Shown here: in pieces, positions 1-43,408 of the stretch
How the letters are laid out: the number at the start of each line of letters is the position of its first letter
Numbering within the stretch: position 1 is the stretch's first letter
Source: Actinobacteria bacterium 21-73-9
Lineage (GTDB): Bacteria; Actinomycetota; Acidimicrobiia; Acidimicrobiales; RAAP-2
Assembly (NCBI GenBank): GCA_002255565.1
Contig: NCBE01000004.1
Span: forward strand, 1-43,408
Direction of reading: 5' to 3'
DNA: 43,408 nucleotides
The notes under the pieces: model-generated
Seen by the model: the letters and a program-made list of their open reading frames with translations, nothing else
Databases searched by the model: none
Told to the model about the DNA's origin: nothing
Position numbers and translations under genes: made by a program

Positions 1-336
1 GCGGGTCTCGCGGTCCTCGCGCAGGGCCGCGAGCTCGCGCTGGAGGGGGTGGTCGGGCTCGAGGGGCGGGAAGTAGGCGAGGAGGTGGACGTTGCGCGCG
101 CCGACGTGGCCGCCGCGATCCTTGGGGAACTCGTTGTCGCGCAGGGACACCTCGAGGCCGCCCACGTGCTCGACGCCCACGCGCGCGCAGGCCTCACGCA
201 TCGCCTCGTGGCTGGCCGTGGTGTCGTGGTCGGTGAGGGCGATCGCGCTGAGCCCGATCTGCGCCGCCCGGACGGCCAGCTCGTCGGGCGTGTCGGAGCC
301 GTCCGAGAAGGTCGAGTGGGTGTGCAGGTCCAGCAT
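1..336 (-). CDS. PHP-domain metal-dependent phosphoesterase (5' part; runs off the window)
   Basis: Manual translation from ATG at 336: MLDLHTHSTFSDGSDTPDELAVRAAQIGLSAIALTDHDT...GLEVS...VHLLAYF. DLHTHS, TDHD, GxE and HxLxY are PHP motifs. TAACGT -10 box lies 6 nt upstream. Not in the ORF track. Confidence 0.9.
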   Translation of the reverse strand, partial: MLDLHTHSTFSDGSDTPDELAVRAAQIGLSAIALTDHDTTASHEAMREACARVGVEHVGGLEVSLRDNEFPKDRGGHVGARNVHLLAYFPPLEPDHPLQRELAALREDRETR

Positions 337-419
337 TGCCGTACGTTAGCCAGCCCCGCGAAGAGCCCTGTGGTTGACTGGGGATTCACGGGTCGACGAG
401 CCCGTAGGCTGGGGGGCGC

Positions 420-1814
420 ATGAAGGAAGCCTGCGGCGTCGTCGCCATCGTGGCCCCGGGCCGGGCGGCCGCCCCCCTGTGCTACGACGCCCTCTACGCC
501 CTGCAGCACCGCGGCCAGGAGTCGGCCGGGATGGCCTGCTTCAGCGACCACCAGATCACCGTCGTGAAGGACAACGGTCTGGTCAGCCACGTCTTCACCG
601 AGTCGACGCTGCGCGCGCTGCCCGGGTCGATCGTCATCGGCCACACGCGCTACTCCACGTCGGGCTCGGCCAACTGGACGGCCGCCCAGCCGGTCTACCG
701 CTCGGCCGGCCCGTCGGGCTTCGCCCTGGCGCACAACGGCAACCTGACCAACACGGCCGCGCTCGCCGAGGGGGCCGGGGTGCTCGTCGCCTCGATGCTC
801 TCGGACTCGGACCTCGTGGCCGAACTCCTCGCGCGCGAGGTCGACGCCGGCGTGCCCCTCGACGAGGCGCTCGGGGTGGTGCTCGCCAAGGCCGAGGGCG
901 CCTTCTCGCTGGTGGTGCTGGAGGCCGGACGGGTGCACGCGGTGCGCGACCCCTACGGCTTCCGGCCGCTCTGCCTGGGCCGGCTCGGCCCGGCCGAGGC
1001 GCCCGAGGGGTGGGTCGTCGCCTCCGAGACGCCGGCCCTCGACACCGTGGGGGCGACCCTCGTGCGCGAGGTGCGCCCGGGCGAGATGGTCACCCTCGAC
1101 GAGACCGGCGTCGAGGCCCGCCAGCTCCTCGAGCCCGCCGCCGGGCCCGAGCGGCTCTGCGTCTTTGAGTTCGTCTACTTCGCCCGGCCCGACGCCTACC
1201 TCCTCGGCCACGAGGTCCACACGGCCCGCCGGCGCATGGGCGAGCGCCTGGCCCACCAGGCCCCGGTCGAGGCCGACCTCGTGATGGGCGTGCCCGACTC
1301 GGGCGTGCCGGCGGCCGAGGGCTACGCCGCGGCCTCGGGGACGCCCTTCGCCCACGGGCTGGTGAAGAACCGCTACATCGGACGCACCTTCATCGCCCCG
1401 GGCCAGGACGCCCGCGCCGAGGGCGTGCGACGCAAGCTCAACCCGCTGCGCGAGACGATCCGCGGCCAGCGTCTCGTGGTCGTGGACGACTCGATCGTGC
1501 GCGGCACGACGACCCGCGCCCTCGTGCGCATGCTGCGCGAGGCCGGCGCGCGCGAGGTCCACCTGCGGATCAGCTCGCCGCCCTTCTTATGGCCCTGCTA
1601 CTACGGCATCGACACCCCGACGCGCGAGGAGCTGCTCGCGAGCCACCACACGGTCCCCGAGATGAACGACTACCTCGGCTCGGACAGCCTCGAGTTCATC
1701 ACCCTTTCGAACCTGCGCGCCGCCATCGGGGTGGCCGAGGAGTGCTGTGACGCGTGTCTGACCGGTCGCTACCCCGCGCCGATCCCGGTGACCCTGGGCG
1801 TGGGGCGGGCGTGA
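420..1814 (+). CDS. purF: Amidophosphoribosyltransferase
   Basis: N-terminal EACGV nucleophile Cys, LQHRGQESAG, GHTRYST, AHNGNL, PRPP loop VVVDDSIVRGTT, and Fe-S cysteines PCYYGID and CDAC. Confidence 0.97.
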   Translation: MKEACGVVAIVAPGRAAAPLCYDALYALQHRGQESAGMACFSDHQITVVKDNGLVSHVFTESTLRALPGSIVIGHTRYSTSGSANWTAAQPVYRSAGPSGFALAHNGNLTNTAALAEGAGVLVASMLSDSDLVAELLAREVDAGVPLDEALGVVLAKAEGAFSLVVLEAGRVHAVRDPYGFRPLCLGRLGPAEAPEGWVVASETPALDTVGATLVREVRPGEMVTLDETGVEARQLLEPAAGPERLCVFEFVYFARPDAYLLGHEVHTARRRMGERLAHQAPVEADLVMGVPDSGVPAAEGYAAASGTPFAHGLVKNRYIGRTFIAPGQDARAEGVRRKLNPLRETIRGQRLVVVDDSIVRGTTTRALVRMLREAGAREVHLRISSPPFLWPCYYGIDTPTREELLASHHTVPEMNDYLGSDSLEFITLSNLRAAIGVAEECCDACLTGRYPAPIPVTLGVGRA

Positions 1815-2866
1815 GCCGGCTCCTCGAGGTCGAGGGACGGCGGACCTACGCCGAGGCGGGCGTCTCGATCGCGGCCGGCGAGGCGGCCGTCGCGCGCTTC
1901 GCGCCCTCGGCCGCCGCCGCCAGCCGTCCCGAGGTCCTCGAGGGGCTCGGGGGCTTCGCCGGGCTCTTCGCCCTGCCCGCGCGCTACCGCGACCCGGTGC
2001 TCGTCGCCTCGGCCGACGGGGTCGGCACCAAGCTCGAGGTGGCCCGGCTCGCCGGGCGCTTCGACACGGTGGGGATCGACCTCGTCGCCATGCTCGTGGA
2101 CGACCTCGTGTGCACCGGCGCCGAGCCGCTCTTCGTGCTCGACTACGTGGCCGTCGGCGCGCTCGACCCGGCCCGGGTCGCCGAGGTCGTCGCCGGCGTC
2201 GCCGAGGGCTGCCGGCGCGCCGGCGCGGCGCTGCTCGGCGGCGAGACGGCCGAGCACGGCGGGGTCATGAAGCCCGACGAGATCGACCTCGCGGGCTTCG
2301 CCGTCGGCGCGGTCGAGCGCGACGGGCGTCTAGGGAGCGACCGCGTCGCCGAGGGCGACGCCCTCGTCGGTCTCCACTCGCCCAACCTGCGCTCCAACGG
2401 CTTCACCCTCGTGCGCGAGGTCCTGCTCGCCGACCCGGGCGCGCTCGAGCGCCCGGCCTACGCGGGGTGTGCCGAGACCCTCGCCGAGGTGCTGCTCTCA
2501 CCCTCGGTGATCTACGCCCCCGGGGTGCTCGCGCTGCGCGAGAGCCTCGGCCCGGCGCTGCACGCCGCCGCCCACGTCACCGGCGGGGGCATCGTCGGCA
2601 ACGTCGCGCGCCTCCTCCCCGAAGGCCGGCGCGCGCTGATCGACCTGGCGGCCTTCCCGACCCCGGAGGTCTTCTTCGAGATCCAGCGGCGCGGCCCGGT
2701 GGGTCCCGACGAGATGGTGCGGGTCTTCAACTGCGGGCTCGGGATGGTCCTCGCGCTCGAGCCGGCCCACGCCCCGGCGGCCGTCGCCCGCCTCGGCGCC
2801 GCGGGCTACCCCGCGTCGGTCGTCGGCGAGGTCGTGGCCGGCGAGCGGGGGGTGACCCTGCGATGA
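1811..2866 (+). CDS. purM: Phosphoribosylformylglycinamidine cyclo-ligase (AIR synthetase)
   Basis: YAEAGV, GGFAGLF, DGVGTKL, GIDLVAM, GAEPLF, GGETAE, HVTGGG, FNCGLGM. GTG start overlaps the purF stop (GTGA). Confidence 0.96.
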   Translation: MSRLLEVEGRRTYAEAGVSIAAGEAAVARFAPSAAAASRPEVLEGLGGFAGLFALPARYRDPVLVASADGVGTKLEVARLAGRFDTVGIDLVAMLVDDLVCTGAEPLFVLDYVAVGALDPARVAEVVAGVAEGCRRAGAALLGGETAEHGGVMKPDEIDLAGFAVGAVERDGRLGSDRVAEGDALVGLHSPNLRSNGFTLVREVLLADPGALERPAYAGCAETLAEVLLSPSVIYAPGVLALRESLGPALHAAAHVTGGGIVGNVARLLPEGRRALIDLAAFPTPEVFFEIQRRGPVGPDEMVRVFNCGLGMVLALEPAHAPAAVARLGAAGYPASVVGEVVAGERGVTLR

Positions 2867-3417
2867 GCGACGCCCGCGAGCGCGTGCTCGAGCACCTCCT
2901 CGCGCACTCGGTGCGCCGGGGTGACTTCGTCTTGAAGTCGGGTCGGCGCTCGAGCTGGTTCATCGACTCCAAGCAGACGATCTGCGCGGGCGAGTCGATG
3001 ATGGACGTGGCCCTCTTGGTGCTCGGCACGATGCCCGCCGAGGCGACGGCGATCGGCGGACTCACGATGGGCGCCGACGGGCTCAGCTTCATCACCGCGG
3101 GCGTGGCCGCGACGACGGGGCGCGAGCTGCGGGCCTTCAGCGTGCGCAAGGAGGTGAAGGACCACGGCGCGGGCGGCAGGATCGCCGGCTGCCTCGCGCC
3201 CGGCGACCTCGTGGTCGTGACCGAGGACACCGTCTCGCGGGGCACGAGCCTGCTCGAGGCGGCCCGCGTCGTGCGCGACGCCGGCGCCGAGGTCGTGATG
3301 GTCATCGCCCTCGTCGACCGCGGCGGCACGGCCGCGGCGATGTGCGCGGCCGAGGGGATCGAGTTCCGCGCGCTCTTTGGCGCCCCGGACCTCGGCTTCG
3401 ACTACGAGGGCGCCTAG
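2863..3417 (+). CDS. pyrE: Orotate phosphoribosyltransferase
   Basis: GDFVLKSGRRSSWFID, GGLTMGAD, VRKEVKDHG, VVTEDTVSRGTS, LVDR. ATGA overlap with purM. Confidence 0.92.
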   Translation: MSDARERVLEHLLAHSVRRGDFVLKSGRRSSWFIDSKQTICAGESMMDVALLVLGTMPAEATAIGGLTMGADGLSFITAGVAATTGRELRAFSVRKEVKDHGAGGRIAGCLAPGDLVVVTEDTVSRGTSLLEAARVVRDAGAEVVMVIALVDRGGTAAAMCAAEGIEFRALFGAPDLGFDYEGA

Positions 3418-4463
3418 CCGGCCAGGACGTCGAGCACCCGGGCCCGCCACGCGGCGAGCGCCGGGTAGGCCTCCTCGGGGGTGTGGCCGAAGCGCAGCAC
3501 CAGCGCGTCGAGCGCCGGGGCGACGACGATCATCTGGCCCTCGTAGCCGCTCGCGAAGTACGAGCCGTGGGCGTCGCCGGTCACCCACCAGTGCCAGGCG
3601 TAGTACTCGCCGGACTCCTCGTCGCGCCCGGTCGGGCGCTGGGCGGTGGCCACCCACTCCTCGCTGAGGACGCGCCGGCCGTCGACCACGCCGCCGCGCA
3701 GGTAGAGCAGGCCGAAGCGCGCGAAGTCGAGCGCCGTCGCGTGCAGAAAGCTCGAGGCGACAAAGACCCCACGCCCGTCGAACTCAGCCCGCGCCGCCAT
3801 CCTCAGGGGGCTGAGGAGGCGCTCGTCGATGAAGCGTTGGTAGGCCTCGCCGCGGCCGACCTGGTCGGCGACGATCCGGCTCACGATGTTGGTGGTGCCC
3901 GAGGAGTAGCGGAAGGCCGCGCCCGGCGCCTCGACGAGCGCCTTGGCGGCCGCGAAGCCCGCGGTGTCGGCCTTGGCCTCGCCGAAGAGCATCTCGACCA
4001 CGTCGCTCGCGCCGTCGAGCTCGTAGACCTCGCTGAAGGCGAGGCCGCTGCGCATCGCGAGCAGGTCCGCGAGGGTGATCGCGTGGCGCGGGTCCGCGGG
4101 GTCGGCCCACTCGGGCACCGGGGCGCGCGCCGCGGGGTCGAGGCGGCCCTCGTCGACGAGGATCCCCACGAGGGCGTGCAGGACCGACTTGGCCATCGAC
4201 CAGCTGAGGAGCTCGGTCGTCGGGCCGACCTCCTCGGCCGGCCGATCGAAGTGGGGCCGCAGCCCCCCGTAGCGCTCGGCGACGACGGCCCCCCCGCGCA
4301 CGACCACCACCGCGTTGGTCTCGCCGTAGCGGGGGTCCTCGAAGGCCTCGTCGAGCAGGGCCCCCAGCCCCGCGGGCGCCTGCGCCCGGGGCCAGGCCTC
4401 CCGCGGCCAGGGGGCGAGAGAGGAAACGACGGCCGGGGTCACGTCGGGCAGGTCCGAGGGCAC
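3414..4463 (-). CDS. Serine hydrolase, beta-lactamase class C-like family
   Basis: SWSMAKS (SxxK), LLAMRSG, FRYSSG, DFARFGLLYL, ASGYEGQ. Start moved to GTG 4463 (4478 is an alternative) because the track start lies inside tRNA-Phe. Confidence 0.88.
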   Translation of the reverse strand: MPSDLPDVTPAVVSSLAPWPREAWPRAQAPAGLGALLDEAFEDPRYGETNAVVVVRGGAVVAERYGGLRPHFDRPAEEVGPTTELLSWSMAKSVLHALVGILVDEGRLDPAARAPVPEWADPADPRHAITLADLLAMRSGLAFSEVYELDGASDVVEMLFGEAKADTAGFAAAKALVEAPGAAFRYSSGTTNIVSRIVADQVGRGEAYQRFIDERLLSPLRMAARAEFDGRGVFVASSFLHATALDFARFGLLYLRGGVVDGRRVLSEEWVATAQRPTGRDEESGEYYAWHWWVTGDAHGSYFASGYEGQMIVVAPALDALVLRFGHTPEEAYPALAAWRARVLDVLAG

Positions 4464-4483
4464 GGGCCATTGTGGCACCGTCG

Positions 4484-4556
4484 TGGTCGAGACCGGCGTC
4501 GATCCGGTGACCTCACGCTTTTCAGGCGTGCGCTCTACCAACTGAGCTACTCGACC
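4484..4556 (-). tRNA. tRNA-Phe(GAA)
   Basis: GGTCGAGTAGCTCAGTTGGTAGAGCGCACGCCTGAAAAGCGTGAGGTCACCGGATCGACGCCGGTCTCGACCA folds as a cloverleaf; anticodon arm CACGC-CTGAAAA-GCGTG. Confidence 0.96.
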
Positions 4557-4577
4557 TCGTCACCCGAGGGTGCCGAG

Positions 4578-4652
4578 CGGACCTGACGGGATTTGAACCC
4601 GCGACCTCCGCCTTGACAGGGCGGCGTGCACTCCGAGCTGCACCACAGGTCC
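4578..4652 (-). tRNA. tRNA-Asp(GTC)
   Basis: GGACCTGTGGTGCAGCTCGGAGTGCACGCCGCCCTGTCAAGGCGGAGGTCGCGGGTTCAAATCCCGTCAGGTCCG; anticodon arm CCGCC-CTGTCAA-GGCGG; T-loop TTCAAAT. Confidence 0.96.
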
Positions 4653-4721
4653 ACGCGCGCCGCGGGCGAGCCCGTGGCGCGAGGGGCCAGTCTATCGCCT
4701 GGCCCGACGACCCCCCGGGGC

Positions 4722-5108
4722 TCAGTCGCCGGTGGCGCCGGTGAGCACCAGGCAGAACGGGTGGCCGATGGGGTCGAAGAAGACCCGGAAGGTCGTGCCC
4801 GGCTGGTGGTCGGCCCTCGTCGCGCCGAGCGCGAGCGCGGCGGCCTCGCCCGCGTCGAGGTCGTCGACCGAGAAGTCGAGGTGGAGTCGCTGGGGTTGGG
4901 GACCCTCGGGCCACGTGGGCGCTGGGAGGGCCCCGACGCGCTGGAACGCGAGGGTGGGGGCGCCGTGGTTGTCGAGCTCGACCCACTCGACCGACTCGGG
5001 CGGGCCCCCGAGGGGCGCGACCGCCAGGCCCGTGAGCGCACCGTAGAAGTGGGCGAGGGCCACCGGGTCGGGGCAGTCGATGGCCACGAGGCTGAAGGTG
5101 GCGCGCAT
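4722..5108 (-). CDS. VOC/glyoxalase-like family protein
   Basis: VAIDCPDPVALAHFY, LAFQRV, PTWP, LHLDF, DPIGHPFCL. TACGCT -10 box 6 nt upstream (leaderless). Confidence 0.9.
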   Translation of the reverse strand: MRATFSLVAIDCPDPVALAHFYGALTGLAVAPLGGPPESVEWVELDNHGAPTLAFQRVGALPAPTWPEGPQPQRLHLDFSVDDLDAGEAAALALGATRADHQPGTTFRVFFDPIGHPFCLVLTGATGD

Positions 5109-5315
5109 GGGCGAAGCGTAGCCACGCCCCGGGCTCGGAGAGACGTTACGAACATCGCGGAACGTCGCGCGAGGGGCCTCGCGTCCCGAGTGCGCCGGGC
5201 CGTCGTCCGCCCGGCGACCCGGGTGAAATACCCCGAAACGCCCAACCGCTTCACTACTGTCGATTGCGTCGGCCGCTCGACGTTCCCCACCTCCGCGCGG
5301 CCGGGAAGGAGTCCC

Positions 5316-8243
5316 GTGGCGAGCACGCTAGGCCGGCGCTACCAGTACGGCGCGAGCTTTGTCGACCAGGCGTCGGGCATCCGCTTCGAGGGACACCATC
5401 CCTTCGAGCGCCCCGACCTGTGGCGGATCTACCTGAACGAGGCCGAGGGCGCCTACAAGGGCTACGGGGTCGAGGAGTCGCTCAGCCGCCGCGACCTCGA
5501 GGACGGCGTCGGGGTGCCCCTCTTCTTCCTCGGCTTCAACGCCGAGGGCGAGGCCGTCGCCGGGGTGAGGTTCCACGGGCCCCTCGAGAGCCGCCACCAG
5601 GCGGCGATCGTCGACGAGATGGGCGGGTCGAGCGAGATCGAGGAGATCGGCTCGCTGATCGACGCCGAGGTGCGCCTGGGCGCGATCGAGGTCAAGGGCG
5701 CCTGGTCCAAGGGCGAGCAGGTGGTGGGCACCCGGCTCGTCCAGACGATCTCGCGCTCGGTCACCCACGCGATGACCTGGCTCGGGGCCGAGTTCGCCGT
5801 CGCGGCCATCCGCCAGGAGCTCCTGGCGATCGGGGTGCCCACGGGGGCCCGCCAGATCGGCGCCGAGGCGGTGCCCTACCCCGACGAGCGCTACCGCACG
5901 ATCGCGGTGTGCTGGCGCCGGGCCCGCACGCCCGAGCTCTCGACGCCCGAGCACCAGCTGGCCCTTCGCCGCGAGGCCGAGGAGCTCGCCCGCGGCGCCG
6001 GCGCCGGCGCCCTCTCGCCGATCGACCCGGCCCACACCCGCACCCACTCGTGGCGGCCCCTCGTGATGGACGGGGCGAGCCGGACCGAGCGCGAGGTCCT
6101 GCGCATCTTGCGGGCCGACCCGTCGCTGCAGATCATCGACCGCTACGCCGAGCAGCGCGACCAGCTGGGCGACCTCGCGCCGCGCCCGCCGGGCTCGATC
6201 CTCGATGAGGGCGGCCGGTGGGTCTACTACCCGTGGCGCCGCGCCGTCGTGCGCCTGCTCGCGCCGCGCGCCTTCAACACCTTGCGCCTGGACCGCAACC
6301 ACAACAAGATCACCGCCGAGGAGCAGGGGCGTCTGCGCCGGCTCCGCGTCGGGGTGATCGGGGTGAGCGCCGGTCACTCGATCGCCCACGGGCTGGCCAT
6401 GGAGGGCGTCGTGGGCGAGCTGCGCCTGGCCGACTTTGACACCATCGAGCTCTCCAACCTCAACCGGATCCCGGTGAGCGTCATCGACCTGGGCGTCAAC
6501 AAGGCCGTGGTCGCCGCGCGACGCATCGCCGAGGTCGACCCCTACCTCAGCGTACGGGTCGAGACCGAGGGCATCACCCGCGAGAACCTGCCCGCGTTCC
6601 TCGACGACCTCGACCTGGTCGTCGAGGAGTGCGACTCGCTCGACGTCAAGTTCCTGGTGCGCGAGCTCGCCCGTGAGCGGGGCATCCCGGTGGTGATGGA
6701 GACGAGCGACCGCGGCGTGCTCGACGTGGAGCGCTTCGACCTCGAGCCGGACCGCCCGCTCTTCCACGGGCTGATCGGCGACATGGACTACGCGACGCTC
6801 GCGGACCTCGCGCTGCCCGAGAAGTCGGCCATCGTGCTGCGGATGCTCGGTGCCCGCGAGGTCTCGAGCCGCAGCGCCGCCTCCTTCGTCGAGCTCGGCC
6901 AGACGGTGACCGGCTGGCCCCAGCTCGCGAGCGAGGTCACCCTCGGCGCGGTGTCGGTCGCCGCGGCGGTGCGTCGACTCGGGCTGAAGGGCGACCTGCC
7001 CTCGGGCCGCGTGCGCGTCGACATCGAGGAGATCCTCGACGACCTGGCCCCGGTCGAGCTCGCCGAGGCGCCCGACCTCGAGACGCCCCCGCCCGAGGAG
7101 CCCCCGCTCGAGAGCGACGACCCGGTCACGCTCATCGTCGATGCCGCGCGGCGCGCGCCCTCGGGCGGCAACATCCAGCCGTGGCGCTTCGAGGCCGACG
7201 AGGACGAGGTGCGCTTCTATCTCACCCCGGAGCGCACGACGCGCATGGACGTCGAGCACCGCGCGGGCTACCTGGCTCTCGGTGCGGCGCTCATGAACGC
7301 CCGGATCGCCGCGGCCTCGGTCGGCCGGCTCGGCGCCGTGCGACTCTTCCCCTCGGGGGCGAGGTCCAACCACGTGGCCACCCTGGAGCTGGGCCGCGAG
7401 CGCGACCACCAGCTCGCGCCGCTACTCGGCGCGGTCGCCACCCGCACGGCGAACCGCCGTCCGGGCTCGCCCCAGGCGATCGAGCCCGAAACGCTGGCCG
7501 ACCTCGCCCGGGGGGTCGAGCGCGAGGGGGCCCGCCTGCGGATCGTGACCGAGCGCGACCCGCTCACCGAGGTCGGCCGGATCCTCGCCGAGTCGGACCG
7601 GCTGCGCTTCTTGCTGCCCGAGCTCCACGGCGAGATGGTGGGCGAGCTGCGCTGGCCCGGCCTCGACTCGCTCGAAGAGGGCCTCGACGTGCGGACCCTC
7701 GAGATGGACGCGATGTCGACCGCCCTGCTCGAGGTGCTGAGCCGGCCCGAGGTGCTCGACCACGTGGCCCGCTGGCGCGGGGGGCGCAACCTCGGCCTGC
7801 GGACCGCGGCGATCATCGCCTCGAGCTCGGCGGTGGCCGCGATCACGGTGCCCCGACCCGACCCCGCGTGGTTCGTGCGTGGGGGCGGGGCCCTCGAGCG
7901 GTTCTGGCTCGAGACCGACGTGGCCGGCCTGGCCGTCCAGCCGGTGTCGCCCGTCTTCCTCTTCGCCCAGGACGAGGAGGAGCTGCTCGACCTGGCGGGG
8001 GAGCGCCACGTCGAGGAGATGGCCAACCTGCACTGGCAGTTCCGCCGGTTCTGGGAGCTCGAGGAGACCGAGACCCTGGCCATGGTGGTGCGGGTCTCGC
8101 ACGCCCCGCGCCCCAGCGTGCGCAGCGTGCGGATCCCCCTCGCCGAGGTCCTCAGCCGCGGGGAGACCCCGGCGAGCAGCCCCTCGACGCGGGCCTTCGA
8201 CGCCCCCCCGTTCGACGCGTACTCGGCGACCTGGAAGAACTAG
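5316..8243 (+). CDS. Tri-domain fusion: Rv1356c-like putative N-acyltransferase + ThiF/MoeY (Rv1355c-like) adenylase + nitroreductase-fold domain
   Basis: GTG start after AGGAG. N-terminal PDLWRIYL..A..AY..YGVE, LFF, G.R.HGPL, IEVKGAW and YPDERYRT match my recollection of M. tuberculosis Rv1356c. Middle WVYYPW, RLDRNHNKIT, GVSAGHSIA, ADFDTIELSNLNR, EECDSLD, WPQLASEV is Rv1355c/ThiF-type. C-terminal RAPSGGNIQPWRF and RTANRR is nitroreductase-like. Confidence 0.88.
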   Translation: MASTLGRRYQYGASFVDQASGIRFEGHHPFERPDLWRIYLNEAEGAYKGYGVEESLSRRDLEDGVGVPLFFLGFNAEGEAVAGVRFHGPLESRHQAAIVDEMGGSSEIEEIGSLIDAEVRLGAIEVKGAWSKGEQVVGTRLVQTISRSVTHAMTWLGAEFAVAAIRQELLAIGVPTGARQIGAEAVPYPDERYRTIAVCWRRARTPELSTPEHQLALRREAEELARGAGAGALSPIDPAHTRTHSWRPLVMDGASRTEREVLRILRADPSLQIIDRYAEQRDQLGDLAPRPPGSILDEGGRWVYYPWRRAVVRLLAPRAFNTLRLDRNHNKITAEEQGRLRRLRVGVIGVSAGHSIAHGLAMEGVVGELRLADFDTIELSNLNRIPVSVIDLGVNKAVVAARRIAEVDPYLSVRVETEGITRENLPAFLDDLDLVVEECDSLDVKFLVRELARERGIPVVMETSDRGVLDVERFDLEPDRPLFHGLIGDMDYATLADLALPEKSAIVLRMLGAREVSSRSAASFVELGQTVTGWPQLASEVTLGAVSVAAAVRRLGLKGDLPSGRVRVDIEEILDDLAPVELAEAPDLETPPPEEPPLESDDPVTLIVDAARRAPSGGNIQPWRFEADEDEVRFYLTPERTTRMDVEHRAGYLALGAALMNARIAAASVGRLGAVRLFPSGARSNHVATLELGRERDHQLAPLLGAVATRTANRRPGSPQAIEPETLADLARGVEREGARLRIVTERDPLTEVGRILAESDRLRFLLPELHGEMVGELRWPGLDSLEEGLDVRTLEMDAMSTALLEVLSRPEVLDHVARWRGGRNLGLRTAAIIASSSAVAAITVPRPDPAWFVRGGGALERFWLETDVAGLAVQPVSPVFLFAQDEEELLDLAGERHVEEMANLHWQFRRFWELEETETLAMVVRVSHAPRPSVRSVRIPLAEVLSRGETPASSPSTRAFDAPPFDAYSATWKN

Positions 8244-8245
8244 CC

Positions 8246-8331
8246 GCCCGGACCGGGTCGGGCCAAATCACAACACAATCACAACGGACGGGTCCCTCGG
8301 CCACAATTCGGGCCCGTCGCCCGGTCCGGGC
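8246..8331. promoter_or_regulatory. 12-bp inverted repeat enclosing tandem AATCACAAC direct repeats, upstream of the GGDEF-EAL gene
   Basis: GCCCGGACCGGG (8246-8257) is the exact reverse complement of 8320-8331. AATCACAAC occurs at 8266-8274 and 8277-8285 (11-bp period). Confidence 0.5.
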
Positions 8332-8440
8332 CCGCTCGCCCCTTGTGGGGACGGGTGGGGCCCAATTACTGTGGGGAGCGGACTTCGTGTGCTGAGACTC
8401 ACCCGACATCCGCTGACCGATCCGAACGTGGGGCACGGGT

Positions 8441-10620
8441 ATGACGACCGACATCTCGACTAGCGCTGAGGCCACCGCGGCCGAGACGCGTCTCGTGGTC
8501 GAGACGCTCCTGCGCGTGATCTCGGGCACCGAGATCGTGGCCGTCGTGACCTGCGAGGGTGCGGCGGTGCCCGGCATCACGATGGAGCCGCTCGTCGGCA
8601 AGACCGCGGGCGACGCCTTCGCCCGGATCGTCGAGCGGGTCCGCACCGAGCTCGAGGGCGACCCCAGCGGGGTCGGCTCGTTCTCCCTCGCCGTCTCGAG
8701 GGTCGAGTGGGGCGTCCTGGTCGACCCGATCCTGGTCGACGAGCGGGTCGTGGGGGCCCTCGTGATCGCGCGCCACGGTCGCAGCTGGTCTCGGCGCGAG
8801 AGCTCGCTCAGTCGGGCCTTCGCGCGGATGCTGAGCCGGGTGGCGGTCCTCGCCGGGCGCGAGAGCAGTCTGCTGCGCCAGCGGAGCCTCGACACGCTCG
8901 TGCGCCAGGTGGCCGAGATCCTCATGGCCGGCAACGCCGCCAACCTCCAGCAGACCCTCGACACCACGGTGCGCCTCCTCGGCGAGTACCTCGAGAGCGA
9001 CGCCGCCTTCTTGCGCCGCAACGATCACGAGCGCGGCCTCTCGATCCTGGTCTCGGAGTGGCCGCGGCGCGAGAACGTGCCCGACCCGGACCCCCTCGGC
9101 GAGGTTCCCTTCGACGTCGACCCGGTGTTCGCCGCGATGAAGGACCTGAAGACGCCCTACATGCCCGAGCAGTCCGAGACGCCCGAGGAGTACCTCGAGC
9201 GCGTGGAGAAGGGCTCGGGCGTGTCCGAGGTGGGTGGGGGCGCGGTGCCGCTGCTGATCGGCGACACCACCTGGGGCATCCTCGGCTTCTTGCACTTCGG
9301 CCTGCACCGGTGGGTGCCCGAGGAGATCAACGCCCTCCAGGCCGTCGCCTCGATGCTGGCCCAGCTCCAGGCCCGGCTCGACGCCGAGGCCCGCACCCTC
9401 TACAGCGCGAACCACGACTACCTCACGGGCCTGCCCAACCGGCCGGCCCTCGTCGCCGAGCTCGAGCGACGCCTGTCCACGGGGCGCTCGACGGCGGTCA
9501 TGATCATCGACCTCGACCGGTTCAAGATCATGAACGACTACCTGGGCCACGCCAACGGCGACGAGCTGCTGCGGGTGATCGGCGACCGGCTTCGCACGAG
9601 CGTGCGCCAGAACGACTTCGTCGCCCGACTGGGCGGCGACGAGTTCGTCTTCCTGCTCGACAAGTGCCGCAGCGAGCTCGACGCCGTCGCCTCGGCCTAC
9701 CGCATCCTTGAGGTGATCGGCCGCCCGGTCGAGATCATGGGCCAGGTGATGAACCACACGGCCTCGATCGGCGTGGCCCTGCCGAGCGTCGAGTCGTTGA
9801 CCGCCCTGGAGCTGATCTCGCGGGCCGACGTGGCGATGTTCGAGGCGAAGTCGATGGGCCGCGGCCACGTGGTGGTCTTCGACGGCACCCTCGCGAAGAA
9901 GGTCGACGACCGCAGCCAGCTCGAGATCCAGCTGCGCCAGGCGATCGAGTTCGACGGGCTGCGCCTGCACTTCCAGCCCGAGGTCGACCTCAACACGGGC
10001 AAGCTGCTCGCCGTGGAGTCCCTGGTGCGCTGGGAGCACCCGACGAGGGGTCTGCTCACCGCCTCGGAGTTCATCAAGGTGGCCGAGGAGACGGGCCTCG
10101 TGACCAAGATGGGTCGCTGGGTCTTCGCCGAGGCGTGTCGTCAGCTGGGCGTGTGGCGCCACCGCCACCCCGAGCTCGACTTCACGGTGCGGGTCAACAT
10201 GTCCCCGGCCGACTTCAAGATGGGCGACCTGGTGGGCTTCGTCGCGGCGTGAAGATCGCGCTCGACGACTTCGGGACGGGCTTCGCCTCGATGACCGAGC
10301 TCAAGAACCTGCCAATCGAGATCTTGAAGCTCGACATGACCTTCGTGCGCGGGATCGTGCGCGACAACTTCGACAAGGCGATCGTCGAGTCGATCATCCA
10401 CCTCTCCAAGGCCCTCAACCTCGAGGTCGTCGCCGAGGGGATCGAGTCGAGCACGATCGTCGACAAGCTCCGCGAGCTGGGCTGCCACCGCGGCCAGGGC
10501 TACCTCATCTCCATGCCGATGGCGGCGAGCGAGCTCGAGACCCTGCTCGAGGCCGGCTCGGTGCTCGAGTCTCTCCTGCGCAGCGGTGACGTCGACACGT
10601 TCGACGCGTCCGATGCTTGA
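8441..10620 (+). pseudogene. GAF-GGDEF-EAL diguanylate cyclase/phosphodiesterase (Rv1354c-like), frameshifted by an internal deletion in the EAL domain
   Basis: HDYLTGLPNR, IDLDRFK, GHANGD, RQND-x5-GGDEF, QPEV, ESLVRW, VNMSP. The frame stops at 10250-10252. GVKIALDDFGTG...LKLD...VVAEGIE...GQGYL resumes in another frame to 10620, and the intervening IEITE segment is absent. Confidence 0.85.
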
Positions 10621-11443
10621 CGCCGACCCTCGCGCGAACGCCCCCGAGGTCGACCTCGACGAGGTCGACCGCCACGGCTACGAGCCGTGGGTGTTCCGGA
10701 CCCTGCTCGCCGAGCTCGCGGTGGGCGAGCTGGGCATCAACTTCGTCTACACCCTGCTCGAGCGCCTGGCCGAGCGCCACGAGCTCGACGACGCCGTGGT
10801 CGTGCTCTCGGACGACGCCTTCGGCACCCAGACCTTCCGCCTGGGCGCGCGCGTCGAGCCGGTCGACATGATGACCCAGCTGGGGACCGACCCGGGCCTC
10901 TACTGCACGCCCGACGTCGTGTCCGAGTCGGAGGCCGAGGCGGTGCGCGCGGCCTGCCAGCTGGCGCTCTCGCTGCAGCTGGCCCGCTTCCGGGCCGGCC
11001 AGGACCCGCTCACCAACATCGCGAACCGGCGCAACTTCGACCAGTCCCTCTCGGTCGCCTCGGGCCGGGCCGCGCGCTACGGCTGGCCCTTCACCCTGGT
11101 GCTCATCGACCTCGACGGCTTCAAGCTGATCAACGACGAGAGCGGTCACGAGTTCGGCGACTACCTCCTGCGCCAGTTCGGCTTCGCCCTGCGCCGCTCG
11201 ATGCGCTCGGGCGACACGCCGGCGCGCGTCGGCGGGGACGAGTTCGCCGTCATCTTGAACAACGCCGAGGGCAACGAGGCGCTCGGCTTCACCGACCGCC
11301 TGCGCCAGCAGCTCAAGGCCGGCGGGGTCCCGATCGACTTCACGGTGGGCACCTCCTCGGCGCCCCGGGAGTCGACCGACCCGGGCGAGCTGTTCCGGCT
11401 GGCCGACGCGCGGCTCTACCAGAGGAAGGGCGGGCGGGACTGA
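10613..11443 (+). CDS. Diguanylate cyclase (GGDEF) with divergent N-terminal sensor region
   Basis: DPLTNIANRR, IDLDGFKLIND, GH, RSGD-x5-GGDEF (I-site present), ADARLY. Start overlaps the upstream EAL stop. Confidence 0.92.
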   Translation: MLDADPRANAPEVDLDEVDRHGYEPWVFRTLLAELAVGELGINFVYTLLERLAERHELDDAVVVLSDDAFGTQTFRLGARVEPVDMMTQLGTDPGLYCTPDVVSESEAEAVRAACQLALSLQLARFRAGQDPLTNIANRRNFDQSLSVASGRAARYGWPFTLVLIDLDGFKLINDESGHEFGDYLLRQFGFALRRSMRSGDTPARVGGDEFAVILNNAEGNEALGFTDRLRQQLKAGGVPIDFTVGTSSAPRESTDPGELFRLADARLYQRKGGRD

Positions 11444-12048
11444 TGCTGCGGATCGAGGAGGACTTCGAGCTCGAGCTGCGCTCGCTGCCGGGCGTCCTCA
11501 ACGTCGGGTTCGAGCGCGACGAGGACGGCGGGGTCACCACGGTGACCCTGGTGACCAACGCCCCGAACCGGGACGAGATCACGACGGTGGCCCAGCAGAT
11601 CTCGGCCCTCTACTACCCCGAGGCCCGGGTCGTCGTCGACGACGTGAACCGTCTCACCGAGGCGACCCTGGGGGGGCGCGGGGGGGCGAGGGCGGCCCTG
11701 GTGCGCGCCGAGTGCGACGCCGAGGGCGTCTGTGAGGTCGTGCTCAACTACGCCGGTCGCCTGGCCACGGGGCGGGCCCCCAGCGGGCCGCTGATCGGCG
11801 GGGTGGAGGCGACGCTCGCCGCGCTGCGCCAGCTCGGCTTCGACATCCCGTTCTCCCTGCTCTCGGTCTCGCACATGATCGCCGTGCGCAACTGGCCGGT
11901 CGTCGTTGTGCTGCGCTCGACCCAGGGCGGCTCCGACCGGTTCGGCATCGCCCAGTCGGACAACGACGTGCTGGCCGCGGCCCGCGCGTCGCTGTCGGCG
12001 CTCAACCGCCTGCCGATGACCGCGCGCGCCAACGGCGCGTCGAGCTAG
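11443..12048 (+). CDS. Hypothetical protein; C-terminal half resembles the LeuA allosteric (regulatory) domain
   Basis: TGATG translational coupling. G..GP..G.VEATLAAL...VVVVL......RFGIA...DVLAAARASLSALNRL matches the pattern I recall for the LeuA_dimer domain. Confidence 0.65.
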   Translation: MLRIEEDFELELRSLPGVLNVGFERDEDGGVTTVTLVTNAPNRDEITTVAQQISALYYPEARVVVDDVNRLTEATLGGRGGARAALVRAECDAEGVCEVVLNYAGRLATGRAPSGPLIGGVEATLAALRQLGFDIPFSLLSVSHMIAVRNWPVVVVLRSTQGGSDRFGIAQSDNDVLAAARASLSALNRLPMTARANGASS

Positions 12049-12057
12049 CCCCTCGGC

Positions 12058-12715
12058 CTAGGCGGGCTCGCCCGCGCGCATCACCGTGAGGGGCGTGCGG
12101 TGCGTGGGCTCGGCCACCACGCAGATCGCGCTGCCCGGCACCGCCATCTCCTCGACCAGGACCGACCCGCCCTGGCGCACGGCCGCCTCGCGCGCGCGCT
12201 CGAGCGAGTCGACGACGTAGATCGGGTTCCACGCCGGCGGCCCCTGCTCGGGACTCCTGGTGGGAGAGAAGCTCGCCGCTGTGGTGGTCGAACCAGCCCG
12301 GCGCGCCGGGCTCGTTCACGGCGCCGAACCCCCCGAAGGCTCCGGCCTCCCAGAGCGCGACGGGTGCGCCCGAGGGGTCCTCGAGCAGGACCGTGCGACC
12401 GAGGTCCCCGACCTCGGTGATCGCGGACGTCGGGCGCGCCCCGAGGGCCACGGCGGCCGCGAGAGAGCTGTCGACGTCGCCGGTGGCGAAGTAGGTGGTG
12501 AGCCGACCGGGCGCGCCCTCGCCGACGGTGGCGCCGAAGACGGCGCGCTCGGCGTGGCGGGCGACGGCGTAGTGAGAGACGTCGGAGCCGCCCACGTCCC
12601 AGCTCCAGGCGAAGAGGGCCGTGAGGAAGGCGCGCCAGGCCTCGTGGGCCTCGAGCGAGTCGACCGTGACGTCGACCCACGCCGGGGTGCCGGGATGGTG
12701 GGCGGGAGTGTCCAT
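12058..12715 (-). pseudogene. Two-domain VOC family protein, frameshifted by an internal deletion
   Basis: First domain complete (GTPAWVDV...YFATGDVD...DPSGAPVALWEA...NEPGAPGWFDHHS). After about 12275 the second domain (PAWNPIYVVDSLERARE..VRQGGSVLVEEMAVPGSAICVVAEP) is in another frame and ends at TAG 12058-12060. Confidence 0.8.
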
Positions 12716-12831
12716 CGCTTCAGCATCGCACCTCGCGCCGGCGCGGGAAAGTGAAATCCCGGGCCCGCGCCCGACCCGTCCTCCTCGCGCGAACGGGCCG
12801 TAGGATGCACGAAACGACCAGGGGGGATCCC

Positions 12832-13269
12832 ATGCCCACGCGCAGCGCACGCACCGTCTGGACCGGGGGACTGCAAGACGGCTCCGGACAGACCGAACTC
12901 GTCTCGAGCGGGCTCGGCACCTACGAGGTCTCCTTCCCGCGCCGCAGCGCCGAGGCGGCCGAGGGCTTCACCAGCCCCGAGGAGCTGATCGCCGCGGCCC
13001 ACGCCTCGTGCTACGCGATGGCCCTCTCGGGCGGCCTCGGGCGGGCCGGGGCGACCTCGATCGGGCTCACCGTCGACGCCGCCGTCACCCTCGGGCCCGA
13101 TCCGGCGGGGGGCTTTCGCCTGAGCGGGGTGGCGCTCACGGTGCGCGGCCGCGTCGAGGGTGTCGACGAGGCGGCCTTCGTGGCGGCGGCCGAGGCGGCC
13201 AAGGCCGGCTGCCCCGTCTCCAAGGCCCTGACCGGCACCGAGATCACCCTCGACGCCGCGCTCGACTAG
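12832..13269 (+). CDS. osmC: OsmC family peroxiredoxin
   Basis: ARTVWTGGLQDGSG, SPEELIAAAHASCYAMAL, AKAGCPVSKAL (both catalytic Cys). Confidence 0.92.
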   Translation: MPTRSARTVWTGGLQDGSGQTELVSSGLGTYEVSFPRRSAEAAEGFTSPEELIAAAHASCYAMALSGGLGRAGATSIGLTVDAAVTLGPDPAGGFRLSGVALTVRGRVEGVDEAAFVAAAEAAKAGCPVSKALTGTEITLDAALD

Positions 13270-13694
13270 GCCTCGAGCAGCCTTTCCAGCGCCGGCAGGG
13301 CGGCCTCGATGGCGCGCACGTCACGCGCGTCGAGCTTCTCGAGGCGCGCGGCCAGGGTCGCGGCCCGCTCGACCCAGAGCCGCTCGAGGGTCTTGCGGCC
13401 CTTGGCGGAGAGGGCCACCACGCAGGCCCGGCGGTCGTCGGGGTCGTCGCGGCGCTCCACGTAACGGCGCTCCTCGAGGGCGGCGACGAGCCGGGTGGCC
13501 ACCGACGGGTCGACCGACTCGGCGGCGGCCAGCGCCGAGATCCGCAGGGCCCCGTGGTCCTCGAGGGTGGCGAGGGCCGAGAGCAGCGACGGGCTGAGCC
13601 CGGCGTCGGCGTCGCGGCGCATGACCTTGACGAGCCGGGTCACGACCAAGCGCAGCCGCGCCGCCGTGGGGACCTCGGTGGGCGCCGGGCTCAC
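13266..13694 (-). CDS. MarR family transcriptional regulator
   Basis: [50 protein letters not shown] overlaps the MFS stop. Confidence 0.9.
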
Positions 13695-15463
13695 CGGACC
13701 ACCCCGTCCTCGAGGGCGGGCTCGCCGGGCACGCCCGAGACGACCCCGGCCAGCTCGCCGACGAGCGTCTCGGTGGTGGGCTCGGCGCCGTGGACGTAGC
13801 GCTTGCCGCGCAGCGCGGAGAAGGCCGCCCCGACGAGGGCGAGCACGAAGGCGGTCAGAAAGACGATGACCAGGCCGTGGTGGAAGGGGTCCTGGATGAG
13901 TCCCGGGAAGAACCGCTTGCCGGTGAGGACCGTCCACTGGGCCGCGCTCACGTGGGCGCTCGACGGGCTGACGAGGAGGGTCTTGAGCGGGTTGAAGCCG
14001 AGGAACGACGAGAAGAGGCTGCCCACGGCCGGCAGGTGCGCCACGACCGTCGCCTGGGGGACGGGCACGCCGTGGGTGGTGAGTCCCCGGAGCATCGCCG
14101 GGGGCAGGGCGTTGGTGAGCCCGACGATCATGAGCGAGAAGAAGATGCCCATCGAGAGCACCATGCCGGTGTTCATGAAGGCCGCCTGGATGCCCGCCGC
14201 GCCGCCGCGTTGGTCGGCCGGCACCGAGTTCATGACGGCCGCCTGGTTCGGCGCCGAGAACATCCCGCCGCCGACGCCGTTCAGGGCGATCAGCAGCGCG
14301 AAGGCCGGGTAGCCGAAGTCGGTCGGCACGGCGAGCAGGCCGACGAAGCTCGCGGCGAAGACCACGAGGCCCGTCGTCGACAGGATGCGGGCGCCGTGGC
14401 GGTCGCTGAGCCACCCCGAGAGGGGCCCGGCCACGAGGAAGCCGATCGTGAGCGGCAGCAAGAAGATGCCGGCCCACAGCGGGGTGGAGGCGAAGCTGTA
14501 GCCGTGCAGGGGCAGCCAGATGCCCTGGAGCCAGATGATGAGCATGAACTGCAGGCCGCCCCGGGCGATGGCCGAGATCAGCCCGGCGAAGCTGCCCATG
14601 AAGAAGGCCCGGATCCGGAAGAGGCGCAGGTTGAACATCGGCGCCTCGACGCGCAACTCGATCCAGAAGAAGGCGGCGAGGGTCACCGCGGCGATCGTCA
14701 GCGAGCTCAGCACGAGCGGCGAGGTCCAGCCCATCGAGTGGCCCGCGTAGGGCTCGATGCCGTAGACGATGGCCACGAGCAGCGCCGTGAGGCCCACCGC
14801 GAAGGTGGCGTTACCCCACCAGTCGATCCGCGAGGGCGTGCGCACGCCGTTGTCGCGCAGACTGAGGTAGCTCCAGACGGTCCCGATGATCCCGAAGGGC
14901 ACCGATACCCAGAAGACGAGGCGCCAGTCGATGGCCGAGAGCAGGCCGCCGGCGATCAGGCCGACGAAGGAGCCGCCGATGGCCGCGACCTGGTTGACGC
15001 CCATGGCCATGCCGCGCTGCTCGGTCGGGAAGGCGTCGACGAGGATCGCCGCGGAGTTGGCGAAGAGCATCGAGCCGCCGATGCCCTGGACGATCCGCCA
15101 GGCGACGAGCCAGATGGCCCCGGTCCCCCCGTGGAAGGGGTCGAGGGCGAGCAGGACCGAGGCCACCGAGAAGACGAGGAAGCCGAGGTTGAAGATGCGC
15201 ACGCGCCCGACGATGTCGCCGAGGCGTCCGAGGCTGATCACGAGCACGGCCGTGACGAGGAGATAGCCCATCATCAGCCAGAGGAGGTAGCCGACGTTGG
15301 AGGGCGTGAGCGGGTTGAGGTGGATGCCGCGGAAGATCGCCGGCAGCGAGATGAGGATGATCGAGGAGTTCACGACCGCCATGAACACCCCGAGCGTGGT
15401 GTTGGTCAGCGCGATCCACTTGTAGCGCTCGGGGTGGGCGTGCGCGACGCCGAGTCGGGGCAT
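13691..15463 (-). CDS. MFS drug efflux transporter (14-TM DHA2-like)
   Basis: [11 protein letters not shown] motif [30 protein letters not shown], many hydrophobic helices, GGAGG RBS. Confidence 0.92.
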
Positions 15464-15479
15464 GGGTCCTCCGGGGGAA

Positions 15480-15502
15480 TAGTTGCTTGACCTCAAGCAA
15501 GT
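15480..15502. promoter_or_regulatory. Palindromic operator (probable MarR site) overlapping the MFS-marR promoter
   Basis: TTGCTTGA-CC-TCAAGCAA perfect inverted repeat (15483-15500), adjacent to a minus-strand TATACT -10 box (15500-15505). Confidence 0.75.
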
Positions 15503-15523
15503 ATATCCCGGCCGGCGGGGCCG

Positions 15524-15943
15524 TCACGCCAGGCGCACCGTCCCGTCCTCGAGGAGGGGCCAGTGGGGATTGTGGGCGACCTCCCAGCGATGCCGGTCGG
15601 GGTCGAGGAAGGAGCCGGAGTAGCCGCCCCAGGCGGTCGGGGCCCCGGGGCGGTCCACGCTCGCCCCGGCGCGCCCGGCCTCGGCGAGCACCCGGTCGAC
15701 CTCGCCGGGGGAGTGGACGTTGTGGGCGAGGGTGATCCCGTCGCCTGCGGGCCCGTCGGGCCGACCGGGGTCCTCGTCCATCGCCGACCGGGCCCACAGG
15801 GCGAACACGATCCCCCCGACCTGGAAGAACGCGATCCCCTCGTCGGGGCCCGACGGACTCGTCCAGCCGAGGGCCTCGTAGAAGGCGCGTGAGCGCGCGA
15901 GGTCGTCCACCGCGAGGGTCACCAGGGACAGCCGGGGCTCCAC
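15524..15943 (-). CDS. VOC/glyoxalase family protein
   Basis: VEPRLSLVTLAVDDLARSRAFYEALGW, ITLAHNV, WGGYSGSFLDPDRHRWEVAHNP. Confidence 0.9.
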   Translation of the reverse strand: MEPRLSLVTLAVDDLARSRAFYEALGWTSPSGPDEGIAFFQVGGIVFALWARSAMDEDPGRPDGPAGDGITLAHNVHSPGEVDRVLAEAGRAGASVDRPGAPTAWGGYSGSFLDPDRHRWEVAHNPHWPLLEDGTVRLA

Positions 15944-16237
15944 GGGACGATCCTCGCACGCCGCTGTCACGGCGGGGAGGTGACGAGTCTCGAGCGGTGG
16001 CCCACCGGGGGCGCGTGGGGATCGCGGTGGTGGGGACCCACGGGGTCGAGACCCACGGGGCCCTCGAGGGCGCCGGCCCGTCCGCCGCTCTCGTCCCCAG
16101 GACCGTCGCGCGCCCGTCCCGGGGCTTCGCCCTCGGCGCGACCGCGGTGTGCTCCGCGCTCCCGGTCCTCCACCGGGCCACGGTCGTTCCGTCAACTTCC
16201 GGGCGCCCCCTCACGGGCGACGGGCCGGGGGCCGCCT

Positions 16238-16267
16238 TTGACACCCTTCGGCGCGCGCCGTTAGCCT
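16238..16267 (+). promoter_or_regulatory. Sigma70-type promoter of the DtxR-family gene, with a palindromic spacer
   Basis: TTGACA (16238-16243), 18-nt spacer, TAGCCT (16262-16267). The spacer contains the palindrome CGGCGCGCGCCG. Confidence 0.65.
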
Positions 16268-16300
16268 CGCGCTGCGCCCGTCGGGCGCGAAGGAGGTCTC

Positions 16301-16966
16301 GTGGCGAGCGCGCACACCGCCACCGTCGACAAGTACCTCGAGGCGATCTACTGCATCGCCGCCGAGGGCGAGGTCGTCCGGCCCGGCCGGCTGGCCTACT
16401 GGCTCTCGGTGTCGCCCCCGACGGTCTCGGACGCCCTGCAGCGGTTGCGCCGCGACGGCTGGGTCGAGCTCGGTGAGGACCGCAGCGTGTCGCTCACCCC
16501 CTCGGGCGAGTCGACGGCCACGGCCCTGGTGCGTCGCCACCGGATCCTCGAGCGCTGGCTCACCGACGTCCTCGGCCTGGACTGGGCGAGCGCCGACGTC
16601 GAGGCCGACCGCCTCTCCTCGTCGATCTCCGAGGAGGTGATCGACCGCATCGACCACTCGATGGGCTCGCCCGCGACGTGTCCGCACGGCAACGTGATCC
16701 CCGGGCGGGCCGCGCCCTACGGGGCCCTCGTGGCCCTCGCCGGGCTCGAGCCCGGGACCGCGGCGGTGGTGCGGCGGATCTCTGAGGTGGCCGAGCACGA
16801 GGCGCCGACCCTCCTCACGACCCTGGCGGGCCACGCCATCTCCGAGGGCACGCCCGTCACCCTCGTGGGGCCCGGTGAGGACGGATCACTCACCGTTCGC
16901 GTGGGGAGCCGCCGCCTCGAGCTCGCGCGGGCCGCCGCGGCGAGCATCTGGGTCGAGGTCGCCTGA
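16301..16966 (+). CDS. DtxR/IdeR/MntR family metal-dependent regulator with FeoA-like domain
   Basis: YLEAIY, VSPPTVS, RRHRILERWL, CPHGNVIPG, C-terminal SH3-like domain, AAGGAGG RBS. Confidence 0.92.
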   Translation: MASAHTATVDKYLEAIYCIAAEGEVVRPGRLAYWLSVSPPTVSDALQRLRRDGWVELGEDRSVSLTPSGESTATALVRRHRILERWLTDVLGLDWASADVEADRLSSSISEEVIDRIDHSMGSPATCPHGNVIPGRAAPYGALVALAGLEPGTAAVVRRISEVAEHEAPTLLTTLAGHAISEGTPVTLVGPGEDGSLTVRVGSRRLELARAAAASIWVEVA

Positions 16967-17052
16967 GCCGCTCTCCCCCGGGCCCGACCAGACACCGGCC
17001 CGGCGCGGCACTAGGGTCCTGCTCATTCGGCACCGCAGCGAGAGGAGGCGCC

Positions 17053-17571
17053 ATGTCCGCTCGGTCCACCCTTAGAAGGTTCGCCCTCGTCGCCGCGCTC
17101 GTGGTCGGCGGGGCCGGCGTCGCGACCCTCCCCCTCGGGGCGGCCCAGCCCACCCTCCAGGCGGCCACCATCGCCCGGCACCCCCACGTCCTCATCGACG
17201 CCGCGGGTCACCCCCTCTACATCCTCACCTCCGAGGCGGGGGGAAAGATCAAGTGCGTAAAGACGTGCATCCACGTCTGGCCGCCCGTGATGCTGCCCAT
17301 CAACGTGGGCTCGTTCAGCCGCTCGGCGGCGGTGAAGGGGACGACCGCCTGGGTGAAGCGGGGCAAGTTCCGCCAGGCCACCTTCAACGGCTACCCCCTC
17401 TACACGTTCTCCGGCGACACCAAGCCCCACGAGGCCACGGGCGTCGGGCTCAAGCTCGGTGCGGGCACGTGGGTGCTCGTCAACGCGTGGGCGAAGACCG
17501 CCGCCGCGACCCCGGAGAAGGTGGGCAAGACCACCACGACCTCGTCGTCCTCCTCGGGCGGGGGATGGTAG
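17053..17571 (+). CDS. Secreted repeat protein (COG4315/Lipoprotein_15-like)
   Basis: Signal peptide; G.PLY, C...C...WPP, QATFNGYPLYTFSGD.KP..ATG motifs; GAGGAGG RBS. Confidence 0.82.
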   Translation: MSARSTLRRFALVAALVVGGAGVATLPLGAAQPTLQAATIARHPHVLIDAAGHPLYILTSEAGGKIKCVKTCIHVWPPVMLPINVGSFSRSAAVKGTTAWVKRGKFRQATFNGYPLYTFSGDTKPHEATGVGLKLGAGTWVLVNAWAKTAAATPEKVGKTTTTSSSSSGGGW

Positions 17572-17687
17572 GCGCGTCTCCTCGGTGACGTCGGGCGCGT
17601 CGGCGGCCCGCGTGCGCCGCCTCGGCTGAGAGGACTCTCCGCGACGCGCGCGTGGGGCTGTGGTAACCAGGGAGCACGAGCAGAGTC

Positions 17688-18701
17688 CTGGCGCGCCCCT
17701 CCGCGGCCGATCCCGAAAGGGTCGCCGACGTCCGCGACGAGGTCGAAGCCCTCCTCGCCCGCCACGGTCGAGAGGCGGGCCACTACACGGTCCTCGGGCC
17801 CGACCCCTGGCTCGTCTTCTTCGACGACGACCGCGAGGGCTTCGTCGGCTTCCTCGAGGGACGCCGGGTCGTGGCGGCCTGGCGCTCGCCGGTGTGCGCG
17901 CCGGGCGCCGAGGGCGCGCTGGTGGCCCGGCTCGTCGAGTACGCCTCGAGCGCTCGCAAGTACCTCCTCGCCCTCGAGGTGAACGAGTCGACGATGCGCG
18001 CCGGCGAGGCGCTGGGCCTCCCGGTCCTCTGGACCGGGGTCGAGAGCTACGTGGACCTCGCCCGCTGGTCCCTCGCCGGCGGGCGGCGCCAGAAGCTGCG
18101 CTGGGCCCGCAACCACGCCGCGGGCCTCGGGGTCACCTGGCGCGAGGCCCACCCCCTCGCGCGCCCCGAGGACCGGGCGGCCCTGGCGTGGGTCGAGTCG
18201 GCCTGGAAGGCCGCGCGCCCCGAGCGGCGCACCGACTCCTTCTTGCGCACCGACTATCTCGAGATCGCCTCGCACCGGCGCTACTTCGTCTCTGAGCTCG
18301 ACGGGGCGTTGACGTCCTTTGTCGTCTGCACGCCGATCAACGCCGCGGGCTGGTATCTCCAGGACCTGGTGCGCCTGGCCGACGCGGCGCGCGGCTCGCT
18401 CGAGGGTGCCCTCGCCCTCGCCCTCGACACGCTGCGCGACGAGGGCTTCGAGACGGTCTCCAACGGGCCCCTGCCGTTCTGGCAGCCCGAGGGGGGCTGG
18501 CAGGACCCCCACGACCTCGGGGTGGTGGGCCGCCGGGTGCTCGCCTTCTTCGACCATCAGTACCGCTTCAGCGGGATCAACCGGTTCCGCTCCAAGCTCG
18601 AGCCCGACCGCACCGAGCCGCTCTACGTCGTGCGCAGCGGGGGCGTCATCACCCCGGGGGTGGCGCGCTCCATCCAGCGCCTGTTGAACCGAGCGCCCTA
18701 G
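17688..18701 (+). CDS. Stand-alone phosphatidylglycerol lysyltransferase C-terminal (DUF2156/MprF-type) domain protein
   Basis: VAAWRSPV, GVESYVDL..WSLAG....KLR, GWYLQDLVR, GSLE, YRFSGINRFRSKLEP. The frame is open and coding-like back to a TAA at 17664. Start uncertain (CTG 17688 vs GTG 17871). Confidence 0.8.
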   Translation: MARPSAADPERVADVRDEVEALLARHGREAGHYTVLGPDPWLVFFDDDREGFVGFLEGRRVVAAWRSPVCAPGAEGALVARLVEYASSARKYLLALEVNESTMRAGEALGLPVLWTGVESYVDLARWSLAGGRRQKLRWARNHAAGLGVTWREAHPLARPEDRAALAWVESAWKAARPERRTDSFLRTDYLEIASHRRYFVSELDGALTSFVVCTPINAAGWYLQDLVRLADAARGSLEGALALALDTLRDEGFETVSNGPLPFWQPEGGWQDPHDLGVVGRRVLAFFDHQYRFSGINRFRSKLEPDRTEPLYVVRSGGVITPGVARSIQRLLNRAP

Positions 18702-19843
18702 GCCGCGCCGAGGGCGACCCGCCAGGTGAGACGCGTCCCGCGGGGCTCGACGGCCTGGACCGAGAAGGTACCGCCCAGCATTGCCGCGCGCTGTTCGAGG
18801 TTCGCCAGGCCGAGGCCGGCGCCGGCCCGATCCGACCCGATGCCGACGCCGTCGTCGGTGACCCGTAGCGCGATGTCACCGTCGGCCAGAGCGATCTCGA
18901 CCGCGCAGCTCTGAGCGTGGGCGTGCTTGGCCACGTTGGTCAGGGCCTCGCGCAAGACGGCGAGCAGGTGGTCGGCGACCCGCAGGGGGATGGTCGTGTC
19001 GATCGGGCCGGCGAACGTGAGCGTCGGGCGCGAGCCGAGCATCGGGGCGAGCTCGTTGATGAGCTCGGTCGCGTTGCGCCGGAGGCCTCCGGGTAAGGGG
19101 TCGTGGTCAAGCTGGTGGATCGTGGCGCGCAGTTCGTTGATCACGATGTCGAGCTGGTCGACTCCCCGGGCGATGGCCGCCTTGGTCTCGTCGCGGATCG
19201 CGAAGCGCGAGGCCTCCTGCAGGGCGAGTCCGATCGCGTAGATGCGCTGGATGATGCGGTCGTGCAGCTCGCGGGCGATCCGGTCGCGGTCCTCGATCAC
19301 CGACATCAGGCGCAGCCGCTCGCGCAGCCGGTTGTTCTCGATGGCGATCGCCGCCGCCTGGGCCAGCGCCTCGACGAGGGCCTCGTCGTCCTCGCTGAAG
19401 CGCTCGGCGTCGAGCTTGTTGGTGAGATAGAGGTTGCCGTACACCGTCGAGGGGGTCCGCACCGGGACCCCGAGGAACGAGGACATCGCGGGATGGCCCT
19501 CGGGGAAGCCCACGCTCAGGGGGTGGTCGGCGATCCGGTCCAGGCGGAGGTTCTCGCCGTCGGCCACGACCGCCCCGAGGACGCCGCGCCCGGTCGGCCG
19601 AGACCCGATGGCCCGCTCCTTCTCCTCCGAGAGGCCGCAGGTGATGAACTCCGCGAGGGAGGTGCGCGACTCGTTGAGCACGCCCAGGGCGCCGTACTGG
19701 GCGCCGGCGAGGGCGCACGCCTCCTCGACGAGGTGGGCGAGCAGGTCCGAGAGCTCGACGTCGGCCTCGATCATGAGGACCGCGCCGAGCAGGCGTTGGA
19801 TCCTGTCGATGTCGCGGACATTGCGGTACGGTACGACGCACAC
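18698..19843 (-). CDS. GAF sensor histidine kinase, DosS/DevS-like (HisKA_3)
   Basis: GAF domain (YGALGV, GFPEGHPAMSSFLGVP, GNLYL), DRDRIARELHDRIIQ, EALTNVAKHA, DDGVG, GLGL.NL..RA. Confidence 0.92.
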   Translation of the reverse strand: MCVVPYRNVRDIDRIQRLLGAVLMIEADVELSDLLAHLVEEACALAGAQYGALGVLNESRTSLAEFITCGLSEEKERAIGSRPTGRGVLGAVVADGENLRLDRIADHPLSVGFPEGHPAMSSFLGVPVRTPSTVYGNLYLTNKLDAERFSEDDEALVEALAQAAAIAIENNRLRERLRLMSVIEDRDRIARELHDRIIQRIYAIGLALQEASRFAIRDETKAAIARGVDQLDIVINELRATIHQLDHDPLPGGLRRNATELINELAPMLGSRPTLTFAGPIDTTIPLRVADHLLAVLREALTNVAKHAHAQSCAVEIALADGDIALRVTDDGVGIGSDRAGAGLGLANLEQRAAMLGGTFSVQAVEPRGTRLTWRVALGAA

Positions 19844-19920
19844 AGTACTGGGCGCCGGCTCGGACGGCACCTCCGAAGGGCGTTTTGACGGGGGTACCGG
19901 GGAGTGGGATAGTGGGGGAA

Positions 19921-20571
19921 GTGCCGATCCGCGTCTTCTTGCTTGACGATCACGAGGTCGTGCGCGAGGGCATCCGCAGCCTGCTCGAGTACGACGAGGA
20001 GATCGAGGTCGTCGGCGAAGCCTCCACGGTCGCCGAGGCCTTGACCCGCATCCCCCTCGCCCACCCCGACGTCGCCATCCTCGACGTGCGCCTGCCCGAC
20101 GGCAGCGGCATCGAGGTCTGTCGGGACATCCGTTCCGACGATCCGAGCATGACGTGCCTGATGCTCACGAGCTACGCCGACGACGAGGCCCTCTACGCGA
20201 GCGTGATGGCGGGCGCGGCCGGCTACGTCTTGAAGCAGGTCCGAGGGCGCGACCTCGTGGCTGACGTGAAGAAGGTGGCGGGCGGGGGCACTTTGATGGA
20301 CAGCCGGGCCATCGCCAGGGTGATCGAGCGGATCACCAACCCGCCGAGCCCGAGCGACGAGCTGGCGGCGCTGTCGCCTCAGGAGAGGCGTCTGCTCGAC
20401 CACATCGCCGAGGGGCTGACCAACCGCCAGATCGCCGAGGTGATGTTCCTCTCGGAGAAGACCGTCAAGAACTACGTGACGAGCCTGCTCGCGAAGCTCA
20501 ACATGGCCAATCGCACCGAGGCGGCCGTCTTCGTGACCCGCCTGCGCGACGGGACCCTCGACCAGCCCTAG
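19921..20571 (+). CDS. NarL/LuxR-family response regulator, DosR/DevR-like
   Basis: VFLLDDHEVVREG, ILDVRLPDGSG, LTSYADDEAL, GLTNRQIA..MFLSEKTVKNYV. Confidence 0.93.
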   Translation: MPIRVFLLDDHEVVREGIRSLLEYDEEIEVVGEASTVAEALTRIPLAHPDVAILDVRLPDGSGIEVCRDIRSDDPSMTCLMLTSYADDEALYASVMAGAAGYVLKQVRGRDLVADVKKVAGGGTLMDSRAIARVIERITNPPSPSDELAALSPQERRLLDHIAEGLTNRQIAEVMFLSEKTVKNYVTSLLAKLNMANRTEAAVFVTRLRDGTLDQP

Positions 20572-20574
20572 GCC

Positions 20575-20880
20575 CTAGGCCGCGCCGATGAGGTCGAGTC
20601 CGCGCTCGGCGAGGCGCTCTTCGAGCTCGCGTCGCTCCGTCTCGGGGTGGCTGAAGTCGTCGGGCGCGACGACGACGTCGTGGGCGAGACAGAGTTTCAC
20701 CAGCGCGCGGTCGTAGGCGATCTCCGCGGCGAGCGCGGCGTAGGCGCCCTTCTGGCGCCGCGAGGAGGTGCGCACCATCTCGCGCCGGCAGTTGCGCGCG
20801 TACTCGACCAAGGTGTCGTCACGGATCTCGCTCGGCCACTCGGCGAGGGCCCGGGTGAGGAGCTCTACGTACATCGACAT
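20575..20880 (-). CDS. Hypothetical helical protein
   Basis: Good coding-like ORF with GGAGG RBS and LAAEIAYDRALVKLC motif; DosR-type box upstream. Confidence 0.75.
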   Translation of the reverse strand: MSMYVELLTRALAEWPSEIRDDTLVEYARNCRREMVRTSSRRQKGAYAALAAEIAYDRALVKLCLAHDVVVAPDDFSHPETERRELEERLAERGLDLIGAA

Positions 20881-20916
20881 GCGTTCATCCTCCCCGTAAC
20901 GGGGGGGTCCCGTCTA

Positions 20917-20930
20917 GGGACCCTCGTCCC
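20917..20930. promoter_or_regulatory. DosR-type box
   Basis: GGGAC-CCTC-GTCCC, a perfect match to the GGGAC-N4-GTCCC core. Confidence 0.7.
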
Positions 20931-21167
20931 TTGCTCTCGGCGTCGCCGCGCTGGGGGATGTCGTGTGGTGCGCTCGGCCCGGGCGGAGCGCCACCCCCGG
21001 CGGGCTCGTCCCCAGGTCCACTCCCTCGACCACCTCGGCCCCCCGCGCCCCGTCAATGGAGGCGGGTACCGGACCGGTCGCAGGGGCCGAGACGACGGTC
21101 ATCGTCCGACCCGGTCCGGTGCCCCCCCTCCGGTGTCAGTGTTCCTGACCGGAGCGCGCCCCCCCCA

Positions 21168-21203
21168 GTGACGATGGTCCCGAGATGGTCGGACCTTGGT
21201 CCC
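21168..21203. promoter_or_regulatory. Tandem DosR-type boxes
   Basis: GTGAC-GATG-GTCCC (21168-21181) and CGGAC-CTTG-GTCCC (21190-21203), 22 bp apart, upstream of the gene at 21279. Confidence 0.65.
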
Positions 21204-21278
21204 TGTCGCCGCCGCCGCGGGCGGGGTGAGACTGGCCCGGAGCCTCAAGAGAGAGCCTCGAGAGGCGAAGGAGTGATC

Positions 21279-21884
21279 ATGCAGAGGAAGTTCTTCGACA
21301 TGCTGCTGAGCGTCGTGGGCCTGGTCCTCACCGTAGCCCTGGTCATCGGCGGGGCGCTGCTGCTGTGGGGTGCGAACTTCGCGAACTCGAGCGTCCATGA
21401 CCAGTTGGCCAAGCAGGAAATCTACTTCCCGAGCACGGCGGCCTTCGCCGCCGCGAAGCCCGGTACCGAGGTCACCCCCGGCATGAAGCCCTACCTGCTG
21501 AAGTACGCCGGCCAGCAGGTACTGACCGGGGCGCAGGCCGAGGCCTACGCCAACCACTTCATCGCCGTGCACCTCTCGGAGATGCCCTACGGCGGCGTCT
21601 ACTCCAAGGTCTCGGCGGCCTCGCGGGCCAACCCCACCAACACCGCCCTCTCCCAGGAGGTCCAGACCGTCTTCCAGGGCACCACCCTGCGCGGCCTGCT
21701 GCTCGAGGCCTACGGCTTCAGCCAGTTCGCGATCATCGCCGAGTGGGGCGCGGTGGCCTGCTTCGTCGGGGCGGCGGTCATGCTGATCCTCGTGCTCATC
21801 GGATTCGCCCACGCCCGGCGCACGCCCGAGACCGAACAGCTCGTCGTGCGCACCGAAGAGGCCAAGGATCTGATCGGCGTGTGA
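21279..21884 (+). CDS. Two-TM membrane protein of unknown function
   Basis: AAGGAG RBS; N- and C-terminal hydrophobic helices flanking QL..Q.IYFP, G.QA.AYA..FIA.H and FQG.TLRGLLL.AYGF. Confidence 0.82.
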   Translation: MQRKFFDMLLSVVGLVLTVALVIGGALLLWGANFANSSVHDQLAKQEIYFPSTAAFAAAKPGTEVTPGMKPYLLKYAGQQVLTGAQAEAYANHFIAVHLSEMPYGGVYSKVSAASRANPTNTALSQEVQTVFQGTTLRGLLLEAYGFSQFAIIAEWGAVACFVGAAVMLILVLIGFAHARRTPETEQLVVRTEEAKDLIGV

Positions 21885-21905
21885 TCTTCCCCGACCACCG
21901 ATCAG

Positions 21906-21932
21906 GCGGCCCGGCTCCTAGAGCCGGGCCGC
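21906..21932. terminator. Probable bidirectional terminator hairpin
   Basis: GCGGCCCGGCTC-CTA-GAGCCGGGCCGC, a perfect 12-bp stem between convergent stop codons. Confidence 0.7.
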
Positions 21933-21935
21933 AGC

Positions 21936-22763
21936 CTATTCGGGGGAGGCCGCGACCCGGGGGGTGCGCGCGGGCCGGGGCACGATCGCCGAGACCCGGA
22001 CCTGGTAGTCGCGGTACGCCGGGTACTTGGCGGCCGAGATCTCCTCGGTGAAGCGGGTCGAGCCGATGAAGAGGCCCGTCAGGGCAGCCGGGCAGAGGAT
22101 CGTCCAGTCGAGCACGTGGCCGATCGCGAGGGCCCCCAGCGCGTAGACCAGCCACCACTGGGCCAGCTCGAAGAAGTAGTTGGGGTGGCGCGAGTAGGCG
22201 AAGAGGCCGGTCGTGAGGAAGTCAACCTCGGGGGTGCGCCCCGCCTCGCGGGCGAGCCGCTTGCTCTCCTGGAAGCGCCACTGCTGCTCGTCGGCCACCG
22301 TCTCGAGCGCCAGGGCGGCGAGGAAGAGGAGCGCGACGAGCGCGTCGGCGAGCCCGTAGTGGGCGCCGCGACGGTGCTGGTAGGCGCGCCAGGCCGGCAT
22401 CGTGATCAGCACCAGCAGCGCGTTCTGGGCGAGGACGATGAAGCCGAGGTTGAACAGCTGGAACTGCCAGCGCGTCATTCGCGCGCGCAGCACGACCCAC
22501 CGGTAGTCCTCGACCCCGCGGTAGCCGCCCTTGCGGGCGAAGTTGAAGGTGAGCCGCGCACCCCACAGCGTGACCAGGGCGGCGAGCACGTCGAGGCGGA
22601 CGTCACGGCCGTGGTCGGCCCAGGCGAAGACCCAGGTGTACACGACGGGCAGGATCGACCAGAGCCGGTCGACCCACGAGGTGTCGCCCGAGACCACCGA
22701 GGCGACCCAGCAGTAGAGCGACGCGGCGCCGGCCAGCGCGAGGACCAGGACGAGGGGGGCCAC
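21936..22763 (-). CDS. DUF1295 / steroid 5-alpha-reductase-like membrane protein
   Basis: SWVDRLWS, WGARLTFNFARKGG, EDYRW, ETVADEQQWRF, GLFAYSRHPNYFFE, YPAYRDYQ. Confidence 0.9.
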   Translation of the reverse strand: MAPLVLVLALAGAASLYCWVASVVSGDTSWVDRLWSILPVVYTWVFAWADHGRDVRLDVLAALVTLWGARLTFNFARKGGYRGVEDYRWVVLRARMTRWQFQLFNLGFIVLAQNALLVLITMPAWRAYQHRRGAHYGLADALVALLFLAALALETVADEQQWRFQESKRLAREAGRTPEVDFLTTGLFAYSRHPNYFFELAQWWLVYALGALAIGHVLDWTILCPAALTGLFIGSTRFTEEISAAKYPAYRDYQVRVSAIVPRPARTPRVAASPE

Positions 22764-23071
22764 GCTCGACGACCCTACCGGGCCTCGGCGGGCGAGCGAG
22801 TCCCGCGCCAGCGGGTGGGACTCGACGAGGGCCCGCGGGGCCAAGGCCACCACCCGCCTCCAACGCGAGCGCCGACCCGAGCAGGGCCAGCCGACGCACG
22901 GTGACGGTCAGTTCAGAGCCGTCGGGCGGCCGCGAGTCCGGCGAGGTCCCACGACCTCGAGGGTCACCGCCCGGTGAGGGCGGCGATCCAGCCAGGAGCG
23001 TCGTGCGCGAGCGTCGCGACGACGAGTGTGCGTCACCGGGTTCCTCGGGCGCGGCTCCCTAGACTCGCGCC

Positions 23072-23707
23072 GTGCGTACCGAGGTGGACGCGACGACGAT
23101 CGGCGAGGCCTGGCTGGAGATCGCCCGGCTCATCCTCGCCGACGGGGTGACCTCGAGCTACGACGGACGCGCCATTCGCGAGCTCCTCCTCGCGACACTG
23201 CGGGTGGCCCGCCCCGACCCCTCCGACGGGCTCATCGAGCGCCGGGCGTCGGGTGAACGCCTGGCGTGGATGCGGGCGAACTTCGCCTCACGCGAGCGCG
23301 TCGCCGAACTCGGCGACGCCGACAGTTACGCCACGCGGCTCTTCGACTACGCCGGAACCGGGCTCGACCAGGTTGAAGGCGTCATCGACCGTCTCCGCGC
23401 GGACCCCGGGAGCCGCCGGGCGGTGATCACGACCTTCCAGCCCCTCACCGACACCGCCTACGTGCCGTGCGTGAGCCTGCTCGACTTCTTCGTCGAGCCG
23501 CGCGGGCTGAGCCTGGTCGCCTACTGCCACTCGATCGACTTCGGGACGAAGGGCTTCGCCAACCTGGTCGAGCTGGCCCACCTCGAGCGGCGCGTGGCCG
23601 ACGGTGTCGGCGCGCCGGTCGGGGAACTGACGATGGTCGTGAAGTCGGCCCACGTCTACGCCGACGACCTCGAGGCGACGCGCGCCGTCCTCGAGGTCGG
23701 GTCCTAG
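23072..23707 (+). CDS. Thymidylate synthase-like protein (short, archaeal-type)
   Basis: YATRL, DQV..VI..L..DPGSRRA, VPC (catalytic Cys), HSIDF....AN, SAHVY. TAGACT -10 box 6 nt upstream. Confidence 0.82.
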   Translation: MRTEVDATTIGEAWLEIARLILADGVTSSYDGRAIRELLLATLRVARPDPSDGLIERRASGERLAWMRANFASRERVAELGDADSYATRLFDYAGTGLDQVEGVIDRLRADPGSRRAVITTFQPLTDTAYVPCVSLLDFFVEPRGLSLVAYCHSIDFGTKGFANLVELAHLERRVADGVGAPVGELTMVVKSAHVYADDLEATRAVLEVGS

Positions 23708-24588
23708 CCGCCGATCGAGGAGAACTGGCTCAGCATCGACGGGGTGACCACGATCGCGCCGGCGGGTGTCGCCACGGGCACGGTGCCGTGGCTCGCGGTC
23801 GCCTGCAGCGAGACGGTCACCGGCGAGGGGGCCGGGTGGGTGCTCGGTCCACTGGAGGTGATCGAGACCGACCCGCCCGTCGCGGTGGCGCCCGAGGTCG
23901 TCAGGCTGATCGAGTAGGTGCCCGAGACGGTGGGCGTCGTCGCGCCGGTGGCCGGCCCGAGGACCGGGATGAGGGCGTCCACGATCGACTGGAGGGTGCC
24001 GGTCTCGGTGAAGGTCCCCTTCGATGAGGTGTAGGGCGCCTTCTCGACGAGGGTCGACAGGGCGGTGATCGCCGCGCGGGCGACCGACTGGGCCTTGGCC
24101 GCCTGGGCGGCCGAGGGCTGGTGGGCGGCAGCCAACTGGGTGAGCAGGCTCTGGGGGATCTCGAACCAGCGCCCGTCGAGCATCTGGCCGGCGGCCGCGA
24201 GCGCGCTCGGGGGCACGTTCGCCCCGGGCAGCGCGTTGAGGGAGGCGAGATTGAGCTCGACGTAGAGGTTGCCGCCGATCGAGCGTGCGTCGAGGGCGTT
24301 CGTGCCCGATACGGCGAGGACCACCTCGGCGTCGACCGACGAGCCCGCGGCCGAGAGGTTGGCGCCGTTGGTGCTCGCGAGGTTGACGTCGAGCGAGAGG
24401 TTCTTCAGCTGAAACGCGGCCTTGGTGAGGGACGGGTCGGTGCTCGTGAGCGAGCCGGTGACGTGGAGCTGGAGGTACGGCGAACTCCCGAGCGAGGTCA
24501 CCGCCTGGTCGACGGTCGCCTGCACACCGCAGGCCGACAGGCCGAGCGCGCCGGCCGCGAGCAGTCCCACCAGAGTGAAGGCCTTCAT
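23704..24588 (-). CDS. Lipoprotein (possibly LppX/LprG-like fold)
   Basis: Lipobox GLSA-C after a hydrophobic signal peptide; Ser/Thr-rich; GG.LYV and GRWFEI motifs; AAGGGAG RBS. Confidence 0.75.
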   Translation of the reverse strand: MKAFTLVGLLAAGALGLSACGVQATVDQAVTSLGSSPYLQLHVTGSLTSTDPSLTKAAFQLKNLSLDVNLASTNGANLSAAGSSVDAEVVLAVSGTNALDARSIGGNLYVELNLASLNALPGANVPPSALAAAGQMLDGRWFEIPQSLLTQLAAAHQPSAAQAAKAQSVARAAITALSTLVEKAPYTSSKGTFTETGTLQSIVDALIPVLGPATGATTPTVSGTYSISLTTSGATATGGSVSITSSGPSTHPAPSPVTVSLQATASHGTVPVATPAGAIVVTPSMLSQFSSIGG

Positions 24589-24668
24589 GACGCTCCCTTC
24601 GAGGGCTCTCCTGGGACCAAACCTACCAGCGGTCCCGGCGGTCGCGACCGCCACCGTAGAGTTCGACC

Positions 24669-26132
24669 ATGACCGATCCCCACCCCGAGAGCGCCGAACT
24701 CGCCTTCGCGAGCGCCCACGAGGTCGTAGCCCGGCTCGACGCCGGTGAGCTGACCTCCGCGGCCCTCGTCGATACTCTGCAGCGACGCATCGCGGCCCTG
24801 GACGGGCCGGGCACCACCACCGAGCTGCGCGCGATCGCCGCCCTGGCCCACAACGCCGAGGTCCTCGCGGCGGCGCGCGACGCCGAGCGGGCCCGCGGCG
24901 AGCGGCGCGGGCCGCTCCACGGGCTGCCCGTCGTGATCAAGGACAACATCGAGGCGGAGGGGCTGCCCGGAGCGGCGGGCTCGACCGCGCTCGTCGGCCG
25001 ACCCGCGCGCGAGTCGCCGCTGGTGGCGCGGATGCGGGCGGCGGGCGCCGTGGTCCTCGGCTCGACGAACCTCTCGGAGTGGGCGAACATCCGCTCCAGC
25101 CACTCGACGAGCGGCTGGAGCGCCACGGGCGGGCTCGTCGTCAACCCCTGGTCGCTCGATCGCACGGCGGGCGGCTCGTCCTCGGGCTCGGGGGCGGCCG
25201 TGGCCGCCGGTCTCGCCCCGCTGGCGATCGGGACCGAGACCGACGGGTCGATCGTCTGTCCGTCGTCGGTGAACGGCGTCGTCGGGCTCAAGCCGACCGT
25301 CGGGACGGTGCCCACCCACCGGGTGGTGCCCATCTCGGCCAGCCAGGACAGCCCCGGGCCGATGGCCCGGCGGGTTGACGACGCCGCCCTCCTCTTCGGG
25401 GTGCTCGCGGGCCAGGCGCCGCCGGACACGGCCCTCGCGCGCCTGCGCGTCGCCTACGCCTCCACGTGGCGCACGGGACATCCCGCAACCGACGCCCACT
25501 GCGACGCGGTCGTCGCCGGGCTCGCCGGCGCCTTCGACGCCGTCGTGCACCGGGACGTGGCGACCCCGGGCGAGGCCGAGGGCGAGGATGAGCTGACGGT
25601 GCTGCTCTGCGAGCTGGCCGACGACCTCTCGGCCTACCTCGCCGAGCGCCCGGGCGACGGCGTGCGCTCGTTGGCCGACGTCGTCGACTACGAGGAGCTC
25701 AACGCGTCGAGCGAGATGCCCTACTTCGGCCACGAGCACTTCTCGGCCGCCCTGGCTTCGGGGGGGCGCGCGGGTGAGGGCTACGCGCCGGCGCGCGAGC
25801 GCAACCTCGCCTGGGCGCTCGGCGCCTGCCTCGAGCCGGCCCTCGAGGACCTCGACGTGCTCCTCGCCCCGGCCTACGCCCCGGGGTGGAAGATCGACCT
25901 CACCCTCGGCGACCACGCCGGGATGGCGAGCCCCGCGACCATGGCCCCGGCGATCGCCGGCTGGCCCATCGCCTCGGTCCCGGTGGGACTGGTGGACGGG
26001 TTGCCCGTGGGGCTCGCGGTCATCGGGCGGCCTCACAGCGAGTGGGTCGTCCTCGAGGCCGCCCGGCGCATCGAGCGGGTCGTCGCGATCCCCGCCGGCC
26101 GGCCCTCCTGGCGCGCCCCGCGGCGGGGTTAG
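24669..26132 (+). CDS. Amidase signature family enzyme
   Basis: GPLHGLPVVIKDNI, TNLSEWAN, GGSSSGSGAAVAAG, GTETDGSI..P, GLKPT. Confidence 0.93.
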   Translation: MTDPHPESAELAFASAHEVVARLDAGELTSAALVDTLQRRIAALDGPGTTTELRAIAALAHNAEVLAAARDAERARGERRGPLHGLPVVIKDNIEAEGLPGAAGSTALVGRPARESPLVARMRAAGAVVLGSTNLSEWANIRSSHSTSGWSATGGLVVNPWSLDRTAGGSSSGSGAAVAAGLAPLAIGTETDGSIVCPSSVNGVVGLKPTVGTVPTHRVVPISASQDSPGPMARRVDDAALLFGVLAGQAPPDTALARLRVAYASTWRTGHPATDAHCDAVVAGLAGAFDAVVHRDVATPGEAEGEDELTVLLCELADDLSAYLAERPGDGVRSLADVVDYEELNASSEMPYFGHEHFSAALASGGRAGEGYAPARERNLAWALGACLEPALEDLDVLLAPAYAPGWKIDLTLGDHAGMASPATMAPAIAGWPIASVPVGLVDGLPVGLAVIGRPHSEWVVLEAARRIERVVAIPAGRPSWRAPRRG

Positions 26133-27367
26133 GCCGCCGAGACCAGCCGGTGCTGGCGCTCGAGGCGTCGTCGCGCGACGAGCCCGATCAGCGCCGCCAC
26201 GACGCACGCGGCCGCGCCCGTCGCGAGGCCGACGCGCCCGCCGACGGTGTTGGTGATCCACCCCACCAACGGCCCGCCGATCGGCGTCGAGCCCATGAAG
26301 GCCACCGCCCACAGGGCCATGACCCGCCCGCGCATCTGGGGGTCGGTGCCCAGCTGGAGGGTGGAGTTGGCGATCGAGAGGAACGACACCGAGGTGAAGC
26401 CCACCAGCACGAGGGCGACGAGCTCGAGGGCGAGGCTCGGGGCGAGCGTCGCGAAGACCATCGCCACGCCGAAGAGCGCCGCCGTGCGCACCAGCGCCAT
26501 GAGCCCGGTCCGTCCCCGCGCCGCCGTGAAGAGGCCGCCGACGACCGCGCCCACGCCCATCACCGCCATGAGGGTGCCGTAGACGGTGGAGTGGCCGTGG
26601 AAGACCCGCTCGGCCACGACCGGCAGGGTGACCTGGAACTCGTAGGTGAGCATCCCCACGAGCCCCATCATCACGAGGGGCACGGCGAGGGTCGGGGTGT
26701 GGCGCACGTAGTTCAGCCCCTCGCGCAGCTGGCCCCGGGCCCGCTCGGTGCGCGGCGCGGGCATGAGCGTCGAGAAGTCCATCGCCATCAGCGAGGCCAC
26801 CACCGCCACGAAGCTGACGGCGTTGAGGGCGAAGCACCACCCCTCGCCCACCGCGGCGATCAGGATCCCGGCGGCGGCCGGGCCGACCACCCGGGCGACG
26901 TTGTTCATCGTCGAGTTCAGGCTGACCGCGTTGCGCAGGTCCTTGGGCCCGACCATCTCGAGGATGAACGACTGGCGTGACGGGTTCTCGAAGGCGTTGT
27001 TGAGCCCGAGGATCACCGCCAGCACGCACACGTCGGCGAAGGTGACCCGATGCGTCAGGCTCAGGACCGCCAGGGCGGCGGCCTGCAGCCCCATGAGGGA
27101 CTGCAGGATCACCATGAGCCGGCGCTTGTCGACCCGGTCGGCGACCACCCCGCCGTAGGGGCCGAGCAGCAGGACCGGCAGCGTCTGGAGCGCCACCACC
27201 CAGCCGATGGCCGTCGCCGAGTGGGTGAGGGTGAAGACGAGCCACGACTGGGCCGTCGTCTGCATCCAGGTCCCCACGAGGCTCGTCGTCTGGCCGAAGA
27301 AGTACTTGCGGTAGTTGGGGTTCGAGAGCGACGAGAAGGTCCGCCGCGCGGAGGCCTGGACGTTCAT
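26129..27367 (-). CDS. MFS transporter (H+ antiporter-3/DUF894-like)
   Basis: NYRKYFFGQ..SLVGTWMQ, GVVADRVDKRR, NAVSLNS, MRGRVMAL. Start overlaps the marR stop. Confidence 0.92.
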   Translation of the reverse strand: MNVQASARRTFSSLSNPNYRKYFFGQTTSLVGTWMQTTAQSWLVFTLTHSATAIGWVVALQTLPVLLLGPYGGVVADRVDKRRLMVILQSLMGLQAAALAVLSLTHRVTFADVCVLAVILGLNNAFENPSRQSFILEMVGPKDLRNAVSLNSTMNNVARVVGPAAAGILIAAVGEGWCFALNAVSFVAVVASLMAMDFSTLMPAPRTERARGQLREGLNYVRHTPTLAVPLVMMGLVGMLTYEFQVTLPVVAERVFHGHSTVYGTLMAVMGVGAVVGGLFTAARGRTGLMALVRTAALFGVAMVFATLAPSLALELVALVLVGFTSVSFLSIANSTLQLGTDPQMRGRVMALWAVAFMGSTPIGGPLVGWITNTVGGRVGLATGAAACVVAALIGLVARRRLERQHRLVSAA

Positions 27368-27810
27368 CGCCCCTCGCGCAGGGTCTCGACGACCGCCTCG
27401 AGCGCGGGGAGGGCCTCGATCAGGCGACGCTGCTGGGTGGCGGTGAGGGCCTCGAAGGCGCGCGCGAGGGCGTCGGTGCGCTCGTCGCGCATGGCCTGGA
27501 CGAGCCGGCGTCCCCGCGCGGTGGGTGAGACCCGCACCACTCGGGCGTCCTGCTCGCCGGCCGCCCGCTCGACCAGGCCCTCGGCCTCGAGCTTGGCGAC
27601 GATGCGCGAGACCATGGTGGGGTTGAGCCCCTCGCTCGCCGCGAGGTCGCCCGAGCCGATCTCGCCGGCTCGGGCGACGGCCCAGAGGACCTCGCGCTGG
27701 CTGGGGGAGAGGTCGGTGTCGGGGTGGGTGAGACGAAGGTACCGGTTGAGCCGACCGAGCGCCGTGCGCAGCCGCTCGGCCACCTGGGTGCGGGTCAGGG
27801 TCTCGGCCAC
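27364..27810 (-). CDS. MarR family transcriptional regulator
   Basis: LRTALGRL, LSPSQREVL, LAASEGLNPTMVSRIVAKLE, DAR. TAGGCT -10 box 6 nt upstream. Confidence 0.9.
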   Translation of the reverse strand: MAETLTRTQVAERLRTALGRLNRYLRLTHPDTDLSPSQREVLWAVARAGEIGSGDLAASEGLNPTMVSRIVAKLEAEGLVERAAGEQDARVVRVSPTARGRRLVQAMRDERTDALARAFEALTATQQRRLIEALPALEAVVETLREGR

Positions 27811-27826
27811 GGCCCCAGCCTAGGGG

Positions 27827-27849
27827 TAGTTGCCTGCCGGCAAGCATCT
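27827..27849. promoter_or_regulatory. Imperfect palindromic operator (probable MarR site)
   Basis: TAGTTGCCTGCCGGCAAGCATCT; 17/23 identical to 15480-15502; lies just upstream of the marR -10 box. Confidence 0.65.
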
Positions 27850-27890
27850 GAGGGGCCCGGAGGCGGACACCGTGGGGTAGGGTGCCCGGC

Positions 27891-28259
27891 GTGGACGCGC
27901 CGGTGCGCTGGGGGGCGGTGGCGCTCGACTGCGCCGACCCCGCCGAGCTCGGGGCCTTCTGGGCGGGGGTCCTGGGGGGCGAGGTGGCCTTCGCCAGCGA
28001 GGGCTTCGTCGCCGTCTCGGCCCCGGGCGCGTGGCTGACCGCCCAGCGGGTCGAGGGGTACCGCCCACCGTCGTGGCCCGACGGGGACCGGCCCAAACAG
28101 GTCCACCTCGACCTCGCGGTCGACGACCTCGAGGCCGGGGAGGCTCACGTGCTCGGCCGGGGCGCGACCCGCGCGGCGCACCAGCCCGCGCCCGATCGCT
28201 TTCGCGTCTACCTCGACCCGGCGGGCCACCCCTTCTGCCTCACGACGCTGATTCCCTAG
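27891..28259 (+). CDS. VOC/glyoxalase-like family protein (paralog of 4722-5108)
   Basis: VALDCADPAELGAFW, QRV..Y.PPSWP, VHLDLAVDDLEAGEA, DPAGHPFCL. Confidence 0.9.
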   Translation: MDAPVRWGAVALDCADPAELGAFWAGVLGGEVAFASEGFVAVSAPGAWLTAQRVEGYRPPSWPDGDRPKQVHLDLAVDDLEAGEAHVLGRGATRAAHQPAPDRFRVYLDPAGHPFCLTTLIP

Positions 28260-28848
28260 CCCGGCGCCCCGCGAGCCGGCGATCCGGGACGATCCACATC
28301 GCCGAGACGGCCGCCGCGCACGCGTACATGAGGTAGGGCGTCACGAAGGACAGCCCGATGCCCGCGAGGTAGAAGATGATCGAGAGGAGCCCCTTCACGT
28401 CGACGCCGAGGGCGCGCACCAGCTGGCCGTCGTGGTGGTTGGCGCGCAGCAGGGCTCGTACGAGGACGTAGTACGTGACGGCCGCTCCCGCCGCGACGAA
28501 TCCGTAGGCCACGGCCGGAGCGGTCTCGCGGTAGGCGTCGGCGACCCACTGGGTGGCGAAGGGGACGAGCGAGAGCCAGAAGAGCAGGACGAGGTTGGCC
28601 CACATCACGGCGCCGGAGATGGACTCGACCACCCGCATCAGGTGGTGGTGGTTCACCCAGTAGATGGCGATGGAGGTGAAGCTCAGGACGTAGACGAGCA
28701 GGTTGGGCAGGCGGTGGTCGATCTCGGTCCAGGACACTCCCGCCGGCGGGCGCAACTCGAGGGCCATGAGGGTGATGATCACGGCCATGACGCCGTCGCT
28801 GAACGACTCGAGGCGCTTGGTCGAGATGGCCTCGTGGTCGCCTTCCAT
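28240..28848 (-). CDS. TMEM175-family potassium channel (DUF1211)
   Basis: RLESFSDGVMAVIITLM signature, YVLSF..I.IYWVNHH, NL.LLFWLSLVPF. Confidence 0.92.
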   Translation of the reverse strand: MEGDHEAISTKRLESFSDGVMAVIITLMALELRPPAGVSWTEIDHRLPNLLVYVLSFTSIAIYWVNHHHLMRVVESISGAVMWANLVLLFWLSLVPFATQWVADAYRETAPAVAYGFVAAGAAVTYYVLVRALLRANHHDGQLVRALGVDVKGLLSIIFYLAGIGLSFVTPYLMYACAAAVSAMWIVPDRRLAGRRARESAS

Positions 28849-28883
28849 CGGCTGCAGTGTAGGGACTCGCCCGCGCCGGGCGA

Positions 28884-29405
28884 CTAGCCCATCGTGCGGG
28901 CCAGGTCCTCGCGGACGTCGCCGAGGTGGTGCTCGCACTCGTGCACGGCCTGGGCGCCCAGCCAGGCCACGCTCACCGGCTCGTCGCGCCCGGGGAAGAG
29001 GAGGGTGCGGCCCTCGAGACCAGTGGGGACGCACGTGACGGTGCGCCCGAAGAGCGCGGCGAGCGCGCGCAGCTCGGTCGCGACGGCCTCGAGCGTGTCG
29101 CGGGCGTAGAAGCCGAGGTCGACCCGCTCGTCGCGGAACATGCTCGGGGAGATCGCGATCTCGGGCGAGGCGCAGGCGAGCAGGACCCGCTCGCGCAGCG
29201 AGACGAGGACGTCGCGCACGTGGCCGCCGTACTCGAGGGCCGACCATCGCTCGGGCGCCATCCGCTCGGTCACCCGGGGCCCCATCGCCGAGAGGGTCGC
29301 GATGATCTCCTCGGTCGCGCCGCGTACGCGGTCGGGGACCTCGGCGAGGGTGACGGCGCTCCAGCGGAACCCGCAGACCGGGCAGCGCTCGTCGTAGGGC
29401 GACAC
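28884..29405 (-). CDS. DinB-family protein
   Basis: CPVCGF, WSALEYGGHVRD, AVHECEHHLGD (His metal triad). Confidence 0.88.
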   Translation of the reverse strand: MSPYDERCPVCGFRWSAVTLAEVPDRVRGATEEIIATLSAMGPRVTERMAPERWSALEYGGHVRDVLVSLRERVLLACASPEIAISPSMFRDERVDLGFYARDTLEAVATELRALAALFGRTVTCVPTGLEGRTLLFPGRDEPVSVAWLGAQAVHECEHHLGDVREDLARTMG

Positions 29406-29407
29406 GG

Positions 29408-30187
29408 CTACTTGCCGAAGCGCCGCTCGCGCCGGGTGAAGTCGCGCAGGGCGCGCAGGAGGTCGACCTTGCGGAAGGCGGGCCAGTAGGGGTCGACGAA
29501 GGCGAACTCGGCGAAGGCCGACTGCCAGAGCAGGAAGCCCGAGAGCCGGGACTCCCCGCTGGTGCGGATGACGAGGTCGGTGTCGGGCAGGTCGGCGGCG
29601 TACAGGTTGCGCGCGAGGCCCTCGGCGTCGATCCGCTCGGGCAGGTCCTCGGGGGCGACCCCCTCGGCGACGAGGTCGGCGACAAGGGAGCGCGCCGCGT
29701 CGACGACCTCCTGACGACCGCCGTAGCAGAGCGCGATGTTGACGGTCATGGTCGGCGCGGCGATCCCGTCCGTCTGGTCGGCCGCCGCCTTCGCGGCGAG
29801 CGCGAGGTCCGGGGGCAGGAGGTCGAGGCTCCCGCTGACCGTGAGGGTGAAGTGCAGCCGTTGGGCGACCCGCGGCAGTCGGTGGAACAGGTCGGTGAGG
29901 ACCTCGAAGTACGGGTCGAGCTCGGCCGCGGGCCGCGCGAGGTTCTCGGTCGAGAGGACCCAGGCGGTGACGGCCCCGATGCCGAGCTCGGCGCACCACT
30001 CGATGAGCTCCTCGAGCTTGCGCATGCCGGCCTCGTAGCTGGCCCGGTACTCGCCGTCGGTCATCTCGCGCGCGAAGCGCCGGTGACCGTCGGCGATCAC
30101 GCCCACGTGGCGCGGCAGCCGCTCGGCGGGCAGGGTGGCGACGAGGCGGCGCTCGTAGTAGTGGTAGGCGGTCCGCCGTAGGGCCAT
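29408..30187 (-). CDS. cis-prenyltransferase (UppS family, short-chain Z-isoprenyl type likely)
   Basis: PRHVGVIADGHRRFA, LSTENL.R, YGGRQE, DLVIRTSGE.RLSGFLLWQ, RERRFG. Confidence 0.92.
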   Translation of the reverse strand: MALRRTAYHYYERRLVATLPAERLPRHVGVIADGHRRFAREMTDGEYRASYEAGMRKLEELIEWCAELGIGAVTAWVLSTENLARPAAELDPYFEVLTDLFHRLPRVAQRLHFTLTVSGSLDLLPPDLALAAKAAADQTDGIAAPTMTVNIALCYGGRQEVVDAARSLVADLVAEGVAPEDLPERIDAEGLARNLYAADLPDTDLVIRTSGESRLSGFLLWQSAFAEFAFVDPYWPAFRKVDLLRALRDFTRRERRFGK

Positions 30188-30297
30188 ACACACTCCGAGG
30201 TCTCAGGCTCCAGGCCAATGTACTCGCCCCCTTCGGTCACCGGCCGTACCCGTGACAGGCTCGAGGTAGGGTCCGCCTAGGGAGTTGAGGGGGTCCC

Positions 30298-30861
30298 GTG
30301 GCCGAGGTCGTTGTCTTCCATCACGCACTGGGCCTCACGCCCGGCGTCGCCCAGTTCGCCCAGGGATGGCGGGACGAGGGGCACGTCGTGCACGTCCCCG
30401 ACCTCTACGAGGGGCGCACGTTCAGCGACCTCGACGAGGCGGTCGAGTTCGTGGACGCGATGGGCATCCCCCACTGGATCGCTGCGGCCACGACCGCGGC
30501 CGCGCAGCACCCGACGGCCACGGCCTTCGCCGGCTTCTCGCTGGGGTCGGCGTGCGCGCAGTACGTCGCCCAGACCACCCTTGGGGCCCGCGCGGCCCTG
30601 CTCTTCCACGGGGCGCTCTCGCTCGCGACGATCGAGCGGGCCTGGCCCGAGGGGCTCCGACTCCAGGTGCACACTGCCGAGGCGGACCCCTGGGTCGAGA
30701 TGGACGAGACGCAGAGCCTGATCGAGTCGGTCGACGACGCCGAGCTCTTCCTCTACCCGGGGAGCCGCCACCTCTTCTGCGACCCGTCGTGGAGCGACTA
30801 CGACGAGCCGAGTGCCCGGCTGCTCAACGAGCGGGCCCTCACCCTGCTCGCCCGCCTCTAG
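30298..30861 (+). CDS. Dienelactone hydrolase family protein
   Basis: FHHALGLTPG, VPDLYEG, GFSLG, DPW, YPG..HLF. Confidence 0.9.
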   Translation: MAEVVVFHHALGLTPGVAQFAQGWRDEGHVVHVPDLYEGRTFSDLDEAVEFVDAMGIPHWIAAATTAAAQHPTATAFAGFSLGSACAQYVAQTTLGARAALLFHGALSLATIERAWPEGLRLQVHTAEADPWVEMDETQSLIESVDDAELFLYPGSRHLFCDPSWSDYDEPSARLLNERALTLLARL

Positions 30862-30921
30862 CGGGCCCCGCCCGTCGCGGCACGGTTCGCTAGAGTCGCA
30901 CCGTTGCGGCTGGGAGGTCTC

Positions 30922-31521
30922 GTGACGGACGTCGAATCCACTCACGTGGCGAGCGACCTCGCCCCCCGGGCCGCGATCCAGGTCGTGCCGCTCCGGGCGC
31001 TCCCGGTGAGTGCCCTCGTCGTCGTCTTCGTCGCCCTCTCGATCGGCGAGAACTGGAAGTGGGGGCTCGTCTTCTGCCACGTCGCCGGCGGAGGGCTGTG
31101 GACGGCCGTCGACCTCTTCGTCGGCCTCGTCGTGGGCCCCATCCTCGGTCGGCTCTCGATCCCGGCCCGAGCCGAGTTCTCGGCGCGCTTCATGCCCAAG
31201 ATGGTCGTCTTGATGCCGACGATCGTTCTCATGACGCTCGCGACGGGCTTCCAGATTGCGGGCAGCCAGGGCAACCTCGCGGCGGGGAGCCCCAACCACG
31301 CGTGGCTCATCGCGTCGTTCATCGTCGTAGGAGTCATGGCCGTCATCGCCCTCGGGATCCTCGAGCCGGCGAACATCGCCGTCTTGATGGAGATGAACAA
31401 GCCCCGACCCAACGGCGAGCTCATCGGGCGGCTCATGCGGCGTTTCGTCTACACCGCCGGCGTCACCGGGGTCATGCAGGTCGCGACCCTCGTGATCATG
31501 ACCCGGGTGGCGTCGCGATGA
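30922..31521 (+). CDS. Multi-pass membrane protein of unknown function
   Basis: GGAGG RBS, about 5 hydrophobic helices, HVAGGGLWT..D motif. Confidence 0.78.
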   Translation: MTDVESTHVASDLAPRAAIQVVPLRALPVSALVVVFVALSIGENWKWGLVFCHVAGGGLWTAVDLFVGLVVGPILGRLSIPARAEFSARFMPKMVVLMPTIVLMTLATGFQIAGSQGNLAAGSPNHAWLIASFIVVGVMAVIALGILEPANIAVLMEMNKPRPNGELIGRLMRRFVYTAGVTGVMQVATLVIMTRVASR

Positions 31522-31922
31522 CCGCGTCGTTCAACCCCGAGCGGTCGACGCCCCCGGTGGCGTGGCTCTCGACGACCGCCCTCGGGTGCGTCATCGTGGG
31601 CGGGATCCTCATCGCCTCCTACGCCCCGCGCCCCGCGCCGCTCGTCGTTCCGACCGCCCTCACGGTCCTCGCCTACGTGCTGATGGTGACGGCCCTCGTC
31701 CTCTTGAGCCGGATCGCGGGCTTCGCGTGGTCGACCTTCGGGCGCATCTTTCGCTGGGCCCTGCTCGCCTACGCCGTCATGTCGGGGATGATCGAGTTCG
31801 CCTTCATCCACGACCACACGCGGGGGACGACCCTCACCGAGGTGACCTTGATGCTCGTCATCTTCGCGCTGAGCGTGCCCACGACGATCGCCTTCACCTC
31901 CGCTCGCTACGCCGACGCCTAG
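31518..31922 (+). CDS. Four-TM membrane protein of unknown function
   Basis: ATGA coupling with the upstream gene; four hydrophobic segments. Confidence 0.78.
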   Translation: MTASFNPERSTPPVAWLSTTALGCVIVGGILIASYAPRPAPLVVPTALTVLAYVLMVTALVLLSRIAGFAWSTFGRIFRWALLAYAVMSGMIEFAFIHDHTRGTTLTEVTLMLVIFALSVPTTIAFTSARYADA

Positions 31923-31942
31923 GTCGCGCCGAGCATCGCGTG

Positions 31943-32491
31943 GTGACGACCGACGACGCGGGGGGCCGGGATCGACGGACCTCGCCCGCTGAGACGATCC
32001 GCCGGATCGAGGACGACGAGTGGCCGATGGTGGCGTGGCTCTTCCAGCTCTTCCGTCACGACCTGGCCCTGGTGGTGCACGGGCTGCCCTACGAGGACGG
32101 CCGCTACGCGCACCGGCCGCTCGACGTCTACCCGTCGCCCGACCACCTCGGCTACGTCGCCTGGCGGGACCACCCCCGCACCGGTCGGCCGGCGCCCGTC
32201 GGCTTCGCGCTCTGCGAGCGCCGGGACCCCGCGACCTGGACGGTGGACGCGTTCTGGGTCTCGCCGCTCACTCGTCGTGAGGGGGTCGGCCACCGCCTCG
32301 CTCTCCACGCCCTCTCGCGCCACGGCGGGGGCTGGGTGATCGCCTTCCAGCACGAGAACCCGTCGGCCGGAGCCTTCTGGCGGCGCGTGGCCGACGACGC
32401 GTTCGGTGCGGGGCGCTGGATCGAGCGGCGCCGGCCGGTCCCCCAACGTCCCGACGTGCCGGCCGACCACGAGATCGTGGCCGTTCGCTGA
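31943..32491 (+). CDS. GNAT family N-acetyltransferase
   Basis: LFQLFRHDL, PVGFAL, FWVSP..RREGVG, N..A.AFWRRV. Confidence 0.82.
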   Translation: MTTDDAGGRDRRTSPAETIRRIEDDEWPMVAWLFQLFRHDLALVVHGLPYEDGRYAHRPLDVYPSPDHLGYVAWRDHPRTGRPAPVGFALCERRDPATWTVDAFWVSPLTRREGVGHRLALHALSRHGGGWVIAFQHENPSAGAFWRRVADDAFGAGRWIERRRPVPQRPDVPADHEIVAVR

Positions 32492-32497
32492 GTTCCC

Positions 32498-33967
32498 CTA
32501 GGCGCCGGTGAGGGCCTCGCGCGCGATGCCCGCGACGAGGCCGGGGAAGACGAAGCGGTGGAAGGGCTCCACCGCGTACCAGTAGAGCCGCCCGAGCAGC
32601 CCGCGAGGGTAGAAGGTCGCGGTCTGGGTCAGGGTCGATCCGCCCGAGGTGGTCGGGGCGACCTCGAAGGTGAGGTGGGCCGAGCCGGGCAGGCGCATCT
32701 CGGCGCGCAGCGCGAGCCGTCGGGGCGCCTCGAGGGCCTCGACGCGCCAGAAGTCGAGGGGCGCGCCCACCTGGAGGCGCGCCGGGCGACCCCGGCGCAT
32801 CCCGGGCCCGCCCACCAGGGCGTCGAGGAGGCCACGCAGGCGCCACAGGGCGTCTCCGGCGTGCCACCCGGTCGCCCCGCCCAGCGCGGTGACGGCGGCG
32901 AAGACGCGCTCGGGGCTCGCCGCCACCGTCGTGGAGCGCACGTCACGCAGCACCGTCCCCCCGGCCCAGTCGGGGTCCGTCGACTGGGCCGAGAAGACGG
33001 CGTAGTCCGCGTCGGCGAACGTCGTGGGCGCACCGCCCTCGCGCGTGACTCGTAGCGCTCTCGCGACCGACTCGTCGAAGCCGAGCGGCGGGCGCCCCAG
33101 GAGGGTCTCGGTCGCGAGGGCGGACGGCGAGACCACGACCTCGTTGATGAGCGACTCCACCAGCTCGGCGGCGAGGGGGACCGGCACCGGGGTGACCAGT
33201 CCGACCCAGTGGCTCGAGAGCCTCGGGCTAAGGAATGGCACGCGGATGAGCCGTCGCTCGGGCAGGCCCGCGACGCGCGCGTAGCGCCGCATCATCTCGG
33301 CGTAGGTGAGCACGTCGGGACCCCCCACCTCGTAGACGCCGGGGGCGAGGCGCGGGTCGAGCACCGCCCGCACCAAGAGGTCGCGGACGTCGGAGACGGC
33401 GAGGGGCTGACAGCGCGTTGAGACCCACCGGGGCGTGACCATGACCGGGAGCACGTCGACGAGGTAGCGCAGCATCTCGAAGCTCGCCGAGCCCGAGCCG
33501 ATCACGACTCCCGCCCGCAGCTCGACGGTCGGGACCCCCGAGGCGGCGAGGACACGCCCGACCGCGTGGCGGCTCGCGAGGTGGGCACTCAGTCGGTCGG
33601 TGTCTCGTCCGAGGCCGCCCAGATAGACGATGCGCGAGACCCCGGCGCGCCGCGCCGCGCGCGCGAAGTTCTCCGCGTGGCGGCGCTCCGTGGTCGCCCA
33701 CTCCGGGCCTTCGCCGATGGAGTGCACGAGGTAGACCGCGACGTCCACGTCCGCCATAGCGGGGCCGAGGTCGCCGTCGAGCGACCCGGGCGCAACCTCG
33801 ACCCGGTCGGACCACGGGGCGGGGGCGAGCTTCGCGGGCGTGCGCGCGAGGACCCGGACGCTGGCGCCGCGCTCGAGCAGCGCCGGCGCGAGACGCCCGC
33901 CGACGTAGCCGGTGGCGCCCGTCACGAGGACGCGGGGTGGGCGGGCTGACTCGACGGGACTGGTCAC
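32498..33967 (-). CDS. NAD(P)-binding SDR-like oxidoreductase with C-terminal DUF2867 (YbjT-like)
   Basis: LVTGATGYVGG, YLVHS, IVYLGGL, IGSGSASFEM, LDFWRV, AEMRLPG, GLLGRLYW. Confidence 0.92.
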   Translation of the reverse strand: MTSPVESARPPRVLVTGATGYVGGRLAPALLERGASVRVLARTPAKLAPAPWSDRVEVAPGSLDGDLGPAMADVDVAVYLVHSIGEGPEWATTERRHAENFARAARRAGVSRIVYLGGLGRDTDRLSAHLASRHAVGRVLAASGVPTVELRAGVVIGSGSASFEMLRYLVDVLPVMVTPRWVSTRCQPLAVSDVRDLLVRAVLDPRLAPGVYEVGGPDVLTYAEMMRRYARVAGLPERRLIRVPFLSPRLSSHWVGLVTPVPVPLAAELVESLINEVVVSPSALATETLLGRPPLGFDESVARALRVTREGGAPTTFADADYAVFSAQSTDPDWAGGTVLRDVRSTTVAASPERVFAAVTALGGATGWHAGDALWRLRGLLDALVGGPGMRRGRPARLQVGAPLDFWRVEALEAPRRLALRAEMRLPGSAHLTFEVAPTTSGGSTLTQTATFYPRGLLGRLYWYAVEPFHRFVFPGLVAGIAREALTGA

Positions 33968-34012
33968 GGTGGCTCCGCCTCGCACGCTAGGGGGGCGTCC
34001 GCCCCGCCGGGC

Positions 34013-34043
34013 GGGACGAAGGTCCACTCGGGACCAAAGTCGC
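34013..34043. promoter_or_regulatory. Tandem DosR-type boxes in a divergent promoter
   Basis: GGGAC-GAAG-GTCCA (34013-34026) and GGGAC-CAAA-GTCGC (34030-34043), upstream of TAGGGT -10 box and the radical SAM gene. Confidence 0.6.
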
Positions 34044-34081
34044 TAGTGGCGGGACCGCCTCGGCCCGTAGGGTCGCTGGAC

Positions 34082-35275
34082 GTGACCGACGACCCACGAC
34101 GTGGCGGGGGCGCTCCGGGGCCGGCGCACCGGGCCCTCTCCTTCGACCGCCGTCCCCTCCTCGTCTTCTGGGAGACGACCAAGGCCTGCCCGCTGGCCTG
34201 TCGCCACTGCCGCGCCGACGCGCAGTTGTCCGGGGGGCCCGACGAACTGACGACGGCCGAGGGCTTCGCCCTCATCGACGACCTGGCGACCCTCGGCAGC
34301 CCGCGGCCGATCCTGGTCCTCACCGGTGGGGACTGCCTCATGCGCGACGACCTCGTCGAGCTGGCCCGTCACGCCCACGAGGCCCACCTCCCGGTCGCGG
34401 TCGCCCCCTCGGTCTCTCCACGGCTCTCGCCAGAGACCCTGCGCGCGCTGCGCGAGGTCGGGGTGAAGAGCGCCTCATTGAGCCTCGACGGCGCCGGACC
34501 CGGGTCGCACGACACACTCCGGGGGATCGACGGGCACTTCGAGGCGACCCTGGAGGCGATCGACCTCCTCGTCGCGCACGGCTTCTCGACTCAGGTGAAC
34601 ACGACGGTCATGCCCTCGAACCTCGAGGAGCTCGCCGACGTGGCCGCGACCGTCGCCGAGCGCGGCGCCGACGTCTGGGAGGTCTTCTTTCTCATCACGA
34701 CCGGTCGCGGATCGGCCATCGCCTCGACGACACCCCGGGAGAACGAAGACGTATGCCGGTTCCTCGTGGACGCCTCGCGCTACGGGGTCACGGTGCGCAC
34801 CGTCGAGGCGCCCTTCTTTCGCCGGGTCGCCCTGGAGGGACCGGGCGACGCGGTGGAGAACGGCGGGCCGCTCTACCGTCGCCTGTCGGCGCGCCTCGCC
34901 GAGCTCCTCGGGCCGCCTCGCGCCGCCCCGCGCGCGCCGAGCGCCGCGACGCGCGACGGCAAGGGGATCGTCTTTGTCGGGGCGAACGGCGACGTCTACC
35001 CCTCAGGCTTTCTGCCCCTCGCGCTCGGCAACGTGAGAGTCACGAGCCTCACCGAGATCTACCAACGCCACCCGCTGCTCCGGTCGATCCGGGCGGCCGA
35101 GTTCTCCGGACCGTGCGGACGGTGCGTCCACGCCAACCTCTGCGGCGGCTCGCGCAGCCGGGCCTTCGCCACCTCCGGGGACCCGCTCGCCTCGGACCCC
35201 GGGTGTCTGCTCGTCGCCGAGCCCCTCGTCGCCCCCGGGGCGCGGGTCAGCCCCGCTCGACTCGTCGTCCGCTGA
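34082..35275 (+). CDS. Radical SAM/SPASM protein (TIGR04053-like; AhbD/NirJ-related)
   Basis: VFWETTKACPLACRHCRA (CxxxCxxC), LTGGD, SLDG, RDGKGIVFV...G.VYPSGFLP, CGRC....LCGGSR.RA.....DP...DPGC. Confidence 0.9.
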   Translation: MTDDPRRGGGAPGPAHRALSFDRRPLLVFWETTKACPLACRHCRADAQLSGGPDELTTAEGFALIDDLATLGSPRPILVLTGGDCLMRDDLVELARHAHEAHLPVAVAPSVSPRLSPETLRALREVGVKSASLSLDGAGPGSHDTLRGIDGHFEATLEAIDLLVAHGFSTQVNTTVMPSNLEELADVAATVAERGADVWEVFFLITTGRGSAIASTTPRENEDVCRFLVDASRYGVTVRTVEAPFFRRVALEGPGDAVENGGPLYRRLSARLAELLGPPRAAPRAPSAATRDGKGIVFVGANGDVYPSGFLPLALGNVRVTSLTEIYQRHPLLRSIRAAEFSGPCGRCVHANLCGGSRSRAFATSGDPLASDPGCLLVAEPLVAPGARVSPARLVVR

Positions 35276-35681
35276 GCGTCTCGGCGCGGATCCGGAAGGC
35301 CACCGGCGCCCGGCCCGAGCCCCCGTCGGTCTCGCGAGAGGGCCCCCGCCCGCTGGCACCCGTCGTCGCCATCCGCGCGCGCAAGAGCTCGAGGGTGAGC
35401 GCGGCGCCCTCGCCGTCGAGCTCTTCGTAGGCGCCCTGGAGGATGGCGCTGCGCCATCCCCCGTCGGGCTGGTACTCGTCGACCTCGACACAGACGCGGT
35501 CGTGGCGGCGCATCAGCTCCACCTTCTTGCCCTCGGTGGTGTAGGCGTAGGCGCAGCCCTCGTGCCAGGCGTAGATCACGGGCACCACGTAGGTCTCCTC
35601 CCCGTCGCGGCAGCCGACCCGTCCGACGCGCTGGGAGAGGAGGAACTCCTCGACCTCCTCGTCGGTCATCTCTTCGATCAC
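35247..35681 (-). CDS. Pyridoxamine 5'-phosphate oxidase-like flavin-binding protein
   Basis: VGRVGC, YVVPV.Y, GKKVELMR....VC.EVD, WRSAI..G, SGR. Confidence 0.88.
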   Translation of the reverse strand: MIEEMTDEEVEEFLLSQRVGRVGCRDGEETYVVPVIYAWHEGCAYAYTTEGKKVELMRRHDRVCVEVDEYQPDGGWRSAILQGAYEELDGEGAALTLELLRARMATTGASGRGPSRETDGGSGRAPVAFRIRAETLSGRRVERG

Positions 35682-35826
35682 GAGCCGAGGGTACCCCCGG
35701 CGGCCCGGGGGGGATCGCCGTCGGGTTCCGCCCCCGGGTGGGAGGGCCGACGTAGGGTGGGAGGACCGGAGTGGTCTCCGCCCGGGGACGGGCGTTCTCG
35801 GTGGTGTGTCGGACGGTGGAGGAGTG

Positions 35827-36060
35827 ATGCTCATCAACCAGATCGGCGTCGAAGAGGAGCCGACGGTCGTGGAGTTGCGTCCGCGCCGGTCGGGCGAGTC
35901 GGCTCGCGCGAGCCGCGTCACCCTGACCGACCTGCTCGGCGCGGTGTGGTCGGTCGAGCTCCCGAGCGAACCCGACCCGGGTGATTCGAGCGTGACGACG
36001 CTCGTCCCCCGGGGTGACGGCCCGTCGGCGAGCGAGCCGCGGCACGCCGACGTCGCCTGA
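35827..36060 (+). CDS. Small hypothetical protein (77 aa)
   Basis: Strong GGAGGAG RBS, upstream TAGGGT -10 box, fills the intergenic gap. Confidence 0.55.
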   Translation: MLINQIGVEEEPTVVELRPRRSGESARASRVTLTDLLGAVWSVELPSEPDPGDSSVTTLVPRGDGPSASEPRHADVA

Positions 36061-36115
36061 ACCCCGACGGCCCGACGCGGGTCGCTAGAGTCGGCGCTGT
36101 CCCGGGAGGCTGACG

Positions 36116-36925
36116 GTGGCCCATCACCTGCTGATCCAACTCTCCGACGTCCACCTCACCCGGCGGGGCGAGCTCGCTCCGGGCATCGACCCCGCCGCGA
36201 ACCTGGCGAGCGCGCTCGCGCTCTTGGAGGACGAGGACGTGGCGGCCGACGTCATCCTGCTCACCGGGGACCTCACCAACGAGGGTGACGAGCCCTCCTA
36301 CCGCGACCTCGCCGCGGCGCTCGCGTCGAGCCGGGCCGCGGCGACGGCGACGGTCGTCTACGTGCCCGGCAACCACGACCGGCGCGGTCCGTTCCGCTCG
36401 GTGCTCCTCGGTCAGGCGCCCGACGAGGGGCCGATCAACCAGGTGGCCTGGCACGGGGGACTGCGCCTCGTCGCCCTCGACTCGACGGTCCCGGGTGAGG
36501 ACCACGGGTCCCTCGACGCCGGGACCCTCGACTTCCTCGCCGACGCGCTCGCCGAGCCCGCGCCCGAGGGCTCGATCGTGGTGCTGCACCACCCGCCCAG
36601 CCCCTCGCCGATCGAGATGATGGCCGCGCTGCGCCTGGCCAACGCCGACGACCTCGGTCGGGCGATCGAGGGGACCGACGTGCGCGCGGTGCTCTGTGGG
36701 CACTACCACCACGCCGGGGCGAGCCACCTCGGCGCGGTGCCGGTGTGGACGGGCCCGGCCACGTCGTTCGTCGCCGACGCGGCGAGTGCGGGCGACCTCC
36801 GTATCCTGCCCGGTGGCGCGATGACGAGGATCGACGTCGACGACGACGGCGTCGTCACCTCGGTCATCCCGATCGGGCCGGGACGACCCGCCCCGGGGGC
36901 GAGGGGGCCGGTCCGCCCGGGGTGA
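36116..36925 (+). CDS. Metallophosphoesterase, CpdA/Icc-like cyclic nucleotide phosphodiesterase
   Basis: SDVH, TGDL, PGNHD, LHHPP, CGHYH. Confidence 0.9.
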   Translation: MAHHLLIQLSDVHLTRRGELAPGIDPAANLASALALLEDEDVAADVILLTGDLTNEGDEPSYRDLAAALASSRAAATATVVYVPGNHDRRGPFRSVLLGQAPDEGPINQVAWHGGLRLVALDSTVPGEDHGSLDAGTLDFLADALAEPAPEGSIVVLHHPPSPSPIEMMAALRLANADDLGRAIEGTDVRAVLCGHYHHAGASHLGAVPVWTGPATSFVADAASAGDLRILPGGAMTRIDVDDDGVVTSVIPIGPGRPAPGARGPVRPG

Positions 36926-36975
36926 GCCGCGGCGCGAGGCCGGGGGAACGCCCGGGCGCGGCGTTACAGTGGCTC

Positions 36976-38286
36976 GTGAGCCGCGGGTACCACACGATCA
37001 TCGAGCCGTTCCGGATCCACTCGGTGGAGCCCTTGCGCATGACGACGGCCGACGAGCGACGCGCAGCCGTCGAGGCCGCCGGCTACAACGTCTTCGGCCT
37101 GCACTCCTCGGACGTCCTCATCGACCTGCTCACCGACTCGGGGACCGGGGCCATGTCGCGTGACCAGTGGGCCGCGATCCAACACGGCGACGAGAGCTAC
37201 GCCGGCTCGCCCAGCTGGTACGCGTTCGAGTCGGCGGTGAAGGACCTCTTCGCCTTCGGTCACGTGATCCCCACCCACCAGGGCCGGGCCGCCGAGAAGA
37301 TCATCTTCTCGGTCCTCGGGGGTCCGGGGAAGGTCGTGCCCAACAACACCCACTTCGACACCACGCGGGCCAACGTCGAGGCCACGGGCGCCGAGGCCGT
37401 CGACCTCGTGATCGCCGAGGGACGCGATCCCGCGACCGAGCACCCCTTCAAGGGGAACATGGACCTGGCCGCCCTCGAGGACCTGCTGGAGAGCCGGCGG
37501 GGCGAGGTGCCCGTGGTGTTCCTCACGATCACCAACAACTCCGGCGGGGGCCAGCCGGTGTCGCTCGAGAACATCCGCGCGACGAGCGCGCTGTGTCGGC
37601 GCTTTGGCGTCCCGCTCTTCCTCGACGCCTGCCGGTTCGCCGAGAACGCCTGGTTCATCCACGAGCGTGAGGCCGGTCAGGGGGACCGGGAGGTCGCCGA
37701 CATCGTGCGCGAGATCGCCTCGCTCGCCGACGGCATGACGATGAGCGCGAAGAAGGATCCCTTCGCCAACATCGGGGGGTGGCTCGCGCTCAACGACGAC
37801 GAGGTCGCCGAGCGGTGCCGCACGCTGCTCATCTTGACCGAGGGCTTCCCGACCTACGGCGGACTCGCCGGACGTGACCTCGAGGCCATCGCCCAGGGAC
37901 TGCGCGAGGCCGTCTCGCACGACTACCTGCGCTACCGGATCCGCTCGACCGCCTACCTCGGCGAGGCCCTCCTCGCCGCGGGCGTGCCGGTCGTTCGCCC
38001 CATCGGTGGTCACGCGGTCTACCTCGACGCCCGGGCCCTGGCGCCCCACCTCGACCCCCTCGACTACCCCGGCCAGGCGCTCGCGGTAGCCCTCTACCTC
38101 GAGGGCGGGATCCGCAGCTGTGAGATCGGGTCGGTCATGTTCGGACGCCAGCCCGACGGCAGCGAGCGGCCCGCCGCCATGGAGCTCGTGCGCCTCGCGA
38201 TCCCGCGGCGCACCTACACCCAGAGCCACGTGGACTACGTCATCGAGGTCGTTGTCGAACGGTCTCGACCGGCCCGCACCCGCTGA
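36976..38286 (+). CDS. tnaA: Tryptophanase, C-terminally truncated (possible pseudogene)
   Basis: EPFRI, IDLLTDSGT, GDESYAG, THQGRAAE, HFDTT, NNSGGGQPVS, MSAKKD (PLP Lys), EGFPTYGGL, RLAIPRRTYT. EIGS rather than the ERG of tyrosine phenol-lyase. The terminal LRHF segment is missing. Confidence 0.88.
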   Translation: MSRGYHTIIEPFRIHSVEPLRMTTADERRAAVEAAGYNVFGLHSSDVLIDLLTDSGTGAMSRDQWAAIQHGDESYAGSPSWYAFESAVKDLFAFGHVIPTHQGRAAEKIIFSVLGGPGKVVPNNTHFDTTRANVEATGAEAVDLVIAEGRDPATEHPFKGNMDLAALEDLLESRRGEVPVVFLTITNNSGGGQPVSLENIRATSALCRRFGVPLFLDACRFAENAWFIHEREAGQGDREVADIVREIASLADGMTMSAKKDPFANIGGWLALNDDEVAERCRTLLILTEGFPTYGGLAGRDLEAIAQGLREAVSHDYLRYRIRSTAYLGEALLAAGVPVVRPIGGHAVYLDARALAPHLDPLDYPGQALAVALYLEGGIRSCEIGSVMFGRQPDGSERPAAMELVRLAIPRRTYTQSHVDYVIEVVVERSRPARTR

Positions 38287-38627
38287 GCGTGGGGGCGTCA
38301 GACTAGGCGAGGACCCCGTCGACCCTGGCGGAGGCGCTGGTCTCGGTGGAGCGGGCCCACCGAGCGCCCGCCCGAGGTCTCATCGTGTCGTCGCCCGGCC
38401 CCGGTTCTTCTCGTTCGCCCGCACGGGGTCAGGGATGCGGGGACCTCTCACGGCGTCGAGGGAGCGGGCTGGCACGTTGACCCGAGGGTGATCCGGCGAG
38501 TGGAGTCAAGCCCAACGTGCGAGAGTCGCTGGAAGCTCAGAGTCCCCGTGCCCCAAAGGGCGGTTCACCACCCCGGGGGCACCGATCGGACCTCGTGCCG
38601 TGATGGGGAGAGCGTTAGAGTTGCCCC

Positions 38628-39869
38628 GTGCGTCCCCGGGTGGTCACGTTCTTCGTGGTGGCGATCGCGGTGATCGTGCTGCTCTACGCGTTCGGCGGCG
38701 TGAAGAGGCCCGTGGCGAGTGGCGCCGCGTCACGTCTCACCGGGGCTGCGTCGGCGAGATTCACGCCGCTCTCGGCCTCGTTCCCCACGGCCAGACGGGG
38801 CTGGGTCCTCGGAACGGTTCCCTGTGCGGTCCGCCCGGCCTGCGTGCAACTGCGTACGACGCGCGACGGGGGCGCCACCTGGACCGTGGACGCACTGCCG
38901 ACGGCCCTCCTCACCCTCGTCGACCAGAGGTACCACACGACGATTGCCGCCCTCAACTCGACCGGCCTTGGCGTGCGATTCGCGAACGCACGAGACGGCT
39001 GGATCTACGGCACGATCGACAGCTTCGACTACTACGGCGGGATCACCACCTCGCGATGGGTGGTCCTCCTGTGGTCGACGCACGACGGCGGCACCACGTG
39101 GAGGAGGTTGAACCCGCCGGGTCTCGCCTCTCAGGGCCCCCTCTACGACCTCGAGGTCTCTAAGTCTGAGGCCTATCTGCTGGGAGACGGACCGAAGTTC
39201 ACGGCGGTCCTGGTGGCCTCACCCGTTCACCGCGATCACTGGCGTGTCGTTTCGACACCGCCTCTGCCGCCATCCACCGGGGGCAGTGAGACCACCGGCA
39301 ACATCGTGGTGAGCGGGCACGCGGGCTGGCTCGTCGAGGGCGGTGACCGCGGGATTACGGGCAGTCTGCGTCTGGGTCCCGGGGGACAGTGGCTGGCGTG
39401 GTCGCCGCCCTGCGCGTCCGTCGGCAACAGCTACGTCGTGCCCGTGGCGAGTGACGCACGCCATCTCGTCGTCGTCTGTGAGATCGGGGGCGTGTTCGCC
39501 CAGCCCTCGCCGAAGGCTCCCCCCGGGGCCACGCCGGGCTCGTGGTGGCTCTACTCGTCGAGCGACGCGGGGACCACATTTCACGCGGTGCGCGAGCTGC
39601 ACGGGGTCAACGGCTACTTCTCCGTCTTGGCGTCGCCCACCCCCCGCGTGATGTTCCTCCAATACGATCGCGGTTCTGGCCTGGAGCTGGTGATGAGCCG
39701 GGATGCGGGAAAGAGCGCGCAGGTTGTCTTTCGCGGCACCGTCACGTACCTGCACTTCGAAAACGCGAGTGACGGGATTGGAGTCGTCACGTCGCGGTCG
39801 GACACTCCTGAGATGATCGTGACTCACGATGGAGGAAGGTCCTGGCACGTCCAGCGATTCACCACCTGA
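38628..39869 (+). CDS. Secreted or membrane-anchored BNR/Asp-box repeat beta-propeller protein
   Basis: N-terminal hydrophobic helix; repeats TRDGGATW, THDGGTTW, SSDAGTTF, SRDAGKS, THDGGRSW. Confidence 0.85.
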   Translation: MRPRVVTFFVVAIAVIVLLYAFGGVKRPVASGAASRLTGAASARFTPLSASFPTARRGWVLGTVPCAVRPACVQLRTTRDGGATWTVDALPTALLTLVDQRYHTTIAALNSTGLGVRFANARDGWIYGTIDSFDYYGGITTSRWVVLLWSTHDGGTTWRRLNPPGLASQGPLYDLEVSKSEAYLLGDGPKFTAVLVASPVHRDHWRVVSTPPLPPSTGGSETTGNIVVSGHAGWLVEGGDRGITGSLRLGPGGQWLAWSPPCASVGNSYVVPVASDARHLVVVCEIGGVFAQPSPKAPPGATPGSWWLYSSSDAGTTFHAVRELHGVNGYFSVLASPTPRVMFLQYDRGSGLELVMSRDAGKSAQVVFRGTVTYLHFENASDGIGVVTSRSDTPEMIVTHDGGRSWHVQRFTT

Positions 39870-39916
39870 CGGCCCTTAAGTGGGGCGGCGCCCAACCGGA
39901 GAGTCAACACGGGTGA

Positions 39917-40495
39917 TCACGCCTGGGGGTGGGGGGTCTCACCCCGGGCCAGCATCTCGACGAAATGGTCGATGCGCCTGGAGCGGGTTTCGGGCTTCTT
40001 GGCGTTGTCGATCCGGTAGAGGAAGGCGTATCGGTTCGCCTTGGTGAGCCTCTCGAACATCGCCCTCGCGCGGGGATCGGAACTCAAGGCGGCGAGAAGA
40101 TCCTTTGGGACCTCACTGGTGGCCTGCCCGGCGTAGGCGGCGTCCCAGCGACCGTCCTCTTTGGCCCGGCGTACCTCGGCTTCGCCGGCTAGATGCATTC
40201 GGCCGGTGGCGATAAGCCGCTGGGCGATGGCGGCGTTCCGTTGAGACCAGGGGCTGCGAGGCTTTCGGGGCGTGAAACGTCGTCGAAAGGTCGCGGCGTC
40301 CCGACGCCCTAGTTGACCATCAATCCAGCCGAAGCAGATTGCTTCGTCGAGCGCTTCGTCGTACGAGAGGTCGGTCGGATCTGTCGTCCCCTTCCTGGCC
40401 AGTACGAGCCAGACACCGGGGGAATCGGCGTGATGAGCGCTCAGCCACTTTCTCCACTCGCCGGCGTCCACGACCAGGAGCTCTGGAAGATCCAC
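39917..40495 (-). CDS. YdeI/OmpD-associated family protein
   Basis: WRKWL..HH....GVWL, EAICFGWIDG, FTPRKPRSPWS..N, AKEDGRWDAAY, AKKPETRSRRI. Confidence 0.92.
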   Translation of the reverse strand: MDLPELLVVDAGEWRKWLSAHHADSPGVWLVLARKGTTDPTDLSYDEALDEAICFGWIDGQLGRRDAATFRRRFTPRKPRSPWSQRNAAIAQRLIATGRMHLAGEAEVRRAKEDGRWDAAYAGQATSEVPKDLLAALSSDPRARAMFERLTKANRYAFLYRIDNAKKPETRSRRIDHFVEMLARGETPHPQA

Positions 40496-40827
40496 GGCGT
40501 TCACGGTATTCCCGGGATGCCATCGGGTCAACGACAACCGTCGCGAGCACGCGCGTGGGAGGACTTCGCGGAATTTCGGCGAACCCGGCTGGCTCGATCT
40601 CTGAGTGACGGTCTCCACGTGCCAGATATGGCCTCAGGCGGATTCCAGGGTTGTCGAGGTCGATCCGAGCCTCGGTCCACACGATGGGCACCCTAAGAAT
40701 TGCAGCGGTGCGCCCGCCCCCCCGGTTCCGTGACACCGGTCACGGCCCTGTGCCCGACCTCACGGCGGGGGGAGTTCATCGCTGCACGATTCACGCGGTT
40801 GGAGCCGCGCCAGAGGGGTCAAGGTCC

Positions 40828-40875
40828 GTGAGCACCCCCAACGGTGAGCACCCCCAACATGTGAGCACCCCCAAC
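40828..40875. repeat. Three tandem copies of GTGAGCACCCCCAAC (tRNA-Glu 3' end)
   Basis: Exact 15-mers at 40828-40842, 40844-40858 and 40861-40875. Confidence 0.92.
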
Positions 40876-40911
40876 GGGATTCGAACCCGTGCTGCCACCT
40901 TGAAAGGGTGG
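40866..40911 (-). pseudogene. tRNA-Glu(TTC) 3' fragment (att site)
   Basis: CCACC-CTTTCAA-GGTGG anticodon arm, ACGGG-TTCGAAT-CCCGT T-arm and TGGGGGT acceptor 3' strand. No D-arm or complementary acceptor 5' strand upstream. Confidence 0.88.
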
Positions 40912-40980
40912 GTGGCCATCGACGAATGCCTTGAGATCAATCCTCATCAAAAGCACGATTGATTGGTAACGCTTGCGCGA

Positions 40981-41009
40981 GGGCACTTGAAGGGCGCTCC
41001 ATGGGCGCT
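40981..41009. repeat. Three GGGCRCT direct repeats at 11-bp period (possible integrase arm-type sites)
   Basis: GGGCACT 40981, GGGCGCT 40992 and GGGCGCT 41003, about 70 bp inside the att core. Confidence 0.5.
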
Positions 41010-41299
41010 TCCGTAGAGCGGCGGTGATTGGGCTCGGGAGGTTAGACCGTCTATATCCGTCTCATGACGACTGGTGGGTTCGACGTGGAGCTGGCGAGTC
41101 GCCTTCGACCCCCTTCGCAATCGAGCGCCCTCATCTCATAGTTCCTGTACTGTGCCAATTCCTCCGTGACCTGTCGTTATTAGGGGAGGTTGGGGCCACG
41201 TCGGGGCTGGCGCTGGAGCCAATTGGTGCTGGCTCAGAACGAACTATCTCGAGTGTTGGATACGACATTGTTCAGCTCAAGCACGTCAAGTCAGATTTC

Positions 41300-41602
41300 G
41301 TGGTGTGGACGGTGGTCGCATCGTCTGGGAACTGGAGGAAGCTAAGTCGCCCGGAACTAGATAAATACGGAATAGATCCCCATACAACAAAGTCGGACAT
41401 CTACGGAAAAGGCAACAATAGTCAGTACGACATATACATCAACAAGGACAACGGTGAGATTGCAACTGGCCCGAAGCGACTTACCCCAGACTCGGAGATG
41501 CAGCCGATAGGGTGGAAGGTCAGCGGTGATCAAGTGGATGAAGGTATTCCATTGAACATTCCACTGGAGGACGGAGGAGGTGAGTTCTTCTTCGATGGCT
41601 AG
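41300..41602 (+). CDS. Orphan polymorphic toxin C-terminal domain, Ntox33-like (start uncertain; probably a fragment)
   Basis: RKLS..EL.KYGIDPH..K..IYGKGNNSQYDIY.NK.NGEI...PK.......PIG resembles my recollection of Ntox33 (GID.H..K...S.YD.Y....G.I...PK). No delivery domain upstream. Confidence 0.65.
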   Translation: MVWTVVASSGNWRKLSRPELDKYGIDPHTTKSDIYGKGNNSQYDIYINKDNGEIATGPKRLTPDSEMQPIGWKVSGDQVDEGIPLNIPLEDGGGEFFFDG

Positions 41603-42020
41603 CAACGAGTCGATGCAGGAAGAGGATGTCGCCAAATGCCGCGTTTGGCTGACGGTCATCGAGGCAGGAGTCAATGGCTCATCCTTGAGCAAGATGCTGA
41701 AAGTAAGTGGCGCGCGAGTTCGTAGAGAGGGACACCCGGCAAAGTATGCGCCGTATAGCAGTAGTGGCAAAAGGCTTCTTCGGCATAGTTCGTGGTCTTA
41801 CAGAGTTCCGATGCCTTCTACGGCGCAGTTGGAACGGCAATTGGAGTATCTCATCCGGACCGTGGACGGGAAAGTACTTGGGGGGATTCTGGCGACCAGA
41901 CCTTCAGCGATTCCGGTGCTCGAGATTGAAGTCCAGAATGAAACTGGCTTGAACTTCCCGGCGGAAGTTGTGGACTGGCTCGCGTCTTTTGGAGGCTCAA
42001 TTGATGTCGATATCTATTGA
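41595..42020 (+). CDS. Putative immunity protein, DUF4279-like
   Basis: Overlaps the toxin stop; S.W.Y, LE.QL..L and terminal G..FPAEVVDWLASFGGSIDVDIY pattern. Confidence 0.7.
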   Translation: MASNESMQEEDVAKCRVWLTVIEAGVNGSSLSKMLKVSGARVRREGHPAKYAPYSSSGKRLLRHSSWSYRVPMPSTAQLERQLEYLIRTVDGKVLGGILATRPSAIPVLEIEVQNETGLNFPAEVVDWLASFGGSIDVDIY

Positions 42021-42059
42021 TTCCTGAATACGCGAGGAGTTCAACTGACCCATCCTCAA

Positions 42060-42537
42060 GCTTTGAAGGACGCATCCACGCTTGATACAACGCGCGGGCC
42101 CGCCTTGGGCACGTGCGGTGGTGGGGTCTGCCCCCACTCTTCCTGACAAACTGTCAACAAAACGTGCAGCAGTCCCCTTCGACAGTCGAGCTCGATCGCG
42201 AAGAAGATGTGCGCGTCCTTCAAGAACTCTTCCGCTCGGCGAAAGTCCCCCCACTCCCTCTCAAGTTACTTCTGGTGTTTGCGCTCGTCGCCCGTGAGCC
42301 TGGGACCAAGTCCACCATCAATCAGGGTCTATCCGGCCAAGTAACGAAGGGTCTCAGGTGCCACGCCCAACTTGCTCGACACCGACGTGAATGTCGGCTA
42401 GCCGGACGAAAGCTCAGCAAGGTGTTCGAAGACCTTCCGCACCGCCCGCTCAGGAACCTGTGGTGGGTATCTACGGATTTCTGCCATGGGCTGATCCTCT
42501 CAATGGAATTGTTCGTCAGTAAACCCGGGGTGGTTCA
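42060..42537 (-). mobile_element. Degenerate IS3-family (IS6110/IS51-group-like) element remnant
   Basis: Terminal TGAACCACCCCGG at 42537-42525. OrfA from ATG 42487 reads MAEIRRYPPQVPERAVRKV...KLGVAPETLR...IDGG...(shift)RAEEFLKDAHIFFAIELD, with three in-frame stops. Left boundary approximate. Confidence 0.85.
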
Positions 42538-42934
42538 GCATCACTACCCGCCTGCTTCCACCTTCGGTCTTAGTGCAGGCGAAACGTTTCGAATGACTAG
42601 CAATTCTTCGTCGAGAGTCGTTACTTATTCGTTCGATGTTGTCAATGATTCAGACCGTGTTGCGTACGTTCGCGCTGCGGGCCGCAGCGGAGGGGACATG
42701 ACTGTAATCAAGACGGGCTCTTACGACACGCTGCATGTGATTGCTCCGGGGAGGTCTCGCCCGGTCACCATCGCGTTCCGCATAGGAGCGTGTAATCATC
42801 GGATTCGGGGCGACTGGCCAATCCCGATTGATGTTGGTCGGTCTCGCTCTGCGACGACTCGAGTGAGTGTCAGCCCGCCGTTGGCTGGGAGGCTTCAGTG
42901 GCAAGAATACGTGGTTGATCTGATATGCAAGTGA
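42538..42934 (+). pseudogene. 3' remnant of an unknown beta-rich protein gene, apparently cut by the IS
   Basis: Open frame directly abutting the IS end (...YSFDVVN...IAPG.SRPVTIAFRIGAC...W....V..IC). An internal ATG at about 42593 could allow a short CDS. Confidence 0.45.
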
Positions 42935-43044
42935 CAGGTCTGACGTTCCGCACTTCTCGGGTGTGATATTCGCCCCACGTCAGTTAGAAGTTTTGACCTG
43001 CCCCAGGGTGATTCAGTGATCCAGAGTATTCGAAGTTCAGCCCC

Positions 43045-43362
43045 TCAGGGTTTCACCGATACCGGCTCGTCGACATCGTCCATCAGGCGGTACGTCGCAT
43101 CACCCACCACGGCGTTGATCTGGAGTTGACCACCGAGTGCGTGGACGTATCTCGCAATCGACGAAAGTTGAAGGTCCTCGCTTCGTTCAAGTTGCGACAC
43201 GTTCGGTTGAGACGTGCCAAGGATTTCTGCCAGGTCGACCTGGCTCTTGCCAAGTTGTTCGCGAAGGAGAGCCAGACGCAAACTCAACCGTTCTCGTGAG
43301 ACGGTCTTCTCATCAACATTGAGGCGCTTGCGCACCTCGCGCCACGGGGTCGTCTTGGGCAT
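43045..43362 (-). CDS. XRE-family HTH antitoxin (HigA-like)
   Basis: LREQLGKSQVDLAEILGTSQPNVSQLERSEDLQLSSIARYVHALGGQL; TGATG coupling to the upstream gene. Confidence 0.88.
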   Translation of the reverse strand: MPKTTPWREVRKRLNVDEKTVSRERLSLRLALLREQLGKSQVDLAEILGTSQPNVSQLERSEDLQLSSIARYVHALGGQLQINAVVGDATYRLMDDVDEPVSVKP

Positions 43363-43408
43363 CAGATCAAGCCTTCCTTTCGGATCTCGTCGAGATATTC
43401 GTCGTACA
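43362..43408 (-). CDS. 3' end of a RelE/HigB (Gp49-like) toxin (partial)
   Basis: ...YDEYLDEIRKEGLI* is a typical C-terminus of this toxin group and is coupled to the antitoxin start. Only about 15 codons are visible. Confidence 0.65.
   Translation of the reverse strand, partial: YDEYLDEIRKEGLI

Follow-up and report, generated by a model that had tools for sequence, protein, structure and literature searches.

A single-chain protein of an Acidimicrobiales bacterium probably combines the TrzA- and TrzS-type activities of N-acyl oxazolone synthesis

A single gene of Actinobacteria bacterium 21-73-9, found in the 43,408-nucleotide stretch of DNA analysed here (hereafter the window), encodes one polypeptide in which a TrzA-type N-acyltransferase is joined to a TrzS-type ThiF cyclase and flavin-dependent oxidase (FDO). 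We regard it as likely that this protein performs every step of N-acyl oxazolone synthesis by itself, probably from tryptophan, and give this reading a probability of about three in four. Tryptophan itself, taken separately, is favoured as the substrate by a smaller margin of confidence. The acyltransferase domain would join acyl-CoA and an amino acid (probably tryptophan) into an N-acyl amino acid, which the ThiF part would cyclise at the expense of ATP; an O2-dependent desaturation by the FDO would then give the N-acyl oxazolone. The protein thus most likely works like OxzAB or TyzACB. The fusion would fix a 1:1:1 ratio of the three activities and might reduce the leakage of N-acyl amino acid that is seen in split systems.

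The fused gene and its start

Translation of the gene gave one frame without internal stops, in agreement with the initial annotation, whose limits for the three modules were also about right when compared with the profile and domain boundaries (Table 1). The open frame reaches upstream to 4617. A longer start at 4626 was considered and ruled out: the upstream open stretch overlaps tRNA-Asp (4577-4652, minus strand) and a glyoxalase gene on the minus strand, and the homologous sequence in related loci starts from the same residue, in most cases at a GTG with a purine-rich stretch ahead of it. For these reasons, we place the start at 5316. A stop or frameshift between the domains, considered at the outset as evidence against a fusion, was not seen in a contig of sequencing run X1 (possibly the source sample), which covers 5200-6213, across the first domain junction, with no differences; other genomes give independent evidence by holding the fusion in one frame.

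Table 1. Features of the fused gene and of its 3' neighbours in the window
Feature	Position	Strand	Basis
Ribosome-binding-site-like GGAAGGAG	5304..5311	+	4 nt 5' of GTG start; seen in sequence
Single 975-aa gene, TrzA-like N-acyltransferase + TrzS-like ThiF cyclase + FDO	5316..8243	+	Translation, profile matches
TrzA (Rv1356c)-type amino-acid N-acyltransferase domain (predicted), FeeM/AHL-synthase GNAT fold, residues 1-232	5316..6011	+	Predicted model, structure search, homologs, conservation
ThiF-like ATP-dependent cyclase (predicted), about residues 241-580	6036..7055	+	Profile matches, residue conservation
Acg-like FMN-dependent oxidase (FDO, predicted), about residues 604-946	7125..8153	+	Profile and structure matches (2YMV, E 3.8e-9), residue conservation
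GAF-GGDEF-EAL c-di-GMP enzyme, conserved neighbour	8441..10620	+	Profile matches, locus comparison
Second GGDEF protein with intact GGDEF motif; third gene of the locus, conserved in genus	10586..11443	+	Profile matches, locus comparison

A promoter and terminator scan at the gene gave nothing informative. Among 33 loci examined, CACAA/TTGTG repeats 3' of the gene were present, in three to five copies, only in the window and its seven nearest relatives, and therefore do not constitute a genus-wide element. Contigs 91-96% like parts of the gene were found in RNA run X20; they are not taken as proof of expression because the share of this run is small (0.07) and it may contain DNA.

Relation to characterised pathways and nature of the product

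TrzA (Rv1356c) and TrzS (Rv1355c) make N-acyl tryptazolones in M. tuberculosis, M. smegmatis and R. jostii RHA1 (PMC12856293). The initial annotation had considered Rv1356c and Rv1355c to be of unclear function and had used the fusion as Rosetta-stone evidence that they act together. The first view is outdated since the report of December 2025, and the second adds nothing, because the two-gene pathway is already published (PMC12856293). By contrast, its proposal that the fused modules belong to one pathway and act like oxazolone synthases is supported by the Rv1355c-family match and the FeeM-like predicted fold described below. The window protein shares with TrzA/TrzS the three predicted activities in the same order, a ThiF-FDO part of the Rv1355c family, an N-terminal domain homologous to the gene in the trzA position and adjacent c-di-GMP genes. 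It differs by its single frame in place of two genes, by its host, an Acidimicrobiales lineage that is not a mycolic-acid producer, and by an acyltransferase only about 30% identical to the Mycobacteriales homologs.

OxzA and OxzB of Pseudoalteromonas rubra and other Proteobacteria (bioRxiv 10.1101/2020.06.11.147165) likewise combine an N-acyltransferase with a ThiF-nitroreductase didomain to give N-acyl oxazolones; compared by description, however, they are two genes with Tyr/Phe products, and OxzB lies in a different network subcluster from TrzS (PMC12856293). TyzA, TyzB and TyzC of M. tuberculosis perform the same chemistry as three separate proteins, with a C12-tyrosine product and an order of cyclisation and desaturation that is not obligate (PMC10404671). 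All three TrzAS pairs tested used only Trp in vivo (PMC12856293).

The fused protein had been proposed to make a diffusible signal, which is doubtful: tryptazolones are acid-labile and enriched in cell pellets, whereas the species found in the supernatant are the N-acyl-Trp intermediates (PMC12856293). Related ThiF and nitroreductase clusters of Stieleria and Thalassotalea have been connected with N-acyl dehydrotyrosines, and their producers yielded no oxazolone (PMC12479983); we count this against our preferred explanation. The product that matters might instead be the ring-opened N-acyl 2,3-dehydro amino acid, as in the stieleriacines and thalassotalic acids, with the oxazolone serving as a transient activated intermediate. 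Tryptazolones do hydrolyse in acid, even in 0.1% formic acid (PMC12856293). The best DNA holder of the stretch is a mine-drainage metagenome (share 0.96; pH not given), which would favour the ring-opened form. However, even acidophiles generally keep their cytoplasm close to neutral pH. Intact tryptazolones are also present in cell pellets of wild-type M. smegmatis and R. jostii RHA1 (PMC12856293), and we consider a ring-opened end product improbable, albeit the most serious of the alternatives.

The N-terminal domain

The N-terminal domain (about residues 7-232) has a FeeM/AHL-synthase-like acyltransferase fold in the predicted model (pLDDT 93), in line with the acyltransferase originally suggested for this region. 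FeeM was the top match in both structure searches performed with this model, Foldseek (2G0B, E 4.7e-7) and VIA (Z 15.1, rmsd 3.1 over 178 residues, tied with LasI), and the closest folds were those of FeeM, LasI, TofI and RpaI. The same structural neighbours, FeeM and AHL synthases, have been reported for the predicted fold of TyzA (PMC10404671). The likeness to FeeM and to LuxI-type AHL synthases (LasI, EsaI, TofI, RpaI, MesI) is one of predicted fold, with only 10-18% sequence identity and no Pfam match; no LuxR was present among the frames scanned around the gene. At the sequence level, the domain is unrecognised by Pfam and NCBIfam, with neither Pfam FeeM (PF21926) nor an autoinducer-synthase match, and a Pfam search found no acyltransferase family among 25 or 101 members. 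Sequence searches of the PDB returned no hits or one unrelated hit at E 0.84, and single-sequence folding reached a pLDDT of only 39.6. One other fused homolog had a weak GNAT match, and the ESM Atlas placed the domain with unnamed clusters, one of them carrying PF00583 on 15% of its members.

Homologs of the domain sit beside Rv1355c-family genes: it matches the gene directly upstream of such a frame in Nocardia farcinica (35% identity, pairwise E 3e-30) and the divergent neighbour of another in Rhodococcus qingshengii (29%). Stand-alone homologs occur in Mycobacterium, Nocardia, Gordonia and Rhodococcus, the genera named for the TrzS subcluster (PMC12856293). Identity to the Mycobacteriales homologs is only 26-32%, and the amino-acid substrate may therefore differ; these homologs are 31-50% identical among themselves. 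The family-conserved residues R85, E101, E125, K127, W130, R147, P189, Y193 and T195 are all kept, and the window protein departs from a near-invariant residue at E42 (G).

The domain could in principle be a non-catalytic relic or a ligand-binding domain, the ThiF-FDO part acting on N-acyl amino acids made elsewhere, and trzS genes without adjacent trzA on mycobacterial plasmids indicate that TrzS can stand alone. However, it retains 29 of the 30 positions conserved in ≥80% of 101 homologs, its identity across the genus is 56-95%, and it is the sole TrzA-like sequence of a genome that is 88% complete, which makes the loss of its catalytic role very unlikely.

The ThiF-FDO part

Residues 241-947 match the Rv1355c family (NF005901) with 890.5 bits against a cut-off of 476, over model positions 6-719 of 722, and Pfam ThiF is recognised at residues 326-461. 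The cyclase part retains D373-x-D375, N381-L-N-R384, K396 and E438-C-D440, and the FDO part A614-PSGGN-x-QPW623, R710/N713/R714, R764 and Q875. In TrzS, D217 of the ThiF ATP site and R540 and Q651 of the FDO have been shown to matter (PMC12856293). Judged by position offsets in named homologs from mycobacteria, D440 probably corresponds to D217, and R764 and Q875 probably to R540 and Q651. All candidate positions for these residues are kept, including the alternatives D443, D465 and D470 for D440 and R762 for R764; in an alignment of 164 rows, D440 and R764 are present in 164 and Q875 in 133. Departures from near-invariant residues were noted at H329 (R), D431 (G), L814 (M) and V817 (L). Identity to named mycobacterial and rhodococcal members is 42-50%, close to the 44-52% found among these members themselves (66% for one pair).

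Many homologs bear automatic JGI names such as 'MoeY' or 'molybdopterin/thiamine biosynthesis adenylyltransferase', and there are weak matches to MoeB, ThiF and TcdA structures. A role in molybdopterin, thiamine or tRNA (ct6A) chemistry is nevertheless highly improbable: scores fall far below the cut-offs of MoeB (61.6 vs 266 bits), ThiF (66.9 vs 275) and TcdA (33.1 vs 304), no sulfur-carrier family was found in 30 frames scanned (420-19,900), and the characterised family member, TrzS, is an oxazolone synthase (PMC12856293).

Distribution and history of the fusion

The family is present in 100 of 150 genomes of the same Acidimicrobiales genus, where 97 of its 103 copies are in frames whose length could accommodate all three domains. 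Among 24 genomes of the genus that were examined in detail, 14 held the whole fusion in one frame, two had it frameshifted, one had it cut by contig ends and seven gave weak ThiF matches only. The assembly is fragmented (194 contigs) and the next gene has an apparent assembly gap, but the genome counts refute the idea that two neighbouring genes were joined by misassembly or by read-through in a single strain: both parts are complete in 117 of the best 120 long homologs, the fusion lies in one frame at 19 of the 20 loci taken from named genome records, and cultured isolates have it too (Leucothrix arctica, WP_109825514.1; L. sargassi; Rugosimonospora acidiphila).

An unrooted FastTree phylogeny of 164 rows needed eight changes between fused and split states, at least five of them forced by starred branches. 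Several independent fusions within the TrzS family are nevertheless not upheld, since a single fused clade was not rejected by the AU test on 25 chosen rows (p 0.37) and rows that databases give as 'split' may be incomplete or have a wrongly placed start. A smaller tree of 53 rows, built earlier, needed a single change, since all 11 of its split rows were from four Mycobacteriales plasmids and one actinobacterial family.

The initial annotation knew of no described three-domain fusion. We also found no publication on the window-type or PRK14852 fusion, although supplements of PMC12856293 and of the bioRxiv papers may show fusions. The architecture, however, is already catalogued, uncharacterised, as NCBIfam PRK14852 (NF011425), which has the same FeeM-ThiF-nitroreductase order in one chain. 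Its example WP_011176612.1, from plasmid pDV of Nitratidesulfovibrio vulgaris Hildenborough, has 989 aa with Pfam FeeM (E 4.9e-44), ThiF and nitroreductase; it is labelled hypothetical, and no characterisation was found in the literature. It belongs to another lineage, its ThiF-FDO part is about 26% identical to that of the window protein, its acyltransferase is undetected by a TrzA profile, and its neighbours are PEP-CTERM rather than c-di-GMP genes. Conversely, the window protein falls outside PRK14852 (92.9 bits vs a cut-off of 1337) and has no PF21926 match. The single-chain form appears undescribed, whereas the chemistry itself is already known.

Linkage to c-di-GMP genes

A GAF-GGDEF-EAL gene lies directly 3' of the fusion in the window and in all 36 close loci with downstream DNA. 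Its domain set is, presumably, that of Rv1354c. In the window it is split by a 118-bp gap at 10244/10245, probably an assembly error. At stand-alone loci of one other actinobacterial family, the order trzA-trzS-GGDEF/EAL was found in six of nine, in agreement with the gene arrangement that has been described around trzAS (PMC12856293). This gene order suggests that the fusion may be linked to c-di-GMP signalling. A tentative and rather doubtful extension is that the fused synthase and the GAF-GGDEF-EAL protein form a two-gene unit that makes and senses a product, retained in most members of this large genus and having arisen once more, independently, in Desulfovibrio-type bacteria. One chain would channel acyl-CoA and tryptophan to the oxazolone or its ring-opened form, and the neighbouring GAF domain would read this product and change c-di-GMP levels.

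Significance

Since the chemistry is already known, the fusion alone is a modest finding. In practical terms, N-acyl oxazolone synthesis can be studied with one gene, as can the channelling of an intermediate that escapes into the medium from split systems. The fusion also extends the TrzAS pathway beyond mycolic-acid bacteria, to most of one Acidimicrobiales genus, to other actinobacteria and to marine Thiotrichaceae; in these lineages the pathway is masked by the labels 'Rv1355c family' or 'molybdopterin/thiamine adenylyltransferase'. The role of oxazolones was stated to be unresolved (PMC12856293), and the tight linkage to a GAF-GGDEF-EAL protein makes it testable in hosts that are harmless. 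If the neighbouring GAF domain does sense the product, this would provide the first receptor and a physiological role for bacterial oxazolones.

The fused gene encodes three modules

The proposal of the initial annotation that one uninterrupted frame carries three modules was confirmed by the translation, by the predicted N-terminal fold and by three similarity results: residues 241-947 of the protein score 890.5 bits against the NCBIfam model NF005901 'Rv1355c family protein' (cut-off 476), Pfam recognizes a ThiF domain, and the top PDB sequence match, at residues 607-878 of the protein, is the Acg nitroreductase 2YMV. Residues 1-240 have no match in Pfam or NCBIfam. The sequence GGAAGGAG lies 4 nt 5' of the GTG start. 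The frame stays open further upstream, and a start there was rejected on account of its overlap with tRNA-Asp and an opposite-strand glyoxalase gene and of the same starting residue in relatives. The G+C content of each domain (72-75%) matches that of the genome (72.5%), and the gene therefore does not appear to be a recent acquisition. Upstream, at window 420-4652, are purF, purM and a pyrE-like gene, followed by tRNA-Phe and tRNA-Asp. At the far end of the window (40865-43408), immediately past tRNA-Glu (40865-40938, minus strand), the G+C content drops from ∼72% to 54-56%, a shift like that seen where an integrated element ends.

Coordinates of the fused gene, its ThiF domain and a second three-module gene (locus L083)
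Feature	Location	Strand	Description
Fused gene	window:5316-8243	+	Single 975-aa open frame
ThiF domain	Fused protein residues 326-461		Pfam
WP_011176612.1	L083:5168-8137		N. vulgaris Hildenborough plasmid pDV; 989-aa FeeM-ThiF-nitroreductase; full-length NCBIfam PRK14852 member

Structure prediction also bore out the acyltransferase fold expected at the N-terminus. The single-sequence model, made with no alignment, had a pLDDT of 39.6; the model based on an alignment of 101 fused and stand-alone homologs had a pLDDT of 93 and a pTM of 0.90. Its neighbours are FeeM/AHL-synthase-like GNAT proteins: in Foldseek the top match was the N-acyl amino acid synthase FeeM (E 4.7e-7), followed by GNATs and the AHL synthases EsaI, TofI and MesI, and in VIA-align (48,161 chains) FeeM and LasI shared first place at Z 15.1 (rmsd 3.1 over 178 residues and 3.4 over 186 residues, respectively), with TofI next. 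TyzA has the same structural neighbours according to the available text of PMC10404671. Thirty positions are conserved in 80% or more of the 101 rows, and the window protein keeps 29 of them. Sequence matches to this domain are the frame immediately 5' of an Rv1355c-family frame in Nocardia farcinica and the divergent neighbour of another such frame in Rhodococcus qingshengii; the named clusters of stand-alone homologs (4 among 10 looked up) come from Nocardia, Mycobacterium, Gordonia and Rhodococcus.

Predicted chemistry and substrate

In the available text of PMC12856293 (J Biol Chem, December 2025), TrzA (Rv1356c) acylates L-Trp using acyl-CoA, and TrzS (Rv1355c) performs ATP-driven cyclisation followed by O2 desaturation to N-acyl tryptazolone; in vivo, the TrzAS pairs of M. 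tuberculosis, M. smegmatis and R. jostii RHA1 give Trp products only, with different chain lengths. These experiments agree with the acyltransferase/ThiF/flavin-oxidase oxazolone chemistry put forward in the initial annotation. The interpretation given there is partly supported overall: Rv1356c and Rv1355c do act in one pathway, but experiment had settled this, and the fusion is superfluous as Rosetta-stone evidence. By analogy, the N-terminal domain would convert an amino acid and acyl-CoA to an N-acyl amino acid, the ThiF domain would close the ring through ATP-dependent adenylation, and the flavin-dependent oxidase (FDO) would desaturate it with FMN and O2 to the oxazolone. We consider it probable (∼0.75) that the fused protein performs these predicted steps on one chain. 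In the main texts of a mostly open-access literature we found no account of an oxazolone synthase with all three domains, nor does fused or fusion wording for such a synthase occur in the available text of PMC12856293, bioRxiv 10.1101/2020.06.11.147165, PMC10404671, PMC12596934 or PMC12479983.

Across 164 aligned ThiF-FDO rows, of which 107 are fused and 57 are split, the window protein keeps D373, D375, N381-R384, K396 and E438-C439-D440 in its ThiF part and the APSGGNxQPW motif, R710/N713/R714, R764 and Q875 in its FDO part, and departs from near-invariant residues at H329, D431, L814 and V817. The counterparts of D440, R764 and Q875 in a named Mycolicibacterium homolog are D202, R527 and Q638, which differ by 15, 13 and 13 from the published TrzS residues D217, R540 and Q651 (available text of PMC12856293); these near-equal offsets suggest that the two sets correspond. 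ThiF-FDO identity between the window and Mycobacteriales members is 42-50%, inside those members' own spread; acyltransferase identity is 26-32%, lower than among Mycobacteriales themselves (31-50%). On the ThiF-FDO identity, and allowing for the lower acyltransferase identity, tryptophan is our best guess for the amino acid substrate, and a somewhat favoured one.

The fusion is common

The fusion is real and common. Among 24 same-genus genomes, it is intact in 14, frameshifted in 2, cut by contig ends in 1 and not found in 7; none of 16 genomes in the order's other families carries it. A draw of 150 genomes of the genus, the window's own among them, contained 106 with a match to the Rv1355c family, 100 of them above its cut-off, and 97 of the 103 above-cut-off copies sit in open frames of at least 959 aa, as judged by frame length and family score only. 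Nineteen of 20 near loci have a one-frame fusion (one cut at the contig start) and one is broken; they are labelled Acidimicrobiales, Acidimicrobiaceae, Actinomycetes, Actinomycetota and, once, 'Acidobacteria'. Searching proteins of 536-1707 aa with residues 1-235 yielded 360 clusters, and both parts were complete in 117 of the 120 matches listed. Class-wide, 5 of 400 sampled genomes match, every one from the window's genus; phylum-wide, 10 of 400 sampled genomes match, 8 with a stand-alone acyltransferase (one family) and 2 fused (another family, in whose class 3 of 143 genomes have the Rv1355c family, all in frames of 987-1021 aa). The best 120 of 2025 matches to the ThiF-FDO part of the Leucothrix arctica fusion, 23 of them the query and close relatives, comprise 70 full fusions, 3 partial ones and 47 ThiF-FDO alone. 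Named cultured carriers are L. arctica, L. sargassi and Rugosimonospora acidiphila.

A FastTree phylogeny of the 164 rows requires 8 fused/split changes, of which starred branches force 5 or more; database homologs P0199, P0205, P0221 and P0375 (partial), P0214 (identical to a locus row) and P0412 (possible duplicate) had been excluded. This suggests repeated fusion within the family, and only suggests it because a single fused clade remained compatible with an AU test of 25 selected rows (p 0.37). P0298 and P0373-P0394, with names from Leucothrix and Thiolinea, form a well-supported fused clade on a long branch amid mostly actinobacterial sequences, with unusual composition.

WP_011176612.1 carries Pfam FeeM, ThiF and nitroreductase domains on one chain, in the order of the window protein's modules; however, it shares only ∼26% ThiF-FDO identity with the window protein, and its acyltransferase is undetected by the TrzA profile. 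The PRK14852 architecture thus likely arose separately. The gene sits among PEP-CTERM genes; its host is an anaerobe, and characterised FDOs use O2. Elsewhere, the mycobacterial plasmid loci L042:2145-7097 and L045:2891-7133 have an Rv1355c-family gene but lack trzA; next to that gene lie genes for a cytochrome P450, TetR and a dienelactone hydrolase. The Streptomyces plasmid locus L078:4935-6709 encodes a ThiF-only protein, 40% like the window ThiF domain; a GNAT gene follows and overlaps it, and the vicinity has no annotated nitroreductase.

c-di-GMP neighbours and possible role

Directly downstream of the fused gene is a GAF-GGDEF-EAL gene, and after it a second GGDEF gene. The former occurs downstream in all 36 close loci whose DNA extends past the fused gene (L002-L017 and L021-L040, all kin, a few being one genome reached twice), although broken in L039; it is upstream in both fused loci (n=2) of the other family, comes after trzA-trzS in N. 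farcinica as well as in 6 of 9 split loci, and is absent at L042 and L045. Rv1354c we take to be a GAF-GGDEF-EAL cyclase. The window's copy is frameshifted at 10244/10245 by a 118-bp gap. Contigs of sequencing runs X1 (elsewhere identical to the window) and X5 have 118 extra letters there, a contig of the RNA run X20 indicates a gap of equal size, and the gene is intact in all 7 nearest relatives (L021-L027); the break is probably an assembly error rather than a pseudogene. The preceding spacer (window 8267-8345) contains four CACAA and one TTGTG (0.18 expected from shuffles), repeats confined to the window and nearest relatives that are possibly a regulator site.

According to the available text of PMC12856293, c-di-GMP genes adjoin trzAS, with the physiological role left unresolved by its authors, oxazolones are enriched in cells and N-acyl-Trp in the supernatant, and the tryptazolone ring is acid-labile. 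That the fused synthase and its neighbour form a make-and-sense unit tying oxazolones to c-di-GMP seems to us unlikely. The best DNA holder of the window stretch is a mine-drainage metagenome; should that site be acidic, oxazolone released from the cell would be short-lived, and the balance would tip toward a role inside the cell or a ring-opened product.

Follow-up and report, generated by a model that had tools for sequence, protein, structure and literature searches.

A four-gene locus of an Acidimicrobiales genome is interpreted here, with a probability of about 0.48, as a fused oxazolone synthase whose product or precursor tunes an adjoining c-di-GMP enzyme, together with a two-gene unit that reads c-di-GMP. 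New here are the tight co-occurrence of the synthase with a DcpA-type enzyme, the largely matching trees of the two, a linkage that survives rearrangement, the recognition of genes 3 and 4 as a module of their own, and the LeuA-regulatory-like fold of gene 4. The locus was found in a window of 43,408 nt (the whole stretch of DNA that was analysed) and, as an earlier note on this DNA had described, its four genes occupy 5316–12048 on the + strand, with gene 2 overlapping gene 3 (gene 3 ATG at 10613, gene 2 stop at 10618–10620) and gene 3 overlapping gene 4 (TGATG at 11441–11445). The host lineage comprises actinobacteria of soil and mine drainage.

5316–8243, + strand: gene 1 (975 aa), predicted fusion of a TrzA-like N-acyltransferase with TrzS (ThiF cyclase, flavin oxidase)
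8244–8440, + strand: spacer of 197 nt, AT-richer, poorly conserved outside close relatives
8441–10252, + strand: gene 2, 5' part, with a weak GAF-like domain, GAF, GGDEF and the first EAL half, ending at a premature stop
10244/10245, + strand: deletion junction in gene 2, with 118 nt missing relative to close relatives and a frameshift
10249–10620, + strand: gene 2, 3' part, in a different frame, with the second EAL half including DDFGTG (positions 147–236 of the Pfam EAL profile)
10613–11443, + strand: gene 3 (276 aa), an unnamed N-terminal domain and a GGDEF domain
11443–12048, + strand: gene 4 (201 aa), an alpha/beta N-domain and a C-domain modelled as LeuA-regulatory-like

Organization of the locus

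Among 120 other genomes of the genus, gene 1 was found in 80 and gene 4 in 86, with both present in 79 and neither in 33, a co-occurrence that exceeds chance. When the two lay on the same contig, they were always in order (70/70) and spaced 3.0–4.5 kb apart. That all four genes form a single ancient unit was rejected, as genes 3 and 4 are widespread without the synthase. Genes 1 and 2 are separated by 197 nt in this lineage, which counts against sensing of a synthase-derived ligand by gene 2, and the spacer may hold a promoter for the latter. A promoter and terminator scan of the spacer found neither a sigma-70-like site nor a terminator and was uninformative, and a search of 4300–12400 for Rfam families, riboswitches included, returned two tRNAs only, with no match in the spacer. 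RNA run X20 contained pieces from relatives only (share 0.09) and is silent on expression at the locus.

A probable oxazolone synthase

By sequence, gene 1 is a TrzA–TrzS fusion of the tryptazolone synthase family. Residues 241–947 match NF005901 (the Rv1355c family) at 890.5 bits, the cut-off being 476; Pfam recognizes ThiF (326–461) and Nitroreductase, and the ThiF domain falls inside the TrzS clade with the mycobacterial members (quick IQ-TREE, 73-row clade, SH-aLRT 100). The TrzA-like part, about residues 1–230, has no Pfam name and is 27–33% identical to the separate gene adjoining TrzS in loci of Mycobacterium, Nocardia and Nakamurella. The TrzS catalytic residues were assigned in gene 1 from spacing, by which D440, R764 and Q875 correspond to D217, R540 and Q651 of the M. 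smegmatis enzyme (intervals of 324 and 111 versus 323 and 111); D440 and R764 are kept in 36/36 copies and Q875 in 24/36. Identification as a molybdopterin or thiamine adenylyltransferase was rejected, those models scoring far under cut-off. The product is likely an N-acyl oxazolone made by one chain, and the substrate amino acid is probably tryptophan. Judging by family membership, the kept catalytic residues and the published chemistry, gene 1 would condense acyl-CoA with an amino acid, close the ring in an ATP-dependent step, and then desaturate it with FMN and O2.

The locus had been put forward as a candidate undescribed signalling circuit. Its synthase family and the signalling idea are, in fact, already on record: the tryptazolone synthases TrzA/TrzS (Rv1356c/Rv1355c) were described in 2025, in a paper whose Discussion already proposes signalling and notes the adjoining rv1354c and rv1357c (PMC12856293). 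Gene 1 shares with them its NCBIfam family, domain order, clade and catalytic-residue spacing, and a GAF-GGDEF-EAL gene adjoins in both cases, whereas the fusion of the acyltransferase to TrzS, the Acidimicrobiales host and the two additional genes set the present locus apart. OxzAB of Proteobacteria (bioRxiv 10.1101/2020.06.11.147165) and TyzACB (PMC10404671) likewise combine an acyltransferase, a ThiF cyclase and a flavin oxidase to give oxazolones, but they belong to a different ThiF subcluster from TrzS (PMC12856293), their products derive from tyrosine or phenylalanine, and the available text of the two reports mentions no c-di-GMP neighbour. As to where the products are found, acyl-tryptophan builds up extracellularly and tryptazolone intracellularly (PMC12856293). 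Two published observations count against a signalling role, namely that tryptazolones were undetectable in one producer's own cells (PMC12856293) and that oxazolone addition gave no phenotype in the OxzAB preprint (bioRxiv 10.1101/2020.06.11.147165).

Linkage of the synthase to a DcpA-type enzyme

A linkage of synthase and GAF-GGDEF-EAL enzyme across distant Actinomycetota had been claimed in the earlier note, and neighbourhood, co-occurrence and tree analyses all agree with it; in particular, the neighbourhood check, in which loss of the linkage among relatives was to count against the idea, found the linkage conserved. With related, hence non-independent, genomes included, and with a GAF profile made from synthase-adjoining copies that renders the count of genomes with both partly a matter of construction, a draw of 301 genomes from the order gave 41 with synthase and GAF, 2 with the synthase only, 9 with the GAF only and 249 with neither. 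The corresponding numbers for one 38-genome genus were 12, 2, 2 and 22. A draw of 401 genomes from the phylum, 8 of them in common with the order draw, contained 11 synthases above cut-off, all 11 accompanied by the GAF, and one more strong GAF occurred alone. In the 73 rows of the TrzS clade (22 near-duplicate loci having been removed beforehand), the locus included the GAF enzyme in 67, another GGDEF gene in 5 and none in 1, while the GAF enzyme was seen in 0 of the 30 tree rows outside the clade. For 60 synthase and GAF-enzyme pairs the two trees were correlated in distance (r 0.74) and had 28 of 38 strong splits in common, an agreement expected from linkage alone, and six strong conflicts between them count against the preferred reading. 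Because of the non-independence of related genomes, Fisher P values are given no weight, and nothing claimed here depends on the unpublished genome G938.

The GAF enzyme lies directly downstream of the synthase in 53 of these 60 pairs, and in the others it is upstream or 2.6–5.1 kb off, one row being mis-scored. Such arrangements bear upon two other explanations. The synthase protein itself could regulate the cyclase of gene 2 by direct contact or local channelling, with the lipid secondary, as might be thought from the abutting or overlapping stop and start codons of most loci outside the Acidimicrobiales, and from a regulatory RpfR–RpfF (synthase) interaction named in the title of a paper cited by PMC8846402. 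The two genes are, however, separated, inverted or kilobases apart in several loci, and the loci examined contain no synthase–cyclase fusion, which makes this improbable. It is also improbable, and slightly more so, that the genes have merely hitchhiked together by block transfer and loss without a functional tie. Patchy distribution and block inheritance would yield the same co-occurrence and matching trees, but the linkage outlasts reordering in loci L113, L116, L135, L146, L221 and L223, and spans divergence down to about 45–50% identity. The conserved linkage of synthase and sensor that is expected of a quorum-sensing pair is seen here.

Gene 2 and its GAF domain

Both GGDEF motifs of the locus are intact and carry RxxD I-sites (RQND and RSGD, each five residues upstream), as first noticed in the earlier note, which also placed a sensor region before each of them. 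In gene 2 this holds, Pfam placing GAF at 168–308 ahead of GGDEF (323–475) and EAL (497–599), but in gene 3 a GAF is undetectable. On sequence grounds the gene 2 GAF belongs to the mycobacterial DcpA/Rv1354c subfamily, and about residues 147–603 of the protein are 40–46% identical to the TrzS-adjoining gene of mycobacterial and related loci. The architecture is also that of DcpA (M. smegmatis) and Rv1354c, from which gene 2 differs by an additional N-terminal GAF-like domain and, in this assembly, by its frameshift. The RxxD I-site is present in 38/38 Acidimicrobiales copies versus 4/52 other linked copies, and ESL replaces EAL in 9 of the 38. The GAF was modelled with a pLDDT of 90, and its fold search returned generic GAF matches only, with no close solved structure, and therefore no ligand can be inferred.

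The 118-nt deletion at 10244/10245 deprives the EAL domain of its EVTE stretch, and the resulting frameshift produces the stop at 10250–10252. Taken as assembled, this counts against ligand sensing by gene 2. Gene 2 is intact in 38 of the 39 related loci in which it is covered, and no other part of the assembly was found to contain the missing stretch. In sequencing run X1 (0.95 of sampled words present), an 833-nt contig is identical to 9818–10244 and diverges exactly at the deletion junction; the 406 nt left over correspond to 118 + 288 and would end 30 nt into the next contig. Since the X1 contig leaves at the junction and the leftover length fits, the deletion is probably an assembly error, and in the living organism gene 2 probably has an unbroken phosphodiesterase half.

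What the GAF responds to is where readings of the locus part. Synthase and gene 2 might simply be under shared regulation, both belonging to one stress or starvation response, with the GAF reading GDP or another metabolite, or with c-di-GMP controlling the synthase. This is possible but on the unlikely side. In its favour, and against lipid sensing, the DcpA GAF of M. smegmatis is reported in a review to bind GDP (PMC8846402, in the text available), and the GAF copies of 10 genomes without a synthase are mostly conserved, retaining the invariants R192, D195, E206, W207, R210, D217 and P218 while only F230, Y251, V269 and F283 drift, down to 40–70%. Antibiotics, moreover, induce oxazolones in Proteobacteria. 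Against it, the GAF subfamily is scarce outside synthase-bearing genomes (9/258), and unrelated types of sensor (7TM/hybrid kinases, SpoIIE, LuxR-type) adjoin more distant synthase homologues in 12 of 19 loci, as would be expected beside a signal synthase, a count made on 70 of 148 neighbours, nearest first, with no background control. By analogy with the BDSF synthase and RpfR, the odds that the synthase is tied to gene 2 through ligand sensing by the GAF are put at about even. The available text on the Burkholderia RpfF/RpfR system (PMC8846402) describes, as proposed here, a c-di-GMP enzyme whose sensor binds a lipid signal and which is coupled to the synthase of that signal, but synthase and signal are unrelated, the sensor is PAS and not GAF, and binding is proven there and predicted here.

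Genes 3 and 4

The earlier note regarded genes 3 and 4 as an extension of the synthase module. Their order is indeed conserved within the genus, but they are a separate Acidimicrobiales module, apparently an undescribed one; literature searches found no description of it. Gene 3 consists of an N-terminal domain of ~105 aa and a GGDEF domain with an intact catalytic motif, the RxxD I-site and the ARYGW arginine. The N-terminal domain was rejected as a GAF, with matches in 0 of 43 family members at E up to 0.1 and an hhalign probability of 0.1–0.2%. Gene 4 has an N-domain (residues 1–68) and a C-domain (81–192) that in its structure model (pLDDT 83) has the fold of the LeuA/citramalate synthase allosteric domain (PF08502; 3fig, 3f6g). 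Foldseek matched the model to LeuA with E 3e-5, and VIA-align to 3f6g with Z 8.4 and rmsd 2.6 over 103 aligned residues, near the level of a common arrangement. The Pfam score for PF08502 (LeuA_dimer) is 14.8 bits, under the cut-off of 24.9, and LeuA_dimer is matched by 18 of 57 family members with E values no higher than 0.1, the best being 1e-4. A sequence profile of gene 4 gave nothing significant among solved structures (best E 0.017), and an Atlas search returned unnamed actinobacterial clusters only. Unlike the LeuA domain, gene 4 stands alone or is fused to a GGDEF-type domain, and not to a synthase.

Their overlap, their co-occurrence and their natural fusions show that genes 3 and 4 function as a unit, older and wider than the tie to the synthase. 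In other families of the order they adjoin or are fused at 25 of 40 loci, none of the 40 loci has a synthase domain, and 11 such families have the pair without a synthase nearby. A profile search yielded 25 fused proteins, in all of which the GGDEF motif is gone and the c-di-GMP-binding I-site residues R142, R178 and D181 are kept. PelD is a degenerate-GGDEF receptor that binds c-di-GMP through its I-site. The fusions resemble such receptors in losing the catalytic motif and keeping the I-site, but they are soluble and have other partner domains, and gene 3 of this locus retains its GGDEF and is not degenerate. A predicted complex of gene 3, gene 4 and c-di-GMP scored a median of 0.58, as did one control, and is weighed neither for nor against an interaction. 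In L221 and L223, a sister lineage in both the synthase and GAF-enzyme trees, the same synthase and gene 2 directly follow a fused 3+4 gene, and L244 shows the start of this arrangement.

The earlier note also hinted that gene 4, or genes 3 and 4 together, could be the receptor of the synthase product. The LeuA-like fold (known members bind amino acids), the near-perfect co-occurrence of genes 1 and 4 within the genus and the retention of gene 4 beside the synthase in two arrangements would suit such a role. The pair, however, is found in the 11 other families at loci without a synthase, most TrzS loci have no gene 3/4 pair, and no TrzS-family gene was found in any of 10 pair-bearing genomes tested from other families. 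This last result makes an origin of gene 4 as a receptor of the lipid unlikely, and the whole proposal is very doubtful.

Proposed mechanism and implications

In the reading preferred here, the synthase and the DcpA-type enzyme, co-inherited and neighbours despite rearrangement, would be coupled by binding of the lipid, or of its acyl-amino-acid precursor, to the gene 2 GAF, which would set the level of c-di-GMP. Genes 3 and 4, acting as a single unit, would work downstream of c-di-GMP, and as the fusions lose catalysis and not the I-site, binding of c-di-GMP there would be the conserved core of the unit. The two-gene unit of this locus would both make and read c-di-GMP and relay it to gene 4, an output or allosteric partner that may bind an amino acid. 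It can be put forward, as a tentative and rather unlikely generalization, that N-acyl oxazolones are widespread bacterial signals, with the DcpA-type GAF as receptor in Actinomycetota, the same synthase tied to kinases in other phyla, and, in the Acidimicrobiales, a new two-part effector for the resulting c-di-GMP that combines an I-site GGDEF domain with a stand-alone LeuA-type allosteric domain.

The physiological role of oxazolones is considered a major unresolved question (PMC12856293), and the same paper merely remarks on the adjoining c-di-GMP genes. The present locus makes the role of these lipids testable, with co-occurrence counts that single out one soluble domain, the gene 2 GAF, as candidate receptor. 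If the proposal is true, the mycobacterial type of c-di-GMP enzyme would have a natural input, and the Actinomycetota a synthase/receptor pair. Independently of this, genes 3 and 4 are a candidate new family of c-di-GMP effectors in a little-studied class.

Locus Organization

The four co-oriented genes of the earlier note, and the overlaps at both of its junctions, match the sequence. The window, contig C11, belongs to an Acidimicrobiales genome bin that is 1.95 Mb in size and 88% complete.

5316-8243, + strand: gene 1, a TrzA-TrzS fusion and predicted oxazolone synthase
8441-10620, + strand: gene 2, a DcpA/Rv1354c-type GAF-GGDEF-EAL enzyme
10613-11443, + strand: gene 3, an unnamed N-domain followed by GGDEF
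11443-12048, + strand: gene 4, a small alpha/beta N-domain and a LeuA-regulatory-like C-domain

A GGDEF motif and an RxxD site (the c-di-GMP-binding I-site) are present in both genes 2 and 3, as had been noted. The GAF-like sensor region assigned to gene 3 was not recovered, its N-terminal domain having no detectable GAF similarity. Gene 2 carries a 118-nt deletion at 10244/10245, which causes a frameshift partway through the EAL domain. The gene is intact in 38 of 39 relatives that cover it, a contig from the best-matching sequencing run, X1, is the same as the window up to 10244 and diverges exactly there, and the leftover length of that contig fits the missing 118 nt. In all probability, this deletion is an assembly error.

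Gene 1 is preceded, at a distance of about 660 nt, by two tRNA genes (4484-4556 and 4578-4652, - strand); a short gene lies in between. No genomic-island sign was seen for the operon, where GC is 69-75%, as in the flanks. The spacer ahead of gene 2 includes, at 8264-8290 and 8300-8375, a tandem AATCACAAC repeat and CACAAT/TTGTGG motifs, kept solely in close relatives, and these are possible regulator sites. At 41001-43000, GC is 54-56% compared with ~73% elsewhere, possibly a foreign or RNA-gene region.

The Synthase and Its Relatives

Gene 1 scores 890 bits against the Rv1355c family model (cut-off 476), and its residues ~1-230 are a match for the stand-alone gene found next to TrzS in loci of mycobacteria, Nocardia and Nakamurella. 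PMC12856293 shows that TrzA and TrzS (Rv1356c and Rv1355c) acylate tryptophan, which the pair then ATP-cyclises and FMN/O2-desaturates. D440, R764 and Q875 of gene 1 correspond by spacing to residues mutated in that study, and in a quick tree the ThiF domain falls inside a clade of 73 rows that also contains mycobacterial members of the TrzS type. Given this chemistry, spacing and placement, the product is likely to be an N-acyl oxazolone, with tryptophan as the probable amino acid, and oxazolone chemistry itself is predicted with high confidence.

A second TrzA-TrzS fusion, apparently independent, occurs in family f73 (loci L113:6959-10021 and L116:4791-7757) with the GAF enzyme upstream. Supplementary Fig. 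S1 of PMC12856293 may bear on distribution and fusions. In L157 and L158, ThiF genes of the TrzS clade lack the oxidase half, and both adjoin a plain GGDEF gene.

Neighbours (70 of 148) were scanned around 19 more distant synthase homologues and locus L051. As a raw count without background control, a kinase, SpoIIE or LuxR-type gene was adjacent in 12/19 of the distant loci, including 3/3 Bacteroidota and 5/6 Patescibacteria loci. In Patescibacteria (L070-L075, L080, L081), ThiF and oxidase are split genes; a HisKA_7TM kinase lies downstream in L072, L074, L075, L080 and L081, and an unnamed 500-aa gene plus an amino-acid lyase or dehydrogenase upstream.

Linkage of Synthase and Gene 2

That linkage of the synthase with a GAF-GGDEF-EAL enzyme is conserved in distant Actinobacteria, as had been proposed, agrees with co-occurrence, tree and neighbourhood counts. 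Among 301 genomes taken in one draw from the order containing mycobacteria, the synthase, scored over the family cut-off, was found in 43 and a gene 2-type GAF in 50 (both 41, synthase only 2, GAF only 9, neither 249), the GAF profile having been built from synthase-linked copies and the counts treating related genomes as separate when kin are not independent. In a phylum draw (n=401), the GAF was present in 11/11 synthase genomes, and a strong GAF alone in one other. After removal of 22 near-duplicates, the synthase tree showed the gene 2-type enzyme in the locus for 67/73 TrzS-clade rows (another GGDEF gene in 5, none in 1) and for 0/30 rows outside the clade. Synthase and gene 2 trees of 60 pairs correlate (r 0.74), with 28/38 strong splits common and six strong conflicts, and the link holds where gene order has changed. 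That genes 1 and 2 are functionally connected is predicted with fairly high confidence.

For eighteen orphan GAF copies, the synthase is absent from the vicinity. In ten from synthase-less genomes, most conserved residues are kept and the main drift is at F230, Y251, V269 and F283, which, judged from GAF topology, may line the pocket. The main rival explanation, which we consider less likely, is that the two genes are simply co-regulated and the GAF senses GDP; in M. smegmatis, GDP is reported by a review (PMC8846402) to bind the GAF of DcpA. The reading we prefer is that the synthase product, or a secreted acyl-amino-acid precursor, most likely binds the gene 2 GAF; such direct sensing is predicted at about even odds.

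In the genus, the 4-5 kb ahead of the synthase often include one more EAL or PAS-GAF-EAL gene (L038, L040, L042, L043, L045), an arrangement that echoes rv1357c.

The Gene 3 and 4 Module

Among 120 genomes of the genus, genes 3/4 accompany gene 1 in 79, neither is found in 33, and 8 are discordant; gene order is kept in 70/70 same-contig cases. A wider gene 4 profile matched 53/301 genomes of the order. At 40 loci from other families, gene 3 directly precedes, or is fused to, gene 4 in 25 (11 families), the synthase domain was found in 0/40, and whole-genome searches of ten such genomes found a TrzS-family gene in 0/10. Neighbours scanned at 12 of these loci included HD_5 (4), DUF5317 (5) and group 1 glycosyltransferase (5) genes, the first being HD-GYP-type.

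When 1.84 billion representatives were searched with a profile, the best 150 matches listed included 25 fusion proteins (470-590 aa) in which the N-domain of gene 3 is combined with a GGDEF-like domain and the two domains of gene 4. The catalytic motif is lost in all 25, while the RxxD pair and ARYGW arginine are invariant in all 25. Loss of the motif with retention of RxxD is an established pattern of I-site receptors of c-di-GMP, and on residue evidence the fusions have the pattern of such a receptor. Genes 3 and 4 are thus predicted, with fair confidence, to be a c-di-GMP-binding unit. Two metagenome loci, L221 and L223, carry the fused gene just upstream of the same three-domain synthase and gene 2, and the start of this arrangement is visible in L244. 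In both trees the L221/L223-type lineage branches as the sister group of the window's genus, so the grouping of the four parts has persisted in two different gene orders.

By structure comparison (Z 8.4, moderate), the gene 4 C-domain has the LeuA/citramalate synthase allosteric-domain fold, backed by weak Pfam matches in 18/57 members. The N-domain of gene 4 is similar to small alpha/beta domains, CDF-transporter C-termini for example; this arrangement is a common one. Divergent gene 4 paralogues lie opposite HD_5 genes in L188 (4531-5214) and L192 (4710-5444), near GGDEF-EAL genes in L205, L206 and L210, and also in L189 (6391-7158); the HD_5 and GGDEF-EAL neighbours suggest a general association of the family with c-di-GMP loci. 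Unfused gene 3 copies with a decayed GGDEF motif occur at L253:2506-3354 and L189:2502-3398, RxxD being kept in L253. The window's own genome has a second gene 3 N-domain protein with hydrophobic C-terminal helices (contig C189, L255:9287-10174), in a GT2, GH16 and sugar-epimerase cluster flanked by EAL and GGDEF-EAL genes, possibly a polysaccharide output of c-di-GMP.

Discussion

In the proposed chain, the ligand-bound GAF would shift the balance of c-di-GMP synthesis and breakdown by gene 2, and genes 3-4 would amplify and read the pool, gene 4 acting as output or allosteric partner. We put the whole chain, from product or precursor to genes 3-4, at a probability of about 0.48. The synthase part of the circuit is already described: PMC12856293 reports its chemistry and the position of trzAS next to rv1354c and rv1357c, and its Discussion mentions signalling as one possibility. 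The signalling idea was thus voiced previously, and the GAF as oxazolone receptor is the candidate put forward here. A systematic count of the synthase/gene 2 linkage, a test of oxazolone sensing and a description of the gene 3 and 4 module were not found in the literature searched, where subscription papers are thinly covered. The question of the oxazolone's role is now narrowed to a simple binding test, and genes 3 and 4 add a candidate new family of c-di-GMP effectors.
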